From assembly GCF_001677475.2 (NCBI RefSeq), contig NZ_CP015229.1: a stretch of DNA of 64,000 nucleotides, one strand, 5' to 3'. Numbering within the stretch: the first letter of the stretch is position 1; the number at the start of each line of letters is the position of its first letter. This stretch comes from Escherichia coli. GTDB taxonomy: Bacteria; Pseudomonadota; Gammaproteobacteria; Enterobacterales; Enterobacteriaceae. The notes under the pieces were generated by a model, which was not told the origin of the DNA, did not search any database, and saw nothing but the letters and a program-made list of their open reading frames with translations. The position numbers and the translations under genes were made by a program. Positions 1 to 64,000 of the stretch are shown one piece after another.

Positions 1-300
1 CTGAATGAGCTGCTACTGAAACTGGATCGCTACCGGGTGATAGTGGTGGATGATCTTGGCTATGTCAAACGCGATAGTGCCGAAACGGGTGTGCTGTTCG
101 AGTTAATAGCGCATCGCTATGAACGTGGGAGCCTGGTGATAACCAGTAACCATCCGTTCAGCATGTGGGGCAGCATCTTCGTGGATGAGACTATGGCGGT
201 GGCTGCGGCAGACAGGCTGATCCATCACGGATATATGTTCGAACTGAAAGGGGAAAGCTACAGGAAAAAGACAGCGAAGGCAGTAACAAGCGCGACTTGA
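1..300 (+). CDS. istB: IS21-family transposition helper IstB, C-terminal part (gene begins upstream of window)
   Basis: Frame is open from nt 1; C-terminal motif ...DRLIHHGYMFELKGESYRKK typical of IstB AAA+ helper proteins; stop at 298-300. Confidence 0.7.
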   Translation: MNELLLKLDRYRVIVVDDLGYVKRDSAETGVLFELIAHRYERGSLVITSNHPFSMWGSIFVDETMAVAAADRLIHHGYMFELKGESYRKKTAKAVTSAT

Positions 301-366
301 TGTCGCCCTGAAGGGTGCGGCCAGTATAGTTGGCGCGAGTCGGCAAAACTAGTTGACGTCTAATAG
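1..366 (+). mobile_element. IS21-family insertion sequence, 3' portion with right terminal inverted repeat
   Basis: istB 3' end followed by ~45 bp (320-366) that is an imperfect inverted copy of the IS left end at 63429-63480 (GGCCAG.ATA..GGCGC.AG.CGG ... GTCT.ATA). Confidence 0.55.
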
Positions 367-451
367 TTTAAATTTTATCTGGAGCAACACGGCTGGATCG
401 TTGCCCGTAAAGAACAACTGGTGGAACGGTTGATGCGGTTTTAATGCATGC

Positions 452-476
452 AAAACCCCGGATGATCACCGGGGTT
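452..476 (-). terminator. Rho-independent terminator at end of prophage late operon (after tfa)
   Basis: Minus-strand hairpin CCCCGG-7nt-CCGGGG followed by UUUUG, directly downstream of tfa stop. Confidence 0.6.
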
Positions 477-480
477 AATT

Positions 481-1068
481 TTATCGAGCGTGATTGCCGC
501 TAATCGCCATCTCTCTGATTGAGCGTAAATCATCCAGGCTGCTCAGTTCCTCTTTCATCTCCCGCTGACGTTCGTGGATTTTAAAGCCCTCCGCCACCAT
601 GGCCACCATCATGGCATCGTTCAGCGCAATAAGTTTCTCCCTGGTCAGTACGACGTTATTATTATCCGCATCAGTCCAGAAAAATCCCTCCGGAAGCAGT
701 CCGGCCTGTGCTGTTGCAACCACGGGGGCAAGGCGTGACTGCGAGGTTTTTCCGCCATCAAAACGACGGCCATCAAACGTGAAAATAAACTCAACGTTTT
801 CCTGACTGTCGCGCCATGCCTCAATTTCCCGCCTTTTGGCATCCTTTGCCGCTGCAATAAGTTCCGGCGTGACGGTGAACGGGGCGATTTCGCCCCATTT
901 CCCGCTTTGCAGCTCCTGCCAGACATGCTGGCCTGTCGGGGCCATATCATCCTGTATGGCGGTATACAGGACGAACTCCGTTTCACCTTCAAATAACACC
1001 TCGCAGTCAACCGCACCATTTTCAAGATAATGCGCGTTTCTGATGCCTTTCACCGCTCTGATTTTCAT
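481..1068 (-). CDS. tfa: Tail fiber assembly protein (lambda Tfa-like)
   Basis: 195-aa ORF downstream of tail fiber gene; size, position and sequence character match the Tfa chaperone family. Confidence 0.8.
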   Translation of the reverse strand: MKIRAVKGIRNAHYLENGAVDCEVLFEGETEFVLYTAIQDDMAPTGQHVWQELQSGKWGEIAPFTVTPELIAAAKDAKRREIEAWRDSQENVEFIFTFDGRRFDGGKTSQSRLAPVVATAQAGLLPEGFFWTDADNNNVVLTREKLIALNDAMMVAMVAEGFKIHERQREMKEELSSLDDLRSIREMAISGNHAR

Positions 1069-1082
1069 GTCTTATTTCCTTA

Positions 1083-3179
1083 TTACTCAATGCGTACAAA
1101 AAGACCGATATAGCCACGCGTTGTATCGTGACTAATGCGGGTCCCCGAAAGCGCCGTGTAACGACCGGGGAAGTTGTATTCACCAGCACCGCCAATCACA
1201 ACCTGCGGTGAGGATGCGTATGTCCCTGTATCGCTAACCCGTGCACTCATAGCCAGAGGGCCAAGACGGGAACCCGGCACAATATCACCGAGCCCCAGAG
1301 ACGCATCTGCACCAAAACTCTCCCCCTGATATGCCGCCATAATCGGCACACCAACGGCCGGGTATTTATAATATGAGCCTGAGCCCGCCATCCTGGACAG
1401 CAGGTACGCCAGTGAATCTCCGTCGTATACAACTACCCGCGATGACATGTTCCAGCTGTTATCGCTGTCGTTGTACCGGTACTGCATATAGTGAATACAG
1501 TGTTCACCCTGATAATACTGGTTGTAGCACATCAGGGTTTTAAATTTGCGGACTGTGTCGGATTCACTGTTGGCGTACGGTGACCACATCACATCAATAA
1601 TGCCGTTAAATTGCGTGGTACCGGTAAGCAGTTGCGAGGAGTCTGTAATACTGACCGCATACCGCCCCGGCGTGACTTTCTTCAACCACTCAACGAAATC
1701 AGACAGCCCCTCAAACGCCAGAGCGTCAGTGCTGGTGAATGCCTGTCCAAACCCATACATCCCGGACAGGGCCAGCCTGCCCGGTGTGCGGTCACGGATA
1801 TCACTCTGGGGTTCCATCGTCGCAGCCGCGTTCAGCTCAAGCTCCGTGCGCATGGCTTCAGCCGTGTCATGCGCCAGTAATGCGCGGCCCTTCTCTGACA
1901 GCAGAGACAGTGAGGCATTCCCGTCTGTATTGAAGTACAGAAGATTATCTGCCCGTTGCGTCAGTGCGCTGATTGCCGTTAAGACGTCATTAAGCGGTTG
2001 TTTGCCTGCCAGCGCGTTTGTGATTGTCGTCGCAAAGTTCGGGTCATTGCCCAGCGCCGCTGCCAGCTCGTTCAGGGTGTCCAGAACTTCCGGCGATGAG
2101 CCAACCAGCGCAGCAAGCAGTTTGCGCACAAACGCTGCGTTCGCTGCTTCCAGACCGGCGGCATCATCCGGTGGGGTTGGGGTGGTTGGGGTGCCGGTGA
2201 AGGCCGGACTGTCCAGTGGCGCTTTTGTTTTCGCCTCGTCCATGACGTCTTTGACAGCCTTTGGCGTGGCAGCCAGTTCCTCGCTGTCGTTGTCCGTATC
2301 ACTACAGAGTTGCACCAGACCTTTTTCTGTCGTGGAGGCATTTGTTGCATTCAGGTCATCAACTATCTGCTGCGCCTCATCCCTGTACTGTTTCGCTTCC
2401 TGCGCATTGTCTGCACCTGCATCCTGGCTGGCTTTAGCCTGTCGGGCGTATTCGGCGGCACTGTTTTTGTGCCCCAGCGCCGCATTTGCCGACAGTTCTG
2501 AACTGGTCGCTGCTGATGATGCGGCATTATGATAAAGGCGGGCGCGTTCGGCGGCATCGACTGATTCGTCCCGCGCTGTGCCTGATGACTGTGCGCTGTT
2601 TTCTGCCTCACCCGCAAAACGTTCCGCATCATCACGGGCCGTTGCGGTTGTCGTCACATCCTGTGCCGTCTGCTGTGCGTTTCCGGCTGCAGCTTCGGCG
2701 CTCTGCTGTGTCTGATTTTTTAGCTCTTCTGCCTCATCCTTACTAACCGCCGCAGATGTTGCTGCATTGATTGCATCATCAGCAGCTGTTTCTGCTCTCT
2801 CCCTGTCACTGACCACCTGCTCAGACAAGCGAACAACGGTATTTACCATTTCCTCAAAACGCTTCATTACCTCAGGGCGTAAATCACCCTCCTTTGGTGC
2901 ATCCAGAAAAGCATTCAGCGTATCCGGCTCATCTGTCGGTGCAACATAAATTTCCCCCGCCTTTACAGGAGGATGCCCTGAGCGGGACAAAAATACATCA
3001 TAAAATCCCGGCTCAGCATTAATAGTATACCCGCCATCACTTCCCGTAAGACAGGTTGCCACAATATTAACCACAACTGTCGGACTGGTTCTTCTGGCTC
3101 GCAATTCAATCGCACAGTTTACGACAGGCTCACCCGCTCCGTCCTTCAGGACACCTGAAATCTTTACTGCCATATTCAC
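1083..3179 (-). CDS. stf: Side tail fiber protein (Stf-like)
   Basis: 698-aa ORF between lom and tfa; Ala/Gln-rich coiled shaft and C-terminal receptor-binding region. Confidence 0.8.
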   Translation of the reverse strand: MNMAVKISGVLKDGAGEPVVNCAIELRARRTSPTVVVNIVATCLTGSDGGYTINAEPGFYDVFLSRSGHPPVKAGEIYVAPTDEPDTLNAFLDAPKEGDLRPEVMKRFEEMVNTVVRLSEQVVSDRERAETAADDAINAATSAAVSKDEAEELKNQTQQSAEAAAGNAQQTAQDVTTTATARDDAERFAGEAENSAQSSGTARDESVDAAERARLYHNAASSAATSSELSANAALGHKNSAAEYARQAKASQDAGADNAQEAKQYRDEAQQIVDDLNATNASTTEKGLVQLCSDTDNDSEELAATPKAVKDVMDEAKTKAPLDSPAFTGTPTTPTPPDDAAGLEAANAAFVRKLLAALVGSSPEVLDTLNELAAALGNDPNFATTITNALAGKQPLNDVLTAISALTQRADNLLYFNTDGNASLSLLSEKGRALLAHDTAEAMRTELELNAAATMEPQSDIRDRTPGRLALSGMYGFGQAFTSTDALAFEGLSDFVEWLKKVTPGRYAVSITDSSQLLTGTTQFNGIIDVMWSPYANSESDTVRKFKTLMCYNQYYQGEHCIHYMQYRYNDSDNSWNMSSRVVVYDGDSLAYLLSRMAGSGSYYKYPAVGVPIMAAYQGESFGADASLGLGDIVPGSRLGPLAMSARVSDTGTYASSPQVVIGGAGEYNFPGRYTALSGTRISHDTTRGYIGLFVRIE

Positions 3180-3238
3180 CCCACAAAAAAGCCCGCCTGA
3201 ACCCGGCGGGCTGTCATAACACTGTGTTACCTGGCTAA

Positions 3239-3838
3239 TCAGAACTTATAACCGACACCCACGATGAAACCGTCAGTGCGCCAGTCGCCACTGCCGGAGC
3301 CTTCATAAGCAATATCAATAGCCACGGATTCGGTCGGGTTAAACTGCACGCCAGCTCCCCACGCCAGAGACGTGTTGCTGTGGCGACCGTCATCACTTCC
3401 GGTCAGCACATCGTGCGTTTTCCCCTTATTGTCAGTTACGCGGAGATAATCCCCGGAGAAAGTCGACACACGGCTGTAAGCCACACCCGCCATCGCATAC
3501 GCGCTGAACCATTCATTCACGCGCACAGACGGCCCCGCCATTACGCTGAACCAGCGGTTACGAACGGAATCTTCATGCCAGCGGGTATCGCTGTAACGGG
3601 TCAGCTGGCGATTCTTGTCTCCTGCATAGCTGAATGACGTCACCATACCCAGTGTGTCCGTAAACTCATAACGGTATTTCACGTTAATCCCGTTCAGATC
3701 ATCGCTGCCGGGAACGTTCGTCGAGACATGAAGATACCCCGCGCTCAGCGTGGACTGATGTTCAGACGCCCATGCAGGCGCACCGGATAAGGCCAGACAA
3801 ATGGCTGCGGACAAAATGGCGGCATAAAGTTTACGCAT
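3239..3838 (-). CDS. lom: Outer membrane beta-barrel protein Lom (Ail/Lom family)
   Basis: 199 aa, signal peptide (AAICLALSGAPAWA), C-terminal ...GYKF, located right after J as in lambda. Confidence 0.85.
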   Translation of the reverse strand: MRKLYAAILSAAICLALSGAPAWASEHQSTLSAGYLHVSTNVPGSDDLNGINVKYRYEFTDTLGMVTSFSYAGDKNRQLTRYSDTRWHEDSVRNRWFSVMAGPSVRVNEWFSAYAMAGVAYSRVSTFSGDYLRVTDNKGKTHDVLTGSDDGRHSNTSLAWGAGVQFNPTESVAIDIAYEGSGSGDWRTDGFIVGVGYKF

Positions 3839-3904
3839 AATTACCTCTCGCTTTTCTGCAATAAAAAAGGCGTCATTTCTGACGCCCGTTATGGGTTATA
3901 AAAT

Positions 3905-6900
3905 TCAGCTGATACTGATACCTGCTGTGGATTTCTTCATCACCACAACCAGCAGATCGCTGATACTGGTTGTTGGTGTCCAGTTATTCGCTCCTGATGA
4001 AGATACGGTGAATGTCAGTGTCAGCGCCCCCTGTCCGGCAGGCATATCTATAACTGAGGAAAATACGCCCTGAGCATCCGTCGTGGACTGATTAAAAATC
4101 TCCTGACCATTGCGGGTCACTCTTAACCGGCAGGTTGAATACCAGTATGACTGTTGGTTATTACTGTTGAAATTCTCATGCTTACCACCACGGAACAACA
4201 CTGGCGGTATCATGACCTGCCGGTCAAATTTCTGATCATCACTGATTCTTACCGTGATGGTGCCACTGGCATAACTGTTCGTGCGGGGGAAAGACTTGCT
4301 GACCGTTTTGACAATATCGCCTTCAATCTGGTTGGCTGACAGTTTCCCCTTAATCTGACAGTTCTCATTTATCGTGACGTTGTTGAGCGTCCCGGAGTTC
4401 GCATTCACGTTACCGCTGATATCGGCATTTTTAGCGGTCAGCTTTCCGTCCGGTGTCAGGGAAAATGCAGGAGGATTACCGCCGCTGGTAATGGTGGGAG
4501 CCGTCAGATATTTCAGGAACACTTCATTCATGAATATCTGATCACCCTGACCAACAAACATCGGTTTTGTGTTGCCATTTGCAGGATTAATCATCGCAAT
4601 CCTGTCTGCCGCCAGCAGCACCTGACTCTGCATGCCGTCGGGGGTGTTCTCAATACCGGCACCGATACCCGCAATATAAAGGCGACCATCCTGCATCTGC
4701 TGCAGTTTCACGGCCCACATACTGTTCAGGTTATTACTGGTGTCCGTCTGAACCTTTTGTATCTGCTGGATGGTGGCCTCCTGATCTCCCAGCTTCTGGT
4801 CCGTTGTCGTCATGATTTCACTGCTTTTTTGATCCACATACTGGCGAACCTGCGCTATCTGGCGTGCATTCTCCTCATTACTCTGACTGACCGTCTGCGT
4901 GAGTTCGCTGCTGACGTTATCCACTCTCTGGCTCACCTGTGATATACCCAGTGACAGCTCATCATTTTTTTTCGCAACCAGCTGCGTGAGGCTGTTTTCT
5001 GTCTCCCCGATTTTTTGGGTCACTTCAGCAATATCACTCTCTATCTGCTGATTGATCTCATCCTCCAGTTGCTCAACTTCACTGCGCAATGCCGAGGCAT
5101 TAATACGATCGTTCAGCTCCTGCCCCAGCAGGGTGCTGTTTATTTTCCCTTCAAAAAAATGGAGATATTTCTCAGCATCGTTACCCGGCTGGCCAACAGC
5201 CTCCACAAATGCCGATTTGCCGACGGTATTCACACTGCGAACGTAAAAATAATAATTATTGCCCGGCTCAATATCCGGTCCGGAGGCTATCCAGTACAGC
5301 GCCGTACCAAGATAGCGGGCTGTGGTTTCAACCTGCCTGATATCGATAATCCGCTTTTCCGATAACCAGAACTCAAACTGTACCGTCGGGTCATATACAG
5401 CCAGTTTCGGGACCGCCGTTATCTGAAAATACCCCGGTATCAGTTCAATAGTGACAGGCGCTACCGGTGCCGCAATCCGGAACGATACCGACGCCGGATC
5501 ACCCTGCTGCCCCCGGGCATTTACCGCCCGGACCGTCAGCATATAACGCCCCAGCGCCAGTTGTCTGAAGCGGTATGTGGTTTCCGTCGTCCGGGCTGTG
5601 CTGACCAGCCGCTCACTGCCGTCGTCCGCTGCCACGGTCAGGCGAAGCATGAAGCTCACGCCCTTCACCACCTTCGGCGTGTCCCAGCGGGCCAGTACCT
5701 GATACTCCCCGCTGTCTGCGGTGACTTCGGCGGTAAGGTGCTGCACCGCTGGCGGCGTGACACCATTCACCGTGCCGCTCTGGTCGCCGTCAAAGTGCGC
5801 CCCGTTATCCACGATGGCTTCTTTTTCCGGTACATGCTGCACGGCAGTGATGGCATACGTGCCGTCGTCGTTCTCACGGATACTCACGCAGCGGAACAGG
5901 CGCTGGCGCAGCGTCGGCAGCTTCAGCCCCCACACGCTGTATTCTGCAACGCCGTCAGGAACACGGCTCACTTTCACCTTCATGCCGTCGGTGACGGACT
6001 GAACCTCCACGCTGACCGGATTGCCATTTCCGTCAACCAGGCTTATCAGAGTGGTGCCGGAGGATGGCAGCGTGATTTCACGGTCGAGCGTCAGCGTCCG
6101 GGTCTGGCTGTTCACCGCCAGCACGCGACCACCGATGCTGATACCCGCATAGTCATCATCGCAGATTTCAATGATATCGCCCGGCACATGGCGAAGCCCT
6201 TCGGCACCCACGCTGAAGTCCACGGTCTGCGTTTCCAGCAGTTCCGTTTTAATCAGCCACAGCCCGGCGCGGTGCGCCTGCCCCCGGCTGGTACAGCCAA
6301 AGGCATCCATCTTCGTGACGTTACGACCGTAACGGGCAATGGCCTGCGTGTCCTCCACAAGCTCTGTTGCCGTCTCCCAGCCGTTGTCCGGGTCAATCCA
6401 GTTCACCTCAACGGCATTATGGCGGTCCTTCAGGGCGCTGAAGCTGTAGCGGAACGGCGCGCCGTCATCCGGCATCACCACATTACTGCGGTTATAGGTC
6501 CACACCTTATCCGACGGCCGGTCCTGCACGAACGTCAGCGTCTGCCCGTTCCATACCGGCATACAGCGCATCGCCGAGCAGAAATCACTGAGCACATCCC
6601 ACGCCTTACGCTGTGTTGTCAGGTAAGCATTACAGGTGATGCGCGGCTCCGTGCCGCCAAAGCCGTCCGGCACTGACTGGTCGCAGTACTGGCCGATGAC
6701 ATACAGCGCCCATTTATCCACATCCGCCGCACCAAGACGTTTCCCCATGCCGTAGCGCGGATGGGTCAGCATATCCCACAGACACCAGGCCATGTTGTTG
6801 CTGTATGCCGGTTTAAACGTTCCGTCCCAGATACTGCTGTATTGCCGCGTCTGCGGGTTATAGTTCGACGGCACCTGCAGAATGCGCCCGCGAAGATGAT

Positions 6901-7606
6901 AATTACGACTCACCTGCTGGCTGCCGAACTGCTCCGAGTCCACCTGTACACCGACCAGTGCCGTGTTCGGGTAGCCCTGTTTCACATCGATGATTTCGGT
7001 GTATGACGACCAGAGCGTTTTGTTCTGCAGCTGGTCTGTAGTGCTGTCCGGCGTCATCCTGCGCATCCGGATACTGAACGGGCGCGGCGGCAGGTTACCC
7101 ACCACCACCGAGGCCAGATACTGTGAGGTGGTTTTTCCCTTAATGGTGATGTCTTTTTCCGTCACCCAGCCACCGTTACGTTGTATCTGAACCAGCAGGC
7201 GGACTTCCGACGGATTCCGGTCCCCCTTTGAGGTGGTTTCCACCAGTGCCTGCACACCGAAGGTAAAGCGCAGACGGTCGATGTTTGCAGACGTGATGGT
7301 CCGGGTAATCGGCGTGTCGTACTTCACTTCCGTACCCAGCACCGTCTCGGAGCCGGAGGATTCAAATCCCTCCGGCGGTGTCTGCTCCTGCTCACCTGCA
7401 CGGAACACCACCGTGACACCGGAGATATTGGTATTCCCCTCACTGTCCAGCACCGGCGTACTGTTCAGCAGCACGCTTTTTAATCCATCCACCGGACCTT
7501 CAACCGGCCCTTCGCTGATGGCATCGATCACACTCAGCAACTGCGTGGACTTCAGGTTATCCTTCGCTTCGCGCGGGGTATGCCCCTTACTGCTGCCTTT
7601 ACCCAT
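3905..7606 (-). CDS. J: Host specificity / tail tip central fibre protein J
   Basis: 1233-aa ORF; N-terminus [24 protein letters not shown]... resembles lambda J; follows I. Confidence 0.9.
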
Positions 7607-7666
7607 TCCTCACGCTCCATAAACGACAAAACCGCCCGCAGGCGGTTTCACATAAAACATTTTGCA

Positions 7667-8338
7667 TCAGCGACCAATCACCACAACCTGACCACCGTCC
7701 CCCTCGTCTGCCGTGCTGATCTCCTGAGAAGCCACCCGCGACCCCACGCGCATTTCACCGTACAGAACAGGCAGAACATTGCCCTGGGCAACCATGTTAT
7801 CCAGTGAGGAGAAATAGGTGTTCTGCTTACCGTTATCCGTTGTCTGTGTACGGGGAGTTCTGGCTTTCGGTGCCAGCATCTGCGCCACACCACCAAGTAC
7901 CATACTGGCACCGAGAGAAAACAGGATACCGGTCATACCACCGGCCCCAATGGCTGCCCCCCATGCTGCAAGGGTGGCTCCGGCAGTAAAGAATGATCCG
8001 GCAATGGCGGCAGCCCCCAGGACAATCTGGAATACGCCACCTGACTTGGCCCCGGCGACTCTGGGAACAATATGAATCACAGCGCCATCAGGCAGAGTCT
8101 CATGTAACTGCGCCGTTAACCCGGACGTGCTGACGTCCCGCCCGGCAATCCGTACCTGATACCAGCCGTCGCTCAGTTTCTGACGAAACGCCGGGATCTG
8201 CATGACCAGCGCCCGGATGGCTTCGGCCCCCGTTTTCACACGAAGGTCGATGCGGCGGCCAAATCGTTGTAAATCCCCGTAAAGGCAGATGCGTGCCATG
8301 CCCGGTGACGCCAGAGGGAGTGTGTGCGTCGCTGCCAT
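7667..8338 (-). CDS. I: Tail assembly protein I
   Basis: 223 aa, lambda I-like sequence with Gly/Ala-rich hydrophobic C-terminal half. Confidence 0.85.
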   Translation of the reverse strand: MAATHTLPLASPGMARICLYGDLQRFGRRIDLRVKTGAEAIRALVMQIPAFRQKLSDGWYQVRIAGRDVSTSGLTAQLHETLPDGAVIHIVPRVAGAKSGGVFQIVLGAAAIAGSFFTAGATLAAWGAAIGAGGMTGILFSLGASMVLGGVAQMLAPKARTPRTQTTDNGKQNTYFSSLDNMVAQGNVLPVLYGEMRVGSRVASQEISTADEGDGGQVVVIGR

Positions 8339-8979
8339 TTGTCGGTATACCTCTCTCGTTTGCTCAGTTGTTCAGGAATATGGTGCAGCAGCTCGCCGTC
8401 GCCGCAGTAAATGGCGGCATGATTCGGCACCGATGAACCAAAACAGCACAGCAGCACATCGCCCGGTTGTGCTGATGACAACGGCACCTGATACAGCCCT
8501 GTGGCCTCCAGATTATCCAGATAGAGATTCTGGCCGTTACGCCACCAGTCATCCCCGCGATGAAAATCCGGCATCTCAATCCCCGCCAGATGGTAAGCAT
8601 CCCGGAACAGCGTGTAACAGTCCGTCACCCCGTACTCAAAGCGTCGCCCGGTAAGATGTGGCACACAGCGGAACTTGTGAATCGCCCCCCGGCAGACCAG
8701 CCACCACGGCAAATCACTCTGCACCTGCAGCCGCCTGTCGGCCTCACTCAGCCAGGGCAGTCCACCGGGGTGGCTGTGGACCAGCGCCACAATCTCACCC
8801 TGCATTTCTGCCCGCAGCCAGTCCTCCGGCGACATCCGGAAATACGCCTCCGGCTCACCGGAGATATTCACGCAGGGAAGATACCTGTCTCCCTCCGGCG
8901 TTCTCACCACGAAGCCGCACGATTCCGCAGGCGAACACCGCCGGGCGTGCGCCAGAATCGCTGATTCAGTCTGTGTCAT
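8236..8979 (-). CDS. K: Tail assembly protein K (MPN/JAMM plus NlpC/P60-like); alternative start at 8835
   Basis: Starts MTQTESAILAHARR..., contains HSHPGG (JAMM-like) motif; overlaps I by ~100 nt. Confidence 0.8.
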   Translation of the reverse strand: MTQTESAILAHARRCSPAESCGFVVRTPEGDRYLPCVNISGEPEAYFRMSPEDWLRAEMQGEIVALVHSHPGGLPWLSEADRRLQVQSDLPWWLVCRGAIHKFRCVPHLTGRRFEYGVTDCYTLFRDAYHLAGIEMPDFHRGDDWWRNGQNLYLDNLEATGLYQVPLSSAQPGDVLLCCFGSSVPNHAAIYCGDGELLHHIPEQLSKRERYTDKWQRRTHSLWRHRAWHASAFTGIYNDLAAASTFV

Positions 8980-8989
8980 AAAATGGGAT

Positions 8990-9688
8990 TTACTGCGAAA
9001 GTTTGTTAATGGAAAGGAAGCCGCCAAAGTTGCCGACGTTATTGCGGTACTTACAACCGCTCAGGCATTTGCTGCATTTATCCTTCGTGATATCGGACGT
9101 TGGCTGGTCATATTCATCCGCGACCGCCGGACCGTGATAACCGCACTCATCGCCGCGATAGGTCCAGGTGCAGGTGTTGGCCAGCATGATACGTCCCGGA
9201 AAAACAGCGCCGTCCGTTTCCGTCGGCGTGGACAGTACAAAAGAGGCACTCACCGCGCTCAGTTCGCTGCACTGCTCAATGCGCCAGCGGCTGATCACCT
9301 CCTGCTCCGGATCGGCGTCACTGTTTCCGTTGACGAAGTTCACCGCATCCAGAAAACGGGCGTAAACCTTACGCCGGACCACCGTTCCGCCGACCAGACT
9401 CTGCAGATCTTCCGCCATCCCGGTGACCATACCGTACAGGTTAGAAACCGTCAGCGTGGGGCGCGTACTGGTGCCTTTGCCATTCAGTTCGAAACCACTC
9501 CCCTGAATGGGATACGCCTGATACTGTCGCCCCTGCCAGGTGACCGGCTCACCTTTTTCGTTCTGCTCATTACAGAAAAAATAACGTTCTCCACCAACCT
9601 CTGTCAGATCGATTTCCCAGAGCACCACGCTGGCCGACTGCTCCGCACGGGTGCATTCATTCAGTGTTTCCTGTCGGATATCCTGCAT
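8990..9688 (-). CDS. L: Minor tail protein L
   Basis: 232 aa, lambda L-like incl. C-terminal Cys cluster (CSKCLSGCKYRNN). Confidence 0.85.
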   Translation of the reverse strand: MQDIRQETLNECTRAEQSASVVLWEIDLTEVGGERYFFCNEQNEKGEPVTWQGRQYQAYPIQGSGFELNGKGTSTRPTLTVSNLYGMVTGMAEDLQSLVGGTVVRRKVYARFLDAVNFVNGNSDADPEQEVISRWRIEQCSELSAVSASFVLSTPTETDGAVFPGRIMLANTCTWTYRGDECGYHGPAVADEYDQPTSDITKDKCSKCLSGCKYRNNVGNFGGFLSINKLSQ

Positions 9689-10017
9689 CAGTTCACCACC
9701 TGTTCAAACTCTGCGCTGAACTCAACACGCAACATACTGACCCGCGACGACCATTTTGCGCAGGTCACCTTTATCTGCCGGTAGCCATAAGGCGGCGTCC
9801 ACAGAAAGGATTTCCAGCCCCCGTGCTCAGCCAGAAACGACTCAAGCGCCGTGGCCTCCCAACGGGGAACAGAAAGCGTCACGCTGTACGTTTTCAGGTC
9901 GGCATTCAGCCCGGCAGGCGCTCGCTGGGAATAGCCATCACCAAAGCGCACCTTTCTTACGGAAGGGGCCGAAGCCACATCCATACCGGGTTTCACTTTC
10001 CAGCGGAAGGTTTTCAT
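9688..10017 (-). CDS. M: Minor tail protein M
   Basis: 109 aa, lambda M-like; start overlaps H stop. Confidence 0.85.
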   Translation of the reverse strand: MKTFRWKVKPGMDVASAPSVRKVRFGDGYSQRAPAGLNADLKTYSVTLSVPRWEATALESFLAEHGGWKSFLWTPPYGYRQIKVTCAKWSSRVSMLRVEFSAEFEQVVN

Positions 10018-12635
10018 CGTCCACCTCCGGAGAACAGACCACCATCGCGCATCTGCCCGGTCACAACATCCATTGCCGCCTTACGGGCTACGTCATAAAC
10101 AGCCTTCAGTGCCTGTGGCCCTATCTGACCGTTCGTGCCGTCGTTGTTAATCACCACATGGTTATTCTGCTCAAACGTCCCGGACGCCTGCGACCGGCTG
10201 TCCGCCATGCTGCCCGGTGTACCGACATAACCGCCGGTGGCATAGCCGCGCATCAGCCGGTAAAGATTTCCCACGCCAATCCGGCTGGTTGCCTCCTTCG
10301 TGAAGACAAACTCACCACGGTGAACAATCCCCGCTGGCTCATATTTGCCGCCGGTTCCCGTAAATCCTCCGGTCGCAAAATGGAATTTCGCCGCAGCTGC
10401 CTGAATGGCTGTACCACCTGACGCTGATGAGCCGCCACCGGCAGCACCGCCAATGGCGCTGCCGATACTCCCGACAATTCCCACCATTGCCTGCTTAAGC
10501 AGAATTTCTGTCATCATGGACAGCACGGAACGGGTGAAGCTGCGCCAGTTCTGCTCACTGCCGGTCAGCATCGCCGCCATATTCTGCGCAATACCATCAA
10601 AGGTCTGCGTGGCAGCACTTTTAACCTGCGACATACTGTCCGTGGCAGTCTCTTTCCACTCGCTCCAGCCGGACCTGAGGCCTGCCATCCAGCTCCCGCG
10701 AAGCTGGTCTTCAGCTGCCCAGGTCTTTTTCTGCTCTGACATGACGTTATTCAGCGCCAGCGGATTATCGCCATACTGTTCCTTCAGGCGCTGTTCCGTG
10801 GCTTCCCGTTCTGCCTGCCGGTCAGTCAGCCCCCGGCTTTTCGCATCAATAGCGGCCCGTTTTGCCCGTTGCTGCTGTGCGAATTTATCCGCCTGCTGCG
10901 CCAGCGCGTTCAGGCGCTCCTGATACGTAACCTTGTCGCCAAGTGCAGCCAGCTGGCGTTTATACTCCAGCGTCTCATCTTTATGCGCCAGCAGGGATTT
11001 CTCCTGTGCAGACAGCTGGCGACGTTGCGCCGCCTCCTCCAGTACCGCGAACTGACTCTCCGCCTTCCACAAATCCCGGCGCTGCTGGCTGATTTTCTCA
11101 TTCGCTCCGGCATGCTTCTCCAGCGTCCGGAGTTCTGCCTGAAGCGTCAGCAGGGCAGCATGAGCACTGTCTTCCTGACGATCGCCCGCAGACACCTTCA
11201 CGCCGGACTGTTTCGGCTTTTTCAGCGTCGCTTCATAATCCTTTTTCGCCGCCGCCATCAGCGTGTTGTAATCTGCCTGCAGGATTTTCCCGTCTTTCAG
11301 TGCCTTATTCAGTTCTTCCTGACGGGCGGTATATTTCTCCAGTGGCGTCAGCAGGCGCTCATACGCCTTCTGCGCCTCTCCGGTATACTTCAGCTGTGAC
11401 GCCTCACGCTCAGCCCGGTCCCTTGCCACCAGTTCACCGGCTTTTTCCATATCCGACTGCAGCGTGGCTGCCGCCAGCCCCAGACGGGCATTTTCACGGT
11501 CATCCCATGCACCCTGAAGGTTGGCACGGAAAGAGGAGGTCTTTCCCCGGCTCTGACTCCGGCTCTGGTACCACTGCCATTTTTTATCCGCCTCATCAAA
11601 TGCCTTCTGCGCACTGGCGAGCATATCCGCTGAGGATTCAGGACGACCGATATCCAGGATGGCATCCCACATCAATTTGAATGCCTTCCCGGTTTTATCC
11701 GCCCAGGTTTCCAGCGTCCCCATGTTTTCTTTCAGGCGACGGGTCTGCTCATCAAAGCCTTTTGTGGCGATATCGTTCGCCGCCTGTAAGGCCCCTGCCT
11801 CATCACCCGAACGCTGCAGCTGCGCAACATACGCAATCTGCTCTGCCGTCACGTTACGGAACTGGCGCGCCATAGCCATCAGTCCCGACGTCGGGTCGGT
11901 GGTCAGCTTTCCAAAAGCCTCTGCAACCTTGTCCACTTCCACACCGGATACAGAAGCAAAACGCGCCACACTCTGGTTGATGGCATCAAACTGCTCACCA
12001 CCACGCACACCGGCATTCACCAGGGCTGCCAGTGACTCACTCGCCTGGTTAAACGTCAGCCCTGCTGCCTGTCCGGCTCTGGAGAGCGTCAGCATGCGAT
12101 CGGCAGTCAGTCCGGACTGATTACCGGAAAGAACAAGGGTTTTATTAAACGCTGAAAGCGTGGAATCCCCCTGGTACCAGGCATACGCCAGCGCACCTGT
12201 CGCCACCGCCAGCGAGGTGACCCCGACCATCGGCAGGGTGATCGCACCGGCAAGCCCCCTGAACATGGGGAGCATCCCGCCGAAGGCGTCCTTCACCTGA
12301 CCGCCCTGTTGCAGCAGAATAAGCCAGGGATTCTGACCACCGGCAAGCTGCGTGGCGATATCCGTAAACTGTGCAGGCAGGGTACGCATGGCCGCTTTAT
12401 ACTGCCCGACGGAAATCCCGGCTTTTTGTGCAGCCAGCGCCTGACGGCTCAGGCCCTGTTCAACGGCAGTGGCCTGTTTCTTAAAAGACTGGCTGACACG
12501 CCCGGCCATCAAATCCGCAAGGTCACTGGTTTCACCCAGTTCTTTCTTTACCCGTGCAGCCTCTTCAGAAAAACGGGTTGAATCCAGTGTAAGAACAGCT
12601 GTCAGATCGGCAAAATTACCCGCCATAGCGTACAC
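10014..12635 (-). CDS. H: Tail tape measure protein H
   Basis: 873 aa, Ala/Gln-rich helical protein between the G-T chaperone and M. Confidence 0.9.
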   Translation of the reverse strand: MYAMAGNFADLTAVLTLDSTRFSEEAARVKKELGETSDLADLMAGRVSQSFKKQATAVEQGLSRQALAAQKAGISVGQYKAAMRTLPAQFTDIATQLAGGQNPWLILLQQGGQVKDAFGGMLPMFRGLAGAITLPMVGVTSLAVATGALAYAWYQGDSTLSAFNKTLVLSGNQSGLTADRMLTLSRAGQAAGLTFNQASESLAALVNAGVRGGEQFDAINQSVARFASVSGVEVDKVAEAFGKLTTDPTSGLMAMARQFRNVTAEQIAYVAQLQRSGDEAGALQAANDIATKGFDEQTRRLKENMGTLETWADKTGKAFKLMWDAILDIGRPESSADMLASAQKAFDEADKKWQWYQSRSQSRGKTSSFRANLQGAWDDRENARLGLAAATLQSDMEKAGELVARDRAEREASQLKYTGEAQKAYERLLTPLEKYTARQEELNKALKDGKILQADYNTLMAAAKKDYEATLKKPKQSGVKVSAGDRQEDSAHAALLTLQAELRTLEKHAGANEKISQQRRDLWKAESQFAVLEEAAQRRQLSAQEKSLLAHKDETLEYKRQLAALGDKVTYQERLNALAQQADKFAQQQRAKRAAIDAKSRGLTDRQAEREATEQRLKEQYGDNPLALNNVMSEQKKTWAAEDQLRGSWMAGLRSGWSEWKETATDSMSQVKSAATQTFDGIAQNMAAMLTGSEQNWRSFTRSVLSMMTEILLKQAMVGIVGSIGSAIGGAAGGGSSASGGTAIQAAAAKFHFATGGFTGTGGKYEPAGIVHRGEFVFTKEATSRIGVGNLYRLMRGYATGGYVGTPGSMADSRSQASGTFEQNNHVVINNDGTNGQIGPQALKAVYDVARKAAMDVVTGQMRDGGLFSGGGR

Positions 12636-13069
12636 CTCCTGGAATTCCCTCAGACACCATCATCAGCATGGCTTCATCCTCTGTACTGCTCCGCATGTCA
12701 TCACTGACCGTAACGATTTCCTTCCCGTCAGCCCCAAAGCGGACACCACCAGAAAGTCCTGCCGCTTTCCGCATCAGCATATCGTCCTCATCCGGCATCT
12801 CCGTCTGCTCATCATCACGTCGGGGTGCAAGCAGACTGAAATCCGCCGGATGCATATCCGGATCGCAAAAAAACAGGCTGAGTACGGCGTACATCAGCCC
12901 GGAAAAATGCATATCCAGCTGGGTATCCTGAAAATAATGCGTGCGGTAAAAACGGTGCCAGTCGGCATATTCGGTGGATGTCATCCCGGCAAGCATGGTG
13001 CGCCAGTCAGGCCTCCCCATCTCACGCGCCAGTCTGAGGGCAAAATTCAGCTCGCCGTCGAAGACTTTC
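12616..13069 (-). CDS. T: T-frame extension of tail assembly chaperone (G-T fusion made by -1 frameshift)
   Basis: Open -1 frame downstream of slippery heptamer in G; continues ...GKVFDGELNFALRLAREMGRPDW... Confidence 0.8.
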
Positions 13070-13478
13070 CCGCAGAAAAATCATCATCAGTAAGCGCATT
13101 ATTTTTCGCCACTTCGGTGATATCCGTATCCACATGAACAGGCTCACTCATCCCGGACAGACGCAACACCACGTCTTCCGCCCGGGCAATGGCATCAGCA
13201 GGCCAGGTGGTCAGGACTTCCTGCTCAATCTGCATCACAGCCTCATTCATTGACGGTGACTCCGTTTTCTGTGGATGGTTATGCCACAGGGACATCGCCA
13301 CCAGAAACGCCCCGGTTCTGACAAGGTCTTCCACGCTCACCTGCAGGTTGCCGCTGGCTTCAGCCTCTTCTGCCCGCCGTTTCAGGAGGGCAAGATGCTC
13401 AATACGCTGCAGCGCAGACAGTTCGGAAAGGGTGACGGACACGCCGTTATATTCAAATTGTTCTGTTTTCAGAAACAT
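13047..13478 (-). CDS. G: Tail assembly chaperone G
   Basis: 143 aa starting MFLKTEQFEYNGVSVTLSELSALQRIEHLALLKRR (lambda G-like). Confidence 0.9.
   Translation of the reverse strand: MFLKTEQFEYNGVSVTLSELSALQRIEHLALLKRRAEEAEASGNLQVSVEDLVRTGAFLVAMSLWHNHPQKTESPSMNEAVMQIEQEVLTTWPADAIARAEDVVLRLSGMSEPVHVDTDITEVAKNNALTDDDFSAGKSSTAS
13064..13070 (-). other. Programmed -1 ribosomal frameshift slippery site G GGA AAG
   Basis: Heptamer GGGAAAG (minus strand) in codons GCG GGA AAG, 5 codons before the G stop, same as the lambda G-T site. Confidence 0.85.
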
Positions 13479-13498
13479 GCTTTTATCACTCCCTCAGC

Positions 13499-14248
13499 TT
13501 AACCCGCAACACCATCCGTGACGGTAATTTCTGCCACTGCCGCAAACTGACCATTTCCGGTCACCACAGGGATCTGCGCTTTACCGGCCGCAACACCTTT
13601 CACCGTGATCGTGTTCCCTTTCACGGTAATGGTGGCGAAATTCTGATTCGCTGACGTGGCGCGGAAGGTTTTATCCGTCGCCCCTTCCGGCTGAACGGCC
13701 ACAGTCAGGGTGATATTCTGACCTTTTGCCACATTGCCCGTTGATGGCGTCACGGTAATACCGGTGACCGGCGTGATGTCCCCCTGATCTTCCGCCAGCG
13801 ACGGACGGCCGATATTGGTGATCTTCACGGTACGGGTGATCACCTCTTTGGCGGTCACCGCTTTACCAATGGCGCTCACCCAGCCACGGAACACATCCAC
13901 CGTGCCGTTCGGGAAACGGATTTTGTAGGCCCGGCTCTCACTGCTGTCAAACCAGGCGATCAAATCGCGCTGCCCTTTCTCGCCGGGCTTCCAGGCCAGC
14001 GTAAAACTGGTATCCCCTGCTGATTTCTGCCCCTGCCCGGTGGATACCCAGTCCGCATCATCATCATCCAGATAGTTATCATCGTAGGATTCTGCCGTCA
14101 TCTCGCCGGGTGTCAGATCCTTTATTTTTGCCAGGCGCGTCCACTCATCGTCTGACAGCGGGTTTGCATAAGCATCACCAGTGCCGGTGTACACCCATAG
14201 TGTGGTGCCGGAACCTTTCACCGGCTCAAGAGGATTTGGTATTGCCAT
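13499..14248 (-). CDS. V: Major tail tube protein V with C-terminal Ig-like (Big_2) domain
   Basis: 249 aa, lambda V-like; C-terminal Ig-like repeat ([22 protein letters not shown]). Confidence 0.9.
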
Positions 14249-14255
14249 ATCGTCC

Positions 14256-14654
14256 TCACATCTCGTAGGTAATTTTCCACAGGAGATCTGCCGATCCCCA
14301 CATCATAAACTCATCATCCCGGCGGTAGTCATACCCCTGAAGATTCATCTTCAGCAGTAACGCACTGAGGCCGGGAACCGCCTCCAGCGCAGGAAGGATT
14401 TTCTCTTCCATCCACATATCCAGTGCCGAGTCCGATTCTTTTGCCCTGAGAAAAACTTCAATATGCAGTGTCGCCTCCCAGGTCCCCTCATCAACGAACT
14501 CGTCAGCAGCAGACGCATCAGTCAGGTAAACAGCAACAGCAGGTAGTTCCTGTTCATCAATAAAAACCGGGCGGCCGTCAAACCAGCTCACCCGCTCAGA
14601 AATATTTTCTTTCAGGGCAGACAGAACTGCCGCCCGTATTTCACGGTGTTTCAT
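14256..14654 (-). CDS. U: Tail terminator protein U
   Basis: 132 aa, lambda U-like ends ...[25 protein letters not shown]. Confidence 0.85.
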
Positions 14655-14666
14655 ACCCCCTCCCTG

Positions 14667-15290
14667 TCATTTTCTTTTCAGCACCAGGCGTAACTGATGC
14701 GTCATGGCTTTCATCATCTGCACCGGTAATTTTTCCCGGTACATCCGGTCCCGTTCACGTTCAAAGGTTTCTGCCAGCGGTCCGGCAGTCGGAATCTTCA
14801 CCACTTCGATCGGCAGACGGTGGCGTTTCGTCCTCCCTTTGCTGTCCGCACCGGTGGACGATGATGCCCACGGCATACGCTGCATCACATGCCACCGGCC
14901 ATTTTCCAGCCGGGTAATAAAAGCATTCGGGATCCGCCGTTTCCCGACAATCAGCACACTGCTACCGCCTTTCGTGACCGAACGCTCACCTTTCTTTCGC
15001 CGCTTTCTGCGGGAAAGCCGCACGCTGGCCGTCCCCAGTTTTATGGCGGGCAGATTACCGGTGTTGATGATGACCTTCGCATAAACCCTGTCTGCGCTGG
15101 CCCGTTGCAGGCGGATACGCTCACGGATGAGACGGCGTGGGACCGCCAGCTCCCGGGCAACCGAAGAGGCCGTTTTCGCGATGATGGACTCCGCCACACG
15201 GTTAAGCGTCGTGGCGGCAGCCCGGGGAACGGCACGGCGGTTAATCGCATCCAGATTTTTCATGGCCTGCGCCAGACCTTTTATCGCCAT
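14667..15290 (-). CDS. Z: Tail completion protein Z
   Basis: 207 aa starting MAIKGL..., basic RRKRRKKG patch, lambda Z-like. Confidence 0.8.
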   Translation of the reverse strand: MAIKGLAQAMKNLDAINRRAVPRAAATTLNRVAESIIAKTASSVARELAVPRRLIRERIRLQRASADRVYAKVIINTGNLPAIKLGTASVRLSRRKRRKKGERSVTKGGSSVLIVGKRRIPNAFITRLENGRWHVMQRMPWASSSTGADSKGRTKRHRLPIEVVKIPTAGPLAETFERERDRMYREKLPVQMMKAMTHQLRLVLKRK

Positions 15291-15292
15291 AC

Positions 15293-15574
15293 TTATTCCT
15301 GTTCGACAAAAATCCGGGGATTACCGTTGTACGTGTCATAACGGGTCACCACCAGTGAGCGACCGTCAAACACAACCACATCATCGCGGGCCGGCCGGTA
15401 CTGCGCTGAAAACACCACCAGTGACAACTGACTGCCGGAAAGCGCCCCCATATCCGCAGACTCATACTCCGGTATCACGTCATACACTACGCCGTTAATC
15501 TCCGCCGTTTTCCCCATCATGCGTACGGTCGCCAGGTCCATCCGGCTGCACATTCGCGCAAACAGATCAGGCAT
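15293..15574 (-). CDS. Head-tail connector protein (FII-like position)
   Basis: ORF upstream of Z; start chosen at MPDLFARM to avoid overlap with preceding gene. Confidence 0.55.
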   Translation of the reverse strand: MPDLFARMCSRMDLATVRMMGKTAEINGVVYDVIPEYESADMGALSGSQLSLVVFSAQYRPARDDVVVFDGRSLVVTRYDTYNGNPRIFVEQE

Positions 15575-15893
15575 TGATTTTAACCGCCACCGTGGTGGTG
15601 CCTGACGGCGCATGCTCCCATGCCATTCCCGCCGCCACTGCACCGTCTGCGGCAGGCTGCACAGTCCCGTCCTTCAGATAAACCGCCACACCGGCCTGAA
15701 TATCGTCGGCAGACTGTTTGGGCAGCAGGAACACGCCTTCGGCGAACCCGTCACCAGTCTCCCCGGCAGGAATATCGGTAATGGTCACTGCCACCATGCT
15801 GCCAACCACCACAGCGGCACCGCTCAGAATGGTCTGATCCCCGGCATTCACCAGCTCAATGGTGGTGCCGTCCTGTACAAAATTTTTAGCCAT
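15567..15893 (-). CDS. Small Gly/Ala-rich head-associated protein (DUF2190-like)
   Basis: 108 aa from MAKNFVQDGTT..., SD GGAGAG; directly downstream of capsid gene. Confidence 0.55.
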   Translation of the reverse strand: MAKNFVQDGTTIELVNAGDQTILSGAAVVVGSMVAVTITDIPAGETGDGFAEGVFLLPKQSADDIQAGVAVYLKDGTVQPAADGAVAAGMAWEHAPSGTTTVAVKINA

Positions 15894-15938
15894 AATGCTG
15901 TCTCTCCGGACAGCCCCCGGGGGGCTGTTTTCAGGCAT

Positions 15939-15957
15939 AAAAAAAGCCCTTTCGGGC
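15939..15957 (-). terminator. Rho-independent terminator directly after the capsid gene
   Basis: Minus strand GCCCGAAAGGGC hairpin followed by UUUUUUU, 22 nt after capsid stop; 17-bp palindrome CAGCCCCCGGGGGGCTG follows at 15911-15927. Confidence 0.65.
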
Positions 15958-15979
15958 AGTGATTGTGATAACGCGGTTA

Positions 15980-17959
15980 TCAGGCCACCGACGAACGCAC
16001 CAGCCCGCGCCAGTCAAGTGGTGCCACACCGGCATCAATACGGATTTTTGTGGCGATACCGTCAGTGGTGAAACCTTCCTGCTGGTCAATGTAGGGGGTG
16101 TCCACACCATCGAGCCAGGCCACTTCAATGGTGTCGGTGCCCTGTGCCGCAGCCAGGTACCAGGTTTTCGGATCTGCCGCATCAAGACGCGCTTCCGCAA
16201 TTACTTCGGCAAAGTTCTGGATCGGGTTAATGACACCGGCGTTTGCATCCGCCCCTTTCACACTGGCCGATTTGATGGTCTGGTTCGCCACCGTCTCCAG
16301 TGACACCGGCACCAGCATAAAGGCCGGACGGATATTCAGGGCGCGATCGCCTTCTTTCTGCAGGCGCATCATCTGACGGGCCGCATCCAGCCCGGAAACG
16401 GAGATCCCGCCGGTGGCTATATTTTTGTGATCGGTATGGAACAGGGCCTTACCGTCTGACAGTTTCGGGTTATCCGTCAGCACCTTGTAAACCAGGTCAC
16501 CAATCGTTGCCTTCGCCGCACGCCCCATCTTCATCGGCACGTCCACCAGCATATTCAGATCATCATTGATAATGGCCTGGCGGGTGATGGAGAAAATCTC
16601 CCCGTAGGTGGCCAGAGCAATGGTCTCCTTGCGATCTGAGGTGGTGATGTATTTATACTCCGCCCCCTCACGAACCTGACGCAGAGAACCAAAACCGCCC
16701 ATCCCCACGCGATACGCTGTTTTGAAGTCTGACAGGCGTCCCTTACGGGTCCACTTCTGGAAGGTTTCTTCTGATTCCTCCCAGCCCTGGATCAGCCCCT
16801 TGTTCGACACATCCAGCAGAATATTGCCAAAATCAGAGGTGCTGTGCGTCAGCGCCAGCCCGACCATCTGCATGGGGTTATAACTGGCCACCCCAATACC
16901 ACGCTCGGTCAGTGACATGCGAGCCCATTCACGCAGGGTCATCCCGTTATAGACATTATCCTTCTCGACATTTTCATATCCGGCACGGGCCAGCATCGCC
17001 TGGCGGATCCCGTCTCCCACAAAATTGCCGTTTCCGGCATAAATATGGGCCGGTGTGTTTTTGTTGGTCGGCGAGGACTCCTTGCCCATTTCATTCAGAA
17101 GGCGCTCGCGGGCCATTTCCAGCGAACAGTCAGGATCGGCCACACACTGCGCCTGAAGCGCCTGATAGCGCCCGCCAAACATGGCAAACAGATCGTTAAT
17201 GCCTGACATGCGGGCTTTCTGCTCAGCCATAACGCGGGCGCGAATGGTCGCCTCATCAGACACTGCCGGTACCGGTGATGGTTCTGTTACCGCCGGTGCA
17301 GGGATTGTCACTGTGGTATCACGCGGGGCACTGTTGTGTGGCTGCGTGATCATATTTCGGATGGATTCCGGCATCTTTTTAAATTCCTCTGTACGTGTTG
17401 ACTGAATACATGCCATTGCCTTAACGGCTGGCGTCACCTGGTCAGCAAATCCGTGTGCCAGACACTCGGCACCGGACATCCAGGTCTCATCCGCCAGCAT
17501 GGCGGCAATTTCATCGGTAGTTTTTCCGGTTTTCTGCGCATATACCGGCACCATAACCGACTCAAGTTTGTCCAGACGTTCGGCATAAGTGCGCATTTTC
17601 TCCGCATCACCACCGCTGATCCCCCAGGGTTTATGGATCATCATGAAGGCATTTTCCGGCATAATGACCGTGTCACCGGCCATCGCAATCAGGGATGCCA
17701 TCGAGGCGGCAACGCCATCCACATACACGGTAATGGCCGCACCGTGATTTTTCAGGGCATTAAAAATGGCGATGCCTTCAAAGACATCGCCACCCGGTGA
17801 GTTGATGTGGAGATTAATGTGGGTGATATCACCCAGGGCATTCATATCGCTGACAAACTGCTTCGCGGTGACGCCCCAGAAACCAATCTCGTCATAAATA
17901 TAAATATCCGCCTCACCCTGACCCCCCGCCTGCATCCTGAACCAGGATTTATTCTTCAT
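15980..17959 (-). CDS. Prohead protease (ClpP/S49-like) fused to major capsid protein
   Basis: N-terminal protease core (INSPGGDVFEGIAIFNAL...VDGVAASMASLIAMAGD) and long C-terminal capsid-like region in one ORF; start MKNKSWF placed just after portal stop. Confidence 0.7.
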   Translation of the reverse strand: MKNKSWFRMQAGGQGEADIYIYDEIGFWGVTAKQFVSDMNALGDITHINLHINSPGGDVFEGIAIFNALKNHGAAITVYVDGVAASMASLIAMAGDTVIMPENAFMMIHKPWGISGGDAEKMRTYAERLDKLESVMVPVYAQKTGKTTDEIAAMLADETWMSGAECLAHGFADQVTPAVKAMACIQSTRTEEFKKMPESIRNMITQPHNSAPRDTTVTIPAPAVTEPSPVPAVSDEATIRARVMAEQKARMSGINDLFAMFGGRYQALQAQCVADPDCSLEMARERLLNEMGKESSPTNKNTPAHIYAGNGNFVGDGIRQAMLARAGYENVEKDNVYNGMTLREWARMSLTERGIGVASYNPMQMVGLALTHSTSDFGNILLDVSNKGLIQGWEESEETFQKWTRKGRLSDFKTAYRVGMGGFGSLRQVREGAEYKYITTSDRKETIALATYGEIFSITRQAIINDDLNMLVDVPMKMGRAAKATIGDLVYKVLTDNPKLSDGKALFHTDHKNIATGGISVSGLDAARQMMRLQKEGDRALNIRPAFMLVPVSLETVANQTIKSASVKGADANAGVINPIQNFAEVIAEARLDAADPKTWYLAAAQGTDTIEVAWLDGVDTPYIDQQEGFTTDGIATKIRIDAGVAPLDWRGLVRSSVA

Positions 17960-19451
17960 GCTGGCTGTCGGTGGCCTGCTGACGCTGTTGTTCAGTTCCG
18001 GCACTGTTGCCTCCTTTGTCGTTGGCGGGGTCAGTATCAAAGACCAGCCCCAGCCTGCGGTTTTCCTCAGTTTCCGCCTTACGGCGACGTTTGACCTCAT
18101 CCGGGTTGCGCCCGCCTGCGCGGATCCAGTCGGATTCCGTCGCGGCACCACCCCGGATCTGTATCCGCCAGGCTTCAGCCTCCTTAACCGGGTCAATCCA
18201 CGGCATCACCGGACCGGAATACGTCGCGTTATATAGCGTCTTCATCTCCACATCCGCCGGAATTTTCAGCAGACCTGCCGCAACCACCATATTCAGCCAT
18301 GTCCGGTACACCGGGCGGGTTACCGCACCAATAAAACAGTCCTGCAGGATCAGGTAACCATCCGTGGACTCGACCAGCTCCTGCCGCTGGGCGCTGTAGG
18401 TGCCGTTATAGTTACGCGCCGCACTGGAAAAGCTCAGACGACTGCCAGCTGCCACTGCACGCAACTGGCCGTTGCGGAAAGTTTCAAGGTTGGGATTGGG
18501 ACGATCGGATTTGACCATGCCGATATCCTCGCCCTTGCGCAAATCGTCATAAATAATTCCCGGGGTGATATGGACTTCCCGCTCGGTTTCTTTGCTCCCC
18601 GGATCTTCATAGTCCTGTCCGTCACCTTTACGGATATACAGTCCCAGCGCCGCAGCAATACGCGCCGCTGTCAGTTCCGCATCCTCATACTCCTTAAGGG
18701 CACTGATCCGCATCAGCACCCCCGATAACATGGATGAGCCTCGCGTCTGATGCAGACGACGAGTGAACTTCAGGTGGATCATTTTTCCGGCGGCGATTTC
18801 TTTCGTATCACTCTGCCGACCACTGACCGGATAATTTTTATAAACCAGATATTTTTTCGGTCTGCCCCACTCATCAAGAAAAACCCCCTGATTCAGCCCG
18901 GCGGATTCATCACTGCGCATGGGAACAAAATCCGGCTCCATCGCTTCAAGCCAGAATGGCACTCCCGCCGTCCGTTCCAGACCGTTTCCCGCACCACTGA
19001 CCATCTGCGCAAACACTTCACCATCCCGCAGCCAGGTCCGCAGCAGTAAACGCTCAAGCACGGGACGGGTATACTGCCCTGTCACATCCGGACTCACGGA
19101 CCATTCAGCCCACAACCGGCGGATATCCGCAGCCAGCTCTGCCGCCATTTCCCCGTTTTTTCGTAATGGCTGAGGCTCCACAGTAATTCCTCTGGCACCA
19201 ATCACCCGCTCTTCAAGCTTGTCAAACACACCAATCACCAGGTCATGATTGATATCCAGAAAACGGGCCTGCTCCCGCAGGGAAACCGCGCCATATTTAC
19301 TGAGTTGATCAGCAGATCGATTTTCACGCCGGGCTTTATGTGTCCGGGTCGGTTTCACCGCCTCATAGGCCATGATTAACGCCCTTGAACGCAGTCTGGC
19401 CGCTTTCCAGCCTGGAGAGAACACGCCTATCACATCATCAATAATTGCCAT
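17949..19451 (-). CDS. Portal protein (lambda B-like)
   Basis: 500-aa ORF between W-like gene and protease-capsid gene. Confidence 0.8.
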   Translation of the reverse strand: MAIIDDVIGVFSPGWKAARLRSRALIMAYEAVKPTRTHKARRENRSADQLSKYGAVSLREQARFLDINHDLVIGVFDKLEERVIGARGITVEPQPLRKNGEMAAELAADIRRLWAEWSVSPDVTGQYTRPVLERLLLRTWLRDGEVFAQMVSGAGNGLERTAGVPFWLEAMEPDFVPMRSDESAGLNQGVFLDEWGRPKKYLVYKNYPVSGRQSDTKEIAAGKMIHLKFTRRLHQTRGSSMLSGVLMRISALKEYEDAELTAARIAAALGLYIRKGDGQDYEDPGSKETEREVHITPGIIYDDLRKGEDIGMVKSDRPNPNLETFRNGQLRAVAAGSRLSFSSAARNYNGTYSAQRQELVESTDGYLILQDCFIGAVTRPVYRTWLNMVVAAGLLKIPADVEMKTLYNATYSGPVMPWIDPVKEAEAWRIQIRGGAATESDWIRAGGRNPDEVKRRRKAETEENRRLGLVFDTDPANDKGGNSAGTEQQRQQATDSQHEE

Positions 19452-19687
19452 TAAAACCTCGCCAGTTTAAATCCCGGTTTTCCCCGCCTGCGGCTCACCA
19501 TCGCGGCAAGCCTGCGTTCCCACTCCTGACGTCCGGCGCGGATCTGAGAAAGGCTTTCCAGCGTCAGTTGCTGTCCGTTGAAGGTGACAGACTTCCCCTC
19601 CAGTACGGCCATTTCCGCTTCACGGTACCGCTGTATCATTTCTCTGGCTTCTTCTGTGCTCACAACCAGCCTCCTGATGTTATCCAT
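19451..19687 (-). CDS. W: Head-tail joining protein W-like
   Basis: 78 aa ending ...RRRGKPGFKLARF, similar to lambda W C-terminus. Confidence 0.65.
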   Translation of the reverse strand: MDNIRRLVVSTEEAREMIQRYREAEMAVLEGKSVTFNGQQLTLESLSQIRAGRQEWERRLAAMVSRRRGKPGFKLARF

Positions 19688-21783
19688 GGATTATCTTCCG
19701 CACGCTCCGTCCGCAGTTTTTTCTTCCGGCGACGGCGTTTTTCTGCCCCGGCCGTCAGTTCCGGGGATGCCGTTTCACCAGAACGCTCCTGCGGGAAGAC
19801 GAGCCACGTTTCCCGCTGTGCCCAGTCCGGTGCGGAGGGCCAGCGGATCTTTTCGTAACCATGCAGAACGGCAAGCGCATCCGCATAAACCAGCAGGTCA
19901 AACGCCTCGTTAGCGCCCCTGCCCGGTTTTCGCCATTTTCCGTCACTGCCGCGCTCTTCATAGGTCAGCTCATCGTAAAACCACCGCCCCAGCCAGTCGG
20001 GAAAGTGGATATAGTTCGGCCCCGGTGTGTCACGCCACAGGGCATTATTTACACGGTCCTTAAACGCATCCGTCTGAACCAGCCACAGCGCGACATCGCC
20101 ACTGGCTCTGGCACGGCGGGCACTTCTGCCGGTATTATCCGGGAAGGTACGGTTAATCAGCCTGTCACGGCGAAGACCATCCCCCTTGAACAGAAACACC
20201 CTGTTGCCCAGTCCGTCACTCCGGCAACGACGCCAGAAACGATAGGCGTTATCTGTCACCCCGGCTTCCCCTCCCGTATCCACCGCCATGGCCATCAGAC
20301 GCATGCGCACATCCGGATCAGAAGCCAGCGGCCATGTTTTATGGAACACATCCGTCAGCAACAAATCCCAGTCCTCCGGATATGCCGCCGGATCAACCGG
20401 CAGACTTTCACCGTTGGGACTGCAGCGCAGTGAATGCCGGATGTTGTAGCGATCAACAATCCAGCGTTCCCCCTGCTCTCCGTATCCGGTGATCTGCACA
20501 ACAAAACGGCGATTTTTACCGCCCTGTACGTCAACCGTTGCCTCAATAAAACGCACACCATCCGGCACAGATCGCCGGGGAAACGGCTCGGCACGCTGTT
20601 CAAGCAGTTCACTTTTACGCTGTTCCGTGGCTGAACGGGGCAGATAGGGTCGTCCGATATCGGTGTTCACCACCACTTTCAGGGTCTCTTCACTGCCGGT
20701 TCGCTCATACTCTTCTTCTGCCGCCAGCAGTTTAAAAATCAGTTGTTCCCAGGTCTGAAACGCCGCAGCCGGCCCCTCCATCCAGAATGACGCAATCCGG
20801 GAATTTCGTGGCGTTCCGGTGATACTGCCGTCCGCCGCCGCCCGTTCACCTTCACGAAGCCAGATCCCCTGGTTATTCAGTTCACGTTTCTGTTCCGGAG
20901 CAATCAGGCCGCAGCAGTGCGGACACATCAGGCGGGCCGCCTGCCCGGCAGCCACAAAATCAGGGTTATTCCGGTAACCGGTCATGTTATCCATCACCGG
21001 CTGAAAATATTCCCCACAGTGCGGACACGGCCAGTACCACCGACGGCGGTCTCCCCGGTTATACAGGGACAGGATCCCCGTTGTTGGGGGTGCCTCATGT
21101 GTGCCGCCACATCGCCATTTGGTGTCAGTGATATCCCGCCCGGGTGAACTCTCGACCAGGGTCATCCCGGAAGACATAAAGGTGGTGGTACGCTTTGATG
21201 CCAGGGTGAAGGCATCCCCTTCCCCGTCCACGTTTTCAGGGAAACGGTCATAATCCGTCAGCGCCACACGACGGTAATCCGAGGAGGAAAATACGGTGAT
21301 CGACGGCCAGCCAATCTTCAGGAAGGAGCCGTCAAGAAACATTTTATCGTGGACGTTGTTGTCATTACGGGAAGGACTGAGACGCTTACTGACCTCCGGG
21401 CTGTGACGAAACGTTCTGGAAAGACGCGTTCTGGAGTGTTCCCGCGCCTTGGTCTCGGTCATCTGCACCACCAGCATATCCGCCGGATCACAGATGATGC
21501 CGTACACAATCCAGCCATCAATCAGCCCTTCGGTTTTCCCGGTCCGCGCCGGTCCTACAAACACCACCGCGTCATATTCACGGGCTGATAATGTATTAAT
21601 GGGGTCAATCATATAGGGCGTCAGTGATGACTCCCACGGACCGGAAGTGTTGGCTCCCCGTGGTACCCGCATATAACGCCTGATGGCTTCCGCTACTGGT
21701 AACCGGCCAGGTGGGCGAAACAGCGAGGCCACTTCGCGCCAGATATCGGATGCGCGGCTATGGCTCTCGTTCACCTGATTCAC
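19660..21783 (-). CDS. Terminase large subunit (lambda A-like)
   Basis: 707 aa; Walker A-like VGPARTGKTEG, lambda A-like N-terminus, basic C-terminal tail. Confidence 0.85.
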   Translation of the reverse strand: MNQVNESHSRASDIWREVASLFRPPGRLPVAEAIRRYMRVPRGANTSGPWESSLTPYMIDPINTLSAREYDAVVFVGPARTGKTEGLIDGWIVYGIICDPADMLVVQMTETKAREHSRTRLSRTFRHSPEVSKRLSPSRNDNNVHDKMFLDGSFLKIGWPSITVFSSSDYRRVALTDYDRFPENVDGEGDAFTLASKRTTTFMSSGMTLVESSPGRDITDTKWRCGGTHEAPPTTGILSLYNRGDRRRWYWPCPHCGEYFQPVMDNMTGYRNNPDFVAAGQAARLMCPHCCGLIAPEQKRELNNQGIWLREGERAAADGSITGTPRNSRIASFWMEGPAAAFQTWEQLIFKLLAAEEEYERTGSEETLKVVVNTDIGRPYLPRSATEQRKSELLEQRAEPFPRRSVPDGVRFIEATVDVQGGKNRRFVVQITGYGEQGERWIVDRYNIRHSLRCSPNGESLPVDPAAYPEDWDLLLTDVFHKTWPLASDPDVRMRLMAMAVDTGGEAGVTDNAYRFWRRCRSDGLGNRVFLFKGDGLRRDRLINRTFPDNTGRSARRARASGDVALWLVQTDAFKDRVNNALWRDTPGPNYIHFPDWLGRWFYDELTYEERGSDGKWRKPGRGANEAFDLLVYADALAVLHGYEKIRWPSAPDWAQRETWLVFPQERSGETASPELTAGAEKRRRRKKKLRTERAEDNPWITSGGWL

Positions 21784-22256
21784 ATATCGGCCTCATCACA
21801 ACAGTCAATGACTGCCTTTTCCAGTGTGTCGCGGATCTCATCAACCACAATCTGCACTTCGTTCAGTTGTGATGCAGTCCACCCCCTGTCCCTCTCCAGC
21901 CTGTCAGGCCAGGTTTCCAGTACCTGAACTATCGCTTTCACCACGACAGAAAACGACCGCCTGACATCACTGACAGGGACAAGCTGAACAGTTTCATGCT
22001 GAAATTTAAGACGCTCGCGCTCGGACTGATACCATGCCTTGCGATCGTGTGGATTCATCTCCTCATCTTCGGTGGATGGTGTTTTTGCCAGCAGCGCAGT
22101 AATCAGGTCCGTCAGGAGATAAAGTTTTTTCTTCTCATTACTGCCCGGAGCAAGAGGAACATCCGCCATTCTTGCGGTAACGGTCTGCCGGTGCAGGCCT
22201 GAAAGGGCTGCCAGTTGATTAATATTTAACTTCATATTTTTCAGCTCGCCGTCCAT
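21780..22256 (-). CDS. Terminase small subunit (Nu1/Noh-like)
   Basis: 158 aa with N-terminal HTH (LNINQLAALSGLHRQTVTARM) immediately upstream of large subunit. Confidence 0.75.
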   Translation of the reverse strand: MDGELKNMKLNINQLAALSGLHRQTVTARMADVPLAPGSNEKKKLYLLTDLITALLAKTPSTEDEEMNPHDRKAWYQSERERLKFQHETVQLVPVSDVRRSFSVVVKAIVQVLETWPDRLERDRGWTASQLNEVQIVVDEIRDTLEKAVIDCCDEADM

Positions 22257-22379
22257 CTACGCCTCCTCCACATACCCCTCTGAACAGAAGTGATTCTGTT
22301 TTTTTGTAAAGAAATGCCGCCACACAAAGATGTCGAACAAAAATTGGCCACAACCATCATCTTTTTTGCATCAATTACA

Positions 22380-22520
22380 TTAAAAACAACAGTTTACATA
22401 CATGATGATGATGACGATAAAATCACAAAAATGCGCTTTTTTCCGCGCCGACCCGCCCCGTGTACAGGCCCACCCCGCCAGGAGGACCCGAAAAATGATA
22501 ATTGTTATCATTTTGTAATG
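22380..22520 (-). other. cos region (cosN/cosB) of the prophage
   Basis: Minus strand reads CGGGTCCT...ACGGGGCGGGTCGGCGCGG (22443-22459), resembling lambda cos ...ACGGGGCGGCGACCTCGCGG, upstream of the small terminase gene. Confidence 0.5.
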
Positions 22521-22718
22521 TGTTCCGGTTTCTTCCACCATCGCACCGGCCAGGCGACTATGAGGGGACAACGCCGCGCTCCGTTAACGCAGTAAACCCC
22601 GGTGTGTATCGTTTTTGATTATCCCCGCACACTCGCGCAGAGGAGTCTCCCGGTCGGGCTGCGGTCTCTGTTAATGCAGGAATACGGCGACAATACCGCG
22701 CATGGATAATAAGGTCAC

Positions 22719-22943
22719 TCAACACACTGGCTGTAATGCAGCGGATACCATGCGGCATTTAGCGGCATTCATCGTACACTCAACGGTCAGCTCTTCATTC
22801 GTGGCATTCACCTGAAAGGTCCGGGAGTGTAATTGCGTACATTTACCACTGAACGAATCTTCAACAAGAACACGACCACGCTGCAAAATACGGAACGGAA
22901 TTGTTCCCTGAAAAGGCTTTACGGTTACCAATAATTTCTTCAT
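22719..22943 (-). CDS. Hypothetical protein downstream of Rz
   Basis: 74-aa ORF from MKKLLVTVKPFQG... with SD GGAGAA; function unknown. Confidence 0.4.
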   Translation of the reverse strand: MKKLLVTVKPFQGTIPFRILQRGRVLVEDSFSGKCTQLHSRTFQVNATNEELTVECTMNAAKCRMVSAALQPVC

Positions 22944-22966
22944 GCATTCTCCGGATAACAAAAATA

Positions 22967-23434
22967 CTAGTTAATACACTGAGTGCGGATATATTCCTGA
23001 AGCATTCTCAATGCTGCCTGGTCGCTGATGATTCCGTCTCTGATACCGAGAACGTTTCGTCCAGCAACCGGAGAGAGTTCGACGGCGGCATCATTGCCCA
23101 CGCCGGAGGTGCCGGTGGCTTCACGCACGGTACCGGGGCAGGTGGCGTTGATCCGCAGGCGCTTACGACCAGCGGCAACATCAGCACGCAGAGTTTCATT
23201 TTCAGCTCTCGCATCGGCTAATTCCCTCGAGTATTTTGCATCGAGCGCAGCAACATCGCGCTGGCGCACCTGCATATCAGTAATGGTTGCGTTTGCCAGC
23301 TCCAGCTCACTGGCTTTTTTATCGCGCTGCGCTTTGTAGGTGATGGCGTTATCGCGGTAATGATTCAGCCCCAGACTAAGCACACCACAGGCTACCAGCA
23401 GGACAATAATCACCACACACAGAACACGGTTCAT
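22967..23434 (-). CDS. Rz: i-spanin Rz
   Basis: Starts [18 protein letters not shown] (TM anchor) then ...[15 protein letters not shown]... lambda Rz-like. Confidence 0.9.
23008..23199 (-). CDS. Rz1: o-spanin Rz1 lipoprotein embedded in Rz (+1 frame)
   Basis: [15 protein letters not shown] lipobox, Pro-rich [15 protein letters not shown], fully inside Rz. Confidence 0.85.
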
Positions 23435-23435
23435 A

Positions 23436-23549
23436 TCACCACCAACGGATTGCCCAGACCAGAACAGCAATGGCTACAATACGAATGGCAAAAGCTGCCG
23501 CTCTTGTTAAATCCAGACTGGCTGGCGTCTCCACTTCAATGCCTTTCAT
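23436..23549 (-). CDS. Putative 37-aa single-TM micro-protein between endolysin and Rz
   Basis: ATG with GAGG upstream; [37 protein letters not shown]; stop TGA 1 nt before Rz ATG. Confidence 0.3.
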
Positions 23550-23767
23550 AATGGACAACCTCAGAAAGAATCTTTTATACTTCCTCACAGGGAAAGCACC
23601 TCCCTACCCATAATTTCTCCCTTGCCTTATCCAAGGTCAGAAACACAACCCCGCTTGCGACCAACAAACGGGGTTTTTACTTTTATTCACTTAGTTTTTG
23701 TCAGTTCGCAGGATTTCGTGTTATCCGTCCGCGTGAGCAAACGCCATTTTTCAGCAAAATATTCTGC

Positions 23768-24301
23768 TTATCTGTCGATACCCCAGCACGCCAGCGCACT
23801 TTCCTGATCTCGCCGGGATACCTGACCGTAGCAATTATTTGAGCGGATACGGCAATCTCTGCCACCGTCCTTAATCCACCAGCGAATCGCTTCGCAGGCA
23901 CCTTTTCGATCACCTGCATTAATTCGTTTATAAAACGTCGACGGGAAACACTTACCGGGGCCAATGTTATACGGGCAGAATGACGCGATCCCCGCTTTCT
24001 GGGGTTCGGTCAGCGGCACTTTGATGTTTTTCTCCACCCATGCCAGCGCCTTGTCACGTTCGATGGCGTTAACCCGGTCGCATTTTTCCTTTGACAGCTT
24101 CATGCCAGGAATAACAGGCTTACCATCCACCAGAATGGCACCACGGCAGATGGTCCAGATCCCCGCACCATCACGGTATGCCGTGGTGTGGTTACCTTCC
24201 TTTTCATCCAGAAACTGGTCGAGGATTTCAGGCGCAGGCGCACCTGCGGCAATCAGCGCCAGAACGGCAGCCGACAGACCGTATTTGATTTTGGTGTTCA
24301 T
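23768..24301 (-). CDS. R: SAR-type endolysin (lysozyme R21-like)
   Basis: 177 aa; weakly hydrophobic Gly/Ala-rich N-terminal SAR segment (GLSAAVLALIAAGAPA) then lysozyme-like body. Confidence 0.8.
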   Translation of the reverse strand: MNTKIKYGLSAAVLALIAAGAPAPEILDQFLDEKEGNHTTAYRDGAGIWTICRGAILVDGKPVIPGMKLSKEKCDRVNAIERDKALAWVEKNIKVPLTEPQKAGIASFCPYNIGPGKCFPSTFYKRINAGDRKGACEAIRWWIKDGGRDCRIRSNNCYGQVSRRDQESALACWGIDR

Positions 24302-24429
24302 GGATATTTATCAGGATTTATCGGTTCCGAATCCCTGGATATGTTAATTCTTCAGCCCGCCAGTGGTGGGCACTGGTGTTTTACCTGATGGCTGAAATAT
24401 ATCTGACAATTCCCGTCGAGGATTTAGCA

Positions 24430-24744
24430 ATGTATAACGATGAACATAAATATACCGCCTGCATGCAGGCCATGAATGAACAATTTAAATCAGCATTCCT
24501 TAAACTCATTCAGCAAAACCACGAAGCAGTAAAATCCATTCAGGCTGAACCGTATGGACACCTCACACCACCAACTCTCGACATTATGTCCAGAATATTA
24601 ACACCAGCCATGCTTCTACGTCTGAAAGACAATATAAATGACTGGTTAAACGAAGAATTAAACTACCTTGAATGTGAGTGGGATCATCATTACGCCAAAT
24701 CACAAAAAGAACGCATCTTCCGTCGATTATCCGGCAACAGATAA
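24430..24744 (+). CDS. Hypothetical protein (alternative start 24376)
   Basis: 104-aa ORF MYNDEHKYTACMQAMNEQ... convergent with the gene below; no recognised motif. Confidence 0.4.
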   Translation: MYNDEHKYTACMQAMNEQFKSAFLKLIQQNHEAVKSIQAEPYGHLTPPTLDIMSRILTPAMLLRLKDNINDWLNEELNYLECEWDHHYAKSQKERIFRRLSGNR

Positions 24745-24753
24745 CGAGCCAGC

Positions 24754-25395
24754 TTATATACGTCCTTTAAGATAAGTCAGTCCTGGATGAAACCAGTAAG
24801 CCGGCACTTTTTTAAAGGGTGAATTATCAAAATCACGAAGAAGAGCCTCCCGCACAACTGCATCCTTGTCCGCACCACTGGCCAGCGCTTCAATCTCAGC
24901 AGCTACCTGCAGATATCCCATGCAACGACCAACGCGCTTCATTAGTCCCTGCTTTTTATTGTTCTTCAGGTAATCAATGGCAAATTCAATGAGCGCCTCA
25001 CTGTGCTGGTGCGATGCTGGTGTTACTTTTCCATCTTCACGGATCGTGATATTCCAGTCATCGCTTGTCACAATAAAAGATGGCCGATTATCCCCCCATT
25101 CCTGGTCTTTATCCGGTGCAGACGCAATAAAATAACGTTTATTGCCTTCCTCTCCGGCACTTTTAACTGTAATGGAGTACTTTTCTGACAATGCGGTCGG
25201 TAAAAACTTTTCCTGCAAAATCTTCGCAAAGGTCCTGCGAGCAATTTTGATGCAATCATCGTAAAACGCTGCTTCCTGCTCATCGCGGCGTTTTTTTTCA
25301 TCTTCAGAAACCATCAGCACCGACAGTTTTTTATTCAGTTCAGTGATTTCATTTTCCAGGCAACTTATGCGCTGATTCATTTCTTCATGGTTCAT
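24754..25395 (-). CDS. Hypothetical coiled-coil protein translationally coupled to the holin
   Basis: 213 aa; N-terminal coiled coil (ISCLENEITELNKKL...); its start codon overlaps the holin stop by 1 nt (ATGA). Confidence 0.5.
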   Translation of the reverse strand: MNHEEMNQRISCLENEITELNKKLSVLMVSEDEKKRRDEQEAAFYDDCIKIARRTFAKILQEKFLPTALSEKYSITVKSAGEEGNKRYFIASAPDKDQEWGDNRPSFIVTSDDWNITIREDGKVTPASHQHSEALIEFAIDYLKNNKKQGLMKRVGRCMGYLQVAAEIEALASGADKDAVVREALLRDFDNSPFKKVPAYWFHPGLTYLKGRI

Positions 25396-25398
25396 CGT

Positions 25399-25614
25399 CT
25401 ACTCTCCCCGCGCCGCCTTACGCCGGTCTTCTTTAATTTTGAAATACAGGTTCGTCAGGTACGTCAGCAGACCAAACAGCAGACTCCCCAGCACGCCTAT
25501 TGCCACCCACTGGGACGGAGAGACTTTGTCCAGCAGCTGCAGTAACCAGTATCCCGTCCCCACCGCTGACGTGGTGTATGACACACCTGTTGTGATTTTT
25601 TCCATCTGGTACAT
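25399..25614 (-). CDS. S: Pinholin S (S21-like) with dual-start motif
   Basis: [71 protein letters not shown] resembles phage 21 S; two Met starts 3 codons apart. Confidence 0.85.
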
Positions 25615-25786
25615 ACCCCGTCTCCCGTTATCCGGAAGCTGACAACAATAAAAAAGCCACCCGTTAATTACTGATGGTCCTGATACCTCATACATCAGAA
25701 AAATAATTCTGCTCTATGGTTTACATTCAAAATTATCATTTATACTTTTCAGAACATCACCAGCAAGGCATAAATAAGGAAACTAA

Positions 25787-26122
25787 ATGAAGTGGATTGT
25801 GATTGACACAGTTATCCAGCCATCATGTGGAATATCTTTTTCAGCCATATGGAGTAAAATAAAATTAATAATCTGGTATCAATCGGATGTTTTCTTACCT
25901 CCTGAAAGTATATTTACGCTGACTCACACAGGTATCGTACTCAATAACAAAGTGCTACCTGTAACCATTTACAACGTTGTACCATTCAATAAAAGATTCT
26001 GGGATTTAATCAAAAACAGCCAAGAATGCCCTGCAAATTCAGATAACGTATTTAATGAATGCTTTAATAACCGTTGCATTCTGCAAATATGCCCCTACGG
26101 GCTAAAACGACACAGGCCATAA
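25787..26122 (+). CDS. Hypothetical Cys-rich protein in low-GC DNA
   Basis: 111-aa ORF with SD AAGGAAA, opposite strand to late operon, C-terminal [25 protein letters not shown]. Confidence 0.45.
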
Positions 26123-26383
26123 TAAGTTTACGCATGTCTGATAGAATCTGTAGAACCTGTTTATATAAAAAGCCCCTCAGGAGAGGGGCATGCTTGCATG
26201 GTGCCGGGTGCCTCCCGATGAATTCAGTATCAGTACCCGAATCAGCATAATAAAGGAGCAGAACAGAAACATACATCACTCATATGCCCACCACCCGGGG
26301 GGATCCACCATGCAAATTTTTTCTAACAAAAGCTCCGTCAACCAGCAATGCCCAATCAACTTAATTGTGATGGATTTAACATT

Positions 26384-26548
26384 TCACGTCTGTGTATTTT
26401 TTACACTCTTCAGCAAAGGCAACACCATTATCACCATCCCCGCCACCAGCACACCATCTGCCAGTACCGACATCAGCCGTCCGGTGAAATCCACTGCCAC
26501 TACCAGAAACAGCAGGATGGCAGCCAGCACAAGGCGCGCACTTTTCAC
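26384..26548 (-). CDS. Putative 54-aa two-TM membrane peptide, GTG start overlapping preceding stop
   Basis: VKSARLVLAAILLFLVVAVDFTGRLMSVLADGVLVAGMVIMVLPLLKSVKNTQT; GTGA overlap with upstream gene. Confidence 0.4.
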   Translation of the reverse strand: MKSARLVLAAILLFLVVAVDFTGRLMSVLADGVLVAGMVIMVLPLLKSVKNTQT

Positions 26549-26970
26549 AGGTACTGCTCCAGTGGTAGCTGCAGCGCCTGAGCAATTTTCTTGAGCTGTG
26601 CTTCTTCATCCGGACCAATACCATCCTGGTCAGCGATATCCAGACACAGGCACAGCACATTAACTGCGTCATCAGTACCTGCAATATCAGCCAGCTGGCG
26701 GAGGGCTTCGGCATTGGCAGAACGCGGCGATGCTTCATAACGGGCGCGGATATTTGCACTCATTTGTGCAATCTCACCCGAGAACGGCGCAAAGGCAGGA
26801 AGTGCTGCAATGGTTTTCTCCAGTACCGCGATTTCTTTCGCGTCACAGGTGCCGTCAGCATATGCAATGGAATACGCACCCCAGACGGTCGCCTCCACTG
26901 CATCGCGATTCTCCATCTTCTTCACTTCGGTAATGGCCTTGCGTGTTTTCTTTTTGAAAATACCAAACAT
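26545..26970 (-). CDS. TerB-like (tellurite-resistance TerB / DjlA N-domain-like) protein
   Basis: 141 aa, two helical half-repeats each with a DG...E...L signature (AYADGTCDAKEIAVLEK ; IADQDGIGPDEEAQLKKIAQALQL). Confidence 0.45.
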   Translation of the reverse strand: MFGIFKKKTRKAITEVKKMENRDAVEATVWGAYSIAYADGTCDAKEIAVLEKTIAALPAFAPFSGEIAQMSANIRARYEASPRSANAEALRQLADIAGTDDAVNVLCLCLDIADQDGIGPDEEAQLKKIAQALQLPLEQYL

Positions 26971-27180
26971 CGTGACTTTTCCTTTTAGTGGGTGAGCCTG
27001 CGCCCTGGGGTGACCAGCCCACAGAGAAAGTCACACTGACCATCCCGTAAGCTCACCCCTGAAAGGCTCTGTGGTTTTTGATATGCGCCGGGCGTGGCGC
27101 GGATACAAAAAAGGCCACGTAAATGCGCAGCCTGGTGATTCTGAGATTTTCGAACGATTCCTTTTTACGACTCCTGCCTT

Positions 27181-27723
27181 CTATCTTCGGCAGAGATGCT
27201 TTGCCAAATTCACATCATTCATCGACATTAAAATACTGTCTTTGATGAACTCGCATACCTCGTTAATTTTTGCATCGGTATCTACGTGCGAAAATGTTCT
27301 GTCCCCATAACCATTAACTGAAATCGTCAGGTTATCGCCATCAAGCAGCACAATCTTTACACCAACTTCCACACTTGCAGACTGGCGGGGATTGTCATCA
27401 ACAACTGTGTATAAATTAAACGCAACTCCGTCCCTAAGGTCTACCTGCAAATCCTCCGGTCGGACACTGAAGCCATTGAGGCAAATATAGACGTAAGGAT
27501 GTAACTCACCCTCAATGTCTCGCCATTGCAGTTCCGGCAACGCCAGTGAAGACTCATAGGCATTGACCAGCCTTGTGGCTGTATCCCGCAACCGCTGAAT
27601 GTATTCCTGCTTAGCTTTCAGTATTTCGGCCCGTTTTGCCCTGATATCAGCATAAGTGACCACTGTATCAATCCTCTTATGAACAAATAAACAAGCCATC
27701 ATAATAACCGCCAGGGTATACAT
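27181..27723 (-). CDS. Hypothetical N-terminally membrane-anchored protein
   Basis: 180 aa, MYTLAVIMMACLFV anchor then coiled region and beta-rich C-terminus; no recognised family. Confidence 0.45.
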   Translation of the reverse strand: MYTLAVIMMACLFVHKRIDTVVTYADIRAKRAEILKAKQEYIQRLRDTATRLVNAYESSLALPELQWRDIEGELHPYVYICLNGFSVRPEDLQVDLRDGVAFNLYTVVDDNPRQSASVEVGVKIVLLDGDNLTISVNGYGDRTFSHVDTDAKINEVCEFIKDSILMSMNDVNLAKHLCRR

Positions 27724-27761
27724 GAAAAAGGCCGCCGTAGCGAGCCATGAAAAAACAGAAT

Positions 27762-27787
27762 AAAAAAAAACCGCCAGGTGTGGCGGT
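27762..27787 (-). terminator. Rho-independent terminator
   Basis: Minus strand ACCGCCACACCUGGCGG followed by a run of 9 U. Confidence 0.6.
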
Positions 27788-27865
27788 AAAGATGTATTCC
27801 CAGGTTTCAGGTTTTACTTAGTAGCAAATTGTTCTATAACTTACTCTAAGTGATGTTTACAACAT

Positions 27866-27934
27866 CGGAATGGTGCATCACCGGTACCTGCCATAGGGCT
27901 CACTACGTAGCCCAACCAATAATGCACCATTCCG
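27866..27934 (-). repeat. Nested inverted repeat (13-bp perfect arms enclosing an 18-bp palindrome)
   Basis: CGGAATGGTGCAT at 27866-27878 and its reverse complement at 27922-27934; inner GGGCTCACTACGTAGCCC. Confidence 0.6.
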
Positions 27935-28067
27935 GTATTGTAAAAAATCAGCACTGAGGCTAACCTGGCCTCAAAACATAGCCCGAAAACTGAGAGTTCC
28001 TAAAAAAAACAATCTGTCCTCACGTAATAAAAATACGCCAGTGCTGCAATACGCCTCTATCAAATGT

Positions 28068-28142
<75 letters not shown>

Positions 28143-28145
28143 ATA

Positions 28146-28221
<76 letters not shown>

Positions 28222-28335
28222 ATTGCTTCCTCGGATGTGAGATGAAATACATCTGAAATGTAATGCACCTTTCTCTCGAAGTAACCCAATAATACGGGAA
28301 GTTAACATTAATTCATTAGCTTATTGTGCAGTGAT

Positions 28336-28885
28336 TTAATTATCTGCCAACGTAACTATTTCACCCGCAGTATGCTCAAAACGTTCAGACTCAAGTTCAA
28401 CGCTTAACGCCATGCCCCCAAGTGCCAGCGCTGCTTTTATTATGGAGCCTGATCCCATGAAAAAGTCGGCAACCAAATCTCCCGGACGCAAACAGAATGC
28501 GCTCTGTTGCCGGGAAATACGCCCGCAGGCTTTCCTTGTTGCACCCGTTCCAGCGCCCGGACAGCTTCGCCCAGATAATGTGGTTCAGCACATTAAAGCG
28601 CTCACGCATCATGATTTCGATATCAGATGCCAGGCGATGACCACAGAACAGGTAAAGACTTCCGGCGGGTTTTAATACCCACCAGAACTGCGCCAGACAC
28701 TGATCCAGCCATTTCAGGTAATCATCGTCGCCCTTCCACTGGTTATCCCAGCCCTCGGGCTTCACTTTAAAGTATGGCGGGTCTGTGACTATCAGATCGA
28801 CAGAGTTTTCCGGTAAGGTCTGGATAAATTCCAGGAAATCAGCGTTGATTAACTCGCAGCTGGATATTTTTACAGTATTAGCCAT
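28336..28885 (-). pseudogene. DNA methyltransferase (DPPY, beta-class) interrupted by a 1-nt frameshift
   Basis: N-part has DLIVTDPPYF; SAM motif DFFMGSGS and C-terminus lie in another frame after a CCGGG run near 28480. Confidence 0.6.
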
Positions 28886-29035
28886 AGATCAATAAGCACT
28901 TCTCTGATAGGCTCATACCGCTTTTGCGCAAAGCAGATGGGCCTGAGGTTTGCTTGTGACCCCAACGCATGAGCAGATGGCTGGCAGGTGCCGCTAACAC
29001 CCACCAGCCGCCCATTACCACAAATTAAAAAGCCT

Positions 29036-29233
29036 TCACTGCGGAAGGCGTCTGTAACAACCGAACTGATAATCTGCCAGACCCGCCATAACAAGCTGAG
29101 TCAGTATTAACTGGCAGCGCTCGCGTGAAAGGTAAGTATTCTGCGCAATCTCCCCGACGGTCGCCGGTTCGGTGACGCTTAATTCATTAAACACCACTCT
29201 GGCGGTTTCGGTCATATCCTGCTGTTTTAGCAT
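29036..29233 (-). CDS. Small putative HTH protein (ORF extends to 29326)
   Basis: 65 aa from MLKQQDMTETARVVFNELSVTEPATVGEIAQNTYLSRERCQLIL... with SD AAGGGA. Confidence 0.4.
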   Translation of the reverse strand: MLKQQDMTETARVVFNELSVTEPATVGEIAQNTYLSRERCQLILTQLVMAGLADYQFGCYRRLPQ

Positions 29234-29521
29234 GTCTTTTTCCCTTTTCTGGTTAACGTGACATACCAATAACTCTTGTCGAAAAAGCCAGCAAGCAGAA
29301 AGACCAGTATTAATAACCACCAGCACATTTAACGCACTGCGCTACTTTGCGGGCACAAAAAACCCGCTCAGAGGAGGCGGGTTCAGGCTATGCAGTGAAA
29401 TAACCACTCTTAAAAGCATACATGATTTTTTACGTACGTAAATGCTTTGCCGTGCATATTTTTCATGCAAATGTCACATACTGCTATTTTCAGTGTTATA
29501 AATTTAAAGCCATAGAAAAAA

Positions 29522-30340
29522 TCAATTATGTTTTAAGAATGGATAGGTAAAGAATAACAAGTGACACAGATTCAGACCAAAATGGAAAAGGGTTGCCACC
29601 CACAAGCGCCCACTCCACATCCATGACAATCCATACACAACACCAGATAACGTGGCAAATAATACAAGTAAAGCACCACCTGAATAGTGATAAAAACCAA
29701 ACAACAAAGACGCCACAATTAACGCAACCAATGGAGACGTCACTTCTGATAGCCGTGATTGAATATACCCTCTAAATAATGACTCCTCTGCCAGAGACAC
29801 AAAAAACAAATTAGCCAATATAAACTCTGGCAACCACTCTGGAAAATGAATCTCTGGCTTTAACCCACCAAAAAAAACAGCCAAAAACAGGATAAGAGGA
29901 ACAGAGAGCAACAGAGCCGCCCATTTCCACAAAGACACTTCTGATTTCACTTCTTTTTTAAAAAAAGAAGCTGTACACAGGACTAACAAAAATGGCACCA
30001 GCGCTTTATCAAAATTAAAATACATTGTATAGGGAGTGCTTTGAGGTCCGACAGTGACAGACTTTAGCACTACAGGATTGTGAAACCCTGGCCATAAATG
30101 AAAAGATAATGCTATGGCTGATAAAACTATGCCAGCTTCATATATGGATTTAGCCCAGGCGTTATATTTCCAGTTGAACTTCAAAATAATAAAAAAAACG
30201 ATTGTAGCAACAAAAAACAACACCGGCCAATCAATAATATCATTAAGCACAGCCAGGACAACAGACACCGTCAACAATGAAAAAGCCACTACCTTATGCC
30301 AACTGAGAGTTGACAGTGACAGTGCTAACACAATCCACAT
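29522..30340 (-). CDS. CPBP-family intramembrane metalloprotease (Abi/CAAX protease domain)
   Basis: Multi-TM protein with the family motifs EESLFRGY (EExxxR), FGFYH and HFGLN; encoded in AT-rich DNA. Confidence 0.7.
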   Translation of the reverse strand: MWIVLALSLSTLSWHKVVAFSLLTVSVVLAVLNDIIDWPVLFFVATIVFFIILKFNWKYNAWAKSIYEAGIVLSAIALSFHLWPGFHNPVVLKSVTVGPQSTPYTMYFNFDKALVPFLLVLCTASFFKKEVKSEVSLWKWAALLLSVPLILFLAVFFGGLKPEIHFPEWLPEFILANLFFVSLAEESLFRGYIQSRLSEVTSPLVALIVASLLFGFYHYSGGALLVLFATLSGVVYGLSWMWSGRLWVATLFHFGLNLCHLLFFTYPFLKHN

Positions 30341-30494
30341 AAACACTCCTTTTATTTAATGATGAAGATTGATTATCAATATTTTCAATTCACCTGGCAA
30401 CATTTTGTTTACCTTCCATAAAATTCATGACCATCAAAAAAATAAACATATTAATTATAAACACAGAAAACATAACCCTCGTCACTATATATCC

Positions 30495-30869
30495 CTACCG
30501 CATATCCATATCTAACCGGACATTCAGAGCCATAAGCATTCCTTCAATAATACCTTCAGCTTTATAAAGTCTTTTACCAATAAGCCCATCAGAACATCTA
30601 TGCTTACGTGCAAGAGCCATAAATGTCATTCCACCTACGTAATAATCGACCAACAAATCGTGCAAATACTGATTATTCTTGTTTAATCGTGCCATACAGC
30701 CACAAATTATCATGGCGTCATCATCAGAACACTGAGGACGTGATTTCACTTTAGTTGGGATTAATCCTTTAAAACCAGCAGCTATCGAGGACCATGTTAC
30801 ATCTTCATGATTATTTGCTGCCCATGCTCCCCACCGCTCCATAACCAGCTGAATATCACGCAACATCAT
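30495..30869 (-). CDS. Q: Late antiterminator Q (QuuD-like)
   Basis: 124 aa, [34 protein letters not shown]...[16 protein letters not shown] matches the small Q family. Confidence 0.85.
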
Positions 30870-31227
30870 TACATCCTCTTATTACGAATATATTCACGCC
30901 CAGTCGCCCACCGCAAACAGGCAGACCATGCACAATATTGATTTCATCAAACTGCTCGTCGTCTATAAGCAGCCCCGCATGTGTCAGCGCATCCAGCAGT
31001 GCTTTCAGGATATTGTCCAGGTCACGACGGCGCTTATCCGGTGGATCTGCAATAATCTTTATCGCCAGCCTTCCGGACAGGTTTAATTTCAACCGCTGCT
31101 GGCGAACAATGAGCACCACATCACGGCGATAACGCTCACCGGCTTTTGATACAAAATATGTGCTGCCATAACGTCGCCAGTAGGTGTTCACCGTCGGCGG
31201 GTAAGGCAAAACAAACTCTATACGCAT
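30856..31227 (-). CDS. rusA: Holliday junction resolvase RusA
   Basis: 123 aa, catalytic region [30 protein letters not shown]. Confidence 0.85.
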
Positions 31228-31239
31228 CAGTAACCTCTT

Positions 31240-32289
31240 TTACCCAAGCACGCCGGTTGCAAAGGCGTGATCAAGAAAACGAAAAATTAAATCAATCTGG
31301 GAACCATGGTTTTCTTCGAACGCCAGCAGATCCGCATGAAGTTCGTTGTGATGCTCCCGGCACAGCGGTAGTGTAAAAATATCGTGGGCCTTTGTTCCCA
31401 TTCCGCCCTGACCATGACCAATCAGGTGATGGGGATCGTCGGCTGGCTTACCACAACACGCACACGGCTGTGTCTTTACCCAGCGCGTGTATTTCTCATT
31501 TACCCAGCGGCGACGTTTAGGTCGCCTCATGAACGATTCAGGAGACTCCGGATCAACGGCGATACTGACAACCGTTTTTTTCTGTGGTGGATTTTGTTGC
31601 TGGTGGACGTGAAGTGGCAGCGCAATATTTTTTGTGCGCTGCTTCAGTATGCTGGTGGCTGTCGGTTCTCCCGGTATGATGTCGCTCTCGCGGTACACCG
31701 AGCAAATTTTCTCTGCACGTAACCCCAGAGAACGACGTAATACTGTCTCCGGTAGCGCGTCCGCCACCTGATTGCAGACCGCCCACCAGGATAATTCAGC
31801 CAAAGATAATTCACGCTCCTGCGTACCGCTTATTGCGTGACCGATGACGTCAATCATCCATGCTGACAGGTTTTGATGAGCAAGTTGCTCGAGTGATTCG
31901 GATGTCTGGTCACGCAGCTGGTTGTCGCAGTGCCAGCACAACACCATTGCGCCGGTACCATAACGGTGAATGACGGTTTCGCTGTGATGATAATCGCCGT
32001 GTGGCCACTGGCAGGATTTAATATGGCGCAACAGCCAGTCAGACAATGCACCAGCACCACCAGCAGCACGAATCACCCGTGCGTTACTGAAAAACGGCAG
32101 CAATGTTTTGTCTTCCACCAGCGGCTGGCGAACGGCAGGAACGACCCCGGACGGCAGATTACGCATGCTTTTCGGTTCCGGCTCCACCAATACCCGGGTA
32201 TTGTGGAATACCGGCATGGATTCACGGCCCGGCTTAACGATCACCAGCCCGAGTTCCGGTACCAGAACAGGTCGAAGTAATACCCGCAC
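31240..32289 (-). CDS. DUF968-family protein (YdfU-like) with HNH-like Cys/His motif
   Basis: 349 aa; C-terminal CACCGKPADDPHHLIGHGQGGMGTKAHD...CREHHNELH. Confidence 0.7.
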   Translation of the reverse strand: MRVLLRPVLVPELGLVIVKPGRESMPVFHNTRVLVEPEPKSMRNLPSGVVPAVRQPLVEDKTLLPFFSNARVIRAAGGAGALSDWLLRHIKSCQWPHGDYHHSETVIHRYGTGAMVLCWHCDNQLRDQTSESLEQLAHQNLSAWMIDVIGHAISGTQERELSLAELSWWAVCNQVADALPETVLRRSLGLRAEKICSVYRESDIIPGEPTATSILKQRTKNIALPLHVHQQQNPPQKKTVVSIAVDPESPESFMRRPKRRRWVNEKYTRWVKTQPCACCGKPADDPHHLIGHGQGGMGTKAHDIFTLPLCREHHNELHADLLAFEENHGSQIDLIFRFLDHAFATGVLG

Positions 32290-32290
32290 G

Positions 32291-32569
32291 TTACCTCCAG
32301 ATGCGTTGCTGGAATGTGCGAGACGGACGCGGTGGGCGCTCGGAGTACGGCAGCCTGACGTAGATTATCCAGAGACGATAATCGAGGCTGAGGGATTTCT
32401 TAATCTCGTATCCACGCCTGCGGTAGTTCTGAATCAGCCATTTGGCCTGTTCTTCAGTGCATGGTTCATGCTGGAACCAGTCAGATTTGAATGTGAGAGA
32501 ACGCCGCCCGTGCCTGCTGGCAAAGACGGCTGAATTATCGGAATTGTGTAGTCTGGAATTTTGCGCCAT
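32291..32569 (-). CDS. Hypothetical nin-region protein
   Basis: 92-aa ORF abutting the DUF968 gene; no recognised motif. Confidence 0.35.
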   Translation of the reverse strand: MAQNSRLHNSDNSAVFASRHGRRSLTFKSDWFQHEPCTEEQAKWLIQNYRRRGYEIKKSLSLDYRLWIIYVRLPYSERPPRPSRTFQQRIWR

Positions 32570-32635
32570 CGGCTTTCTCCGCTGGCACAGTGTTACTCAA
32601 CAGGGGTTCAGCCCTGCGCTGAATTGTAGTTGAAT

Positions 32636-32899
32636 TCACTCATATTCAAAAGCAGAAAAACCAGCCTTAAGCTCAGCTTCTTTCAGAGACTGCAATGATG
32701 TGACAAATTCATTTTCACGCAAAATAAAACCATCCGTCACAAATCCATCCACAAAATAAATTAACGCAGCTCCACTCTTCCCTTGTTGAGACTGTAAACA
32801 TTTAATACGGCAGTGACTGACAATAGCGCCATTCTCAACGCGCGCAGTGTAGAGGCCATCTTCACTAAAAATTTCACGTAATTCTTCGATTTTCATCAA
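32636..32899 (-). CDS. Hypothetical protein
   Basis: 87-aa ORF downstream of hok. Confidence 0.4.
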   Translation of the reverse strand: MMKIEELREIFSEDGLYTARVENGAIVSHCRIKCLQSQQGKSGAALIYFVDGFVTDGFILRENEFVTSLQSLKEAELKAGFSAFEYE

Positions 32900-33050
32900 C
32901 AGAATCCTTCCAGATAAATAGCACTCCCCTGTTCGGGGTCCATCCCTCTTCTCCCTGCGCGCTAACTAAGTAATATGATTCTATTTACCCCAAACGCCCC
33001 CTCAAGAACCGCAACCAATGGAGTACACAAAAAGCTAATCAGCTACGCTA

Positions 33051-33078
33051 CGCAATAAAAAACCCGCCGAAGCGGGTT
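33051..33078 (-). terminator. Rho-independent terminator downstream of hok
   Basis: Minus strand AACCCGCUUCGGCGGGUU followed by UUUUUAUU. Confidence 0.65.
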
Positions 33079-33148
33079 AAGTGCGGGCGCGTTGAGGATG
33101 CCTGACACATCAGAGGTGGCGAGGGATTTCTCCCTCGCCAGGTCACTC

Positions 33149-33304
33149 TTACTCCTCAGATTCGTAAGCTGTGAAGACAGCGACCTCCGTCTGGCCGGTT
33201 CGGATTCGCACCTCGCAGAGGTCTTTCCTCGTTACCAGTGCCGTCACTATGACGGTTAAACAGATGACGATCAGGGCGATTAACATCGCCTTTTGCTGCT
33301 TCAT
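33149..33304 (-). CDS. hokD: Hok/Gef-family membrane toxin (HokD/RelF-like)
   Basis: MKQQKAMLIALIVICLTVIVTALVTRKDLCEVRIRTGQTEVAVFTAYESEE, near-identical to E. coli HokD; longer overlapping in-frame ORF is mok-like. Confidence 0.9.
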   Translation of the reverse strand: MKQQKAMLIALIVICLTVIVTALVTRKDLCEVRIRTGQTEVAVFTAYESEE

Positions 33305-33594
33305 AGCCTGCTTCTCCTTGCCTTTCGGCACGTAAGAGGCTAACCTACATGTGCAAAGCATGAAATTGGCCTCAGATTAATGTTAAGCGTCTTGCCGGAC
33401 GCGTAATGTTAACTGGGGCTTTTCTCTATCTGCCGTTGGTGTTCATGCCCGAGGCAGATAGCCTCAAGCACCCGCTGCAATTCTACTTAACTCTCCTTTT
33501 CCCGCAAACCGTTTTTATCCCCAGCGGCAAATCGAATACACCACCAGCGCCACCGCAAGTGCAATTCCTACCGTTGTGAATGCTTCAGGCCAGG

Positions 33595-34017
33595 TCATCG
33601 ATTCACCTCCTGCTCAATATTTTTAAGGTCATTTTCCGCATACAGTATTGCTGTCCTGGCTGCTCGTAACCGGGCTTTGGCATTTTTCTCTTCACGTTCA
33701 AGTTTTTCCACAGCTTCACGAAGAGCATCCCGCTTTGCATAGAGTGATTTAATCTCAGACACTATGTTTTCACCGTTTCTCGCACGGTCGAGAACAAGCT
33801 CGAACGGATCTAAAGCCAATCCGCATCGGTTACAGGTAATCGTACGATTCACTTCTGAAATTGTTGTACGGATATGCTGACAGCATTTTTGCTCGCCGCT
33901 TTTTCTGTCGGTTATCACAACGTTGAGAAGCCCTTCTTCCTCTGATTTTGGTTGCACAAGGGTGATAACATTGTCGATGTCATTTTTCATTAGCCCCCCA
34001 CTCTTGTGGTGATTCAT
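33595..34017 (-). CDS. Hypothetical Zn-ribbon plus coiled-coil protein
   Basis: 140 aa; CCQH...CNRCG Cys pairs and C-terminal coiled coil (LREAVEKLEREEKNAKARLRAAR); start overlaps upstream stop (ATGA). Confidence 0.45.
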   Translation of the reverse strand: MNHHKSGGLMKNDIDNVITLVQPKSEEEGLLNVVITDRKSGEQKCCQHIRTTISEVNRTITCNRCGLALDPFELVLDRARNGENIVSEIKSLYAKRDALREAVEKLEREEKNAKARLRAARTAILYAENDLKNIEQEVNR

Positions 34018-34190
34018 TCATCACCCCACTCATCACAATATGCTTCGACAGGTGTTTTTCCTGCTTCGTAGTCATCACGCCAGGCTTCAGCATCAACAGC
34101 ACTTCCACCACGTAACTCTGCATAGTCCATTAACAGTTCATGCCATTCTTCAAAACTGACGTTGTATTTAGTTGAACCAAAATCAGCCAT
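34014..34190 (-). CDS. Hypothetical small acidic protein (58 aa), not in ORF track
   Basis: MADFGSTKYNVSFEEWHELLMDYAELRGGSAVDAEAWRDDYEAGKTPVEAYCDEWGDE; coupled to flanking genes. Confidence 0.4.
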   Translation of the reverse strand: MADFGSTKYNVSFEEWHELLMDYAELRGGSAVDAEAWRDDYEAGKTPVEAYCDEWGDE

Positions 34191-34365
34191 TTTGTTCTTC
34201 CTCTTCGTCTTTTATTGCGTGATATGAGTAATTGCAGTAGTTAAAGAAAATTTCTTTTGCTTCATCATGAATTTCATCAGGTGTTGCGTCATCGCCCACT
34301 TCGAATACATCCTCAAAATCTCCACCAGCTATTCCCGTTTCAATAATTATTTTGAACTTTCGCAT
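34183..34365 (-). CDS. Hypothetical small acidic protein
   Basis: 60 aa from MRKFKIIIETGIAGGDFEDVFEV...; hairpin CCGCCCTTTCGGGCGG immediately 5' of start. Confidence 0.4.
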   Translation of the reverse strand: MRKFKIIIETGIAGGDFEDVFEVGDDATPDEIHDEAKEIFFNYCNYSYHAIKDEEEEQNG

Positions 34366-34509
34366 TTCACTACCGCCCTTTCGGGCGGCCTCCTGATGAT
34401 TTGAGAGTGCAAAAATCACTCCGGTTAAGGATTAAATTTTATTTACAGAACTGAATTTAATTATTCAGATATACGTATCTGTAACCCTACGAACCTACTC
34501 ACTGGATGC

Positions 34510-34983
34510 CTATTTCATAAAAATAATCCAGTGAGTTTTATCGTTTTTTCCTGTTCGTTGACCGATAACAGGTTTTCTGTCGGTCAGTGCCAATATCTGG
34601 CGAACAGGTATTTGCGTTTCATTCCATTTGAAAATCAGAACGCCGTATGGCTGCAACACACGAAAGGCTTCTTTAAATCCCTGCCGCAAATCATCACGCC
34701 AGGTATCTTTATTTAGCCGTCCATATTTCTTTCCCATCCAGGCGTTATCACCAACACGCTCAAGATGCGGAGGGTCGAATACAACCATCGAAAAAGATGC
34801 GTCTGCAAATGGTAGTGCACGAAAATCTGCTATCAGGTCAGGGCTAATTATCAGGCGTCGTCCATCACATAATGTGTGCTCTTCTTTTCTGATATCGCTA
34901 AATATCGCCCGGTCGTCATTCTTATCGAACCAGAACATACGACTACCACAGGACATATCAAGAATGGTTGCCGATTCACTCAC
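34510..34983 (-). CDS. Putative SAM-dependent (DNA) methyltransferase
   Basis: 157 aa; motif I-like ILDMSCGSRMFW and motif IV-like MVVFDPPH. Confidence 0.5.
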   Translation of the reverse strand: MSESATILDMSCGSRMFWFDKNDDRAIFSDIRKEEHTLCDGRRLIISPDLIADFRALPFADASFSMVVFDPPHLERVGDNAWMGKKYGRLNKDTWRDDLRQGFKEAFRVLQPYGVLIFKWNETQIPVRQILALTDRKPVIGQRTGKNDKTHWIIFMK

Positions 34984-35203
34984 TGTTTACCTCCTGCAAC
35001 GCTACCCGGTACGCCTTCTTTATCCACGCTGTACTGCCATATAACTTCGTCTTCATAAAAAACACCCCTGCACGGCTCGCCGATATCCCCGGACAGGCTA
35101 ACAGCACTGCATCCACCACACGGTTATGCTTCCGGAACTCCATTACAGTACTGCTGATAACCACCTGTCCCACCGGGCCGTAATCCTGATACAGGATTTT
35201 CAC
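34976..35203 (-). CDS. Hypothetical protein
   Basis: 75-aa ORF with start overlapping upstream stop (ATGA). Confidence 0.4.
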   Translation of the reverse strand: MKILYQDYGPVGQVVISSTVMEFRKHNRVVDAVLLACPGISASRAGVFFMKTKLYGSTAWIKKAYRVALQEVNSE

Positions 35204-35454
35204 GCAGACACCCTCCTGTCGAAATAAACGTAGTTATTCACTGTGCGCAGCGGCATTCCAAATTTTCTGGCGATTTCTCTCCTGGACACGCCACGCTGAT
35301 GCAATTGTCGCGTCAGCTCAATATCACTCTGCGGATATTTTGCTGACTGGTGATAATCACCCCGTAACATCATACTAATACCCAGTTCCCGCGCTTTCGT
35401 TCTGACCGCCGCCTCACTACGGCCAATCAGACTGCCGATGCTTTTTACCTTCAT
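35200..35454 (-). CDS. Small DNA-binding protein with two HTH-like segments
   Basis: 84 aa from MKVKSIGSLIGRSEAAVRTKARELGI...GVSRREIARKFGMPLRTVNNYV. Confidence 0.45.
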   Translation of the reverse strand: MKVKSIGSLIGRSEAAVRTKARELGISMMLRGDYHQSAKYPQSDIELTRQLHQRGVSRREIARKFGMPLRTVNNYVYFDRRVSA

Positions 35455-35510
35455 TGTTCCCGCGCACTGCCGAAGAATAAGGATTTCAGCCCGCACCCAG
35501 CCACGCCATC

Positions 35511-36272
35511 TCACTTCACATCCTCTCTGGAACAATTCATCTGCCGTATAATATCCCGGTACTTGTTCAGCTCCCGCAGCGCGGCGCAGACACGCTCCCA
35601 CTTCTGGACATGGCTTTTCGCCCGACGCAATTCGCGGTTTGCTATATGCAGCGATGGTAAAATCAGGTCATCCCCTTGCGTTTCGGTGAGCGATGGTAAC
35701 GACTGCACCATGTCCGCCACAGTTTCTGTTTTAATATCTTCCTGTGTTGCAGCTTCCTGTACCGGTAACGCAACACCGGCTGGCTGAGGAAAGGCTTTAC
35801 CATCGGTTTCCGCTACCGATGCGGCTTTCAGCTCTGCTGGTAAATTATCTCCCGGCATGCAGTAGCGAAATTTACCGTTCTGGTTTACGCGTGCCAGCCG
35901 CCCCGTTGCGGTTACTACTGCCAGCGTGGAAGCAACCTTGCGAGTGCTGACACAGAACTTACCCGCCAGTTCCTCACACGTTTTAGCTCCCTCCTGACCG
36001 ATAAACTCAATCATCATGTCAGCGGTAACTTTTCGTTCGACCGCCCTGGTCAGCACATCCGGTACTTCAGATTGTGCTGGCTGCTCTTCGGTTACCCCGG
36101 ATTCACCTTCGCCAGCCAGAAACCAGGTGTGACCCGTTTTATCAACGACGCCATTTCTTTTCAGTTCCCACAGCTCGTTCAGCACTTCTTCACGACTGAT
36201 ATCAAGTCGCGCAGCCAGTTCTGTCGACGTGGCTTTCCCCATTGCTTTCAGTGCGTCAAAAACAGTCTCCAT
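35511..36272 (-). CDS. Hypothetical phage protein (DUF1627-like), N-terminal winged-helix
   Basis: 253 aa from [43 protein letters not shown]. Confidence 0.5.
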
Positions 36273-36306
36273 TAAAATTTCCTCCCGGTAAAAATCACTT
36301 CTCAAC

Positions 36307-36972
36307 TCAAACAAAACCAGCCGTTTTCCGGCGTTCATACTCCTGTTTCAGCAACTCAATTGGCGTTGGTCCCGACGGGCGTTTGGGTGCCGCCAGTTGT
36401 CGCCGGACTGGCGGAATGCTCAGGCCATTACCAACATGCTTTGCCCATTTCGTCAGTTGCCGTTCTGCAAGCCGTTTTAACTCCCCTTCGGTCATCTGGC
36501 GCTCAATCCCCTTTGAACGCATCTCGAGGCAAATGTGATACAGCACAGGCTGAGACCACGGGTACTTATCACTTCCGTCGTATCGCCAGGACTCATTGCG
36601 CCAGCGGCGGTACTCCTCCATCACAGCATCCACCGTCAGACCGAATGGATTGGCTCCGCTTTCCGAAATCAGTGCCACAAACTCAGCCAGGTCCGGAGGC
36701 CATGTTTCACCCGCCCGGCAGCGGTCCATGCACTGGCGGCAGACCTGCCGGATTTGCTGCTCAGTCATCGCGCCAATCTGTGCAATCCAGAGCTTCGAAG
36801 GTGCGGCCCCGTTCTTCCGGGGCCAGCGGTTCGAATAAACCTCCCCCATGAGTTCCCACAGCTTCCAGGCCGTTTCCGTCGCTGATAAATCCGTTTTCAC
36901 GTTCCCACTGCTCACGTGCTGCCCGAATTTCCTGAACTGCCCGTGATGCGGTGCCACCTGGTGCTGCTGCAT
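36307..36972 (-). CDS. Replication protein P-like helicase loader (true start probably internal, ~36768)
   Basis: C-terminal half resembles lambda P ([16 protein letters not shown] ; [14 protein letters not shown]...IPPV); 5' part overlaps the O-like gene. Confidence 0.6.
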
Positions 36973-37801
36973 GGTTTGCCCCCTTGCTGACTGGTTTAAC
37001 CTGTGCCCTGACGTGATTTACGTGACGGGCGAATTTCTGCTCCCACTGAACCTGCGTGAAAACTTTACCCTCCTCAGTCCAGTAATCCCTGAATGCGGCA
37101 AGTTCAGCAGGTGTAAATTCCGGCTCTGGCAGAGCCATCCCCCACAACGCAGCCCGTCGTCGAAAATCCCGTGACGGATACCAGCTATCGGTCATCGGAA
37201 ATTTTCCGATGGGTTCGTTCACGCCGTCCAGGAGCACGGGGGGGGTTGTCTGTAGCGACAAAACTCCCCGCTCACTGGTCGGAGCACTCTCACGTGCGTT
37301 ATGTGTGGGGTTTAGATCTTTGGGTTCCTTTGGGTTCCGTGATCCGTTTTTGGGTGTCTTTGATGGAAAATTTGGGTGTCTTTGGTTATTTTCCATGCAG
37401 CAAAGAGTTCCGTTTTTGGGGCTGTTTTGTGCTGAAACATAACCGTTTTCGGTACTGTTTTTATTAACAGCACCAATTTTACCCACCTTTAAAGACACCC
37501 GTTTTTGGGTGTATTCAGGCTCGGCAACACTTTCTTCTACACCGATAAGTCGGTACACCACAATTTGCTTTGTTCTGCCTTTTCTCTCACCGGTATCAAT
37601 AATTAACCCAATCTCCATCAGGTGTCGTAAGCTGTCCTGCACAGTCTTTTTGTTCAGTTCCGTTACTTCTGCCAGTGCAGATACAGACGGGTATGCACAC
37701 AAATCGGCACCGCACATATCAGCAAGCCAGGTCAATACTGACTTACTGGATGAACTGCCGGTTTTCACCTTTTTAGCCCACCGTAGTGCATCGATACTCA
37801 T
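36761..37801 (-). CDS. Replication initiator (lambda O-like), contains ori iterons
   Basis: 346 aa from MSIDALRWAKKVKTGSSSSKSVLTWLADMCGADLCAYPSVSALAEV (HTH); internal repeated KTPKNG / PKEPKD encoded by iterons. Confidence 0.65.
   Translation of the reverse strand: MSIDALRWAKKVKTGSSSSKSVLTWLADMCGADLCAYPSVSALAEVTELNKKTVQDSLRHLMEIGLIIDTGERKGRTKQIVVYRLIGVEESVAEPEYTQKRVSLKVGKIGAVNKNSTENGYVSAQNSPKNGTLCCMENNQRHPNFPSKTPKNGSRNPKEPKDLNPTHNARESAPTSERGVLSLQTTPPVLLDGVNEPIGKFPMTDSWYPSRDFRRRAALWGMALPEPEFTPAELAAFRDYWTEEGKVFTQVQWEQKFARHVNHVRAQVKPVSKGANHAAAPGGTASRAVQEIRAAREQWERENGFISDGNGLEAVGTHGGGLFEPLAPEERGRTFEALDCTDWRDD
37320..37530 (-). repeat. Putative replication origin iterons inside O-like gene
   Basis: Repeats of TTTGGGTGTCTTTG / TTTGGGTTCC / CGTTTTTGGG in direct and inverted orientation. 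Confidence 0.55.
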
Positions 37802-38324
37802 ACGAACCTCTGGCAGACATTTGTTTATCTGCAAAGTAATAATGATATTGCTGACGATACGCATGCTTGAAAGCAATAGCTTTTTCTATAAGCTCGTCAG
37901 TCTCACGTTCCACAACAGATGGATCCGCAAAAAGCAGCCCGGACTCCACCACATCGCCATATTCTTTGTTTAACCCGGCGATCATGTACGTAATGCTTTT
38001 TCCGTCAGTAATTTCACAATACAACCTGAAATCGCTGATCCGGATAGCCTCCATAATTGCCGGAATCAGCGCCGTGAATTTTTCCCGCTTATCCCTGGTG
38101 TCGATAGCTTTCCAGCGTTCGAATATCTTCACCCGGTTAACGCCCAGCGCCCGTTGATCAACCTCGCCATCATTAAACGTGACGCGTTGAACATCGATGT
38201 TCGGGCGTTCTTTCAGAGCCCAGAATGCTTCCGTGATTAAAATAGTCGCCTGCTCCTGTGTCATTCCTGGTCGGCATACCCAGGCATCCAGAGCCTCACA
38301 AACCTGTTCAGGGGTGATTTTCAT
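37773..38324 (-). CDS. YdaT-like regulatory protein (cII-position gene)
   Basis: 183 aa starting MKITPEQVCEALDAW..., located between the cro-like gene and O. Confidence 0.45.
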   Translation of the reverse strand: MKITPEQVCEALDAWVCRPGMTQEQATILITEAFWALKERPNIDVQRVTFNDGEVDQRALGVNRVKIFERWKAIDTRDKREKFTALIPAIMEAIRISDFRLYCEITDGKSITYMIAGLNKEYGDVVESGLLFADPSVVERETDELIEKAIAFKHAYRQQYHYYFADKQMSARGSYEYRCTTVG

Positions 38325-38535
38325 TGTTCAACCGCCCCGCCCGCTTTGCCTTACGATATTCGTCATAAACTTTGGGGTCGTACTGAAGTTCCCCGCCGGA
38401 TGCCTCTTGCAGGCGCATCGCGCGACCTTCAGGAACCAGTTCCCCCCATGCAGCAATGCTTGCCAGCCTAACTCCTGCGGCATTGGCAAGCTTTGTTTTG
38501 CTGCCAAAAAACGCTATAGCATCAATTTTCAACAT
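38308..38535 (-). CDS. dicC: Cro-like repressor (DicC-like)
   Basis: 75 aa, MLKIDAIAFFGSKTKLANAAGVRLASIAAWGELVPEGRAMRLQEASGGELQYDPKVY, P22 Cro/DicC-type. Confidence 0.75.
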   Translation of the reverse strand: MLKIDAIAFFGSKTKLANAAGVRLASIAAWGELVPEGRAMRLQEASGGELQYDPKVYDEYRKAKRAGRLNNENHP

Positions 38536-38611
38536 ATCGAGTTCCTTAGATTTTCCTAAGGAAACTAGATCGTAGAGAAACCTAAGTCAATAAAAATTAG
38601 AATTCCCTAAT
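38536..38611 (+). promoter_or_regulatory. Divergent promoter/operator region between dicC and dicA
   Basis: Palindrome TTCCTTAG-ATTTTC-CTAAGGAA (38542-38563) plus further ACCTAAG half-sites. Confidence 0.6.
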
Positions 38612-39019
38612 ATGAAAAACGAAACCTTCGGTGCTCGCCTCTTACATAGGCGTAAAAAATTAAAACTGTCTCAGGCCGCATTAGGTAAGCTGGTCAAAGT
38701 GGCTCACGTAACAATTTCTCAATGGGAAAGAGATGAAACACAGCCGGCGGGGAAAAGATTATTCGCACTGAGCCAAGCGCTTCAGTGCTCACCGACTTGG
38801 CTTCTTTTTGGGGATGAAGATAAACAACCAGGCGAACCGATCCCGGATAATCAGCCAGCCATTCTGACAGAAGATCAAAAAGAGTTACTTCAACTGTTCG
38901 ACGCACTGCCTGAGTCAGAGCAAAAGGCCCTGTTGTCAGAGATGCGTGCTCGAGTTGAAAATTTCAACAAACTTTTTGAAGAACTACTCAAAGCTCGCAA
39001 AAGAAGCGCAAACAAATAA
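38612..39019 (+). CDS. dicA: Prophage repressor DicA-like (XRE HTH, no LexA-type peptidase domain)
   Basis: 135 aa; LSQAALGKLVKVAHVTISQWERDETQP...CSPTWLLFGDEDKQP...NFNKLFEELLKARKR resembles DicA. Confidence 0.8.
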   Translation: MKNETFGARLLHRRKKLKLSQAALGKLVKVAHVTISQWERDETQPAGKRLFALSQALQCSPTWLLFGDEDKQPGEPIPDNQPAILTEDQKELLQLFDALPESEQKALLSEMRARVENFNKLFEELLKARKRSANK

Positions 39020-39079
39020 CCCCCTTTTTTCTCCACACCCTGTAATAAAAAGCACAAAATTTCAAACAATTGTGTTTTT

Positions 39080-39150
39080 TACATCAAAAAACTTAGGTTT
39101 TTCTACATAAACAGCTTGACCACATACCTTAGGTTATTCTAAATTTCATT
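39080..39150 (+). promoter_or_regulatory. Second operator cluster (OL-like) downstream of dicA
   Basis: Repeated CTTAGG/CCTAAG half-sites (AAACTTAGGTTTTTC ... ATACCTTAGGTTATTC) like those between dicC and dicA. Confidence 0.45.
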
Positions 39151-39221
39151 CATCAAGACACCGCACGGTGTTCTCAGCAAACAGTTCCGCTACCCCAGCG
39201 TTAAGGGGAAATGAGGTCAGC

Positions 39222-39377
39222 ATGGATACTATCGATCTTGGTAACAACGAATCTCTGGTGTGCGGCGTGTTCCCAAACCAGGACGGCACATTCACCGCGA
39301 TGACGTATACCAGAAGCAAAACGTTTAAAACCGAAGCTGGCGCGCGTCGCTGGCTGGAAAGAAATTCAGGTGAGTGA
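39222..39377 (+). CDS. ydfA: YdfA-like small protein (DUF1391)
   Basis: 51 aa MDTIDLGNNESLVCGVFPNQDGTFTAMTYTRSKTFKTEAGARRWLERNSGE; SD GGGGAAATGAGG. Confidence 0.6.
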   Translation: MDTIDLGNNESLVCGVFPNQDGTFTAMTYTRSKTFKTEAGARRWLERNSGE

Positions 39378-39378
39378 T

Positions 39379-39507
39379 ATGGATTTCGACGCAATCATGG
39401 AAAAGGCTTACGAAGAATACTTCGAAGGCCTTGCCGAAGGCGAAGAAGCTCTCAGCTTCAGTGAGTTTAAACAGACGCTTTCCAGTTCGGCAAAATCTAA
39501 CGACTGA
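39379..39507 (+). CDS. ydfB: YdfB-like small acidic protein
   Basis: 42 aa MDFDAIMEKAYEEYFEGLAEGEEALSFSEFKQTLSSSAKSND; start 1 nt after ydfA stop. Confidence 0.5.
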   Translation: MDFDAIMEKAYEEYFEGLAEGEEALSFSEFKQTLSSSAKSND

Positions 39508-39536
39508 TAAGAGAAGCGGCACCGCGAGGAATCAGT

Positions 39537-39752
39537 ATGCAGAAACGAGAACCCGTCATCATCGCACCAGACTATACCGAGGATGAAATTTACGAATGGA
39601 TGTGCGGAAAGATACGCGCCATTAATTACCTGAAGCAGGCCGCTGACTACAAAGAGCGCCTCTCTAAAGAACTGGTGTCAGCGGAGCAGGATATTACCAC
39701 TCTGGCAAAAAGCGCGGCATTAAACGTTTCGCGAGTGACTGAAAACTACTGA
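39537..39752 (+). CDS. ydfC: YdfC-like protein
   Basis: 71 aa MQKREPVIIAPDYTEDEIYEWMCGKIRA... Confidence 0.55.
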   Translation: MQKREPVIIAPDYTEDEIYEWMCGKIRAINYLKQAADYKERLSKELVSAEQDITTLAKSAALNVSRVTENY

Positions 39753-39841
39753 CCACTGAGCTCAAGTAGTTCTCCACAGATGAAGTGCGTGCGCCGGACA
39801 CGGATAAACCTCCGGCATGCTCTTTAACAATCTGGATATTC

Positions 39842-40288
39842 CTAACCACAAAGAAATCGCATCAATTTGGATTTTGTGGGCAACTTCTCTTGTTGTTCGA
39901 TGGAGACGCCCATTTTGATCTGTGTTTTTAAGATCGCAATATCTTTAAGTGATGACCAAATATGACCATCTGTTTTTTCCAGAATTTTTAACTGAATTTT
40001 CAATTCCGAATCAGAATATTTTTCTGCATCATCAAAAAGCTGCAAATATTCTGCGGATTTTCTCATGGCATTACCTGACTTTTGTCCGAATCCATAAATC
40101 GTTTGGACGGTTGCGATCACAACAATAAAAACGCCAGAAATTTCCGGAATGAATCCGCCAATGACAGATGAACCGAGGATAACACTCACTACTGAGAGAA
40201 GTTTATCGAGACGACCAGTCGCTACAGAAAATAGTTGCTCAAGAAAATAGCCATATAAAATTCTGTCAAGAATATCATCCCGGTCCAT
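39842..40288 (-). CDS. Hypothetical two-TM membrane protein (accessory, antisense to dicB operon)
   Basis: 148 aa, SD AGGTGA; adjacent TM helices LLSVVSVILGSSVIGGFI and ISGVFIVVIATVQTIYGF; low-GC DNA. Confidence 0.55.
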   Translation of the reverse strand: MDRDDILDRILYGYFLEQLFSVATGRLDKLLSVVSVILGSSVIGGFIPEISGVFIVVIATVQTIYGFGQKSGNAMRKSAEYLQLFDDAEKYSDSELKIQLKILEKTDGHIWSSLKDIAILKTQIKMGVSIEQQEKLPTKSKLMRFLCG

Positions 40289-40294
40289 ACATCA

Positions 40295-40442
40295 TCACCT
40301 GCTTGTTTGGTTGTTGCTGTTCCCCCTCTCCTCCGAAGGAGTTGGAGATGGTTTTGGTCGAATGTTTTTCTCTGGTATGTGATCCCAGACTGTTTTATGC
40401 GTCGAATTGCCACCACCTGCTTGTGCTCTTTGCTCTGTCATA
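40295..40442 (-). CDS. Hypothetical 48-aa Pro/Gly/Asn-rich peptide upstream of the 2-TM protein (longer 87-aa frame to 40558 possible)
   Basis: MTEQRAQAGGGNSTHKTVWDHIPEKNIRPKPSPTPSEERGNSNNQTSR with SD AAGGAAA; stop 7 nt before next gene. Confidence 0.4.
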
Positions 40443-40746
40443 TGATTTCCTTGGATCGTTGGGGATATCCAGATTATACAGATTTCCTGTCGTTGGGGAA
40501 TGACGGAAACCACCTCGCCTGACGTGGTTAAAAGCAGGCACACAACACGAAAGCGCACGGCGAAGTTCGTCTCACTGTACGGTGTCGGTAAATTTAATTC
40601 GACCGTGCGCTTCCGGTTGTGGCACTCCGCGAAATGACGCGGCGGTAAGTATGGCGGGGTTATTCTTTCCCCGTTGAGGACACCGGGTTGTCAGGTTGAC
40701 CATACGCTTAAGTGACAACCCCGCTGCAACGCCCTCTGTTATCAAT

Positions 40747-40799
40747 ATTCTGGTGACATTTGGCGGTATCAGTTTTACTCCGTGACTGCTCTGCCGCCC
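40747..40799 (+). ncRNA. dicF: DicF small RNA
   Basis: TTCTGGTGACATTTGGCGGTATCAGTTTTACTCCGTGACTGCTCTGCCGCCC followed by TTTTT, matches DicF sRNA upstream of dicB. Confidence 0.8.
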
Positions 40800-40983
40800 T
40801 TTTTAAAAGTGAATTTTGTGATGCGGTGAATGCGGCTCAGCGCACGCGGAACAGTTAAATCGGTAAAGAGGTCATTTGCTGAGTAACGGGAATGCTCTGT
40901 ATCCGGCGTTAATTGTTAACTGGTTAACGTCACCTGGAGGCACCAGGCACTGCATCACAAAATTCATTGTTGAGGACGCGATA

Positions 40984-41172
40984 ATGGAAAAGTTATCATG
41001 CAATGCCAGTACGTCTGAACTTCGTTTCGAAATTGGCGTTATCACTGGAGAAAAAACATTTATTGAAGACGCCATTAAGCAGAGAAAACTCGAGCAGGAC
41101 CTGTTAAATGAAGTATGCATTCCTTCAATGCTGGCTCGTCTGGACCTGCTGCAAAAAGGATATAAACAATGA
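40984..41172 (+). CDS. dicB: Cell-division inhibitor DicB
   Basis: 62 aa MEKLSCNASTSELRFEIGVITGEKTFIEDAIKQRKLEQDLLNEVCIPSMLARLDLLQKGYKQ. Confidence 0.8.
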   Translation: MEKLSCNASTSELRFEIGVITGEKTFIEDAIKQRKLEQDLLNEVCIPSMLARLDLLQKGYKQ

Positions 41173-41360
41173 ATACAACATTTGCACTCGTTCTGACAGT
41201 TTATCTTGTTTCCGGCGAATCTCTTGAGCTGGTGACTGGCTTATACGGTTCAATGAAAGAATGCATGGCTGCCGCAGCAGAACAAAAAATTCCCGGTAAC
41301 TGTTATCCGGTAGATAAAGCTACTCACACTAATAATAACGAAATACCGGCGGGACTTTAA
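41169..41360 (+). CDS. ydfD: YdfD-like small protein with N-terminal hydrophobic segment
   Basis: 63 aa MNTTFALVLTVYLVSGESLEL...; overlaps dicB stop. Confidence 0.55.
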   Translation: MNTTFALVLTVYLVSGESLELVTGLYGSMKECMAAAAEQKIPGNCYPVDKATHTNNNEIPAGL

Positions 41361-41453
41361 AACAGCACCGAAATAAACATCCGGTTTCATTTTTATATGC
41401 CAGCAATGGCAGGGATTTGTTCACCCTTAAATCTGTAATGAGGTTAAAACAAA

Positions 41454-43925
41454 ATGAATAAAGTCTTTATTTGCGCAGCTATTCCGGACGAACAGGCAAT
41501 AAAGGAAGAAGGTGCAGTCGCTGTGGCCTCTGCCATTGAAGCCGGTGACGAGCGCCGCGCCCGTGCCAAATTTACCTGGCAATTCCTGGAGCAATATCCG
41601 GCTGCTCAGGACTGCGCTTATAAATTTCTTGTCTGTGAGGATAAACCCGGCATGCCCCGCCCTGCCATTGACTCCTGGGATACCGAATATATGCAGGAAA
41701 ACCGCTGGGATGAGGAATGCGCTTCCTTTGTTCCGGTCGAACCAGAATCCGATCCGATGAACGTCAATTTTGACAAGCTGTCCCCTGAAGTACAGAACGC
41801 GGTCCTGATTAAGTTCGGTACATGTGAAAACATCACCGTTGATATGGCGATTGACGCTCAGGAATTACTGCAGGAAGACGTGGCTACCTTTGACGGGCAT
41901 ATCGTTGAAGCACTGATGAAAACGCCTGAAATTAACGCTATGTATCCGGAACGCAAACTGTTCGCTATCGGATGGGTTAAACACAAATGTAAGCCGGGTA
42001 CCAAATGGACCGAAATTCAGGCTGAATTACGTAACTGGAAAAAACGGCAGGACGCAGAGCGCAAAGAGACTGGAAAATACACGTCTGTTGTTGATCTTGC
42101 CCGCGCCAGAGTCAACCGACATAGCACTGAAAACTCAGCAGAAAAAATCAATTCTGTCACTGCCGCCATTCGTCGCGAATACAAGCAGACCTGGAAAACA
42201 CTGGATAAAGAACTGGCCTATGCTCTCTGGCCTGGTGACATTGATGTCCGGAACATTGACGGCAGCATCCATAGATGGGCAAAAAATGAAGTTATCGACA
42301 AGGATCGCGAAGACTGGAAACGCATCTCCGCATCAATGCGCAAACAGCCTGATGCGATTCGCTACAGCCGTCAGACGATTTTTGGCCTTGTTCGTGAACG
42401 TCCGGTCGACATTCACAAAGACCCCGTGGCACTGAATAAATACATCACTGAATACCTTGCGACAAAGGGCGTGTTTGAAGATGAAGAAGAAGATCAGAGC
42501 GTTGTTGATGTTCTCCAGTCGTCAGCATCACAAACTGATGCAGTGGAAACTGAAGTACCTGATACCCAAAAAAATGAAAGCGCGCTGGAAGATGAATCAT
42601 CTGTAGAGCGTGAGGGGCCGTTCTACTTCCTCTTCAGCGATAAGGATGGAGAAAAATACGGTCGCGCAAACAAACTTTCAGGTCTGAATAAGGCGCTCGC
42701 TGCAGGGGCTACTGAAATCACGAAAGAAGAATATTTTGCTCGAAAAAACGGTACATACTCAGGTTCACAACAAAATACTGGTGCATCTGACACGACCGCA
42801 CAACCAGAGCCGGTAAAAGTTACTGCTGACGAAGTGAACAAAATTATGCAGGCAGCCAATATCAGCCTGCCTGACGCCAGTCAGTTGCTCGCTGCATCAC
42901 GTGGTGAATTTGTTGCAGGGATTAGCGACCCGAATGATCTGAAATGGATTAAAGGGATCCAGACCCGCGATTCTATGAACCAAAACCAGCAAGAAACGGA
43001 ACAGAACGACCAGAAAGCGGAACAAAGCAGCCCAAATGCGCAACAAAACGAGCCAGAAACGAAACAATCCGAACCAGTAGTGCAACAGGAACCGGAAAAA
43101 GTCTGCACCGCCTGCGGTCAGAGCGGTGGCGGCAACTGCCCCGATTGTGGCGCGGTCATGGGCAACGCAACATACCAGGAAACATTCGATGAAGAGAATC
43201 AGGTTGAAGCTCAGGAGAATGATCCGGAGGAAATGGAAGGCGCTGAACATCCACACAAGGAGAACACTGGCGGCAATCAGCATCACGCCAGCGATAGTGA
43301 AACTGGCGAGACGGCAGATCCCTTAATTACGGTGAACAGTCATCACGTTATCACATCCACCAGCAGGACGTGTGACCATCTAATGATCGACCTTGAAGCC
43401 ATGGGAATAAATCCTGATGCCCCGATTATCTCAATAGGTGCAATATTTTTCGATCCGCAAACCGGAGATATGGGACCGGAATTTAGTAAGACTGTCGATC
43501 TGGAAACTGCTGGCGGAGTCATTGATCGGGACGCCATTAAATGGTGGCTTAAGCAATCACGCGAAGCGCAATCTGCCATTATGACCGATGAAATCCCGTT
43601 AGATGATGCACTGTTACAATTGCGGGAATTTATCGACGAAAACTCCGGTGAATTTTTTGTTCAGGTCTGGGGAAATGGAGCAAACTTCGACAACACGATT
43701 TTGCGCCGTTCATACGAACGGCAGGGGATCCCCTGCCCGTGGCGTTACTACAACGATCGCGATGTGCGCACAATCGTTGAGCTGGGGAAAGCCATAGACT
43801 TCGATGCCAGAACTGCTATCCCATTCGAAGGTGAGCGCCATAATGCACTTGATGACGCTCGTTACCAGGCAAAATACGTTTCAGCTATCTGGCAAAAACT
43901 GATCCCGAGTCAGGCTGATTTTTAA
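41454..43925 (+). CDS. Large prophage exonuclease (YdfE/RecE-position) with Zn-ribbon and C-terminal DEDDh 3'-5' exonuclease domain
   Basis: 823 aa; CTACGQSGGGNCPDCG ribbon; C-terminal DnaQ-like motifs (MIDLEAMG..., HNALDDARY). Confidence 0.65.
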   Translation: MNKVFICAAIPDEQAIKEEGAVAVASAIEAGDERRARAKFTWQFLEQYPAAQDCAYKFLVCEDKPGMPRPAIDSWDTEYMQENRWDEECASFVPVEPESDPMNVNFDKLSPEVQNAVLIKFGTCENITVDMAIDAQELLQEDVATFDGHIVEALMKTPEINAMYPERKLFAIGWVKHKCKPGTKWTEIQAELRNWKKRQDAERKETGKYTSVVDLARARVNRHSTENSAEKINSVTAAIRREYKQTWKTLDKELAYALWPGDIDVRNIDGSIHRWAKNEVIDKDREDWKRISASMRKQPDAIRYSRQTIFGLVRERPVDIHKDPVALNKYITEYLATKGVFEDEEEDQSVVDVLQSSASQTDAVETEVPDTQKNESALEDESSVEREGPFYFLFSDKDGEKYGRANKLSGLNKALAAGATEITKEEYFARKNGTYSGSQQNTGASDTTAQPEPVKVTADEVNKIMQAANISLPDASQLLAASRGEFVAGISDPNDLKWIKGIQTRDSMNQNQQETEQNDQKAEQSSPNAQQNEPETKQSEPVVQQEPEKVCTACGQSGGGNCPDCGAVMGNATYQETFDEENQVEAQENDPEEMEGAEHPHKENTGGNQHHASDSETGETADPLITVNSHHVITSTSRTCDHLMIDLEAMGINPDAPIISIGAIFFDPQTGDMGPEFSKTVDLETAGGVIDRDAIKWWLKQSREAQSAIMTDEIPLDDALLQLREFIDENSGEFFVQVWGNGANFDNTILRRSYERQGIPCPWRYYNDRDVRTIVELGKAIDFDARTAIPFEGERHNALDDARYQAKYVSAIWQKLIPSQADF

Positions 43926-43977
43926 TGTTCAACCCTAATTGCCGCTAACCGTATATAGTTAGCGGCGGTTATGAGAT

Positions 43978-44187
43978 ATGGCTATGAGCAGCTTATTTTT
44001 AACCGAAGATGAATTGCTAATATTAACGGGCTGCAAATATGCAAGCCACCAGCGAAAATGGTTAATGGAAAACGGGCTTCCGTTCTATACCAATCGTAGT
44101 GGCAAACCGATTGTCAGCCGGGATCTATTTACCTGCAATAAAACTTTACCACCACGCGAGGTAGAGCCGAATTTTGGTGCAATCTGA
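43978..44187 (+). CDS. xis: Excisionase-like protein
   Basis: 69-aa ORF immediately upstream of and overlapping integrase start. Confidence 0.6.
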   Translation: MAMSSLFLTEDELLILTGCKYASHQRKWLMENGLPFYTNRSGKPIVSRDLFTCNKTLPPREVEPNFGAI

Positions 44188-45212
44188 TGGGAAGACGAAG
44201 GAAAAATCCTGAACACGAAAAATTACCTCCAAATGTATACCCAAATAAATATAGTTATGTATGGAAACCAACATCCAGAGAATCTGTCACACTAACCGCC
44301 ATCAAGGATGGTTTAGCTGCTTTATGGAAAAAGTATGAGGAAACTGTAAATAATCGCGATCGCGCAATGACATTCGGTCGCTTGTGGGAAAAATTCCTCG
44401 CCAGCGCCTATTACAGTGACCTCAGTCCAAGAACACAAAAAGATTATCTGCAACATCAAAAAAAGTTGCTTGCCGTATTCGGTAAGGTGCCGGCAGATTC
44501 CATAAAACCAGAACACATCCGTCGATACATGGACAAGAGAGGGGAACAGAGTAAAACGCAAGCCAACCATGAAAAAAGCAGTATGTCCCGCGTTTACAAT
44601 TGGGGGTATGAGCGAGGGTACGTGAAGGGTAACCCATGTGCAGGTGTAAGTAAATTCAAGGCCAAAAACCGCGAACGATATGTAACCGACAAAGAATACC
44701 AGGCAGTATTAAGTGTTGCACCTCTTCCTGTTTTTATCGCAATGGAAATTGCCTATCTGTGTGCAGCGAGGGTTTCCGATGTGTTATCACTGAAATGGGA
44801 GCAGATTGGAAACGACGGGATCTTTATCCAGCAAGGGAAAACAGGGAAAAAACAGATAAAAGCATGGAGTCCACGATTACAGGCGGCGATCGAAAAAGCA
44901 AAACAGTTACCAACATCTGCCTATGTAATCAGCAATCAATATGGCAACCGATATATGTACAAAGGTTTTAACGAAATGTGGGTAGAAGCAAGAAATCACG
45001 CAGGCAAAATTTCAGGTATTTTAACCGACTTCACCTTTCATGATCTGAAGGCGAAAGGAATTTCAGACTATGAAGGAAGCAGCCGGGATAAGCAACTTTT
45101 CTCTGGTCACAAAACCGAAGGGCAAGTGCTAATCTATGACAGAAAGGTTAAAGTTTCACCAACACTTGATGTCCCGTTACCTGATAATATTCCAAGAAAA
45201 TATTCCAAGTAA
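44187..45212 (+). CDS. int: Tyrosine integrase
   Basis: 341 aa; C-terminal catalytic region with R...HDLKAKG...GHKTEGQVLIY; 3' end 43 nt from serU. Confidence 0.9.
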   Translation: MGRRRKNPEHEKLPPNVYPNKYSYVWKPTSRESVTLTAIKDGLAALWKKYEETVNNRDRAMTFGRLWEKFLASAYYSDLSPRTQKDYLQHQKKLLAVFGKVPADSIKPEHIRRYMDKRGEQSKTQANHEKSSMSRVYNWGYERGYVKGNPCAGVSKFKAKNRERYVTDKEYQAVLSVAPLPVFIAMEIAYLCAARVSDVLSLKWEQIGNDGIFIQQGKTGKKQIKAWSPRLQAAIEKAKQLPTSAYVISNQYGNRYMYKGFNEMWVEARNHAGKISGILTDFTFHDLKAKGISDYEGSSRDKQLFSGHKTEGQVLIYDRKVKVSPTLDVPLPDNIPRKYSK

Positions 45213-45254
45213 TTCCAAGTGTGATTTTTGTCACTGACTTAATGATGTGTAAGT

Positions 45255-45344
45255 GATTGAATTTTGGCGGAGAGAGGGGGATTTGAACCCCCGGTGGAGT
45301 TGCCCCCACTCCGGTTTTCGAGACCGGTCCGTTCAGCCGCTCCG
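45255..45344 (-). tRNA. serU: tRNA-Ser (anticodon CGA), serU; prophage attachment site
   Basis: 90-nt tRNA with long variable arm, anticodon loop CUCGAAA, GGTTCAAATCC T-arm, CCA end. Confidence 0.9.
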
Positions 45345-45447
45345 GCATCTCTCCGTTCAGATGGTTGCCATGATGCCAGGAAATTTGGCATTTTAACAGT
45401 CCCTGTCCGTGCAATTTTGTTCAAGTGACGAGTTTGCGAGCAAAACG

Positions 45448-46245
45448 ATGATTAAGTGGCCCTGGAAAGTACAAGAATCAGCACATCAAACTGCCCTTCC
45501 CTGGCAGGAAGCACTATCGATCCCCCTTTTAACGTGTCTGACGGAACAGGAACAAAGCAAATTAGTCACTCTTGCCGAACGTTTTTTACAGCAAAAACGG
45601 CTTGTTCCTTTACAGGGCTTTGAACTGGATTCATTAAGAAGCTGCCGGATAGCACTTCTATTTTGCCTGCCCGTTCTGGAGTTAGGACTGGAATGGCTGG
45701 ATGGTTTTCATGAAGTCTTAATTTATCCTGCGCCATTTGTGGTCGATGATGAATGGGAAGACGATATCGGTCTGGTGCATAACCAACGTATTGTTCAGTC
45801 AGGTCAGAGCTGGCAGCAAGGGCCTATCGTTTTGAACTGGTTGGATATACAAGATTCTTTTGATGCTTCTGGTTTTAACCTGATTATTCATGAAGTCGCT
45901 CATAAGCTGGACACCCGTAACGGCGATCGCGCCAGTGGAGTTCCCTTTATTCCGTTGCGTGAGGTTGCTGGCTGGGAACACGATCTTCATGCTGCAATGA
46001 ACAACATTCAGGAAGAAATCGAATTAGTTGGCGAGAATGCGGCGAGCATTGATGCTTATGCTGCCAGTGATCCTGCTGAATGTTTTGCCGTACTTTCTGA
46101 ATATTTCTTTAACGCCCCAGAACTTTTTGCTCCTCGTTTCCCTTCATTGTGGCAACGTTTCTGCCAATTTTATCAACAAGATCCTTTGCAGAGACTGCAT
46201 CACGCTAATGATACAGACTCGTTTTCGGCGACGAATGTTCATTAA
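45448..46245 (+). CDS. mtfA: Mlc titration factor MtfA (zinc peptidase)
   Basis: From MIKWPWKVQ...; HEVAHKLD zinc-binding motif; precedes asnT. Confidence 0.85.
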
Positions 46246-46345
46246 TTAACAACTTTGCAGATTAATTAACCAATTGAAATGACTTATGAAATTTAGTGTT
46301 GACAGACAAGGTACCGCTAAGTAATATGCGCCCCGTTCACACGAT

Positions 46346-46421
46346 TCCTCTGTAGTTCAGTCGGTAGAACGGCGGACTGTTAATCCGTATGTCACTGGTT
46401 CGAGTCCAGTCAGAGGAGCCA
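46346..46421 (+). tRNA. asnT: tRNA-Asn (GUU)
   Basis: TCCTCTGTAGTTCAGTCGGTAGAACGGCGGACTGTTAATCCGT...GGTTCGAGTCC...CCA. Confidence 0.95.
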
Positions 46422-46734
46422 AATTCTAAAAATTCGCTTTTTTAGCGCAATGTCACTGACCTTAGTTGAACATTGTTTTTTAACGGATAGCGGTTTTTTA
46501 ACATCTTAAGCGCCCTCGACCTTTATGGTTGAGGGCGTTTTGCTATGAACGCCATCACCATTTTCCCCTCGATTATAAAACTTGAGTTATTCAGTAGTCT
46601 CCCCTCTTGCAACTCACACCCAAAACTGCCTAACGAAAAGTTATTAATTTTCAATCATATTGCTATCAGGATTTACATTTTTTCGCTGTGCTAGAAAGGG
46701 CGCATTTATGTTAGCTCGTTCAGGGAAGGTCAGC

Positions 46735-54738
<8,004 letters not shown>

Positions 54739-55319
54739 TTTTTCGTTATAATTTCTTACAGAGTGCTCCATTCGGGGCGCTCTGCTTTTACATTCGTTTA
54801 CTGTCAAACGCTCTATTAATATACCTGCATTTCCCATACCCCCCTGTTAGTTTGAAGATAGTCGAGCCTCCTTACTTTTTTTATAAAAGCTTTCACACAC
54901 GATATAACCACCTGTTCCACGCCAGCAGGAAACGAAGTACATGAGCTATTTTTGATAGCTATGATTGTTGCTATGTAGTCAAATTACGTTAATGTTTAGC
55001 TAATTACATCAAGAAGGAAGATATGTTAGGACGTACAAACAACATTAATTCATATTTCAATATTACAAATTACATCAGTACCACTCATAATAATGTATGC
55101 CTGTTAACGGAGATTTAAGTTCAGGTTGTCTTATTTATGATGGTGAAATACATTACAATGTTTTAGTTCCACCTGAATCGCGTTCGGTGTGACTATGATC
55201 ATTTTCGGTGAGTACTGCTTTGATCCAAAGGCTGGTTTTCTGTGATGATTAACCAGCCTCAGGGTATTGATGACACCACCGTTCATAACAGATCGGCATT
55301 ACTTTGCATACGTACTGCT

Positions 55320-56372
55320 TCATATTCTTGCCAAAACACTTTTTAATGCCTTTGCGAATTCATCCAGACTTATATTGTCAATTTTTTGCCCAACGACGAC
55401 TGACTCCGAGACATCGGCCATTGCGGGCCATCGCGTTTTGTAATCAGCATAAATTGCAACAACGGGGGTATTATAGGCACTTGCCATATGTAATATTGAG
55501 GTGTCAGGAGTTATTGCGATATAAGCATCTTTTATGATTGCTGCCGAACGTTTAATCGAGGGTGATAAGGATAAACGGAAGACATTATTATAACAATCCA
55601 CTAATACCCTGGCTTTATCTTCCCCTTTTGGTCCATGAACGATCACTATTGGCATATCTGTTTCATTTTTAATTTTTGCTATTAGATTTTCTGCTATCGA
55701 TAATGAAAATGTACGTTCCTGTGCACTACCTTCTAAATTGAGCGCAATGTAAGCTCCTAACGATCGCATTTCCTCGCGCACCTCATCGAGTACATCCTCG
55801 CTTAATGGCAATTCATATATTGGCCTGACTGCAGGAAAACCCGCTTCACGCATCATAAACGCCCATGTCATGGGTACGGGAGCCCTGAGATTCTGATCCA
55901 TCCGGGACGCGTTCTTACACAAAGGGGAATAGCACTTCATGGTTAAACCGACAACCTGAAAATTCGTTTTTGCTTTCAACTGACTGATAAATAACATCGT
56001 TTTCAGGTTCTTTTTACGCATCGCCTCTATACAAAGATCCGGCGTACCGTATTGCTGTGTTATGTTCTTCGCTAAATCTTTTATTTCTTTTAATGTTGCG
56101 TGATCCTGCATAGTCATTGTGACTAATGTTAATTTAGTCTGTTCAAGTTTGAGCGCATTAAAGACTTCTAAATTAATAGTCGAAGTAACAATTAAAAGAT
56201 GCTTTATTTTATGCATTTCAATCGCCCGAATAACTGGAAAGATGGCCATCGCATCGCCAATTTGATCGGGAATATGGATGACAACAAAGTCTGTTTTTCC
56301 AATATTGAAATTATTAGCTTTATAATCGTAGTAACTAAATGCAATACGTCTCAACAATGATGCTAAAAACAT
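55320..56372 (-). CDS. yeeL: Glycosyltransferase family 9 (heptosyltransferase-like) YeeL, intact
   Basis: 350-aa uninterrupted ORF between yeeJ and shiA. Confidence 0.6.
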   Translation of the reverse strand: MFLASLLRRIAFSYYDYKANNFNIGKTDFVVIHIPDQIGDAMAIFPVIRAIEMHKIKHLLIVTSTINLEVFNALKLEQTKLTLVTMTMQDHATLKEIKDLAKNITQQYGTPDLCIEAMRKKNLKTMLFISQLKAKTNFQVVGLTMKCYSPLCKNASRMDQNLRAPVPMTWAFMMREAGFPAVRPIYELPLSEDVLDEVREEMRSLGAYIALNLEGSAQERTFSLSIAENLIAKIKNETDMPIVIVHGPKGEDKARVLVDCYNNVFRLSLSPSIKRSAAIIKDAYIAITPDTSILHMASAYNTPVVAIYADYKTRWPAMADVSESVVVGQKIDNISLDEFAKALKSVLARI

Positions 56373-56686
56373 ACCTAACCTCGCCTCCCTACTGGTTATA
56401 ATGCAATGCAGTCTATCAGACTCATCAGGGTGCTATTTTGTACATATGCGGACTTTTATGTTTCATATCTCGAACCTGTGGGTGCTCTGCTTAATCCTTA
56501 AACAACACCAGCAACACCTGCGCTTTCATCTTCCATCGAATTTTTCATGTTGCCGTTAATCAGCTATAAAATCATTTGCAGATGCGCTCTGTCGAGGTAG
56601 TCTCATAAGGTTCGTTTATAGATCGACGGCAATGTGAGTTACCTTTTCCATACTAATTATAAAAAGACAGTACAAACAGGATCATT

Positions 56687-58003
56687 ATGGACTCCACGCT
56701 CATCTCCACTCGTCCCGATGAAGGGACGCTTTCGTTAAGTCGCGCCCGACGAGCTGCGTTAGGCAGTTTTGCCGGTGCCGTCGTCGACTGGTATGATTTT
56801 TTACTCTATGGCATTACCGCCGCACTGGTGTTTAATCGCGAGTTTTTCCCGCAAGTAAGCCCGGCTATGGGAACGCTCGCCGCATTTGCTACCTTTGGCG
56901 TCGGATTCCTTTTCCGTCCGCTCGGCGGTGTCATTTTCGGTCACTTTGGCGACCGACTGGGACGTAAGCGCATGTTAATGCTGACCGTCTGGATGATGGG
57001 CATCGCGACAGCCTTGATTGGTATTCTTCCTTCCTTCTCGACCATTGGGTGGTGGGCACCTATTTTGCTGGTGACACTGCGTGCCATTCAGGGATTTGCC
57101 GTCGGCGGCGAATGGGGAGGCGCAGCGTTGCTTTCCGTTGAAAGTGCGCCGGAAAATAAAAAAGCCTTTTACAGTAGCGGTGTACAAGTTGGCTACGGTG
57201 TAGGTTTACTGCTTTCAACCGGACTGGTTTCATTGATCAGTATGATGACGACCGACGAACAATTTTTAAGCTGGGGCTGGCGCATTCCTTTCCTGTTTAG
57301 CATCGTACTGGTACTGGGAGCATTGTGGGTGCGCAATGGCATGGAGGAGTCCGCGGAATTTGAACAACAGCAACATAATCAAGCGGCCGCGAAAAAACGC
57401 ATCCCGGTTATCGAAGCACTATTACGACATCCCGGTGCTTTCCTGAAGATTATTGCGCTACGACTGTGCGAGTTGCTGACGATGTACATCGTTACCGCCT
57501 TTGCACTTAATTATTCAACCCAGAATATGGGTTTACCGCGCGAACTTTTCCTTAATATAGGTTTGCTGGTCGGTGGATTAAGCTGCCTGACAATTCCCTG
57601 TTTTGCCTGGCTTGCCGATCGTTTTGGTCGCCGCAGGGTTTATATCACAGGCGCGTTGATCGGAACGTTGAGCGCATTTCCTTTCTTTATGGCGCTTGAA
57701 GCACAATCTATTTTCTGGATAGTTTTCTTCTCCATAATGCTGGCAAACATTGCGCATGACATGGTGGTGTGTGTACAACAACCGATGTTTACCGAAATGT
57801 TTGGTGCCAGTTATCGCTATAGTGGCGCTGGAGTCGGTTATCAGGTTGCCAGTGTGGTTGGTGGTGGATTTACACCTTTTATTGCCGCTGCACTCATCAC
57901 TTACTTTGCCGGGAACTGGCATAGCGTCGCCATTTATTTGCTGGCTGGATGCCTGATTTCCGCAATAACCGCTTCGTTGATGAAAGACAATCAACGCGCT
58001 TGA
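56687..58003 (+). CDS. shiA: Shikimate transporter ShiA (MFS)
   Basis: 438 aa, 12-TM MFS signature (GHFGDRLGRKRM). Confidence 0.85.
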   Translation: MDSTLISTRPDEGTLSLSRARRAALGSFAGAVVDWYDFLLYGITAALVFNREFFPQVSPAMGTLAAFATFGVGFLFRPLGGVIFGHFGDRLGRKRMLMLTVWMMGIATALIGILPSFSTIGWWAPILLVTLRAIQGFAVGGEWGGAALLSVESAPENKKAFYSSGVQVGYGVGLLLSTGLVSLISMMTTDEQFLSWGWRIPFLFSIVLVLGALWVRNGMEESAEFEQQQHNQAAAKKRIPVIEALLRHPGAFLKIIALRLCELLTMYIVTAFALNYSTQNMGLPRELFLNIGLLVGGLSCLTIPCFAWLADRFGRRRVYITGALIGTLSAFPFFMALEAQSIFWIVFFSIMLANIAHDMVVCVQQPMFTEMFGASYRYSGAGVGYQVASVVGGGFTPFIAAALITYFAGNWHSVAIYLLAGCLISAITASLMKDNQRA

Positions 58004-58104
58004 TAGTCTGGCGAAGATCATCCGATCTTCGCCTTACACTTTTGTTTCACATTCCTGTGACATACTATCGGATGTGCGGTAATTGTATGGAACAGGAGAC
58101 ACAC

Positions 58105-59559
58105 ATGAATAATAAGGGCTCCGGTCTGACCCCAGCTCAGGCACTGGATAAACTCGACGCGCTGTATGAGCAATCTGTAGTCGCTTTACGCAACGCCATT
58201 GGCAAATATATTACAAGTGGCGAATTACCTGATGAAAACGCCCGCAAACAAGGTCTTTTTGTCTATCCATCACTGACCGTAACCTGGGACGGTAGCACAA
58301 CCAATCCCCCCAAAACGCGCGCATTTGGTCGTTTTACTCACGCAGGCAGCTACACCACCACGATTACTCGCCCTACTCTCTTTCGTTCGTATCTCAATGA
58401 ACAACTTACGTTGCTGTATCAGGATTATGGTGCGCATATCTCTGTGCAACCCTCGCAGCATGAAATCCCTTATCCTTATGTCATCGATGGCTCTGAATTG
58501 ACACTTGATCGCTCAATGAGCGCTGGGTTAACTCGCTATTTCCCGACAACAGAACTGGCGCAAATTGGCGATGAAACTGCAGACGGCATTTATCATCCAA
58601 CTGAATTCTCCCCGCTATCGCATTTTGATGCGCGCCGCGTCGATTTTTCCCTCGCGCGGTTGCGCCATTATACCGGTACGCCGGTTGAACATTTTCAGCC
58701 GTTCGTCTTGTTTACCAACTACACACGTTATGTGGATGAATTCGTTCGTTGGGGATGCAACCAGATCCTCGATCCTGATAGTCCCTACATTGCCCTTTCT
58801 TGTGCTGGCGGGAACTGGATCACCGCCGAAACCGAAGCGCCAGAAGAAGCCATTTCCGACCTTGCATGGAAAAAACACCAGATGCCCGCATGGCATTTAA
58901 TTACCGCCGATGGTCAGGGTATTACTCTGGTGAATATTGGCGTGGGACCGTCAAATGCTAAAACCATCTGCGATCATCTGGCGGTGCTACGCCCGGATGT
59001 CTGGTTGATGATTGGTCACTGTGGTGGCTTACGTGAAAGCCAGGCCATTGGAGATTATGTACTTGCACACGCTTATTTACGCGATGACCACGTTCTTGAT
59101 GCGGTACTGCCGCCCGATATTCCTATTCCGAGCATTGCTGAAGTGCAACGTGCGCTTTATGACGCTACCAAGTTAGTCAGCGGCAGGCCAGGTGAGGAAG
59201 TTAAACAGCGGCTACGTACTGGCACTGTGGTAACCACAGATGACAGGAACTGGGAATTACGTTACTCAGCTTCTGCACTTCGTTTTAACTTAAGCCGGGC
59301 CGTAGCAATTGATATGGAAAGTGCAACCATTGCCGCGCAAGGATATCGTTTCCGCGTGCCATACGGGACACTACTGTGTGTTTCAGATAAACCGTTGCAT
59401 GGTGAGATTAAACTTCCCGGTCAGGCTAACCGTTTTTATGAAGGCGCTATTTCCGAACACCTGCAAATTGGCATTCGGGCGATCGATTTGCTGCGCGCAG
59501 AAGGCGACCGACTGCATTCGCGTAAATTACGAACCTTTAATGAGCCGCCGTTCCGATAA
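58105..59559 (+). CDS. amn: AMP nucleosidase
   Basis: 484 aa from MNNKGSGLTPAQALDKLDALYEQSV...; upstream ORF extension in track is not coding. Confidence 0.85.
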   Translation: MNNKGSGLTPAQALDKLDALYEQSVVALRNAIGKYITSGELPDENARKQGLFVYPSLTVTWDGSTTNPPKTRAFGRFTHAGSYTTTITRPTLFRSYLNEQLTLLYQDYGAHISVQPSQHEIPYPYVIDGSELTLDRSMSAGLTRYFPTTELAQIGDETADGIYHPTEFSPLSHFDARRVDFSLARLRHYTGTPVEHFQPFVLFTNYTRYVDEFVRWGCNQILDPDSPYIALSCAGGNWITAETEAPEEAISDLAWKKHQMPAWHLITADGQGITLVNIGVGPSNAKTICDHLAVLRPDVWLMIGHCGGLRESQAIGDYVLAHAYLRDDHVLDAVLPPDIPIPSIAEVQRALYDATKLVSGRPGEEVKQRLRTGTVVTTDDRNWELRYSASALRFNLSRAVAIDMESATIAAQGYRFRVPYGTLLCVSDKPLHGEIKLPGQANRFYEGAISEHLQIGIRAIDLLRAEGDRLHSRKLRTFNEPPFR

Positions 59560-59901
59560 TAAGTTCTGAACCTTCTTATCAAAAATAGATGTGAAGGATT
59601 AAGTAAGACATCTGGCAAATAGCCCGCAATAAACGCGGGCTGTTTGCTTCCTTGGGCGGATACGAGTTTTATTATCGTCTTAATGATTTCCACATATTAA
59701 AAGCAAGTATGCTTTCAAAACACAATTATAAAAAATTCCGCCAACAATATAAGTTTTTATAAAATTAAATATAAGATTATGGCTTTAGAATATTTTTATT
59801 TCTAATAGACGAGATTTTTCCTGTTATGATATAATATGCCGAATTAACACATGTTAACGATTTACCAGTAATGTAAATAAATTTTCGAGGAGATCATTCC
59901 A

Positions 59902-60618
59902 GTGGGACGTAAATGGGCCAATATTGTTGCTAAAAAAACGGCTAAAGACGGTGCAACGTCTAAAATTTATGCAAAATTCGGTGTAGAAATCTATGCCGCT
60001 GCCAAACAAGGTGAACCCGATCCAGAATTAAACACATCTTTAAAATTCGTTATTGAACGAGCAAAGCAGGCACAAGTTCCAAAGCATGTTATTGATAAAG
60101 CAATTGATAAAGCCAAAGGCGGCGGAGATGAAACGTTCGTGCAGGGCCGTTATGAAGGCTTTGGTCCTAATGGCTCAATGATTATCGCTGAGACCTTGAC
60201 TTCCAATGTTAACCGTACGATTGCTAACGTTCGCACAATTTTCAATAAAAAAGGCGGCAATATCGGAGCGGCAGGTTCTGTCAGCTATATGTTTGACAAT
60301 ACGGGTGTGATTGTATTTAAAGGAACAGACCCTGACCATATTTTTGAAATTTTACTTGAAGCTGAAGTTGATGTTCGTGATGTAACTGAAGAAGAAGGTA
60401 ATATTGTTATTTATACTGAACCTACTGACCTTCATAAAGAAATCGCGGCTCTAAAAGCAGCTGGAATCACTGAGTTCTCAACAACAGAATTAGAAATGAT
60501 TGCTCAATCTGAAGTTGAGCTTTCCCCAGAAGATTTAGAAATCTTTGAAGGGCTTGTTGATGCCCTTGAAGATGACGACGATGTTCAAAAAGTTTATCAT
60601 AACGTCGCAAATCTCTAA
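59902..60618 (+). CDS. yeeN: YebC/PmpR-family transcriptional regulator YeeN (GTG start)
   Basis: 238 aa; [15 protein letters not shown]... family N-terminus. Confidence 0.85.
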
Positions 60619-60627
60619 TTATATTTT

Positions 60628-60660
60628 AAAGAAATCTGTCTTTATGGCAGATTTCTTTAA
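60628..60660 (+). terminator. Rho-independent terminator after yeeN
   Basis: GAAATCTG-tctttatgg-CAGATTTC followed by TTTAAT. Confidence 0.6.
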
Positions 60661-61071
60661 TCTCATATAATTCTTATAAAAAATATAATATTCAACTCGT
60701 CATATTGATTATAAAAATACCGGTCCCAGAGAAATAATATTTATTAAATTTCCAGGTTTTCTTTTTCTGATTACAGAAGACAAAGTGGCAATTACGTTTA
60801 GTTTCCCGATAAAAACGCGACAGCAACATCCCGCATAAGGCATTTTTCTCTTTATCTTTGTACGATACTTCATGGAACAGAGTTTTTGACCTTGTGAATC
60901 GTGATGTCTGTTGGGGAGGGGCAATTTGCTCACTGAAGCGTGAGACTCGATTAAGCGCACGAAACACAGAAATCAAAAAACCCGGTCACTTTTTTACAAG
61001 GTAACCGGGTAAAAATAATTTTTATTTTTTAATTGTTTTGAGACTCATAGAGATGTCTCAAAACTAAAATT

Positions 61072-61147
61072 TGGCTCCTCTGACTGGACTCGAACCAGTG
61101 ACATACGGATTAACAGTCCGCCGTTCTACCGACTGAACTACAGAGGA
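61072..61147 (-). tRNA. asnW: tRNA-Asn (GUU)
   Basis: Reverse complement identical to the asnT sequence. Confidence 0.95.
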
Positions 61148-61247
61148 ATCGTGAGAACGAGGCGAATATTAGCGATGCCCATCCACAATGTCAAAGCCTG
61201 TTTTTTAAATTTGAAATCGTTTGCTGAAATAATCTGCATTTTGTCGT

Positions 61248-62735
61248 TTATTCCGACACAACTGGCTTTTTTTCACACTTTTGCGGCTCGGGTCGAGGGT
61301 ATTTCCATAGCCAACGTCCAGTAACCATTCGCCAGTAAAACAGCACGGCCCGCACAGCCCAGTCGGCAAACATTCCCATCCAGACACCAACCACACCCCA
61401 GCCAAGCATGATTCCCAGCACATAACCGACTACAACCCGGCAACCCCACATGCTCAACATAGAAACCCACATGGCGTAACGGGCATCACGAGCACCTTTA
61501 AATCCAGCGGGTAGCACCCATGAGGCGGACCAAATAGGCATAAATAAAGCATTTAGCCAAATCAGAATCACAACGACATGTTTAACCTGTGGATCCTGGG
61601 TGTAAAACGATGCCATAAGCCCGGCAAAGGGAGCCGTTAGCCAGGCGATGGCCGTTAACCCAAGAGTGGACAGCCAGAACACATGCCGCAACTGAATCTC
61701 TGCTTGCGCTATCTGCCCTACCCCCAACCTTCGGCCTGTAATGATCGTAGAAGCAGAGCCGAGCGCACTTCCGGGTAAGTTGATAAGAGCCGCAATTGAA
61801 AACGCGATAAAATTTCCGGCAATAACACTGGTCCCCATCCCGGCAACGAACATTTGGGTTAATAACCGACCACTGGTAAATAACACTGATTCGACACTCG
61901 CGGGAATACCAATCCCCATGACTTCCCAGATAATGCTAAAATTCAGCGGTTTAAAATAGCTCTTTAACGAAATCCTTAGCGCAGGATTAAAACCAATCGC
62001 CAGCACCCACAAAATTGCAACTGCGCCAATATAACGAGAAATGGTTAAACCCAACCCAGCCCCGACAAATCCCAGTCCCGGCCAGGAGAAAAGGCCGTAA
62101 ATCAATATGCCGCTAATAATAATATTAAGAATATTCAGGCTACCGTTAATCAGTAGCGGTATTTTCGTATTCCCTGCACCACGAAGTGCCCCGCTACCAA
62201 TTAGAGTGATGGCAGCTGCTGGATAACTGAGTACCGTCAGCTCCAGATAAGTCAACGCCAGTGCTTTAACTTCTGTCGTGGCATCACCCGCGACGAAATC
62301 AATAATTTGCTCGCCAAAATGATGAATAAGCGTTGCCAACAGTACGGCAAACAACGTCATGATCACCAATGACTGCCGCGTCGCCACCCTCGCTCGTCGT
62401 CGATCCCGCTTACCGAGACTAAATGCCACAACGACAGTAGTACCAAGATCGATAGCAGCAAAAAAAGCCATAATGACCATATTGAAGCTGTCCGCCAATC
62501 CCACGCCGGCCATCGCATCTTTTCCCAGCCAGCTGACCAGAAAAGTGCTCAGGACCCCCATCAGCAGGACACAGGCATTCTCCATGAAGATAGGAACAGC
62601 AAGCGGGGTTATCTCGCGCCAGAACAACACTTTGTAGCTCTTGCGTTTAGCGTGCCAGCGAGTGCCGTGAACAACCTGGCGTAAAGCAGAGGAGATATTC
62701 AAAGCCGACCTTAATTGCAGAAAGTGAAACCACAT
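61248..62735 (-). CDS. yeeO: MATE-family efflux transporter YeeO (ORF open to 62888; start at MWFHFLQ chosen)
   Basis: 12-TM MATE-like protein between asnW and asnU. Confidence 0.8.
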   Translation of the reverse strand: MWFHFLQLRSALNISSALRQVVHGTRWHAKRKSYKVLFWREITPLAVPIFMENACVLLMGVLSTFLVSWLGKDAMAGVGLADSFNMVIMAFFAAIDLGTTVVVAFSLGKRDRRRARVATRQSLVIMTLFAVLLATLIHHFGEQIIDFVAGDATTEVKALALTYLELTVLSYPAAAITLIGSGALRGAGNTKIPLLINGSLNILNIIISGILIYGLFSWPGLGFVGAGLGLTISRYIGAVAILWVLAIGFNPALRISLKSYFKPLNFSIIWEVMGIGIPASVESVLFTSGRLLTQMFVAGMGTSVIAGNFIAFSIAALINLPGSALGSASTIITGRRLGVGQIAQAEIQLRHVFWLSTLGLTAIAWLTAPFAGLMASFYTQDPQVKHVVVILIWLNALFMPIWSASWVLPAGFKGARDARYAMWVSMLSMWGCRVVVGYVLGIMLGWGVVGVWMGMFADWAVRAVLFYWRMVTGRWLWKYPRPEPQKCEKKPVVSE

Positions 62736-62895
62736 TTCAAATGATGAGGGAGAATCAGCAAAGCTGCAAAGATTTTCGCCAACAAATTGTCTGCAAATGC
62801 AACAAACTGTTGATAGAAACGGCAAACAGTTGGGGAATTTAAAAATCGGGTTTGACAAAAGATTTTTCGCCGTTAAGATGTGCCTCAACAGCGAT

Positions 62896-62971
62896 TCCTC
62901 TGTAGTTCAGTCGGTAGAACGGCGGACTGTTAATCCGTATGTCACTGGTTCGAGTCCAGTCAGAGGAGCCA
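62896..62971 (+). tRNA. asnU: tRNA-Asn (GUU)
   Basis: Identical to asnT sequence. Confidence 0.95.
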
Positions 62972-62980
62972 AATTTCTAA

Positions 62981-63008
62981 AAAGCCCGCTTTTTTAGCGG
63001 GCTTTTTG
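62981..63008 (+). terminator. Bidirectional rho-independent terminator between asnU and cbl
   Basis: AGCCCGC-TTTTTTA-GCGGGCT flanked by A-run and T-run. Confidence 0.7.
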
Positions 63009-63428
63009 CTATATCTGATAATCAATTTCCTCTTCACTGTTTTCCATCACCTGCCGCTTAATATCCTCAACTGACAGTCCTGCATTACAAAGTTCCAGAA
63101 AGCGCCAGACATAGTTACGCTGAAGTTGTCCTCGCTTGAGTCCCAACCAGACAGTATTAGCATCAAAAAGATGCCGCGTATCCAGGCGGATTAGATTCTC
63201 TTCCTCTTGTTCGCCGCTGGATTGTTCGGCAACTAATCCGATCCCAAGCCCAAGAGCAACATAGGTTTTAATGACATCAGAATCCTGCGCACTTAATACA
63301 ATATCTGCCAGCAAACCTTTGCGGGCAAATGCGTCATCAATACGTGAGCGCCCCGTAATCCCCTGTCGGTAAGTGATTAACGGCCACTTCGCTATTGATT
63401 CCAGCGTCAATGGTGAAATTTGCGTCAA
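63009..63428 (-). pseudogene. cbl: cbl (LysR-family sulfonate regulator), C-terminal 139 codons only; truncated by IS insertion
   Basis: LTQISPLTLESIAKWPLITYRQGITGRSRIDD... to stop; N-terminal HTH and first ~175 codons replaced by IS sequence from 63429. Confidence 0.8.
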
Positions 63429-64000
63429 GTATGAGACGACAATAACTCAGTCCGCCTGGCGCCGATTATTCTGGCCGGTTTTGTAACCTGAGTGTCATTT
63501 ACATGATCCAACAGGAAATGGCGTGACGCTCAATACTTCTCAGGTCAGTTACTATATGACTCAGCGTAAGAAAGGTATAACTCAGCATATCTCGGCCATG
63601 AAGGCTGGTATCTCAGTCCGTTCTGGTCGTCGGATCGAAAAAGGAGAGTGGGCAAAAAACAGTGTTCGGCACTGGCGCACACGCAAAGATCCTCTGGAAG
63701 CTGTGTGGGACAGCATGCTTGTTCCTCTGTTGAAAGAGAGGCCGGCTCTGACACCAACAACTCTACTGGAGATGCTACAGGATAAATATCCCGGCCAGTA
63801 CCCCAACAGCCTTCGAAGAACAATGCAACGGCGGGTTCGCGAATGGAAACTACAGTATGGTACAGAGCAGGAGGTCATGTTCCGCCAGCAACATCAGCCC
63901 GGCCTGCGAGGCCTGTCGGACTTTACTGAACTGAAAGGTGTAGTTGTCACCATCGCCGGTAAGTTGTTGGCGCATAAGTTGTATCACTTCCGTCTGGAAT
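63429..64000 (+). mobile_element. IS21-family insertion sequence, 5' portion (left inverted repeat and istA start), continues beyond window
   Basis: Junction with cbl at 63428/63429; terminal ~50 bp is inverse of the IS end at 320-366; istA follows. Confidence 0.6.
63556..64000 (+). CDS. istA: IS21-family transposase IstA, N-terminal part (runs off window)
   Basis: MTQRKKGITQHISAMKAGISVRSGRRIEKGE... HTH then start of DDE domain; no stop before window end. Confidence 0.65.
   Translation, partial: MTQRKKGITQHISAMKAGISVRSGRRIEKGEWAKNSVRHWRTRKDPLEAVWDSMLVPLLKERPALTPTTLLEMLQDKYPGQYPNSLRRTMQRRVREWKLQYGTEQEVMFRQQHQPGLRGLSDFTELKGVVVTIAGKLLAHKLYHFRLE

Follow-up and report, generated by a model that had tools for sequence, protein, structure and literature searches.

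Within the window, the 64-kb stretch of Escherichia coli DNA that was analysed, an intact minus-strand open reading frame of 346 codons (36761..37801) encodes the replication initiator of a lambda-like prophage. The 346-residue product matched phrog_1032, 'replication initiation protein' (9e-90), and the Pfam DnaT family PF17948 (2.5e-17); the 99.5% identical gene in GB089 is named 'DnaT-like ssDNA-binding domain-containing protein' by PGAP. The neighbouring minus-strand ORF (36307..36972) encodes a lambda-P-like helicase loader, with matches to Pfam Phage_lambda_P (PF06992, 1.5e-16), phrog_109 (5e-62) and lambda P itself (BLASTP 5e-07), which bears out the P-like neighbour claimed in the preliminary description of this DNA. 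Its PGAP-style start is at 36768, and both the ORF and the family match reach further upstream, into the end of the initiator gene. On the other side lie a CII-like/YdaT gene (38324..37773) and a Cro-like gene (38535..38308), both on the minus strand, and a divergent plus-strand gene for an HTH-only repressor (38612-39019). Given this early gene order (37773..39019), rightward-type early transcription passes through the repeat array described below. A promoter and terminator scan of 36200-39200 gave counts at chance level, and a 'terminator-like' match at 37406-37423 was rejected because it is one of the repeats (R3) on the wrong strand for the operon. Nothing relevant was returned by an Rfam scan of 36000-39500, and no DnaA box with up to one mismatch was found across 35029-39028.

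The initiator is laid out as a winged-helix N-domain, a disordered linker, a DnaT-type C-domain and an extra C-terminal tail. In the AF2 model, residues 1-92 (37526..37801, minus strand; pLDDT ~90) form helices and then a beta-hairpin wing (67-85), and this domain, whose Foldseek matches were generic winged-helix regulators, is the presumed reader of the repeats. Its HTH_36 match of 21 bits fell under the 25-bit cutoff, a threshold passed by relatives (whole-protein identity 32-42%; N-domain ~37-75%). Residues 93-195, between the winged helix and the C-terminal domain, are predicted to be disordered (pLDDT <50), and the array falls in the DNA that encodes them. Residues 194-267 (37001..37222, minus strand) make up the DnaT-type ssDNA-binding domain, which matched PDB 6aep/4ou6 at E 2e-19 to 2e-18; Foldseek gave a TM-score to 4ou6 (normalised to target) of 0.92 at 56% identity.

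The gene had been described as O-like, which holds for its role, position and layout but not for its family. No match to PF04492 (Phage_rep_O) was found in the initiator, whereas the lambda O control scored 5.7e-36. Direct comparison with lambda O gave a BLASTP E of 0.73 and an hhalign probability of 1% (E = 0.05) in which the HTH alone aligned. As PF04492, BLASTP and hhalign all lacked a significant match, we rejected membership of the lambda O family, the non-significance of the last two being the reason why the initiator is not filed there. A published HHpred run ties the lambda O N-terminus to HTH_36 (PMC5509034).

The repeat array

The array occupies 37319-37517 (initiator codons 95-161, in the linker-coding part) and consists of five ACACCCAAAAACGG-type sites, R1 to R5, and a 10-bp tandem, GGAACCCAAA, in two copies, all inside the minus-strand initiator gene (37801..36761). 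By exact and mismatch matching we recovered the direct and inverted copies previously noted inside this coding sequence. The 14-mer TTTGGGTGTCTTTG is exact at 37349-37362 and 37371-37384 and degenerate at 37319-37332 (2 mismatches) and 37504-37517 (3 mismatches), the 11-mer CCGTTTTTGGG is exact at 37344, 37410 and 37499 and has 2 mismatches at 37443, and an inverted copy, AAAGACACCC, lies at 37491-37500. On both strands of the 64-kb window, all 14-mer matches with up to 2 mismatches and all exact 11-mer matches were confined to 37319-37517. One strand has 6 occurrences of the core [ACG][AC]CC[CG]AAA within 190 nt, compared with 34 in 128 kb of sequence, which corresponds to ~0.05 expected per 200 nt. 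The clustering of the motif far exceeds chance.

The five sites, all given here on the minus strand, differ in quality. R1 (37495..37512), ACACCCAAAAACGGGTGT, is a perfect 6+6 dyad of 18 bp, ACACCC-AAAAAC-GGGTGT, read as Y-T-Q-K-R-V; its right arm is the inverted copy AAAGACACCC, so that R1 with its flank (37491-37517) yields the inversion reported earlier. In most close relatives this arm is GGGAGT and the dyad is 5/6. R2 (37443..37456), GTACCGAAAACGG, is a weak copy that varies among close relatives, and R3 (37410..37423), AGCCCCAAAAACGG, is likewise degenerate and variable, most close relatives having AGACCCAAAAACGG, which is closer to the consensus. R4 (37366..37384), CAAAGACACCCAAATTTTC, is read Q-R-H-P-N-F and lies 22 bp from R5 (37344..37362), CAAAGACACCCAAAAACGG, the last full iteron, which is read S-K-T-P-K-N-G and represents the last copy kept in 11/11 clusters. 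Only R1 is a good dyad; the other copies retain just the CCC/GG(G) arms. R1, R4, R5 and the tandem are invariant among 30 population variants. A short inverted repeat flanking R4, ATGGAAAAT/ATTTTCCAT, was dropped from the element because the Edwardsiella phage EPP-1 does not have it. The spacing of the iterons is irregular (57, 32, 44, 22, 20 and 10 bp), and we make no claim of helical phasing, since only the last five values approximate whole turns and the relatives are irregular too.

The second class of repeat is the 10-bp tandem, GGAACCCAAA x2.1 (37318..37338, minus strand), which TRF, a repeat-finder check of the kind the preliminary description had proposed, reported as perfect at 37318-37338. 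It is bracketed by the gene's only two GATC sites (37315-37318 and 37341-37344). The tandem is also a slippage hotspot, with 1, 2 or 3 copies among relatives; one or three copies put the gene out of frame, and the in-frame two-copy state is present in 68/71 scored relatives and in the window. Tandems of 10-12 bp that contain GAAC come after the iterons in phiV10, Vibrio H20 and Bcep176. We regard the tandem as a candidate origin-opening or auxiliary element.

Duplex stability was examined by a nearest-neighbour scan with lambda as positive control. No strong AT-rich block was found beside the array, and nothing 3' of it. The least stable 40-bp duplex within the gene lies between R1 and R2 (37453..37492; z = 2.2, GC 0.33-0.35), and this weak stretch is the sole AT-rich candidate in the array. 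Upstream of the initiator gene is an equally weak stretch, which contains the region's least stable 40-mer.

Selection on the repeats and their exchange with the N-domain

The repeats had been taken to encode a repeated KTPKNG/PKEPKD peptide. SKTPKNG and NPKEPKD are indeed encoded there, but the motif is read in three frames (2, 1, 0, 1, 0 and 1, giving YTQKR, SPKNG, RHPNF, KTPKNG, RNPKE and EPKD), and a peptide repeat is not the explanation. We counted 26 direct 11-mer pairs, 21 of them out of frame, and 6 inverted pairs, compared with means of 1.6, 0.2 and 0.2, respectively, after synonymous-codon resampling, in which the observed values were reached in 0/1000. Frame analysis and resampling together ruled out the peptide-repeat explanation. 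Furthermore, in a comparison that took in 11 N-domain clusters (70-84% aa identity), 4/7 third codon positions were invariant in the first iteron versus 6/95 in the N-domain (Fisher p = 0.0015). The first iteron codes for TQKR and later ones for TPKNG from identical DNA. The three-frame reading, the resampling result and the frozen synonymous sites indicate that the repeats are selected as DNA: they are a DNA-level signal under selection, not a peptide repeat.

The same data bear on the broader proposal that the array merely reflects, at the DNA level, a K/N/P/G-rich linker of low complexity or neutral slippage there, with no role in cis. This would fit the predicted disorder of the encoded linker, the several in-frame copies that give xPKNG-like peptides, the spacings in phiV10 and Vibrio H20, which are mostly multiples of 3, and the fact that the 10-bp unit does slip. 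It does not fit one 9-14-mer used in three frames, the predominance of out-of-frame pairs, the inverted copy, the resampling, the family-wide freezing of synonymous sites, the TQKR and TPKNG readings of identical DNA, or the 17- and 22-bp spacings in Bcep176. We consider this proposal extremely improbable.

Homology breakpoints define a mosaic junction, AAAGATCTAAACCCCACACATAAC, at 37300..37322, which coincides with the 3' edge of the array. Here homology to initiators with other N-modules begins and homology to EPP-1, which has the same N-module and another C-domain, ends; partial matches stop at query position 561, equivalent to window position 37321. EPP-1 combines the same N-domain type (~75% aa identity) and the same iterons with a different C-domain, Phg_2220_C, and in its footprint the iteron cores are identical and the spacers diverged. 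L003 and Rac-SA53 share the C-half (86-91% aa identity) and the same P but have other N-halves; L003 carries GTCGTGACAN x7 instead, and Rac-SA53 is without an obvious array. These sequence comparisons indicate that the repeat sequence co-varies with the N-terminal winged-helix domain, independent of the C-domain attached to it, which goes with the helicase loader. An obvious array was absent from the Rac-SA53 and TL-2011b initiators, which have the same C-domain, so the design is not universal.

The 14-mer at gene position 290 was found in 10/11 N-domain clusters, and the distant winged-helix initiators of Bcep176, AP22, Vibrio H20 and phiV10 have their own arrays of 3-7 copies at gene positions ~260-470. 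As a separate observation, a Q-to-L change in the recognition helix may track ACACCC versus ACAGTCCC sites (L157, Bcep176), which we treat as a lead because the cases are too few. Closer to the window, the N-module and array of Sakai Sp9 are 98.6% identical and the whole gene of the PPompW phages is 96% identical, and, of 5,426 complete E. coli genomes, 906-907 carry the module. Two circular PLSDB records (8.5 and 15.6 kb) carry the immunity-O-P module and no typed plasmid replicon, a hint of module-driven replication that is only suggestive. Both of these small 'plasmid' records stem from the same sequencing project, and they may be artefacts of assembly.

The probable prophage origin

The preliminary description had the iteron cluster marking a probable origin, and the selection at the DNA level, the co-variation with the N-domain and the junction at the array edge support it. 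On these grounds, and because of the lambda-like position and the P-like neighbour, we think it likely that the array (37319-37517), which lies in the linker-coding DNA of the initiator gene as ori-lambda lies in O, is the portion of the prophage replication origin to which the initiator binds.

In the mechanism that we envisage, the early operon (Cro-like, CII-like/YdaT, initiator and P-like genes) would be transcribed once the repressor is lifted. The N-terminal winged helix would then bind R1-R5, the ACACCCAAAAACGG-type sites, where dimers probably sit on imperfect 18-bp dyads with a central A-tract. Clustered protein may distort the DNA and open it nearby, either between R1 and R2, where duplex stability is low, or at the array's 3' edge, in the 10-bp tandem/GATC segment. 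The DnaT-type C-domains could bind the exposed single strand, the P-like protein or both, and the P-like protein would deliver host DnaB. Initiator binding, the site of opening, the part played by the DnaT-like domain and activity of the origin in this prophage are all inferred from the features described above. A bolder version is a two-part origin: the winged helix, once bound to the ACACCCAAAAACGG sites, would seed a DnaT-type ssDNA filament on the GAAC-containing tandems of 10-12 bp next to them, a DnaA-like opening built from a restart-primosome module; the conserved GATC sites would bring firing under Dam/SeqA control, and 10-bp slippage would switch the frame of the initiator. We regard this version as unlikely.

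Plasmid iterons serve both initiation and control. By the same token, the sites could bind the initiator mainly for control (autoregulation or a transcriptional roadblock into P, copy-number handcuffing, incompatibility with or exclusion of related phages), with the true start elsewhere, for example in the AT-rich DNA at ~37815-37855 upstream of the gene. The placement of the array between the initiator start and the P gene would suit such a role, as would the location of the least stable 40-mer upstream of the gene start rather than in a strong AT-rich block adjoining the array. Two reports (PMC3349717, PMC4488673) describe inhibition of rep-lambda phages by ectopic copies of the lambda ori, which points the same way. 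However, an AT-rich block directly follows the iterons in lambda (z 3.3) and in the relatives EPP-1 (3.3), Bcep176 (3.1) and L003 (3.5). The N-domain and array travel together, bounded by a sharp junction, in the way that a unit of origin specificity should, and a scan of both strands of the whole 64 kb found no second motif cluster. An array that serves mainly for control, with the start elsewhere, seems to us very improbable.

Whether the probable origin still fires in this lysogen is a separate matter. The initiator and P genes are intact in the window, and the tandem is in its two-copy, in-frame state; the prophage may be replication-competent, as had been suggested. Alternatively, the array could be a genuine origin by descent that is inert here, in a decaying lysogen no longer able to replicate itself. 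The GB089 sibling, a 99.5% identical copy, has frameshifted portal, integrase and DUF1627 genes, but in the window DUF1627, like the initiator and P genes, is uninterrupted, and uninterrupted ORFs of 500 and 341 aa stand at the GB089 portal and integrase positions. Slippage of the 10-bp unit has frameshifted the initiator in three relatives, against the two-copy state kept here and in nearly all relatives scored. The repressor is without a peptidase domain, and Sakai Sp9, with the same module, has been reported solely as spontaneously excised and packaged, not as mitomycin-inducible (PMC2669165); its lack of induction favours an inert origin, and its excision and packaging argue against one. 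On balance an inert origin appears rather improbable.

Our results provide a testable origin, with ACACCCAAAAACGG(G) as iteron consensus, for a module carried by about one sixth of complete E. coli genomes, including the O157 Sakai Sp9 and PPompW prophages adjoining Stx phages. The module also occurs in Edwardsiella relatives, and more distantly related initiators of this type, in phages of Burkholderia, Acinetobacter and Vibrio, bear their own arrays at the same place. This helps to predict which prophages are still able to amplify, and therefore to raise the dosage of neighbouring genes, and flags the 10-bp tandem as a recurrent site of inactivation.

Comparison with known systems

In lambda and the lambdoid Stx phages, the origin lies within O and has four or six 18-bp iterons and an AT-rich tract; O forms an O-some there and P delivers DnaB (PMC7466680). 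The lambda-like arrangement proposed for this prophage is supported by a lambda control, in which the annotated iterons fell at gene positions 349-433 of 900, compared with 285-483 of 1041 for the array. In both cases the iterons lie within the initiator ORF, in the part encoding the interdomain linker (39-48% of the gene in lambda, 27-46% here). Both have ~18-bp sites with CCC...GGG arms and an A-rich centre (ATCCCTCAAAACGAGGGA in lambda, ACACCCAAAAACGGGTGT in the prophage), an N-domain and iterons that are exchangeable as one module, an adjacent P-type loader, and cro and cII-type genes upstream. Unlike lambda O, the prophage initiator has neither a PF04492 match nor significant O similarity, and its C-domain is DnaT-type; its iterons are irregularly spaced with a single good dyad, and the place of the AT-rich tract 3' of the array is taken by the GATC-bracketed 10-bp tandem. 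As homology to lambda O is not demonstrable, the lambda mechanism is transferred here by analogy. What emerges is the standard lambda layout carried by another protein family, which changes no concept; the lambda rule that origin specificity resides in the N-domain and its embedded repeats would extend to initiators with a DnaT-type C-domain.

Sakai Sp9 is described as encoding a helicase loader of lambda type, and its replication genes as apparently functional (PMC2669165). The Sp9 and PPompW modules do not differ in kind from the one studied here, and the iterons are unannotated in their records. The motif strings occurred in no open-access paper searched, the titles and abstracts searched held nothing addressing iterons in prophage primosomal-protein/DnaT genes or in epsilon15/phiV10, and the Eru replication-type paper does not cover the module.

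Iteron plasmids with Rep_3/RepA-type initiators (pSC101, R6K, F, RK2) resemble the prophage in their direct repeats, winged-helix initiator, some 22-bp spacings and variable repeat number. In contrast to these plasmids, the prophage initiator has no Rep_3-type Pfam or PHROG match, no DnaA box lies near the array, the repeats lie within the reading frame of the initiator itself, and a P-type loader is expected to bring in the helicase. With E. coli DnaT the prophage protein shares the C-domain (aa 194-267), ~56% identical to the DnaT ssDNA-binding domain, which is reported to form a helical filament on ssDNA (PMC13377028). Whereas DnaT has an N-domain with PriB/PriA context and acts in the replication-restart primosome, the prophage protein has a sequence-specific winged helix in its place and a C-terminal tail, and its setting is origin firing rather than fork restart.

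The closest parallel in architecture is DopC/DopE of Cellvibrionales and Oceanospirillales, a domesticated O-like protein with HTH_36 and a DnaT C-terminus and its lambda-P-like partner (Brezellec et al. 2017, PMC5509034). The prophage pair has the same two-gene layout, in which a putative HTH_36-type N-domain is joined to a DnaT C-terminal motif and a PF06992 protein is encoded next door. The DopC loci are resident chromosomal ones in which no iteron-like repeats were found (PMC5509034), whereas the prophage gene sits in an early operon and carries a conserved array. The prophage pair looks like this architecture in its undomesticated phage state, and phage initiators with DnaT-type C-domains seem to be the counterparts of the domesticated DopC/DopE pair.

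A repeat array inside the prophage initiator gene

The E. coli DNA of the window carries a lambdoid prophage; in this region it matches strain GB089 at 99.5% identity. The initiator ORF (346 codons, minus strand, 37801..36761) lies downstream of a CII-like/YdaT gene and a Cro-like gene on the same strand, and a 135-aa repressor with an HTH_3 domain only (38612-39019) diverges from these early genes. Downstream of the initiator is a lambda-P-like ORF, whose matches to Pfam PF06992 (1.5e-16) and phrog_109 (5e-62) bear out the helicase loader named in the preliminary description. This ORF has its first ATG at 36972, which lies 204 nt before the PGAP-style start (36768), and its 5' part (36761-36972) overlaps the last ~70 initiator codons in a different frame. 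The phrog_109 alignment starts at aa 19 of the long ORF, and phrog_15931 (482 positions) matches the C-terminal half of the initiator plus the entire P ORF. Possible explanations are that the two genes genuinely overlap over this length, or that some members of the family are fused or frameshifted. Elsewhere, the prophage late region holds tRNA-Gly(tcc) and tRNA-Thr(tgt) genes (28068-28221), and outside the prophage (46660-54738) a 2,692-aa ORF is intact, while its annotated counterpart in GB089, an Ig-like-domain gene, carries a frameshift.

Repeats had been proposed at 37320-37530, and we found them there. On the minus (coding) strand, five iteron copies follow one another: R1 (GAATACACCCAAAAACGGGTGTCTTT, 37517-37491), which holds the perfect dyad ACACCC-AAAAAC-GGGTGT, R2 (GTACCGAAAACGG, 37456-37443), R3 (AGCCCCAAAAACGG, 37423-37410), R4 (CAAAGACACCCAAATTTTC, 37384-37366) and R5 (CAAAGACACCCAAAAACGG, 37362-37344). 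A repeat finder, TRF, also reported a perfect 10-bp tandem, GGAACCCAAA x2.1, on the same strand at 37338-37318. A search of the 64-kb window showed that all near-exact 14-mer and 11-mer copies are within the array, and six copies of the 8-nt core fall within 190 nt, compared with about 0.05 expected. The initiator N-terminal module and array are 98.6% identical in Sakai prophage Sp9 and are carried by 906-907 of 5,426 complete E. coli genomes; the whole gene is 96% identical in 'PPompW' phages.

The repeats had also been tied to a repeated peptide, which is only partly true: the same core is read in three frames. Its six copies fall in frames 2, 1, 0, 1, 0 and 1, giving YTQKR, SPKNG, RHPNF, KTPKNG, RNPKE and EPKD. 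When the protein was held fixed and synonymous codons were redrawn 1000 times from the prophage's own usage, 11-mer pairs at <=1 mismatch averaged 1.6 direct, 0.2 out-of-frame and 0.2 inverted, compared with 26, 21 and 6 observed; none of the 1000 resamples matched these counts. Among 11 N-domain clusters from IMG/VR (70-84% amino-acid identity), 10 have the 14-mer ACACCCAAAAACGG at gene position 290, where four of seven third codon positions are invariant, compared with 6/95 in the preceding domain (p = 0.0015). Because three frames are used, no resample reproduced the counts and synonymous sites are frozen, the sequence comparisons indicate that the repeats are selected as DNA.

Co-variation of the array with the N-terminal domain

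In 80 near-identical loci comprising 30 linker variants, R1, R4, R5 and the 10-bp tandem are unchanged in every variant, and the changes fall in the spacers, R2, R3 and one dyad-arm base just 3' of the R1 14-mer. Edwardsiella phage EPP-1, whose N-domain is 75% identical to that of the window, has identical AAAGACACCC and CCAAAAACGG sites at matching gene positions with diverged spacers, and its C-domain is Phg_2220_C, not DnaT. Conversely, E. coli 09-02E and phage Rac-SA53 share the C-terminal half and P gene of the window (86-91% amino-acid identity) and have unrelated N-terminal halves. The 09-02E array is entirely different (GTCGTGACAN x7), and no array was seen in the Rac-SA53 initiator, whose N-domain is DUF1376. 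For both kinds of hybrid the homology break, at 37300-37322, is the 3' edge of the array. The 09-02E 10-mers form two clusters (locus positions 2574-2644 and 2854-2915) about 250 bp apart, one of them within the N-domain coding part, a layout unlike that of the window.

Distant initiators with the same type of winged helix, such as those of Burkholderia Bcep176, Acinetobacter AP22, Vibrio H20 and E. coli phiV10, have their own 3-7-copy arrays immediately downstream of the winged-helix coding part. A CC(A/G)AAAACGG core is common to several of them, and spacings that are not multiples of three occur in some. Co-variation of array and N-domain is the classical criterion for origin specificity in lambdoid phages, and this comparative pattern is evidence that the two form a putative protein-DNA recognition pair. 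At aa ~55, in the putative recognition helix, TVL replaces TVQ in Bcep176 and in a related initiator (L157), both of which have repeats of the ACAGTCCC/ACTGTT type, not ACACCC; in these two cases the difference may be a specificity determinant. A record named 'Actinobacillus phage vB_Apl-pPE4' (PP818812.1) is 94% identical in nucleotides to the P gene and the C-half of the initiator. Its neighbouring genes, ydaT and Ead/Ea22, are those usually seen in Rac-like prophages of E. coli, and its host assignment looks doubtful.

Replication competence

In the window, no interruption was found in the initiator, P or neighbouring ORFs, and the tandem is in its in-frame two-copy state there and in 68 of 71 scored relatives. 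GGAACCCAAA is present in three copies in two IMG/VR loci and in one copy in E. coli N5D43 (L002, L060 and L082), and these variants have a frameshifted and shortened initiator. The replication gene is recurrently inactivated by slippage at the putative origin. Since no LexA-type peptidase domain was found in the repressor (38612-39019), SOS induction by self-cleavage is not expected, in line with what has been reported for Sakai Sp6, Sp9 and Sp10. Sp9, which carries the module of the window, is spontaneously excised and packaged and is not mitomycin-inducible (PMC2669165). Two PLSDB records deposited as complete circular plasmids, NZ_CP148379.1 (8,461 bp) and NZ_CP148543.1 (15,643 bp), consist of the repressor-cro-ydaT-initiator-P region and a few further prophage genes, and neither has a typed plasmid replicon. 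Both come from one sequencing project; they could be natural mini-replicons of the lambda-dv type or else artefacts of assembly. The window prophage is plausibly replication-competent.

Comparison with lambda and DopC/DopE

The initiator had been called O-like, which holds for its lambda-style layout and not for its sequence: no PF04492 match was found, BLASTP against lambda O gave E = 0.73 and hhalign a probability of 1%, so that homology with lambda O is not detectable. The AF2 model has a confident winged helix (aa 1-92), a disordered stretch (aa 93-195) that is exactly the array-encoded part, and a DnaT-type ssDNA-binding domain (aa about 197-267; PDB 6aep, E 2e-19), with Foldseek matching the C-domain to 4ou6 (target-normalised TM-score 0.92, 56% identity).

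In lambda, used as a control, the annotated iterons are at gene positions 349-433 of 900 and the least stable 40-mer of the region begins right after them (z 3.3), as it does in EPP-1 (z 3.3), Bcep176 (z 3.1) and 09-02E (z 3.5). In the window, by contrast, the weakest in-gene segment lies between R1 and R2 (37453-37492, z 2.2), and the segment that follows R5 on its 3' side is the 10-bp tandem, which is GC-neutral and is flanked by the two GATC sites of the gene, the only ones it has. Related loci have GGAATCTACCAAGGAACCATAAAGATCT or other GAAC-containing 10-12-bp tandems in its place. A second repeat class thus stands where lambda has its AT-rich tract, and the candidate sites of duplex opening in this element are the tandem segment and the stretch between R1 and R2. 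Second-class tandems with 10-12-bp units containing GAAC(C) also lie directly after the iterons in phiV10 (AACCAGTCATAT x3, gene positions 405-445), Vibrio H20 (AGAACCAGTCAT x2.5, 470-510) and Bcep176 (GAACAGTAG x4, 430-476). A 3.5-kb GATC-free stretch (33811-37314) ends at GATC sites at 37315 and 37341, 26 bp apart around the tandem, and this position retains one GATC or more in phiV10, in Vibrio H20 and in 11/11 of the related N-domain clusters, which hints at Dam/SeqA involvement.

With these corrections, DNA-level selection, N-domain co-variation and the position of the lambda control support the proposed lambda-like origin within the initiator gene, here in a different, already catalogued initiator family. 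We suggest that the winged helix would bind R1-R5, that the resulting nucleoprotein complex would distort and then open adjoining DNA, and that the DnaT-like domains would bind the single strand and/or the P-like protein, which would bring in DnaB. In the restart primosome, a filament of the DnaT C-terminal domain forms on ssDNA (PMC13377028). Early transcription would run through the array, as it passes through the origin at ori-lambda (PMC7466680). Elements of this kind are well known, and the modest new detail is the iteron consensus with its conservation across the family, because the motif was not found in the open-access literature of the searchable library. A published study of the domesticated pair DopC/DopE describes the same architecture beside a P-like gene and, according to its authors, loci that lack iterons (PMC5509034). 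The window gene, in contrast, is in a prophage and has kept its array, and looks like the phage state of the DopC/DopE architecture that retains its putative origin.

Follow-up and report, generated by a model that had tools for sequence, protein, structure and literature searches.

The locus, analysed within a window of 64 kb (the whole stretch of DNA under study), contains two divergent open reading frames, dicC and dicA, with 76 bp between them; they encode 75 and 135 aa and are the divergent genes of the preliminary description. Together with their neighbours, they make up the following set of genes:

36307–36972, minus strand: helicase loader of the lambda P family (Pfam Phage_lambda_P, E = 1.5e-16, profile positions 32–161 of 162)
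36761–37876, minus strand, probable start at 37801: O-like replication initiator (Pfam DnaT domain, E = 2.8e-17, and HTH_36)
37773–38324, minus strand: YdaT-family gene in the cII position (Pfam YdaT_toxin, 26.5 bits, cut-off 21)
38308–38535, minus strand: dicC, Cro analogue of 75 aa, first gene of the rightward-equivalent (lytic) operon (NCBIfam NF007282)
38612–39019, plus strand: dicA, CI-analogue repressor of 135 aa (NCBIfam NF007257, 'transcriptional repressor DicA')
39222–39752, plus strand: ydfA (39222–39377), ydfB (39379–39507) and ydfC (39537–39752), the start of the leftward operon
40748–40799, plus strand: DicF small RNA (Rfam RF00039, 77 bits for a gathering score of 48, full length)
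40984–41172, plus strand: dicB, cell-division inhibitor of 62 aa (an open reading frame, annotated there as dicB in the 99%-identical strain GB089)

The repressor pair and its prophage setting

DicC matches NF007282 over its full length (positions 1–75 of 75; 167.9 bits, cut-off 130) as well as the Pfam family P22_Cro (PF14549; E = 3e-13, 49.7 bits, cut-off 30.2); it is 100% identical to WP_000912290.1 of strain CFSAN018748 and 84% identical to DicC of K-12 Qin. DicA likewise matches NF007257 from end to end (positions 1–135 of 135; 237.3 bits, cut-off 101) and is 100% identical to WP_000787424.1 and 62% identical to its K-12 Qin counterpart. Beyond dicA, the order is ydfA, ydfB, ydfC and, further on, the DicF RNA, dicB, exo, xis and int, and the switch region displays full synteny with K-12 Qin and phage mEp460_ev081. 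The ydfABC genes were recognised by DUF1391 (E = 3e-29) and PHROGs 751 and 1744, in the order annotated in K-12 and other strains. Altogether, the curated family models, the synteny and the operator homology described below, with a palindrome that aligns with K-12 Oc, bear out the proposal of a DicA/DicC-type switch: the locus is an ordinary variant of this repressor switch, in a lambda-like type of E. coli prophage, and the system is already well studied.

DicA is made up of a P22-C2-type HTH domain (residues 6–66), a linker and a C-terminal two-helix hairpin (residues 87–134). Pfam reports only HTH families on the 135 residues (HTH_3, residues 13–64, E = 7.8e-14) and no match to Peptidase_S24 at E ≤ 0.01, while the AlphaFold model has no beta fold, its five HTH helices being followed by the linker and two C-terminal helices. 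The sole Ala-Gly pair of the protein (residues 46–47) is located within the HTH domain, outside the linker, so that none of the marks of LexA/CI-type self-cleaving repressors (S24 domain, Ser/Lys dyad, linker Ala-Gly) is found in DicA. In a PDB search the N-terminal domain of P22 C2 was recovered with E = 1e-21, the DicA matches ending at residue 69, and the model superposes on 3JXB with a TM score of 0.97 (0.5 Å). The earlier claim of a repressor restricted to an HTH and a dimerisation region, with no LexA-like peptidase, is thus upheld by both Pfam and the model. Since DicA lacks an S24 module, RecA-stimulated self-cleavage cannot be the induction route; DicA has indeed been counted among the short non-cleavable repressors of the GfoR/GtgR type (Lemire 2011, PMC3121763). 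Dimerisation probably involves the C-terminal hairpin. The reading of this region as a RovA/SlyA winged helix, put forward by Yun et al., was set aside: the model shows two helices and no wing, and the top 50 fold matches include no MarR-family protein.

On the other side of dicC, the YdaT-family protein (183 aa) also matches PHROG 163, 'CII-like transcriptional activator' (E = 1e-41), and in CP-933P YdaT is the functional equivalent of CII (PMC9986795, PMC8630535). Iteron-like repeats (ori) lie inside the O-like gene and are kept as far as Edwardsiella phage EPP-1; in relatives that are 97–100% identical, this gene is annotated 'DnaT-like ssDNA-binding domain-containing protein'. The switch had been described as flanked by an intact replication module, unlike that of Qin. 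This stands for the replication genes themselves (YdaT/CII-like, O-like and lambda P), which lie beside dicC where K-12 Qin has the remnants ydfX and ydfW, but 'intact' does not demonstrably extend to the whole prophage: an IS21-type IstB fragment, adjoining tail-fibre genes, forms the left end of the window, and no repeat of at least 14 nt of the tRNA-Ser end (attL) was found within the 64-kb window. As the left attachment site is absent from the window, the element may be defective. The open reading frames for integrase (341 aa), exonuclease, O, P, Q, lysis and morphogenesis are nevertheless long and uninterrupted. A 148-aa frame at 39842–40288 has no informative family in PADLOC, Pfam or NCBIfam.

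Candidate operators on both sides of dicA

The two intergenic stretches that border dicA contain the following predicted sites and promoters:

38542–38563, no strand: O1, equivalent of K-12 Oc, perfect palindrome TTCCTTAG-ATTTTC-CTAAGGAA
38562–38590, minus strand: putative dicC promoter, −35 TTGACT (38590–38585), 17-nt spacer, −10 TAGTTT (38567–38562)
38571–38586, no strand: O2, CGTAGAGAAACCTAAG, 1 mismatch, in the spacer of the putative dicC promoter
38596–38611, no strand: O3, ATTAGAATTCCCTAAT, abutting the dicA ATG, with a −10-like hexamer TAGAAT at 38598–38603
39092–39107, no strand: OL1, CTTAGGTTTTTCTACA, just 5' of the −35 of the leftward promoter
39116–39145, plus strand: leftward early promoter from the promoter scan (TTGACC-18-TAAATT), equivalent of K-12 dicBp and lambda pL
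39128–39143, no strand: OL2, CTTAGGTTATTCTAAA, between the −35 and −10 of the leftward promoter

O1 is a perfect 8+8 inverted repeat (TTCCTTAG-N6-CTAAGGAA, 0 mismatches) that spans −10/+1 of the putative dicC promoter. It aligns column for column with K-12 Oc (TTGTTAGTCATAACTAACAA), which is bound by DicA in vivo (Yun 2012, PMC3441716), and it is kept at −66 from the dicA ATG in the diverged loci L075–L083. O2, which is 94% complementary to OL1, is kept in L039–L082. The TTAG/CTAA core of O3 does not vary among the four immunity alleles or in any of the diverged loci; in analogy to OR3 of lambda, this site may serve the autoregulation of dicA, whose mRNA would be leaderless. The dicC promoter is given as putative because it falls below the threshold of the promoter scan and was read off the sequence, its −35 containing a GTCAA that is invariant in the four-way alignment. 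As for the leftward promoter, its CTTGACC aligns with the DNA of K-12 dicBp, which is repressed by DicA (PMC10448788). OL1 is kept in position and sequence in the diverged loci, and OL2, with its exact TTAG-N6-CTAA core, in all relatives.

What sets these sites apart is their clustering. Matches to CTTAGN6CTAAG with up to 2 mismatches number 9 in the 64 kb for 15.45 expected, so the total is not enriched, but five of the nine fall in the two intergenic stretches beside dicA (at 38545, 38571 and 38596, and at 39092 and 39128), where about 0.07 would be expected in 279 bp (P about 1e-8, Poisson estimate). Exact TTAG-N6-CTAA occurs three times in the window (38546, 38597 and 39129), in each case beside dicA, with 0.48 expected per 64 kb. 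Positions and cores are fixed in relatives whose DicA is 75–86% identical, where the flanks have diverged and the 6-bp spacers vary; the more distant allele of mEp460 keeps the N6 geometry with another half-site, TTGAG-N6-CTCAA. The preliminary description had noted palindromic operators between the divergent genes and similar half-sites downstream of dicA. Both are recovered, the former refined from the palindrome at 38542–38563 to three sites and the latter to two, which suggests a three-site OR and a two-site OL overlapping the divergent and leftward promoters.

As isolated clones, Om and Oa, the K-12 equivalents of O2 and O3, were not bound by DicA (PMC3441716), so that O2 and O3 may depend on cooperativity or may be no DicA sites at all. 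The prophage part of the window has no copy of the YdaT site published as TTGATT-N6-AATCAA; the single match with up to 2 mismatches lies at 57977, outside the prophage, and an establishment promoter could therefore not be placed by means of this operator.

A switch probably released by Rem

The preliminary description had suggested searching the prophage for an antirepressor, and this search yielded a Rem homologue, 5.7 kb away from the switch in the nin-like region:

32636–32896, minus strand: rem homologue, 86 aa, candidate DicA antirepressor, between hokD and a DUF968 gene as in Qin
32978–33005, minus strand: promoter-like site 5' of rem, TTGAGG-16-TAGAAT, past the hokD terminator (33078–33061)

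The protein is 70% identical to K-12 Rem (E = 6e-39, with a 4-residue insertion) and 71% to the protein annotated as Rem in strain CFSAN018748; PADLOC, Pfam and NCBIfam hold no informative family for it. The neighbours of rem are the same in K-12 Qin and phage mEp460_ev081, and the −10 TAGAAT of the predicted promoter is kept in K-12. Rem has been described as a DicA antirepressor and DicA/DicC as a bistable switch (Ragunathan 2023, PMC10448788), K-12 Rem causing a 165-fold derepression of dicBp (PMC10448788). An AlphaFold model of a DicA-(GGGGS)5-Rem fusion gave no confident interface (pTM 0.33, pLDDT about 50–65 for the Rem part). A given Rem allele can accompany different DicA HTH alleles, a given DicA allele can accompany different Rem alleles, and the most conserved part of DicA is its C-terminal region; this combination fits a Rem target outside the specificity-determining helices.

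We propose, with a probability of about 0.85, that the locus is the immunity switch of a lambdoid prophage inserted at tRNA-Ser(cga)/mtfA in an Escherichia chromosome, a heteroimmune DicA/DicC allele in which DicA represses, DicC confers bistability and Rem induces. DicA, the CI analogue, would bind as a dimer to the predicted 16-bp sites with a TTAG-N6-CTAA core: O1 and O2, which overlap the dicC promoter, O3, which abuts the dicA start, and the two sites bracketing the leftward promoter that would drive ydfABC-DicF-dicB-exo-xis-int. Occupancy of these operators would shut both early promoters and, by analogy with K-12, that of O1 would also stimulate dicA transcription. DicC, the Cro analogue, would bind the same region and repress dicA, hence the bistability, and the YdaT-family protein would fill the position of CII. 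Induction would most likely result from the inactivation of DicA by Rem, whose presumed target is the conserved C-terminal part of the repressor; spontaneous or stress-driven flips of the bistable switch would add to it. In this scheme, the gene identities, the positions, clustering and conservation of the sites, the absence of a cleavage domain and the presence of rem were seen here, whereas DicA–Oc binding, repression of dicCp and dicBp, activation of dicA, derepression by Rem and repression of dicA by DicC come from K-12 experiments and are extended by analogy to the present allele, for which they would hold too. On the DicC side, ChIP-seq in K-12 gave a peak on either side of dicA, two in all, with the palindrome TT(A/C/T)G...C(G/A/T)AA (PMC11430063).

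A different biological role, although not a different mechanism, would follow if the prophage were defective and the switch had been domesticated by the host as a silencer of toxic genes (dicB, DicF, hokD and lysis genes), flipping stochastically or, through DicA instability, with temperature or urea, and leaving Rem without a physiological role. We regard this as possible, though clearly the less probable of the two. In K-12 Qin, spontaneous derepression that does not depend on Rem affects about 1% of the cells, induction by urea and heat runs through DicC (PMC10448788), and DicA–Oc binding is weaker at 37 °C (PMC3441716); here, the IS21-type fragment by the tail-fibre genes, the lack of a visible attL and the close relatives with frameshifted integrase, portal or other genes also point to decay. 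Conversely, the uninterrupted integrase, exonuclease, O, P, Q, lysis and morphogenesis frames of the window argue against it, as does the presence of the same module in PPompW prophages and in mEp460_ev081, which is called functional (PMC10448788) and also carries rem.

It is unlikely that induction instead follows an SOS circuit of the Gifsy type, in which the antirepressor gene or another prophage locus is under direct LexA control and kept repressed, and DNA damage induces through LexA cleavage. Gifsy repressors, which belong to the same class, do operate in this way (PMC3121763), UV induction yielded the Cronobacter phage phiES15, whose DicA-type repressor is 51.7% identical over residues 20–135, and K-12 dicC was reported to be high after norfloxacin, as 'data not shown' (PMC11430063). 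A PWM scan of the window also picked up two very strong LexA-box-like 20-mers, at 28858–28877 (score 22.2) and 37453–37472 (21.1), scores that none of 60 random 64-kb sequences attained (none ≥21, maximum 18.3). Both, however, lie away from rem and from the switch, one over codons 3–9 of a truncated methyltransferase frame and the other between the ori iterons within the O-like gene. In EPP-1, the one diverged relative found, the latter has lost its left half although the iterons are kept, and a comparable box was found neither in K-12 Qin nor in those regions of mEp460 and phiES15 that were sampled. We thus rejected these boxes as the induction trigger: they are misplaced and absent from the other DicA-type elements sampled. 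Near rem itself, the PWM scan found no LexA box and the alignment of its upstream region in four strains no CTGT-N8-ACAG-like element, so that rem does not have the LexA box of a Gifsy antirepressor promoter. Finally, a YdaS/YdaT toxin–antitoxin-like module formed by dicC and ydaT is very improbable, the Pfam names (PF15943, PF06254; YdaT_toxin above its cut-off, but YdaS_toxin on DicC at 20.4 bits, below its cut-off of 30) and the RefSeq name 'toxin YdaT family protein' for the dicC neighbour being outweighed by the far better fit of DicC to P22_Cro and NF007282, by the CII-like PHROG assignment of the YdaT family and by the demonstration that YdaS and YdaT are Cro and CII analogues and no toxin–antitoxin pair (PMC8630535, PMC5917428, PMC9986795).

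Returning to the proposed Rem-released switch, the non-cleavable DicA, Oc, Rem and the DicA/DicC bistability are all already published; the sole local novelty is the heteroimmune operator variant, CTTAG versus GTTAG, together with the shuffling of Rem alleles relative to DicA HTH alleles. The outer operator bases are CCTTAG...CTAAGG here and TGTTAG...CTAACA in K-12 and, with HTH helices 2 and 3 of DicA also differing, the two alleles are probably heteroimmune. The recognition helix is identical to that of the GTTAG-type GB089 allele, and helix 2 contains SQA where the outer base is C and TQR where it is G, a covariation that is based on only three alleles because the IMG/VR scan gave mostly the same immunity allele. 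It is conceivable, but doubtful, that the CTTAG allele forms a separate immunity group whose specificity derives from the residues that follow the conserved Gln with which helix 2 begins rather than from the recognition helix, that Rem targets the conserved C-terminal hairpin and thereby acts across immunity groups, and that the LexA-like boxes add an SOS input. If so, a single Rem would induce several heteroimmune DicA-type prophages together in polylysogenic strains of E. coli such as STEC. Of 5426 complete E. coli genomes, 3708 contain similar DNA, and in 750 the match covers 80% or more of the 1-kb query; with up to 7 matching places per genome, Rem-type cross-talk could coordinate the induction of several prophages, including the Stx-associated PPompW. 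The switch would control DicB and DicF, and with them cell-division inhibition and phage exclusion, plus induction if the prophage is active; its importance beyond annotation is small.

Comparison with known systems

The closest described system is that of K-12 Qin (PMC3441716, PMC10448788, PMC11430063), with which the locus shares the gene order (dicC divergent from dicA, then ydfABC, DicF and dicB), both repressor families above cut-off, a 135-aa DicA with no cleavage domain, rem between hokD and the DUF968 gene, and operators that have the TTAG-N6-CTAA core and align in position to either side of dicA. It differs from it in DicA, which is 62% identical with altered HTH helices 2 and 3, and, unlike the Qin remnant, the present prophage contains replication, Q, lysis, morphogenesis and int genes. 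PPompW of STEC (LC5678xx records) shares the immunity allele (DicA 97.8% identical, DNA 95%) and the O gene of this prophage, but is integrated at ompW and not at tRNA-Ser. The architecture of mEp460_ev081 (LR597641) is also the same, including rem, hok, dicB, exo and int, but its DicA is only 53% identical and its sites are of the TTGAG-N6-CTCAA type.

In its N-terminal domain, DicA resembles P22 C2 (phage 21, 434 family), with 62% identity and a superposition at 0.5 Å; the likeness extends to DicC, a member of the P22_Cro family, and to tripartite OR plus OL operators built from short palindromes. The half-sites are 4 bp apart in P22 and 6 bp apart in the present sites, and where P22 C2 (216 aa) has a C-terminal S24 self-cleaving oligomerisation domain, DicA has a helical hairpin of about 50 residues. 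An HTH domain with a helical C-terminal hook bound by a small antirepressor is also the design of SinR/SinI and of the SPbeta-group repressor/AimX, which come just after isolated HTH domains in the Foldseek search with the DicA model (1B0N, E = 3.8e-4; also 9SF2 and 9IAQ). At about 20% identity and a full-length rmsd of 7–10 Å, this is a likeness of design, and we do not claim homology.

The repressors of Gifsy-1, -2 and -3 (GfoR, GtgR and GfhR; PMC3121763) resemble DicA in their size of about 135 aa and in not being cleaved; they are inactivated, as DicA would be by Rem, by small trans-acting antirepressors encoded outside the immunity region, which can act on non-cognate repressors (PMC3121763). 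There, however, the antirepressor genes lie behind a LexA box, by a dinI homologue, neither of which accompanies rem here. Last, although PaaR2 is unrelated to DicA in sequence, the PaaR2/YdaS/YdaT system of CP-933P likewise combines a repressor, a divergent Cro analogue and YdaT as CII analogue in a bistable switch (PMC8630535, PMC9986795), and its repressor gene is leaderless, as dicA appears to be.

Identity and genetic setting of the switch

The divergent gene pair of the 38308-39150 stretch, whose ORFs are separated by 76 bp, belongs to the DicA/DicC family on all its defining features testable in silico, as claimed in the preliminary description, with both products scoring above the NCBIfam cut-offs:

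38308-38535, minus strand: dicC (Cro analogue), 75 aa, NF007282 'DicC' (167.9 bits, cut-off 130)
38612-39019, plus strand: dicA (CI-analogue repressor), 135 aa, NF007257 'transcriptional repressor DicA' (full-length match, 237 bits, cut-off 101)

The Pfam matches of DicA are to HTH families only (HTH_3, residues 13-64) and that of DicC is P22_Cro. DicA and DicC are respectively 62% and 84% identical to the proteins of Qin, the cryptic prophage of E. coli K-12, and each has a RefSeq counterpart of 100% identity in E. coli strain CFSAN018748. Of the 5426 complete E. coli genomes, 3708 contain DNA similar to the 1-kb region used as query, which in 750 is matched over 80% or more of its length. 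The records of the STEC prophages PPompW also contain the switch region, with dicA and dicC annotations.

The switch is carried by a lambdoid prophage integrated beside tRNA-Ser(cga), mtfA and tRNA-Asn:

Leftward of dicC, minus strand, early genes: YdaT-family (CII-like) gene, O-like initiator (DnaT domain, internal iterons), lambda-P-family gene
Leftward of dicC, minus strand, later genes: DUF1627, hokD/sok, rem homologue, DUF968, RusA, Q, lysis and morphogenesis genes
Rightward of dicA, first part: ydfA, ydfB, ydfC, 148-aa ORF (opposite strand), DicF RNA (Rfam, 77 bits)
Rightward of dicA, second part: dicB, DUF1482, 823-aa exonuclease, DUF4224 excisionase-like gene, 341-aa integrase
1-300, left edge of the window, beside tail-fibre genes: C-terminal part of an IS21-family IstB-like ATPase
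39842-40288, minus strand, located between ydfC and DicF and opposite in direction to the leftward operon: the 148-aa ORF, with two hydrophobic segments

The gene order on either side of the switch therefore matches the lambda layout: dicA corresponds to cI, lying between OR and OL and transcribed in the direction of the pL operon, and dicC corresponds to cro. A replication module adjoins the switch, unlike in Qin, in agreement with the preliminary description; intactness cannot be claimed for the whole prophage, given the IstB fragment and the lack of an attL repeat within the window, so that the left border may be disrupted or lie outside it. The sole match of the 148-aa ORF was PHROG 6315 (unknown function), with none in Pfam, NCBIfam or PADLOC; since its position is occupied by different genes in other strains, the interval between ydfC and DicF appears to be a slot for morons or cargo. 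The prophage also carries hokD with the sok antisense RNA (33149-33473; Rfam, 112.8 bits), an STnc100 sRNA homologue (26167-26342; 93.7 bits) and an IraM-like anti-adaptor gene (25787-26122), and is 99.2% identical to one found in STEC strains. The chromosomal flank (46500-64000; Ig-like adhesin, shiA, amn, yeeO and tRNA-Asn copies) shares only ~96% identity with its best matches among complete E. coli genomes. A divergent Escherichia lineage is a possible host.

Operators, promoters and specificity

The palindromic operator described between the divergent genes is a perfect inverted repeat, TTCCTTAG-ATTTTC-CTAAGGAA (O1, 38542-38563). Searching the whole 64-kb window for CTTAGN6CTAAG with at most two mismatches yielded nine matches, below the chance expectation of 15.45, five of which fall on either side of dicA, in a total of 279 bp of non-coding sequence (~1e-8 by our own Poisson estimate), including the related sites described downstream of the gene:

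38545, 38571 and 38596: OR sites O1, O2 and O3, between dicC and dicA
39092 and 39128: OL1 and OL2, downstream of dicA
38590-38585 and 38567-38562, minus strand: promoter-like hexamers TTGACT and TAGTTT read from the sequence, 17 nt apart, with O2 inside the spacer and O1 over the -10/+1 region
38596-38614: O3 adjoining the dicA ATG, with a TAGAAT hexamer 8 nt upstream of the ATG
39116-39145: TTGACC-18-TAAATT (promoter scan), with OL2 within and OL1 just upstream

The exact TTAG-N6-CTAA core occurs three times in the window, against 0.48 expected, each time flanking dicA, and successive OR sites lie 26 and 25 bp apart, measured between centres. The lambda cI mRNA is leaderless; the TAGAAT hexamer and the absence of a Shine-Dalgarno sequence in 38596-38614 suggest that the dicA mRNA may be leaderless as well, like those of lambda cI and CP-933P paaR2. 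The latter has been described as leaderless (PMC8630535).

O1 aligns column for column with K-12 Oc, TTGTTAGTCATAACTAACAA, which is bound by DicA in vivo and inactivated by one change in CTAAC, the K-12 equivalents of O2 and O3 showing no DicA binding on their own (PMC3441716). In K-12, DicC ChIP-seq peaks lie on both sides of dicA, with the palindrome TT(A/C/T)G...C(G/A/T)AA (PMC11430063). In IMG/VR loci where DicA is only 75-86% identical and the flanking DNA has diverged, the five sites are all found at unchanged positions with the TTAG/CTAA core preserved, while the 6-bp spacers vary; more distant alleles display the same geometry with other half-sites (TTGAG-N6-CTCAA in phage mEp460_ev081). 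Compared with K-12, both the DNA-binding helices of DicA and the outer operator bases differ (TGTTAG...CTAACA versus CCTTAG...CTAAGG here), and the two alleles are therefore probably heteroimmune. The allele of strain GB089 shares the recognition helix of the window DicA but has GTTAG-type sites, and its helix 2 starts with 'TQR' instead of 'SQA', a hint, from three alleles only, that the outer base could be read from helix 2.

Repressor structure and inactivation

Residues 2-69 of DicA match the DNA-binding domain of P22 C2 (E=1e-21), and superposition of the AlphaFold model (mean pLDDT 83.7) on 3JXB, the complex of P22 C2 with its operator, gives 0.5 Å. The C-terminal part, the most conserved across alleles, is modelled as a linker of ~20 residues followed by helices 87-98 and 101-134. 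The repressor, as previously proposed, has no self-cleavage domain and is not in the self-cleaving CI/LexA family: the model contains no beta structure in the C-terminal part, Pfam gives no S24 match and the linker has no Ala-Gly, so RecA-stimulated self-cleavage would not be expected.

A search of the prophage for an antirepressor, as suggested in the preliminary description, found a homologue of Rem, the small antirepressor of DicA in Qin:

32636-32896, minus strand: rem homologue, 86 aa, 70% identical to K-12 Rem
32900-32975, minus strand: rem 5' leader

The gene lies between hokD and a DUF968 gene, an arrangement shared by Qin and the functional phage mEp460_ev081; upstream are the hokD terminator and a promoter-like sequence, TTGAGG-16-TAGAAT, with a -10 that is also conserved in K-12. 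The leader contains a small hairpin (CCCCGAACAGGGG here versus CCCTTAAAGGG in K-12) whose differences between alleles are compensatory, and which may regulate the translation of rem. Rem and DicA HTH alleles are reassorted, one Rem occurring with different DicAs and one DicA with different Rems: among the window and four compared loci (L001, L002, L003 and L084), the K-12-type Rem is paired with three DicA immunity types and the 86-aa Rem of the window with two. This reassortment suggests that Rem targets the conserved part of DicA and could act across immunity types. An AlphaFold fusion model gave no usable Rem-DicA interface.

A LexA-box matrix scan of the window revealed two very strong sites, with none of such strength in 60 random 64-kb sequences:

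28858-28877: AGCTGGATATTTTTACAGTA, score 22.2, overlapping codons 3-9 of an apparently truncated or frameshifted ORF for a DNA methyltransferase (28397-28885, minus strand), with the tRNA-Thr and tRNA-Gly genes of the prophage (28068-28221) downstream of it
37453-37472: palindrome TACTGTTTTTATTAACAGCA, score 21.1 (none of at least 21 in the random set), within the O-like replication gene and flanked by iteron-like repeats CCGTTTTTGGG, the probable origin

The second box is conserved in 97-100% identical relatives, but Edwardsiella phage EPP-1 retains the iterons and not the box; no comparable site occurs in Qin or in those regions of mEp460 and phiES15 that were sampled. Neither box lies near rem, and on these grounds a Gifsy-type LexA circuit was not adopted.

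The mode of switching is already answered in outline by the literature. Short Gifsy repressors are not cleaved but inactivated by antirepressors, and DicA was named in the same group (Lemire et al., PMC3121763). Qin Rem derepresses the DicA-controlled dicB promoter 165-fold, and DicA/DicC is a bistable switch that flips spontaneously in ~1% of cells, and also with urea or heat (Ragunathan et al., PMC10448788). The preliminary reading is correct, but the system is already known and holds nothing surprising to specialists. The overall design of DicA is also similar to that of SinR and of repressors of the SPbeta type, whose inactivation is brought about by small proteins, but this is no more than a resemblance.

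Follow-up and report, generated by a model that had tools for sequence, protein, structure and literature searches.

The region belongs to a lambdoid prophage of the Qin/mEp460 type, which is integrated at tRNA-Ser beside mtfA, and we identified it as the early-left operon of this prophage. It is likely that the whole forms a DicA-repressed, division-blocking operon with an RNase-processed DicF and a lone 3'–5' exonuclease of the YdfE type. The DicF/DicB/YdfD operon is already well known for blocking cell division, and the locus is ordinary and widespread. Annotated E. coli genomes, among them that of strain GB089 with its prophage, are 99.9% identical to it, and parts of the arrangement are present in 4832 of 5426 complete E. 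coli genomes. All coordinates refer to the window, i.e. the whole 64-kb stretch of DNA that was analysed.

Gene content of the operon and its relation to Qin and mEp460

The regulatory genes are a dicC-like (Cro-type) regulator of 75 aa on the minus strand (38308..38535), an ORF that occupies the position of K-12 dicC and is annotated as ‘Cro/CI family transcriptional regulator’ in GB089, and a dicA-like repressor of the CI type with 135 aa on the plus strand (38612..39019; Pfam HTH_3, 51.9 bits). They are followed on the plus strand by ydfA as the operon's first gene (39222..39377; 51 aa, DUF1391 in the PGAP annotation), by ydfB (39379..39507; 42 aa, likewise named by PGAP) and by a ydfC-like gene (39537..39752; 71 aa, match to PHROG 1744). 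Between the latter and the DicF leader, an ORF of 148 aa is located on the opposite strand (39842..40288, minus), which matches PHROG 6315, a group of unknown function (E 5.8e-23); it has no match in Pfam, NCBIfam or PADLOC and is called hypothetical by PGAP. At the far end of the region a gene of 69 aa (43978..44187, plus; Pfam DUF4224, 56.9 bits) takes the xis position, followed by a tyrosine integrase of 341 aa (44187..45212, plus; Pfam Phage_integrase, 43.7 bits), which equals the vB_EcoS-689R5 integrase in length. The prophage attachment site is the tRNA-Ser gene behind it (45268..45354, minus; Rfam tRNA, 57 bits), after which mtfA is found; PGAP annotates both.

A first-pass annotation of this DNA had described DicF as recognizable with its terminator and the dicF–dicB–ydfD module as intact, and both statements were borne out. 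The Rfam search assigned positions 40748-40799 (plus strand) to RF00039 with 77 bits compared to a gathering score of 48 (E 2.9e-15), covering the full model (1-52). The 53-nt form of the sRNA (40748..40805, plus), whose 3' end is made up of an intrinsic terminator hairpin and a T-run (U-run in the RNA), differs from K-12 dicF at two positions and stands in the context of its family, with ydfC on one side and dicB on the other in an operon under DicA control. The adjoining dicF–dicB spacer (40812..40961, plus) resembles the sRNA STnc100 below the model threshold (RF02076, 31.7 bits compared to a gathering score of 47, E 1.2e-4), and this block is kept downstream of all DicF-type hairpins. The cell-division inhibitor gene dicB (40984..41172, plus; 62 aa, dicB in PGAP) reached 130.4 bits with Pfam DicB (PF05358, gathering score 27) over 62 of 62 profile positions. 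The ydfD-like gene (41169..41360, plus; 63 aa), which overlaps the end of dicB by 4 nt, reached 69 bits with DUF1482 (PF07358, gathering score 25); its K-12 counterpart is annotated as a lysis protein. Behind ydfD we read a terminator-like hairpin with a T-rich run from the sequence (41367..41396, plus); a terminator scan also reports this stem, but assigns it to the minus strand, and the hairpin is also kept in K-12.

Gene order and orientation (dicC/dicA, ydfABC, dicF, dicB, ydfD, ydfE) are the same as in the dicBF operon of K-12 Qin, and the order is also common to the viable phages mEp460, Tritos and vB_EcoS-689R5. Compared to Qin, the block of leader and DicF is nearly identical and YdfA and YdfB show 94 and 93% identity, but for DicA (61%), DicB (55%) and the YdfC-like (54%) and YdfD-like (63%) products the identity is just 54–63%. 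Qin contains no equivalent of the 148-aa ORF, and its ydfC–dicF interval is just 340 bp. Furthermore, K-12 ydfE is cut by IS2, whereas ydfE, xis and int are all intact here, and the integration site is tRNA-Ser/mtfA as opposed to the Qin site in K-12. mEp460 and Tritos show the same layout of repressor, small ORFs, DicF, dicB, ydfD, an exonuclease of 822–823 aa, xis and int without an annealase, and the Tritos record annotates DicF. In the viable lambdoid phages mEp460, Tritos, HannyBb, Evi and PPompW the exonuclease is 81–89% identical, but these phages have other integrases and attachment sites, and what fills the variable slot between ydfC and leader differs as well. How common the arrangement is had been missed in the first-pass annotation, as had the ydfE identity, the RecE homology and the published status of the 190-nt leader, which are described below.

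The structured leader and the probable processing of DicF

Upstream of dicF a gene-free gap of ~460 bp is found (40289-40747), within which a block from about 40530 to 40747 is conserved. The leader had been proposed to be GC-rich and structured, and our analysis agrees: its GC content is 55–56% compared to ~42–48% in the flanks, and the fold z-score for 40530-40810 is −3.48. The additional claim that 40560-40745 is free of ORFs was not correct in the literal sense, as the minus strand contains a 57-codon TTG ORF (40572-40745). However, this ORF appears to be non-coding, because the length changes among its homologues are not multiples of three.

Fold prediction gave a long imperfect hairpin of ~27 bp (40538..40623, plus), which is probably the RNase III processing stem; an equivalent stem also folds in K-12. 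The conserved leader core (40612..40741, plus) corresponds to the body of the 190-nt precursor of DicF and is predicted to form hairpins A (40627-40642), B (40655-40673) and C (40685-40721) as well as a possible pseudoknot of GUAUGG (40649-40654) with CCAUAC (40700-40705), all on the plus strand. The core is nearly identical in K-12 Qin and mEp460, and it was found folded in other phages too, including P1. When the pairing was evaluated on 26 variants, 93.8% of the cells were paired compared to 34–53% with the partners slid; three pairs were changed on both sides, and the stem of hairpin B is retained despite at least four different stem sequences. A covariance model of the leader (R1) scored 152 bits at this locus, while no Rfam family matches the core.

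In K-12, DicA represses dicBp, and the 190-nt DicF species owes its 5' end to RNase III; the leader is the already published 5' body of this species (PMC10448788). For the present DNA, counting back from the terminator predicts this 5' end within the 3' arm of the stem, around 40610-40615. The K-12 experiments behind the processing model (PMC10448788) suggest the following course for the present operon. By analogy, the DicA-like repressor would hold the operon promoter off, and derepression would yield one transcript running through ydfA-ydfB-ydfC, leader, dicF, dicB and ydfD and onward. RNase III would cleave the stem at ~40538-40623 to give the 190-nt species of structured leader plus DicF, from which RNase E would then free the 53-nt DicF. 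Cell division would be stopped by DicF, an antisense RNA against the ftsZ mRNA and others, and by DicB via MinC, and YdfD would be a small lysis-type toxin. Read-through of the DicF and the post-ydfD terminators would lead into the 823-aa gene and then into xis and int. In K-12, however, the longest transcript detected ends after ydfD and none was seen to extend further (PMC10448788).

The folded leader of ~125 nt might also be more than a leftover of processing, namely an autonomous RNA module of many temperate phages, although we regard this as doubtful. Such a module may head early operons and be followed by interchangeable sRNAs of the terminator-hairpin kind, which differ in their 5' seeds. 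Behind the leader we observed the canonical DicF, the ‘dicF-like region’ in the ban operon of P1 and a variant in the 2H10/Stx2c phage. POCJ13 and STEC1589, in which most of the leader is missing, have yet another variant of the DicF-type hairpin. The leader could act in cis, e.g. as a platform for processing and stability, or it could help RNA polymerase past the DicF terminator, so that dicB, ydfD, the exonuclease gene, xis and int are transcribed. In the phages considered for the latter role no N gene was identified. Like the leader, HK022 putL and putR are structured RNAs that open an early operon and precede a terminator, again with no N gene identified, but the analogy is one of position only. 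An antiterminator RNA of the HK022 put type was rejected for the leader, as R1 gave no match in the HK022 region at E values up to 10, and in a blastn-short comparison with putL/putR just an 8-nt identity was found, so that homology is undetectable.

The 823-aa exonuclease and its genomic neighbours

The large gene between ydfD and the xis position (41454..43925, plus) encodes a full-length YdfE-type exonuclease of 823 aa, which is matched by PHROG 2082 over residues 1-823 of 823 and has the domain order of the YdfE type. Residues 1 to ~345 form the YdfE_N/YdfE_C scaffold (Pfam PF27430 and PF27432), and an AlphaFold2 model of residues 1-345 has a pLDDT of 88.7. Then an acidic, RecE-like middle part of low complexity (residues 262-626) is found, containing a Cys4 knuckle (C551-x2-C554-x7-C562-x2-C565, nt 43104-43148) that is also present in RecE. 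The C-terminus consists of a DEDDh 3'–5' exonuclease domain of the Rv2179c/DexA type (residues 642-813, nt 43377-43892; Pfam PF16473, 221 bits), and the protein has a weaker match to Pfam RNase_T as well. The PF27430, PF27432 and PF16473 assignments correspond to the precomputed Pfam listing for proteins (e.g. P0003) that are 100% identical over the 630-aa query. All five catalytic residues (D646, E648, D746, H796 and D801) are present and, in the alignment, invariant compared to T4 DexA and the relative P0124; the earlier description as a protein with a Zn-ribbon and a C-terminal DEDDh exonuclease domain was borne out, the former being the Cys4 knuckle. About 280 residues of low complexity (~345-626) could harbour a function that has so far escaped recognition.

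Over residues 1-256, the part that survives in K-12, the protein shows 83% identity to the K-12 pseudogene ydfE, and judged by this similarity the gene is the uninterrupted form of ydfE. The exonuclease domain matches T4 DexA (PDB 8kel) with E 7.5e-5 and, with 36% identity and E 1e-34, an exonuclease of 189 aa from an E. coli prophage, our candidate for EcD. T4 DexA and EcD belong to the same DEDDh family (PF16473), with the catalytic residues all conserved. However, both are free-standing proteins of about 190–230 aa, while in the present case the domain forms the C-terminal end of a much larger protein (823 aa), and the DexA features for tetramerization and 5hmC recognition gave no confident mapping onto this domain by alignment.

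Residues 262-626, Cys knuckle included, align with residues 278-592 of RecE at 38% identity (E 1e-63); by sequence comparison, this middle part and RecE's non-catalytic region are homologues. RecE (exonuclease VIII) and RecT of the Rac prophage occupy the same position in the early-left operon, directly before xis/int, and in relatives Pfam finds pieces of common domains (Exonuc_VIII and YdfE_C). In contrast, the RecE nuclease is of the PD-(D/E)XK type with 5'–3' polarity as opposed to the DEDDh domain with 3'–5' polarity found here, residues 1-260 have no relationship to the N-terminus of RecE, and RecT is absent. An assignment to RecE/exodeoxyribonuclease VIII was rejected, as the RecE equivalog NCBIfam NF007259 scored 282.7 bits compared to a cut-off of 1269, with just model positions 437-603 matched, and the C-terminal PD-(D/E)XK domain (Pfam DUF3799; 99 bits in K-12 RecE) is absent.

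The gene had been noted to lie in the slot of recombination genes before xis/int without a partner of the RecT/Bet type, and we came to the same result. Six-frame searches of the 64-kb window (tblastn and phmmer) with RecT (two versions), lambda Bet/Exo/Gam and HK022 Erf/Abc2 gave nothing better than E 0.08, and the PGAP annotation of the 99.9% identical GB089 prophage lists no annealase. A two-component recombinase of the Red, RecET or Erf type was thus discarded, the gene after the nuclease being the xis-like DUF4224 gene and an annealase being absent from the window. We further observed the N-terminal scaffold joined to C-termini of three kinds (Rv2179c-like, PD-(D/E)XK and unknown). In a comparison of few and partly related loci, the gene of the one PD-(D/E)XK relative checked (P0128) overlaps with a RecT gene behind it (Pfam, 125.8 bits), whereas the five DEDDh versions, including the present one, run directly into xis/int. 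Since RecT adjoins the PD-(D/E)XK relative and is lacking beside the DEDDh relatives, the 823-aa protein is probably a stand-alone nuclease and not one half of a recombinase. A lone function, and not that of a Red or RecET half, is also suggested by a polarity opposite to that of annealase-feeding nucleases, together with the absence of an annealase from the prophage and its phage relatives.

Possible roles of the exonuclease

Experiments on any full-length YdfE-type protein were not found in the literature, and we infer substrate and role from the sequence. Most likely, the protein would degrade or trim DNA from 3' ends, working alone, during lytic development. That it is instead an anti-phage weapon (‘HREX’) which, like EcD, would degrade the hydroxymethylcytosine DNA of T-even phages and spare host DNA seems unlikely. 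Consistent with such a weapon, DicB of the same operon reportedly protects against some phages, and the 189-aa protein related to the domain, compatible with the EcD primers and the stated A78, is itself encoded by a prophage, within a P2-like early region. EcD degrades T4 DNA, not unmodified DNA, and cells are protected from T4 (Kang et al. 2025, PMC12153337). However, the gene studied here belongs to an early operon that is repressed, has two terminators ahead of it and is not in the position of a lysogen-expressed moron, it has no PADLOC match, and a defence role would leave the RecE-like scaffold of 630 aa unexplained. The 189-aa protein is equated with EcD from the primers only, and its 3' end fits the reverse primer imperfectly. 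Moreover, the DexA segment with the putative 5hmC-recognizing D169 (position deduced by counting) is an insertion that is absent from our domain, and for this reason the 5hmC specificity of DexA is not transferable.

A role in recombination has to be weighed against the stand-alone nuclease as well: the scaffold would recruit RecA/RecFOR or a RecT of the host or of another prophage, or would itself anneal DNA, so that a dedicated partner would be unneeded. The gene is located in the exact recE-recT or exo-bet slot ahead of xis-int, its residues 262-626 are homologous to RecE, relatives fuse the same scaffold to a RecE-type nuclease with RecT alongside, and many E. coli strains have a Rac-type recET elsewhere (seen for K-12). 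We nevertheless consider this role quite unlikely, given that the window encodes no annealase, that the folded N-terminal part (345 residues) gave no match to an annealase fold, and that the shared region of RecE is dispensable for RecE nuclease and recombineering activity. In addition, as is known from SynExo systems, 3'–5' polarity leaves 5' overhangs, the wrong substrate for the loading of RecT, Bet or RecA.

Very unlikely, in our estimation, is an exoribonuclease that would trim the 3' ends of operon RNAs such as DicF or degrade host RNA or nanoRNA in lytic growth, even though the top Pfam match (‘3'-5' exoribonuclease Rv2179c-like’, 221 bits), accompanied by the weaker RNase_T match, carries this name and PGAP calls many copies ‘3'-5' exoribonuclease’. 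An RNA substrate may be possible, as the Pfam family was founded on Rv2179c, for which exoribonuclease activity is described, and the gene is co-transcribed with an sRNA that requires processing. However, the relatives with activity data, T4 DexA and EcD, are DNA exonucleases, known DicF processing takes just RNase III, RNase E and termination, and K-12 produces DicF despite its truncated ydfE.

The dic operon and its prophage

The dic locus adds a further example of a prophage operon common to most E. coli genomes and is no new kind of element: its sequence is in RefSeq, its families have curated entries and the operon itself is textbook knowledge. Its parts were shown to be intact, and their arrangement is that of the K-12 operon, which has been studied by experiment. 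The first-pass annotation had proposed a dicF-dicB-ydfD module, and all three members were recovered. DicF (40748–40799, + strand) matched the full Rfam covariance model with 77 bits, well above the gathering score of 48 (E 2.9e-15), dicB (40984–41172, +) covered 62 of the 62 positions of the Pfam DicB profile with 130 bits, and the ydfD-like DUF1482 gene (41169–41360, +) scored 69 bits. An ORF of 823 codons follows (41454–43925, +).

Across the dic stretch, four annotated genomes, E. coli GB089 among them, are 99.9% identical to the window. Of the 5426 complete E. coli genomes searched with a 4.7-kb query, 4832 contain parts of it, and in 287 it is at least 80% covered. The PGAP annotation of GB089 describes a lambda-like prophage of ~47 kb adjoining tRNA-Ser and mtfA, in the order tail fibres, head, lysis genes, Q, replication, immunity region, dic operon, a DUF4224 xis-like gene and integrase. 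The K-12 cryptic prophage Qin has the same order of dicC, dicA, ydfA, ydfB, ydfC, dicF, dicB, ydfD and ydfE, and so do the viable phages mEp460, Tritos and vB_EcoS-689R5. DicF is already annotated in the Tritos record; a remark made in 2016 that DicF and DicB are absent from all sequenced phages (PMC5069750) no longer holds, as both are now found there. Compared to K-12, YdfA and YdfB are 93–94% identical, while DicA, YdfC, DicB and YdfD are only 54–63% identical, and an opposite-strand ORF of 148 codons (39842–40288, −) is inserted between ydfC and the leader of DicF. This ORF thus lies within the dicBF operon; it matches only PHROG 6315, its function is unknown, and its central stretch is hydrophobic as judged by eye. 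Since Qin has no counterpart and mEp460 carries other genes there, the slot looks like a variable moron position. We considered membership in a defence system as well, and dropped it after PADLOC gave no match for the exonuclease, the 148-aa ORF, YdfC or YdfD.

By homology, derepression of the DicA-like repressor would yield a polycistronic RNA from which RNase III and RNase E would release DicF; DicF and DicB would then halt division, and YdfD would contribute a lysis-type toxicity. Kil in lambda and KilR in Rac have the same division-stopping role as DicF and DicB.

Several further features of the prophage region were recorded. The early-right region holds a sok antitoxin RNA (33299–33473, −, 112.8 bits) beside hokD, a type I toxin–antitoxin pair, and two neighbouring tRNA genes (28071–28221, −), tRNA-Gly and tRNA-Thr in GB089, are located in the late-regulatory region. 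The integrase (44187–45212, 341 aa) and an Ig-like adhesin at the yeeJ position (46660–54738, 2692 aa) are open in the window, whereas the GB089 record flags both as frameshifted pseudogenes, which points to a slightly different strain, or a better assembly, as the source of the window.

The leader of DicF

In K-12, DicF has no promoter of its own and is excised from the dicBp transcript, which ends at the DicF terminator or after ydfD; cleavage by RNase III sets the 5′ end of a 190-nt species, and the 53-nt form is produced by RNase E (Ragunathan et al. 2023, PMC10448788). If 190 nt are counted upstream from the terminator, the 5′ end of the long form would fall at about 40610–40615, in the 3′ arm of an imperfect hairpin of ~27 bp (40538–40623) that forms in K-12 too. 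From this we infer that the stretch described earlier as a leader is the published precursor segment. Its description as GC-rich and likely structured was borne out, with 55–56% GC compared to about 42–48% in the surroundings and a fold better than that of shuffled sequences (z = −3.48). It is not strictly free of ORFs, as had been stated, since a 57-codon ORF with a TTG start runs through it on the minus strand. The leader and DicF block is nearly identical to K-12 in nucleotides, and the leader (about 97%) is conserved far beyond the nearby proteins DicA, YdfC, DicB and YdfD (54–63% in amino acids).

The core of the leader (40612–40741) is a conserved folded module. With a 28-nt pattern from the core we recovered at least 120 viral contigs. 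In 26 distinct variants, a set fished with this one fixed pattern and in which the P1-like sequences represent one lineage, standard pairs occupy 93.8% of the pair cells, compared to 34–53% after sliding of the partners. In three pairs both partners change, although the shuffle control is only partly convincing, as 143 of 500 shuffles reach this count. One of them is a U-A to C-G change in hairpin C (40685–40721), another is the same change, accompanied by two U-G pairs, in a possible pseudoknot between GUAUGG (40649–40654) and CCAUAC (40700–40705), and the third, at the base of hairpin C (89–123), where pairing is poor, consists of one A-U cell. The stem of hairpin B (40655–40673) is kept in 25 of the 26 variants, among which at least four stem sequences occur, and its segment measures 25, 26, 27, 28, 30 or 34 nt. 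Such lengths are incompatible with coding on the minus strand; these insertions, which are not multiples of three, and the compensatory changes in the RNA stems led us to reject the 57-codon ORF as a real gene.

A permissive Rfam search assigned the leader core to no family and returned only DicF, a weak STnc100-like match downstream and noise, so that the leader was not taken as a known RNA. The STnc100-like match lies in the dicF-dicB spacer (40812–40961, +) and is below threshold (31.7 bits, E 1e-4); a full STnc100 match is found upstream of the prophage lysis genes (26167–26342, −, 93.7 bits). A covariance model of the leader found no match in the HK022 put regions, lambda or Rac. Homology to HK022 put was rejected, as an 8-mer is all they have in common, and a functional likeness to put would be speculative.

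The leader module is also present in phages without a canonical DicF, namely P1 (comparison locus L017, 2501–2595, the ban-operon leader annotated as ‘dicF-like region’), 2H10 (L018, 3501–3623) and Stx2c phages (L019, 3001–3123). The P1 sequence has compensatory changes in two helices of the core. Downstream of the module, all three have a terminator hairpin of the DicF type, but with another 5′ segment. That one highly conserved leader stands before differing sRNA ‘heads’ suggests a device which phage sRNAs have in common, for their biogenesis or for read-through. Autonomy of the module was not evident in the literature we examined, although part of it may be contained in the work on dicF-like prophage sequences by Faubladier and Bouche (1994).

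Variants of the sRNA at the DicF position were located at about 3640–3700 in L018, 3140–3200 in L019, and 1590–1650 and 1640–1700 in two further loci (L020 and L021). They have in common the terminator-hairpin architecture and a downstream AAAGTGAATTTTGTGATGCGG block, differ in their 5′ segments, and none of the four reached the DicF gathering score. In 2H10 and the Stx2c phages, CACAACA occurs in the conserved segment directly upstream of this hairpin; Tree et al. (2014) quote this sequence as the consensus of GcvB targets, and its presence led us to consider the variant as AgvB. This was dropped because the same authors locate AgvB 3′ of PR′, at the late moron site.

A DEDDh exonuclease on a RecE-type scaffold

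The protein encoded by the 823-codon ORF matches PHROG 2082 from end to end, and the recent Pfam families YdfE_N and YdfE_C, together with PF16473, are present in proteins that share its first 630 residues with 100% identity. Its residues 1–256 are 83% identical to the remnant of K-12 ydfE, which is truncated by IS2. The Zn-ribbon and C-terminal DEDDh exonuclease proposed for it were borne out: the former corresponds to a Cys knuckle (C551-x2-C554-x7-C562-x2-C565), and the latter to an Rv2179c-like 3′–5′ exonuclease domain (residues 642–813, 221 bits) whose five catalytic residues D646, E648, D746, H796 and D801 are invariant when aligned with T4 DexA and a 901-aa relative. Among solved structures the only sequence match of the nuclease domain is T4 DexA (8kel, E 7.5e-5), a 3′–5′ DNA exonuclease.

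Residues 262–626 align with residues 278–592 of RecE (E 1e-63), with very high identity across the last ~150 residues of the aligned part, including the Cys knuckle. However, the PD-(D/E)XK domain of RecE (99 bits) is absent, and with a score of 282.7 against a cut-off of 1269 in the NCBIfam equivalog model the protein is not RecE. Many phage records (OV696610, PV340562 and ON470583 are examples) give the DEDDh protein the name ‘exodeoxyribonuclease VIII’ or ‘exonuclease VIII, ds DNA exonuclease’. On YdfE-type DEDDh genes this label is a mis-annotation, caused by the non-catalytic region in common with RecE. We found no mention of this mislabelling in the literature examined, and our search yielded no paper on YdfE function.

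The absence of an annealing partner before xis was confirmed. We scanned every ORF from repressor to integrase, and in none of its six frames did the whole window match RecT (two versions), Bet, Erf, lambda Exo, Gam or Abc2 by tblastn or phmmer, so that the idea of such a gene elsewhere in the window was dropped; the PGAP annotation of the GB089 prophage lists none either. As a first homologue search was swamped by near-identical E. coli proteins without diversity, we used an exhaustive search of representatives. YdfE_N defines a narrow family (178 clusters at 50% identity) with three kinds of C-termini: Rv2179c-like, PD-(D/E)XK and unrecognized. In the one PD-(D/E)XK representative checked, an overlapping RecT gene lies downstream, just as RecT is next to RecE in Rac, while the DEDDh representatives examined have xis/int directly downstream. 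Two representatives with unrecognized C-termini also lack RecT, and one of them has a Sipho_Gp157 gene instead. In the few loci checked, the annealase gene thus accompanies the PD-(D/E)XK version only. In two comparison loci of this last kind (L012, 5001–7109; L015, 5001–7226), one of them with Sipho_Gp157 and not RecT as the next gene, the scaffold is followed by ~350 C-terminal residues that match no Pfam family and may represent a third type of nuclease or effector.

As the intact YdfE-type gene shows, the long non-catalytic part of RecE is a scaffold that can be reused, with at least two unrelated nucleases mounted on it. This offers a clean genetic means of asking what the N-terminal two-thirds of RecE contribute. 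The nuclease swap with co-varying RecT was not evident in the literature examined.

Possible roles of the exonuclease

With less confidence than for the division block, we propose that the protein is a stand-alone 3′–5′ DNA exonuclease on a RecE-type scaffold, which would serve lytic development by end trimming or DNA degradation and not annealase-coupled recombination. Annealases need resection of the opposite polarity, and the partner gene is consistently missing; together these two points argue for a stand-alone role. A recombination function relying on host factors would face the same objection from polarity and is less well supported. The same applies to action as an RNase, for which the Rv2179c-like family assignment has to be set beside the match to the DNA exonuclease DexA.

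Exclusion of other phages by degradation of hydroxymethylcytosine DNA, as in HREX nucleases, is likewise less well supported than a stand-alone role in lytic development. Kang et al. (2025, PMC12153337) report that EcD, a DexA homologue of E. coli, degrades T4 DNA and gives protection from T4. Using the primers of that study we recovered as EcD candidate a 189-aa exonuclease from P2-like prophages, which fits EcD in its start, in A78 and approximately in its end, and is 36% identical to the nuclease domain of the 823-aa protein (E 1e-34). This stand-alone Rv2179c-like exonuclease of 189–196 aa is located in the early region of a P2-like prophage (comparison locus L152, 6401–6991, −). From this setting the published ‘bacterial’ defence gene appears to be prophage-borne. 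Its neighbours in this locus are Cox-like, integrase, Dam methylase and DUF4406 genes.

Follow-up and report, generated by a model that had tools for sequence, protein, structure and literature searches.

Lambdoid phages and prophages provide the described systems with which the element analyzed here can be compared most closely. In phage lambda, xis precedes int and the two genes overlap, and the attachment region carries three tandem arm repeats next to int (P'1-3) and two more in the other arm (P1/P2). Lambda integrates at its own att site, not in serU, and ydfJ, argU, and ttcA are the respective sites of Qin, DLP12, and Rac, three cryptic prophages of K-12. The serU gene, which encodes tRNA-Ser(CGA), is nevertheless an established target: the literature names it among the prophage sites of STEC O121:H19 and O145:H28 and, for LEE-negative STEC, as a site used by Stx phages (PMC8767318, PMC7067040, PMC8065619). 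A GenBank record bears the name "Escherichia phage SerU-LTIIb," and a junction between an integrase gene and serU, 99.7% identical at the nucleotide level over 2.8 kb to the one described below, is annotated in RefSeq genomes. Two relatives are particularly informative for the present comparison, namely, the serU prophage of GB089 (NZ_CP013663.1) and KpF5 (OR327748.1), a complete genome of a Klebsiella phage from wastewater.

We analyzed a stretch of 64,000 nucleotides from Escherichia coli, hereinafter the window. Almost certainly, positions 369 to 45326 of the window represent a lambdoid prophage, at least 44.9 kb in length, whose own tyrosine integrase of the lambda type inserted it in serU on the chromosome (Table 1). 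The genes follow the lambdoid order (int, xis, recombination, immunity, replication, Q, lysis, head, and tail), and over most of its length, the element shows 87-92% nucleotide identity to sequenced lambdoid phages. An earlier note on this sequence had proposed a mosaic lambdoid prophage at serU; the differing affinities of the tail, head, Q, and immunity modules and the alignments of the flanks and the core bear this out. Both the kind of element and its site are already known, and only this particular combination of modules was not found elsewhere.

Table 1. Features of the 64-kb window and the evidence on which each is based (aa, amino acid; nt, nucleotide)
Feature	Position	Strand	Basis
Right end of ISEc10 (IS21 family; 3' end of istB and terminal repeat)	1-368	+	ISEc10 istB copies
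Tail fibre assembly protein, DUF4376	481-1068	-	PHROG tail fibre family; GB089 annotation
Side tail fibre	1083-3179	-	PHROG tail fibre family; GB089 annotation
Lambda-like tail module	3239-15290	-	tblastn with lambda proteins; PHROGs
lom-like OMP	3239-3838	-	47% to lambda Lom
J, 1233 aa	3905-7606	-	92% to lambda J
H tape measure, 873 aa	10014-12635	-	83% to lambda H
V	13499-14248	-	75% to lambda V
Z	14667-15290	-	53% to lambda Z
Non-lambda head/packaging module, including connector/decoration genes	15293-22256	-	PHROG 133, 21, 15, 141
Fused head-maturation protease/major capsid	ORF listed 15980-18196	-	PHROG
Portal, 500 aa	17949-19451	-	PHROG
Large terminase (TerL), 707 aa	19660-21783	-	PHROG
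Small terminase	21780-22256	-	PHROG
Lysis cassette	22967-25695	-	Lambda, Qin, PHROG, GB089 annotation
Rz	22967-23470	-	57% to lambda Rz
Lysozyme	23768-24301	-	83% nt to Qin rrrQ
Holin	within 25399-25695	-	PHROG 9876
Cargo between Q and lysis, including a TerB-like gene	25787-30346	mixed	GB089 annotation (TerB-like gene)
IraM-like anti-adaptor	25787-26122	+	NCBIfam IraM, 164 bits vs cut-off 121
STnc100 sRNA	26167-26342	-	Rfam
tRNA-Gly(UCC)	28068-28142	-	ARAGORN
tRNA-Thr(UGU)	28146-28221	-	ARAGORN
CPBP protease	29522-30346	-	GB089 annotation
Q antiterminator	30495-30869	-	Pfam; 84% aa to DLP12 QuuD
RusA	30856-31227	-	Pfam; 40% aa to DLP12 RusA
YdfU/DUF968	31240-32289	-	Pfam; 85% aa to Qin YdfU
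hok/sok	33299-33473	-	Rfam sok, 113 bits
P-like	36307-36972	-	Pfam
DnaT-domain O-like	36761-37876	-	Pfam
YdaT-like	37773-38324	-	Pfam
DicC-like Cro	38308-38535	-	84% aa to Qin
DicA-like repressor	38612-39019	+	62% aa to Qin
Early-left operon	40748-43925	+	Rfam; Qin nt identity; Pfam
DicF sRNA	40748-40799	+	Rfam, 77 bits vs 48
dicB-like gene	about 40984-41172	+	84% nt to Qin dicF-dicB-ydfD-ydfE
Exonuclease, 823 aa	41454-43925	+	Pfam Rv2179c-like exonuclease domain, E 9e-66
DUF4224 protein, 69 aa, candidate excisionase	43978-44187	+	Pfam DUF4224, E 2e-15; PHROG 1266 "excisionase," E 7e-22
Lambda-family tyrosine integrase, 341 aa, with N-terminal arm-binding region	44187-45212	+	Pfam; alignment with lambda Int
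Three direct ATTCCAAG repeats across the int stop codon, candidate P' arm-type sites	45189-45219 (starts 45189, 45202, 45212)	+
att core, 62 nt, tRNA CCA end through anticodon stem (phage-derived copy)	45265-45326	-	Alignments
serU, tRNA-Ser(CGA), intact but chimeric	45265-45354	-	ARAGORN; Rfam; alignments

In K-12 MG1655, the gene order at this site is zinT, yodB, serU, mtfA, asnT, and yeeJ, with no insert. To the right of position 45265, the window carries serU, mtfA, asnT, and yeeJ in the K-12 order and with 98.6% identity to K-12, whereas leftward of serU, the similarity ends. The tRNA-Ser(CGA) gene is full length and not truncated, with a score of 57 bits against the Rfam tRNA model (gathering score 29), and is also recovered by ARAGORN, in agreement with the earlier description of an intact tRNA rather than a partial pseudo-copy. 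The CCA end of the tRNA lies at 45265 and the int stop codon TAA at 45210-45212, so that the spacer is 52 nt long (45213-45264), not 43 nt as first reported. The two genes converge, with the tRNA's 3' end facing the prophage; this is the proposed tRNA-3'-end integration geometry, and the three-way and five-way alignments described below match the pattern of site-specific integration. Empty sites, which had been suggested as a check, are common: apart from K-12, a 701-nt probe across the uninserted site identified an uninterrupted copy in 3855 of the 5426 complete E. coli genomes, and with a 2.8-kb probe, the junction of int with serU and mtfA was detected in 1092 of these genomes.

To delineate the attachment core, we aligned the window with the empty site of K-12 and with the far end of the GB089 serU prophage. 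In GB089, the yodB-side flank leads into 62 nt of the 3' part of the tRNA and then into phage DNA; at the window junction, phage DNA leads into the same 62 nt, which is followed by the remainder of the tRNA and mtfA. A five-way alignment showed that this block is exactly what the window attL, the GB089 attL and attR, the K-12 attB, and the KpF5 attP have in common and that the sequences on either side diverge as expected for BOP', POB', BOB', and POP'. Thus, in contrast to lambda with its own att site, the target here is a tRNA gene with a 62-nt block of identity. The alignments place the integrase-proximal boundary of the prophage at 45326/45327. No second copy of the core was detected in the 64 kb when we searched for the tRNA 3' end with up to three mismatches and for direct repeats. 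The core is seen as a direct repeat at both ends of the element in GB089; the window covers the integrase-proximal junction only.

Two positions within the block vary. The window and the GB089 attL have G at 45296 and C at 45307, whereas K-12 and the GB089 attR have A and T. In the variable arm of the tRNA, the two positions form a base pair, which changed from A-U to G-C, and pairing was kept. As judged from these alignments, the serU gene of the window is a chimera that consists of 28 chromosomal nucleotides at the 5' end and 62 phage-derived nucleotides at the 3' end. Considering that attL and attR differ at these positions within a single GB089 lysogen, the crossover would fall past the second difference but still within the block, and strand exchange most likely occurred in the anticodon stem-loop, at core positions 44-62 (window 45308-45326). 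The placement depends on two polymorphic positions, and these differences could in principle postdate the integration, either as new changes or through conversion.

These observations suggest a conventional integration scheme. The attP of the phage would carry the 3' part of tRNA-Ser(CGA), from the anticodon stem to the CCA end, as a 62-nt copy, and recombination would swap the 3' part of the tRNA such that a complete tRNA is rebuilt beside int (attL), while the displaced native 3' fragment would stay at the far end (attR). Like lambda Int, the integrase probably is of the heterobivalent type: its N-terminal domain would bind the ATTCCAAG arm repeats, of which three lie in the P' arm (45189-45219) and two in the P arm, and the neighboring DUF4224 protein would serve as the excisionase.

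The integrase matched the Pfam families Phage_integrase (PF00589; 43.7 bits vs the cut-off of 27.1) and PF22022 (29.4 vs 27), which cover the catalytic and central domains. A phmmer comparison with lambda Int (PDB 1z1b) gave a full-length alignment starting from residue 1 of both proteins (E 1.6e-12), with conserved MGRRR and LPPN.Y motifs in the N-terminal region but only 23% amino acid identity. No significant similarity to IntR of Rac was detected. Five of the six catalytic residues (R, K, H, K, H, and Y) are canonical compared with lambda R212, K235, H308, R311, H333, and Y342; the exception is the Arg-II position, where the arginine of lambda (R311) is replaced by lysine (TFHDLKAKGIS). 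In an alignment of the integrase with 120 homologs (55-98% identical) from Escherichia, Salmonella, Klebsiella, Citrobacter, Dickeya, Pectobacterium, Sodalis, Hamiltonella, and Gilliamella, the Arg-II column contained lysine in all 121 sequences.

Gibb et al. found arginine at the Arg-II position in 99.1% and lysine in 0.5% of tyrosine recombinases and showed that Cre R292K is active yet accumulates the covalent intermediate (PMC2943603). Because lysine at Arg-II is a known rare variant and Cre R292K is active, this substitution does not argue against membership in the tyrosine recombinase family. The variant class being known, its fixation in a widespread and evidently active clade is a modest curiosity; the activity of the integrase is suggested by this distribution. 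Given the accumulation of covalent intermediates in the Cre mutant, the conserved lysine might, rather than being a neutral variant, characterize a subclass of lambda-type integrases that is distinct in mechanism, with a shifted balance of cleavage and ligation, although we consider this a speculative and rather improbable reading.

The three ATTCCAAG repeats at the end of int are the only copies of this sequence in the window, and the only two copies in 50 kb of GB089 lie in the other arm, at +40 (inverted) and +105 (direct) beyond the core. KpF5 encodes an integrase with 60% identity to that of the window and the same HDLKAKGIS motif, and its int is followed at the corresponding place by the 62-nt core of tRNA-Ser, with the A/T variant of the variable arm. 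Since KpF5 is a free phage in which a related integrase gene is followed by the same core, this arrangement represents a genuine attP. KpF5 differs from the window element in host genus and in its arm repeat, which is a different 8-mer, TTTTCTCA, present in five copies compared with 0.18 expected by chance. The start-to-start spacing of the repeats near int is 13 and 10 nt in both elements, and in the other arm of KpF5, the core is followed by an inverted copy after 40 nt and by a direct copy after 103 nt. Conserved geometry combined with changed sequence and a diverged integrase in which the lambda-like N-terminal region is retained is how heterobivalent arm-type sites would look, and the arrangement resembles P'1-3 and P1/P2 of lambda; the repeats are accordingly described here as candidate sites.

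The last base of the DUF4224 gene (44187) is the first base of the int open reading frame, in line with the overlapping xis-int order of lambda. The putative role of this protein as an excisionase is assigned on the basis of the PHROG annotation and gene position only. It showed no similarity to XisR of Rac and no significant sequence match to solved structures, and a tblastn search (E ≤ 1e-5) detected no match to lambda Xis in the prophage; unlike lambda with its Xis, the element has a DUF4224 protein as its putative excisionase.

We also searched the phage collection with a synthetic attP assembled from the P' arm of the window, the core, and the P arm of GB089. No record in the collection contained a contiguous attP with the E. 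coli-type integrase. Two records, vB_EcoS-689R5 and vB_EcoM-606R7, carry the integrase but match the attL junction of the window and represent prophage segments with flanking host DNA; the former contains mtfA and asnT, which identifies it as a prophage excerpt rather than an attP. The records ev099, mEp332, and PhiR70_1 match the core and the P arm; in ev099, the match is an attR-type junction with host flank, located beside a true lambda int.

The immunity region resembles that of Qin. The Qin-type layout, with divergent dicC and dicA followed by ydfA/B/C, DicF RNA, and dicB, is present, and nucleotide identity to Qin is 77% across dicC-ydfB and 84% across dicF-ydfE; together with the DicA-like (62%) and DicC-like (84%) proteins and the DicF RNA, this upholds the earlier proposal of a Qin-like immunity region. 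Further similarity extends to other prophages: the early half of the element is 91.6% identical at the nucleotide level to PPompW prophages of EHEC, and Rac shares a lom segment (97-98% nucleotide identity) and a partial match to recE.

The same note had assigned the Q/RusA region to the DLP12 type. This holds for Q, which is close to QuuD of DLP12 and unrelated to YdfT of Qin, but not for RusA, which, at 40% identity, belongs to the same Pfam family as the DLP12 protein without being close to it. The Q-proximal ydfU and hok/sok genes are Qin-like rather than DLP12-like, judging from the similarity of YdfU and from the 83% nucleotide identity of the ydfU-rem-hokD segment to Qin.

The structural genes are mosaic, as had been claimed. 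The tail proteins from Z to J are 53-98% identical to their lambda homologs, with U at 55%, G at 67%, M at 94%, L at 98%, K at 96%, and I at 98% (tblastn), in addition to those listed in Table 1; a T gene also belongs to the tail module and is listed between H and G. The tail fibre assembly protein and the side tail fibre matched PHROG families with E values of 5e-82 and 2e-178, respectively. The head is not lambda-like: TerL and the portal show only 24% and 21% amino acid identity to lambda A and B, and no matches to lambda nu1, C, D, and E were detected in the prophage by tblastn. The true start of the fused protease/capsid gene is probably downstream of the listed TTG because the PHROG match begins at residue 78. 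The structural half is related to VT1-Sakai, CP-1639, and long-tailed Stx phages, which are 87-88% identical at the nucleotide level over approximately 75% of positions 369-23000 and share the terminase, portal, and protease/scaffold head genes with the window but integrate at a different site. Genes for stx were not observed in the window.

The comparison with GB089 shows how these modules are distributed between two prophages at one site. GB089 shares with the window the integrase, the int-serU junction, and the 62-nt core, including the G/C variant at attL, and is 99.4% identical over 14.9 kb (23615-38511) that include early genes, Q, and lysis. Despite this similarity of the flanks, its repressor is only 65% identical to that of the window. 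Its tail is 80-93% identical, and its head is of the lambda type, with an S49 protease, a decoration protein, and a separate major capsid protein, as opposed to the fused protease/capsid of the window. The two elements present a clear case of module exchange at a single site. A further difference is the ISEc10 sequence at the distal end of the window copy. Here, annotated ISEc10 istB copies match positions 1-365/368 with 99.7-100% identity, and homology to prophages of other genomes sets in at 369, no more than 112 nt past the tail fibre assembly gene. ISEc10 interrupts the distal end of the prophage, and the far att junction lies outside the window. Neither an identical prophage nor the ISEc10/prophage junction was found in any of the 5426 complete E. 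coli genomes, and the junction was also absent from the collection of species-representative genomes.

The interrupted distal end bears on whether the element is still competent. It could be a defective (cryptic) remnant, fixed as a genomic island, in which ISEc10 would have removed or separated the distal end and attR; this differs from the prophage reading in present-day competence only, not in origin. The start of the window inside ISEc10, so close to the tail fibre assembly gene, and the lack of an attR copy within the window are compatible with such decay, which appears to be common at serU, given that int and the portal gene of GB089, the closest relative, are annotated as frameshifted. 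Conversely, the long open frames of int, the exonuclease, TerL, the portal, H, and J (341, 823, 707, 500, 873, and 1233 aa, respectively) speak for preservation, and after a plain IS insertion, an intact attR would be expected approximately 2.5 kb farther to the left. On balance, a defective remnant appears a serious but unlikely alternative.

Two other explanations concern the origin itself, and we regard both as extremely improbable. The tRNA next to int might be a phage-borne or duplicate copy, with the prophage lying beside serU rather than in it; its 3' 62 nt differ twice from the K-12 gene, and lambdoid phages do carry tRNA genes, two of which are found in this element at 28068-28221. 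The 5' 28 nt and the sequence beyond, however, match K-12 unbroken through mtfA, asnT, and yeeJ, the similarity to phages ends exactly at core position 62, and GB089 keeps the displaced native 3' fragment at its other end, all of which point to insertion into the gene. Equally hard to sustain is the notion that serU is occupied by an integrative element other than a phage, for example, a satellite or a genomic island: elements of this kind have been reported at serU in O121:H19 lineage L3 (PMC8767318), but the full lambdoid set of structural, lysis, regulatory, and replication genes is contiguous with int here, and the identity to sequenced lambdoid phages noted above covers most of the length. 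We therefore retain the interpretation of the element as a lambdoid prophage inserted in serU.

As such, the serU prophage is ordinary and has little meaning beyond annotation. It is a further instance of lambdoid prophages of E. coli exchanging modules, sharing its site and early region with GB089 but having another head and repressor. Its attachment anatomy, that is, the 62-nt core, the probable crossover in the anticodon loop, and the co-varying candidate arm repeats, could aid automated calling of the boundaries of prophages at serU, and the conserved lysine at Arg-II is a small lead for enzymologists. The serU gene of this strain is a phage/host chimera in which base pairing is kept.

The prophage integrase (window 44187-45212) carries, in the motif TFHDLKAKGIS, a lysine at the position of the catalytic Arg311 of lambda Int. 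This lysine is present in all 121 of the 121 aligned members of the integrase family, which come from many Enterobacterales genera. According to published statistics, only 0.5% of tyrosine recombinases contain lysine at the Arg311-equivalent position, and the R292K variant of Cre is ligation-defective (PMC2943603).

Candidate arm-type integrase sites were identified by sequence as ATTCCAAG in E. coli, including the related serU lysogen GB089, and as the counterpart TTTTCTCA in the free Klebsiella phage KpF5. The five positions of these putative sites relative to the 62-nt serU core are the same for ATTCCAAG and TTTTCTCA, and the 13/10-nt spacing of the repeats is identical between E. coli and KpF5.

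The free lambda-like phage ev099 (NC_049953.1) has in its b-region a junction of the attR type from a serU prophage (L007 2239-2699), in which the yodB-side host flank, represented by 278 nt, is joined to the 62-nt serU core and the P arm. A true lambda int gene adjoins this junction. The junction looks like a fossil, left either by imprecise excision or by recombination with a serU prophage. The same stretch of core and P arm is also matched by mEp332 and PhiR70_1, with the match covering that stretch.

The prophage additionally bears three regulatory RNAs, DicF, sok, and STnc100, as well as tRNA genes and an anti-adaptor gene (see the table).

Coordinates of features in the window and in related loci
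Feature	Location	Strand	Remark
DicF regulatory RNA	window 40748-40799	+	77 bits
sok of hok/sok locus, regulatory RNA	window 33299-33473	-	113 bits
STnc100 regulatory RNA	window 26167-26342	-	94 bits
tRNA genes Gly(UCC) and Thr(UGU)	window 28068-28221	-	downstream of Q
IraM-like anti-adaptor gene	window 25787-26122	+	adjoins holin
Candidate arm-type sites, ATTCCAAG	window 45189-45219		int-side arm
Candidate arm-type sites, ATTCCAAG	GB089 (L001) 7902-7909, 7967-7974		
Candidate arm-type sites, TTTTCTCA	KpF5 (L009) 1545-1575, 1723-1730, 1786-1793		
Repressor segment diverged from GB089	window 38511-39109		
asnT	window 46346-46421		
yeeJ-like adhesin ORF	window 46660-54738		long, open; 2692 aa as listed

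Beyond serU, the yeeJ-like adhesin ORF directly follows asnT, and thus, asnT in the window is free of an inserted island. The ORF is open here; the yeeJ homologue of GB089 is annotated as frameshifted. At the distal end, the IS21-family element ISEc10 is inserted 112 nt past the tail fibre assembly gene, and window positions 1-368 are its right end (istB); this ISEc10/prophage junction is absent from all complete E. coli genomes of the collection searched.

In the immunity region, the DicA-like repressors of the window and of the GB089 serU prophage share only 65% identity, whereas the flanking DNA is 99.4% identical on the left and 97.8% on the right. Diverged repressors between such closely similar flanks point to a recent exchange of the immunity cassette.

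Follow-up and report, generated by a model that had tools for sequence, protein, structure and literature searches.

Characterised glycosyltransferases of family 9 (GT9) act overwhelmingly on the inner core of LPS or LOS. The BAHT heptosyltransferases Aah and TibC serve the adhesins AIDA-I and TibA, decorating the passenger domain while the adhesin is still in the cytoplasm, and their genes are co-transcribed with the adhesin genes and lie upstream of them. TibC is ~400 aa long, assembles into a dodecamer and, as reported in the paper on its structure, carries an iron-binding cysteine cluster (the iron finger). A third precedent is WaaH (YibD), a GT2 enzyme encoded outside the waa cluster that modifies the core as an accessory transferase by adding glucuronic acid. 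Here we compare these systems with yeeL of Escherichia coli, using a 64,000-nt stretch of contig NZ_CP015229.1 (assembly GCF_001677475.2) that we refer to as the window. The initial annotation of this DNA described yeeL as an intact glycosyltransferase gene next to the adhesin gene yeeJ and suggested that its product could modify YeeJ or LPS. We find that the intact gene is a correct but ordinary observation and that the YeeJ idea is unsupported. In our preferred reading, to which we assign a probability of roughly 0.55, YeeL would be a functional orphan GT9 enzyme of the ADP-heptose type that acts on LPS or a lipid-linked glycan, independently of YeeJ.

We observed that yeeL occupies exactly positions 55320–56372 on the minus strand of the window, as initially annotated. 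The ORF listing of the window shows an ATG start, 350 codons plus a stop and no internal stop codons. For a sequence with the base composition of yeeL (39% GC, stop probability 0.069 per codon), 350 stop-free codons are expected by chance with a probability of only ~1e-11. A Shine-Dalgarno-like GAGG (56379–56382, minus strand) can be read from the sequence 6 nt 5′ of the ATG, and a further GGAGG (56385–56389, minus strand) lies upstream of it. The ORF listing contains no frame longer than 77 aa that overlaps yeeL on the opposite strand, and an Rfam scan of positions 54500–56800 returned no RNA family at E ≤ 0.1. A promoter scan gave five sites, compared to 7.1 expected by chance, and no convincing sigma-70 promoter 5′ of yeeL. 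With a GC content of 38.9% (36% at third codon positions, GC3), yeeL differs from yeeJ, shiA and amn, which are all at about 50%; this low GC suggests an old horizontal acquisition and also hints at silencing by H-NS. The dN/dS of yeeL is 0.15 against K-12, 0.20 against NCTC9040 and 0.09 against an orthologue of 73% identity, and yeeL therefore encodes a protein under purifying selection.

The K-12 MG1655 orthologue is a 1053-nt gene between yeeJ and shiA that RefSeq flags as a pseudogene with an 'internal stop'. Its translation contains a single stop, at codon 235. In a three-way DNA alignment, the window and K-12 genes share 95.3% nucleotide identity with no indels over 1053 columns, and the gene order asnT-yeeJ-yeeL-shiA-amn is common to both. 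The shared locus and the high identity place the window gene in the yeeL orthologue group. Codon 235 (55668–55670, minus strand) is AAA (Lys) in the window and in NCTC9040, TAA in K-12, and CAA (Gln) in 13 other sampled E. coli genomes and in most E. coli. Because these other sampled genomes carry CAA, the K-12 lesion is a C-to-T nonsense mutation (CAA to TAA). The TAA would delete the last 116 residues, among them the D-T-x-x-x-H donor motif. The K-12 pseudogene cited in the initial annotation is real, and its lesion is one nonsense codon, neither a frameshift nor a fragmentation. Aligning the two genes, as had been proposed, leaves this TAA as the sole K-12 lesion in a gapless alignment. We also looked for frameshifts of the window gene relative to functional homologues, and found that it aligns end to end, without any frameshift, with Enterobacterales orthologues of 52–73% identity.

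The intact gene is widespread in the species. The yeeL locus was present in 5342 of 5426 complete E. coli genomes (98%), and 4926 cover at least 80% of the query. The K-12 stop allele was probed with a 55-mer centred on the TAA, designed such that each 28-nt megablast seed must include the mutation. This probe matched 771 of the 5426 complete genomes (14%), including K-12 derivatives, BL21 and MC4100. As read from the annotation, the 350-codon yeeL is intact in 14 of 16 sampled genomes and broken in the other two, K-12 and LR-48, the latter through an independent nonsense codon at position 60. In some other strains the gene is interrupted by IS1, IS3, ISSen4 or ISKpn26. This recurrent inactivation, by the K-12 stop, the LR-48 stop and IS insertions, shows that yeeL is dispensable.

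The 90%-identity protein cluster that holds YeeL has 10,923 member sequences. The window protein is identical to the deposited ANO89751.1, which is found on 172 contigs under the name 'glycosyltransferase family 9 protein', and it is 99.1% identical to WP_000477863.1 from NCTC9040, also 350 aa long and encoded at the same locus. At the nucleotide level the window allele is nearest to that of NCTC9040 (99.3%), and the flanking shiA and amn are ~98% identical to K-12; the window gene is a divergent yet ordinary E. coli allele. The implication in the initial annotation that an intact yeeL sets this strain apart is not borne out, given the minority status of the TAA allele and the identical deposited protein. 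An intact yeeL is the usual state in E. coli, annotated in thousands of genomes and already known, and it is K-12, BL21 and their relatives that are mutants at this locus.

To place YeeL within its family, we compared it with protein profiles and solved structures. Pfam PF01075 (Glyco_transf_9) matches YeeL at E = 5.1e-7 and 29.7 bits (gathering score 22), over residues 232–321 only, and the half of the protein predicted to bind the acceptor is divergent. The scores fall far below the NCBIfam equivalog cutoffs for TIGR02193 (37.2 against 185.3), TIGR02195 (19.6 against 134.6), TIGR02201 (16.7 against 170.2) and RfaQ (15.6 against 467). Because of these low scores, YeeL is best classified from its sequence as a GT9 relative that is none of the known LPS enzymes (heptosyltransferase I, II or III, or RfaQ). 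An exhaustive HMMER scan of 1.84 billion representative sequences returned a small family, with 28 sequences at E ≤ 1e-30, of which many are fragments from E. coli; orthologues occur in several Enterobacterales genera, and full-length relatives were found at 21–38% identity.

An alignment of 32 homologues, reaching down to 21% identity, contains 14 invariant positions, all of which are retained in the window protein. These include G39-D40, N212, P289-D290-T291, H295 and W315, and R220 is nearly invariant. In structures of WaaC, D13, K192 and D261-T262...H266 are the donor-binding and catalytic positions. With a family profile built from the 32 sequences, the match to WaaC has E = 2e-7, and that to 3TOV, which spans residues 27–306, has E = 2e-6. 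In the profile-to-PDB alignment, D290, T291 and H295 correspond to D261, T262 and H266 of WaaC, and R220 corresponds to K192. We therefore refer to the D-T-S-I-L-H stretch at codons 290–295 (55488–55505, minus strand), with its invariant D290, T291 and H295, as the predicted donor-sugar and phosphate motif, and to R220 as the predicted basic phosphate-binding residue. Asp40 of the G39-D40 motif (56253–56255, minus strand), invariant in all 32 sequences and aligned with the GD of 3TOV, is the predicted catalytic base and would be equivalent to Asp13 of WaaC. The alignment column of WaaC E222 holds Gly in YeeL. The family profile was needed for these matches: searched with YeeL as a single sequence, the PDB sequences returned WaaF alone, at E = 1.6.

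The AlphaFold2 model of YeeL, computed from the alignment of homologues, is confident and has two domains (pLDDT 93.4, pTM 0.91). It predicts a GT-B fold built from two Rossmann-like domains, with solved GT9 enzymes as its nearest structures: in a Foldseek search of the PDB, 3TOV, WaaF and WaaC rank first, with E values from 4e-14 to 1e-10. A family-specific N-terminal extension of ~27 residues, with a helix (residues 2–15), the invariant D16 and the nearly invariant Y17, is absent in WaaC. The pI of the N-terminal (acceptor) domain is 9.3 and that of the C-terminal domain 5.2, a split into a basic and an acidic half that would fit an anionic membrane acceptor. Every testable defining feature places YeeL in family 9 (Pfam PF01075, CAZy GT9). 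The suggestion that it is GT9-like is confirmed by the above-threshold PF01075 match, the fold and the retained catalytic motifs.

Next to yeeL in the window lies yeeJ (46735–54738, plus strand), an intact gene for a long-variant inverse autotransporter adhesin of 2667 aa with IAT_beta and 16 Big_1 stretches, which is considered here as context only. The adjacency had led to the proposal that YeeL modifies YeeJ, and taken furthest it would make YeeL a dedicated glycosyltransferase of its neighbour, analogous to Aah for AIDA-I and TibC for TibA. We consider this highly improbable. The two genes are convergent, and a terminator-like hairpin (54759–54784, plus strand; 11 pairs and then a T-rich tail), located 21 nt past the yeeJ stop, would end yeeJ transcription ahead of yeeL. 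This arrangement differs from that of the Aah and TibC genes, and YeeL has no sequence match to TibC.

The distribution of the two genes points the same way. Among the 16 sampled genomes, yeeJ is intact in only five. In ten of the 14 genomes with an intact yeeL, yeeJ is degraded: it is frameshifted, disrupted by an IS, reduced to a remnant next to the yersiniabactin island or supplanted by that island. K-12 shows the converse, an intact yeeJ with a dead yeeL. The integrity of yeeL and yeeJ showed no association across the 16 genomes (Fisher p = 1), a small and non-random sample in which misassembled repeats may account for some of the yeeJ frameshifts. A complete yeeJ is found in only 35% of E. 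coli strains (PMC6714894), compared to 98% of genomes for the yeeL locus. YeeJ of K-12 is surface-exposed and promotes biofilm formation (PMC5595812) with a dead yeeL alongside, that is, it works without YeeL. The YeeJ papers PMC5595812 and PMC6714894 mention neither yeeL nor glycosylation. The missing co-inheritance already strongly disfavours a YeeJ-dedicated enzyme. Publications that name yeeL and yeeJ jointly either use the K-12 pseudogene as a site for integration or mention phi80, which integrates between both genes.

Comparison with other genomes offers a simpler account of the adjacency. The tRNA-Asn gene asnT (46346–46421, plus strand) is a known island integration site (PMC5595812). 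On the other side, shiA (56687–58003, plus strand), which encodes a shikimate transporter, points away from yeeL, with 314 bp of intergenic DNA separating the divergent pair. Orthologues of yeeL at 52–73% identity are isolated genes at varied loci, and an inverse autotransporter was found beside none of them in six other contexts. In E. albertii the orthologue lies between yciI and yciA, in another enterobacterial genome it is flanked by maeB and the eut operon, and in Erwinia and Rosenbergiella it follows an unrelated MFS gene. In two relatives yeeL adjoins asnT directly and yeeJ is missing: Pseudocitrobacter has the order mtfA-asnT-yeeL-shiA-amn, and a set of gut-metagenome and genome contigs, named E. 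coli by NCBI, has hchA-yeeL-asnT-mtfA. In both, the yeeL stop is about 50–95 bp from the tRNA-Asn gene. Because of these two relatives, yeeJ looks like an 8-kb insertion at asnT, and its position next to yeeL would be a by-product of that event. A conserved pairing of yeeL with an MFS transporter gene was also considered, on account of shiA in E. coli and the upstream MFS genes in Erwinia and Rosenbergiella; it was rejected, since the Erwinia transporter is unrelated to ShiA (E = 1.1) and three other contexts have no MFS gene. Across the orthologue contexts there is no conserved neighbour gene that points to a protein target.

More distant relatives are found among genes for glycan assembly. 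Among out-group homologues whose surroundings can be read, the nearest (P0108; 35% identity, E = 1e-61) has as neighbours genes for WecG, for an initiating phosphoglycosyl transferase and for glycosyltransferases of GT2, GT4 and GT9, together with two Wzy_C genes of the O-antigen ligase type. A second homologue (P0115) lies near Wzy_C, Bac_transf, WecG, GT4 and flippase genes. In a third (P0149), a full-length YeeL-like domain is naturally fused to a Wzy_C O-antigen-ligase domain, and its gene adjoins a GT4/deacetylase gene. Wzy_C domains occur also in protein O-oligosaccharyltransferases. The contigs of two further distant homologues, P0109 and P0143, are too short to show context. The P0108 cluster was tried as a canonical waa cluster and rejected, its second GT9 gene being neither a WaaC nor a WaaF equivalog and its Wzy_C genes matching no NCBIfam model. 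The P0108 and P0115 clusters are generic surface-glycan clusters and not proven waa clusters.

These clusters bear on what YeeL acts upon. An initiating phosphoglycosyl transferase, WecG and a flippase are hallmarks of undecaprenyl-phosphate pathways, and with the GT9 neighbour in the P0108 cluster not being a WaaC or WaaF equivalog, they are consistent with a lipid-linked glycan other than LPS as the acceptor of YeeL. Candidates would be ECA, undecaprenyl-phosphate-linked repeat units of O-antigen or capsule, and glycolipids of the periplasm or of other kinds, with a donor that may differ from ADP-heptose. We regard this as possible but doubtful. yeeL is an orphan gene that is present whatever the O or K serotype (5342/5426 genomes), which argues against a serotype-specific repeat unit, and the inner-core preference of characterised GT9 enzymes also speaks for LPS. 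From the clusters of the relatives, the Wzy_C fusion, the WaaC/WaaF-like fold, the donor motif and the basic acceptor domain, we infer that the acceptor is a glycolipid or glycan. LPS, although unproven, is better supported as the target than YeeJ.

In the reading that we favour, YeeL would be a single-gene ('orphan') cytoplasmic glycosyltransferase from the near-universal E. coli set, which K-12 and its relatives lost by a single nonsense mutation. Its donor would most probably be ADP-heptose, supplying L-glycero-D-manno-heptose, as is the case for nearly all characterised GT9 enzymes. On the cytoplasmic side of the inner membrane, YeeL would transfer this sugar to a lipid-linked oligosaccharide of anionic character. 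The likeliest acceptor would be the LPS core or lipid A-core, and the modification would be an accessory one that may be conditional. Such an accessory function could be lost by many lineages. YeeL would act independently of YeeJ, and the adjacency of the two genes in the window would stem from the insertion of yeeJ at asnT. Several points count against this reading: the gene lies outside the waa cluster, its equivalog scores are below cutoff, its acceptor half is divergent, and the clusters of the distant relatives are generic. In addition, the gene is dispensable, core defects usually lower motility instead of raising it, and to our knowledge the published E. coli core structures leave no heptose unassigned.

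A single phenotype is on record for yeeL. In a TraDIS screen of the ST131 strain EC958, yeeL insertions were enriched in hypermotile cells (logFC 7.46), a result that was not validated individually (PMC5425062). This signal hints that intact yeeL is expressed, with an effect on the cell. It is one of several observations that argue against an ORF that is open yet inert, either a silenced remnant of horizontal acquisition or a pseudo-enzyme heading for the decay that K-12 already shows, as could be suspected from the low GC (38.9% compared to 50%), the lack of a convincing sigma-70 promoter and the repeated independent inactivations. We consider an inert gene distinctly improbable, in view of the dN/dS of 0.09–0.15, the retention of all invariant catalytic residues and the conservation of yeeL over several Enterobacterales genera.

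The hypermotility signal is also unlike the usual phenotype of LPS defects, and together with the wide choice of acceptor left by the divergent N-terminal domain and its family-specific extension, it is compatible with YeeL glycosylating another protein, for example a classical autotransporter such as Ag43, or a flagellar or motility-related protein, as a non-BAHT protein O-heptosyltransferase. We find this unlikely. The predicted structure of YeeL is nearer to LPS heptosyltransferases than to TibC. None of its four cysteines is invariant, so that an iron finger like that reported for TibC is not expected, and the distant relatives reside in glycan-assembly clusters, not near protein substrates, with no neighbour conserved as a target. 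A bolder version would make YeeL the founder of a GT9 subfamily, defined by the 27-residue N-terminal helix with D16/Y17, that glycosylates a protein, be it YeeJ-type Ig-like repeats or a motility-related surface protein. We see this as a long shot. If true, it would reveal glycosylation of a type Ve adhesin for the first time, or a second route of protein heptosylation besides that of the BAHT enzymes, overlooked because the K-12 copy is dead.

In conclusion, YeeL is an orphan GT9 protein that is well conserved and maintained by selection, and its absence from laboratory strains has partly hindered its study. If it modifies the LPS core, pictures of the E. coli core that are based on K-12 would miss a modification of which most natural isolates are capable, with a bearing on surface properties, sensitivity to phage and serum, and motility. 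Such a role would be of interest to LPS specialists without being a conceptual surprise.

Compared with known systems, the window protein shows no material difference from the RefSeq E. coli 'glycosyltransferase family 9 protein' (WP_000477863.1, ANO89751.1). The annotated K-12 pseudogene (b4497) is its orthologue in the same place between yeeJ and shiA, and differs by the TAA at codon 235 and 18 other amino-acid differences. YeeL shares only 12–14% identity with WaaC (HepI; 2GT1, 2H1H, 6DFE), WaaF (HepII; 1PSW) and 3TOV, and has in addition the N-terminal helix region of ~27 residues with D16 and Y17 that sets it apart from WaaC. Its gene lies outside the waa (rfa) cluster that holds waaC, waaF and waaQ; the flanking genes are yeeJ and shiA, and no genes for glycan synthesis are found in the vicinity. 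Since both the scores and the location fail to match, YeeL is not a WaaC, WaaF or WaaQ equivalog.

Nor is it a BAHT enzyme of the TibC/Aah type, because sequence, structural rank, operon structure and co-inheritance all disagree. YeeL has no sequence match to TibC, even by family profile, and its modelled structure is much nearer to the LPS heptosyltransferases than to TibC. Its four cysteines (114, 147, 152 and 260) do not form a conserved cluster in the family alignment. Unlike the genes of TibC and Aah, yeeL is convergent with the adhesin gene, not co-transcribed and not co-inherited with it. With WaaH/YibD, a GT2 enzyme that transfers glucuronic acid, the GT9 protein YeeL would share only the concept, namely a single gene, distant from the waa cluster, whose product decorates the core with a non-stoichiometric sugar.

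Inactivation of yeeL, the GT9 glycosyltransferase gene that is intact in the window, is a repeated and independent event in E. coli. We observed the TAA at codon 235 of the K-12 gene in 771 of 5426 complete E. coli genomes, with BL21 and MC4100 among the carriers. The yeeL gene of strain LR-48 carries its own stop at codon 60, which is separate from the K-12 TAA, and in further E. coli strains the gene contains insertions of IS1, IS3, ISSen4 or ISKpn26.

The adjacent adhesin gene yeeJ (46735-54738) is present as the long variant, which encodes 2667 aa with an IAT_beta domain and 16 Big_1 stretches. Its translation contains near-identical internal repeats of ~190 aa each; for example, VTLNIPAQQVVTNNSDSVQLTATVKDPSNHPVAGITVNFTMPQDVAANF... 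occurs twice. The 3' part of the gene shows only 89-92% identity to K-12 and to NCTC9040, the genome with the nearest yeeL allele. The automatic ORF call places a TTG start at 46660, upstream of the ATG at 46735, and the latter is likely the true start.

We also compared the arrangement around yeeL in other genomes. In a Pseudocitrobacter locus (L006, 11104-11179), tRNA-Ser, mtfA, tRNA-Asn and yeeL follow one another in this order and yeeJ is absent. The same order without yeeJ was found in contigs named E. coli at NCBI that carry the yeeL orthologue P0043 (L008, 11155-11230), where the entire tRNA-Ser-mtfA-tRNA-Asn-yeeL block is inverted relative to shiA. Since this block exists without yeeJ in both settings, these data imply that yeeJ in E. 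coli is an island inserted at the tRNA-Asn gene asnT. In the window, tRNA-Ser lies at 45265-45354. Prophage-type genes (dicB, exonuclease and integrase) are annotated upstream of this tRNA in E. coli genomes aligned to window positions 40000-64000. On the minus strand at 28068-28221, a tRNA-Gly(tcc) gene and a tRNA-Thr(tgt) gene lie side by side with a gap of 3 nt.

The yeeJ-yeeL intergenic region spans 54739-55319 and includes a 51-aa ORF on the minus strand (55131-55286). By alignment, its match to K-12 is confined to the final ~149 nt, and in most E. coli genomes the alignment begins at approximately 55165-55178. NCTC9040 shares the initial ~430 nt (54739 to ~55170) with the window, as does a minority of E. 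coli genomes. In K-12 derivatives, phage phi80 is able to lysogenise non-canonically, at a site between yeeJ and yeeL (PMC6016239). Beyond yeeL, the automatic amn ORF (57949-59559) has a start that overlaps the end of shiA. Because the annotated E. coli amn corresponds to 58105-59559 (484 aa), we rejected the start at 57949 as an in-frame upstream extension that is not part of the gene.

A published TraDIS screen in ST131 strain EC958 lists yeeL (EC958_2299) as one of 30 genes with disruptions that enrich for hypermotility, a screen-level hit (PMC5425062). Among distant YeeL homologues, the 777-aa metagenomic protein P0149 (contig locus L021, 1955-4288) consists of a Wzy_C (O-antigen ligase-type) membrane domain fused to a full-length YeeL-like GT9 domain, and its gene adjoins a GT4/polysaccharide-deacetylase gene.
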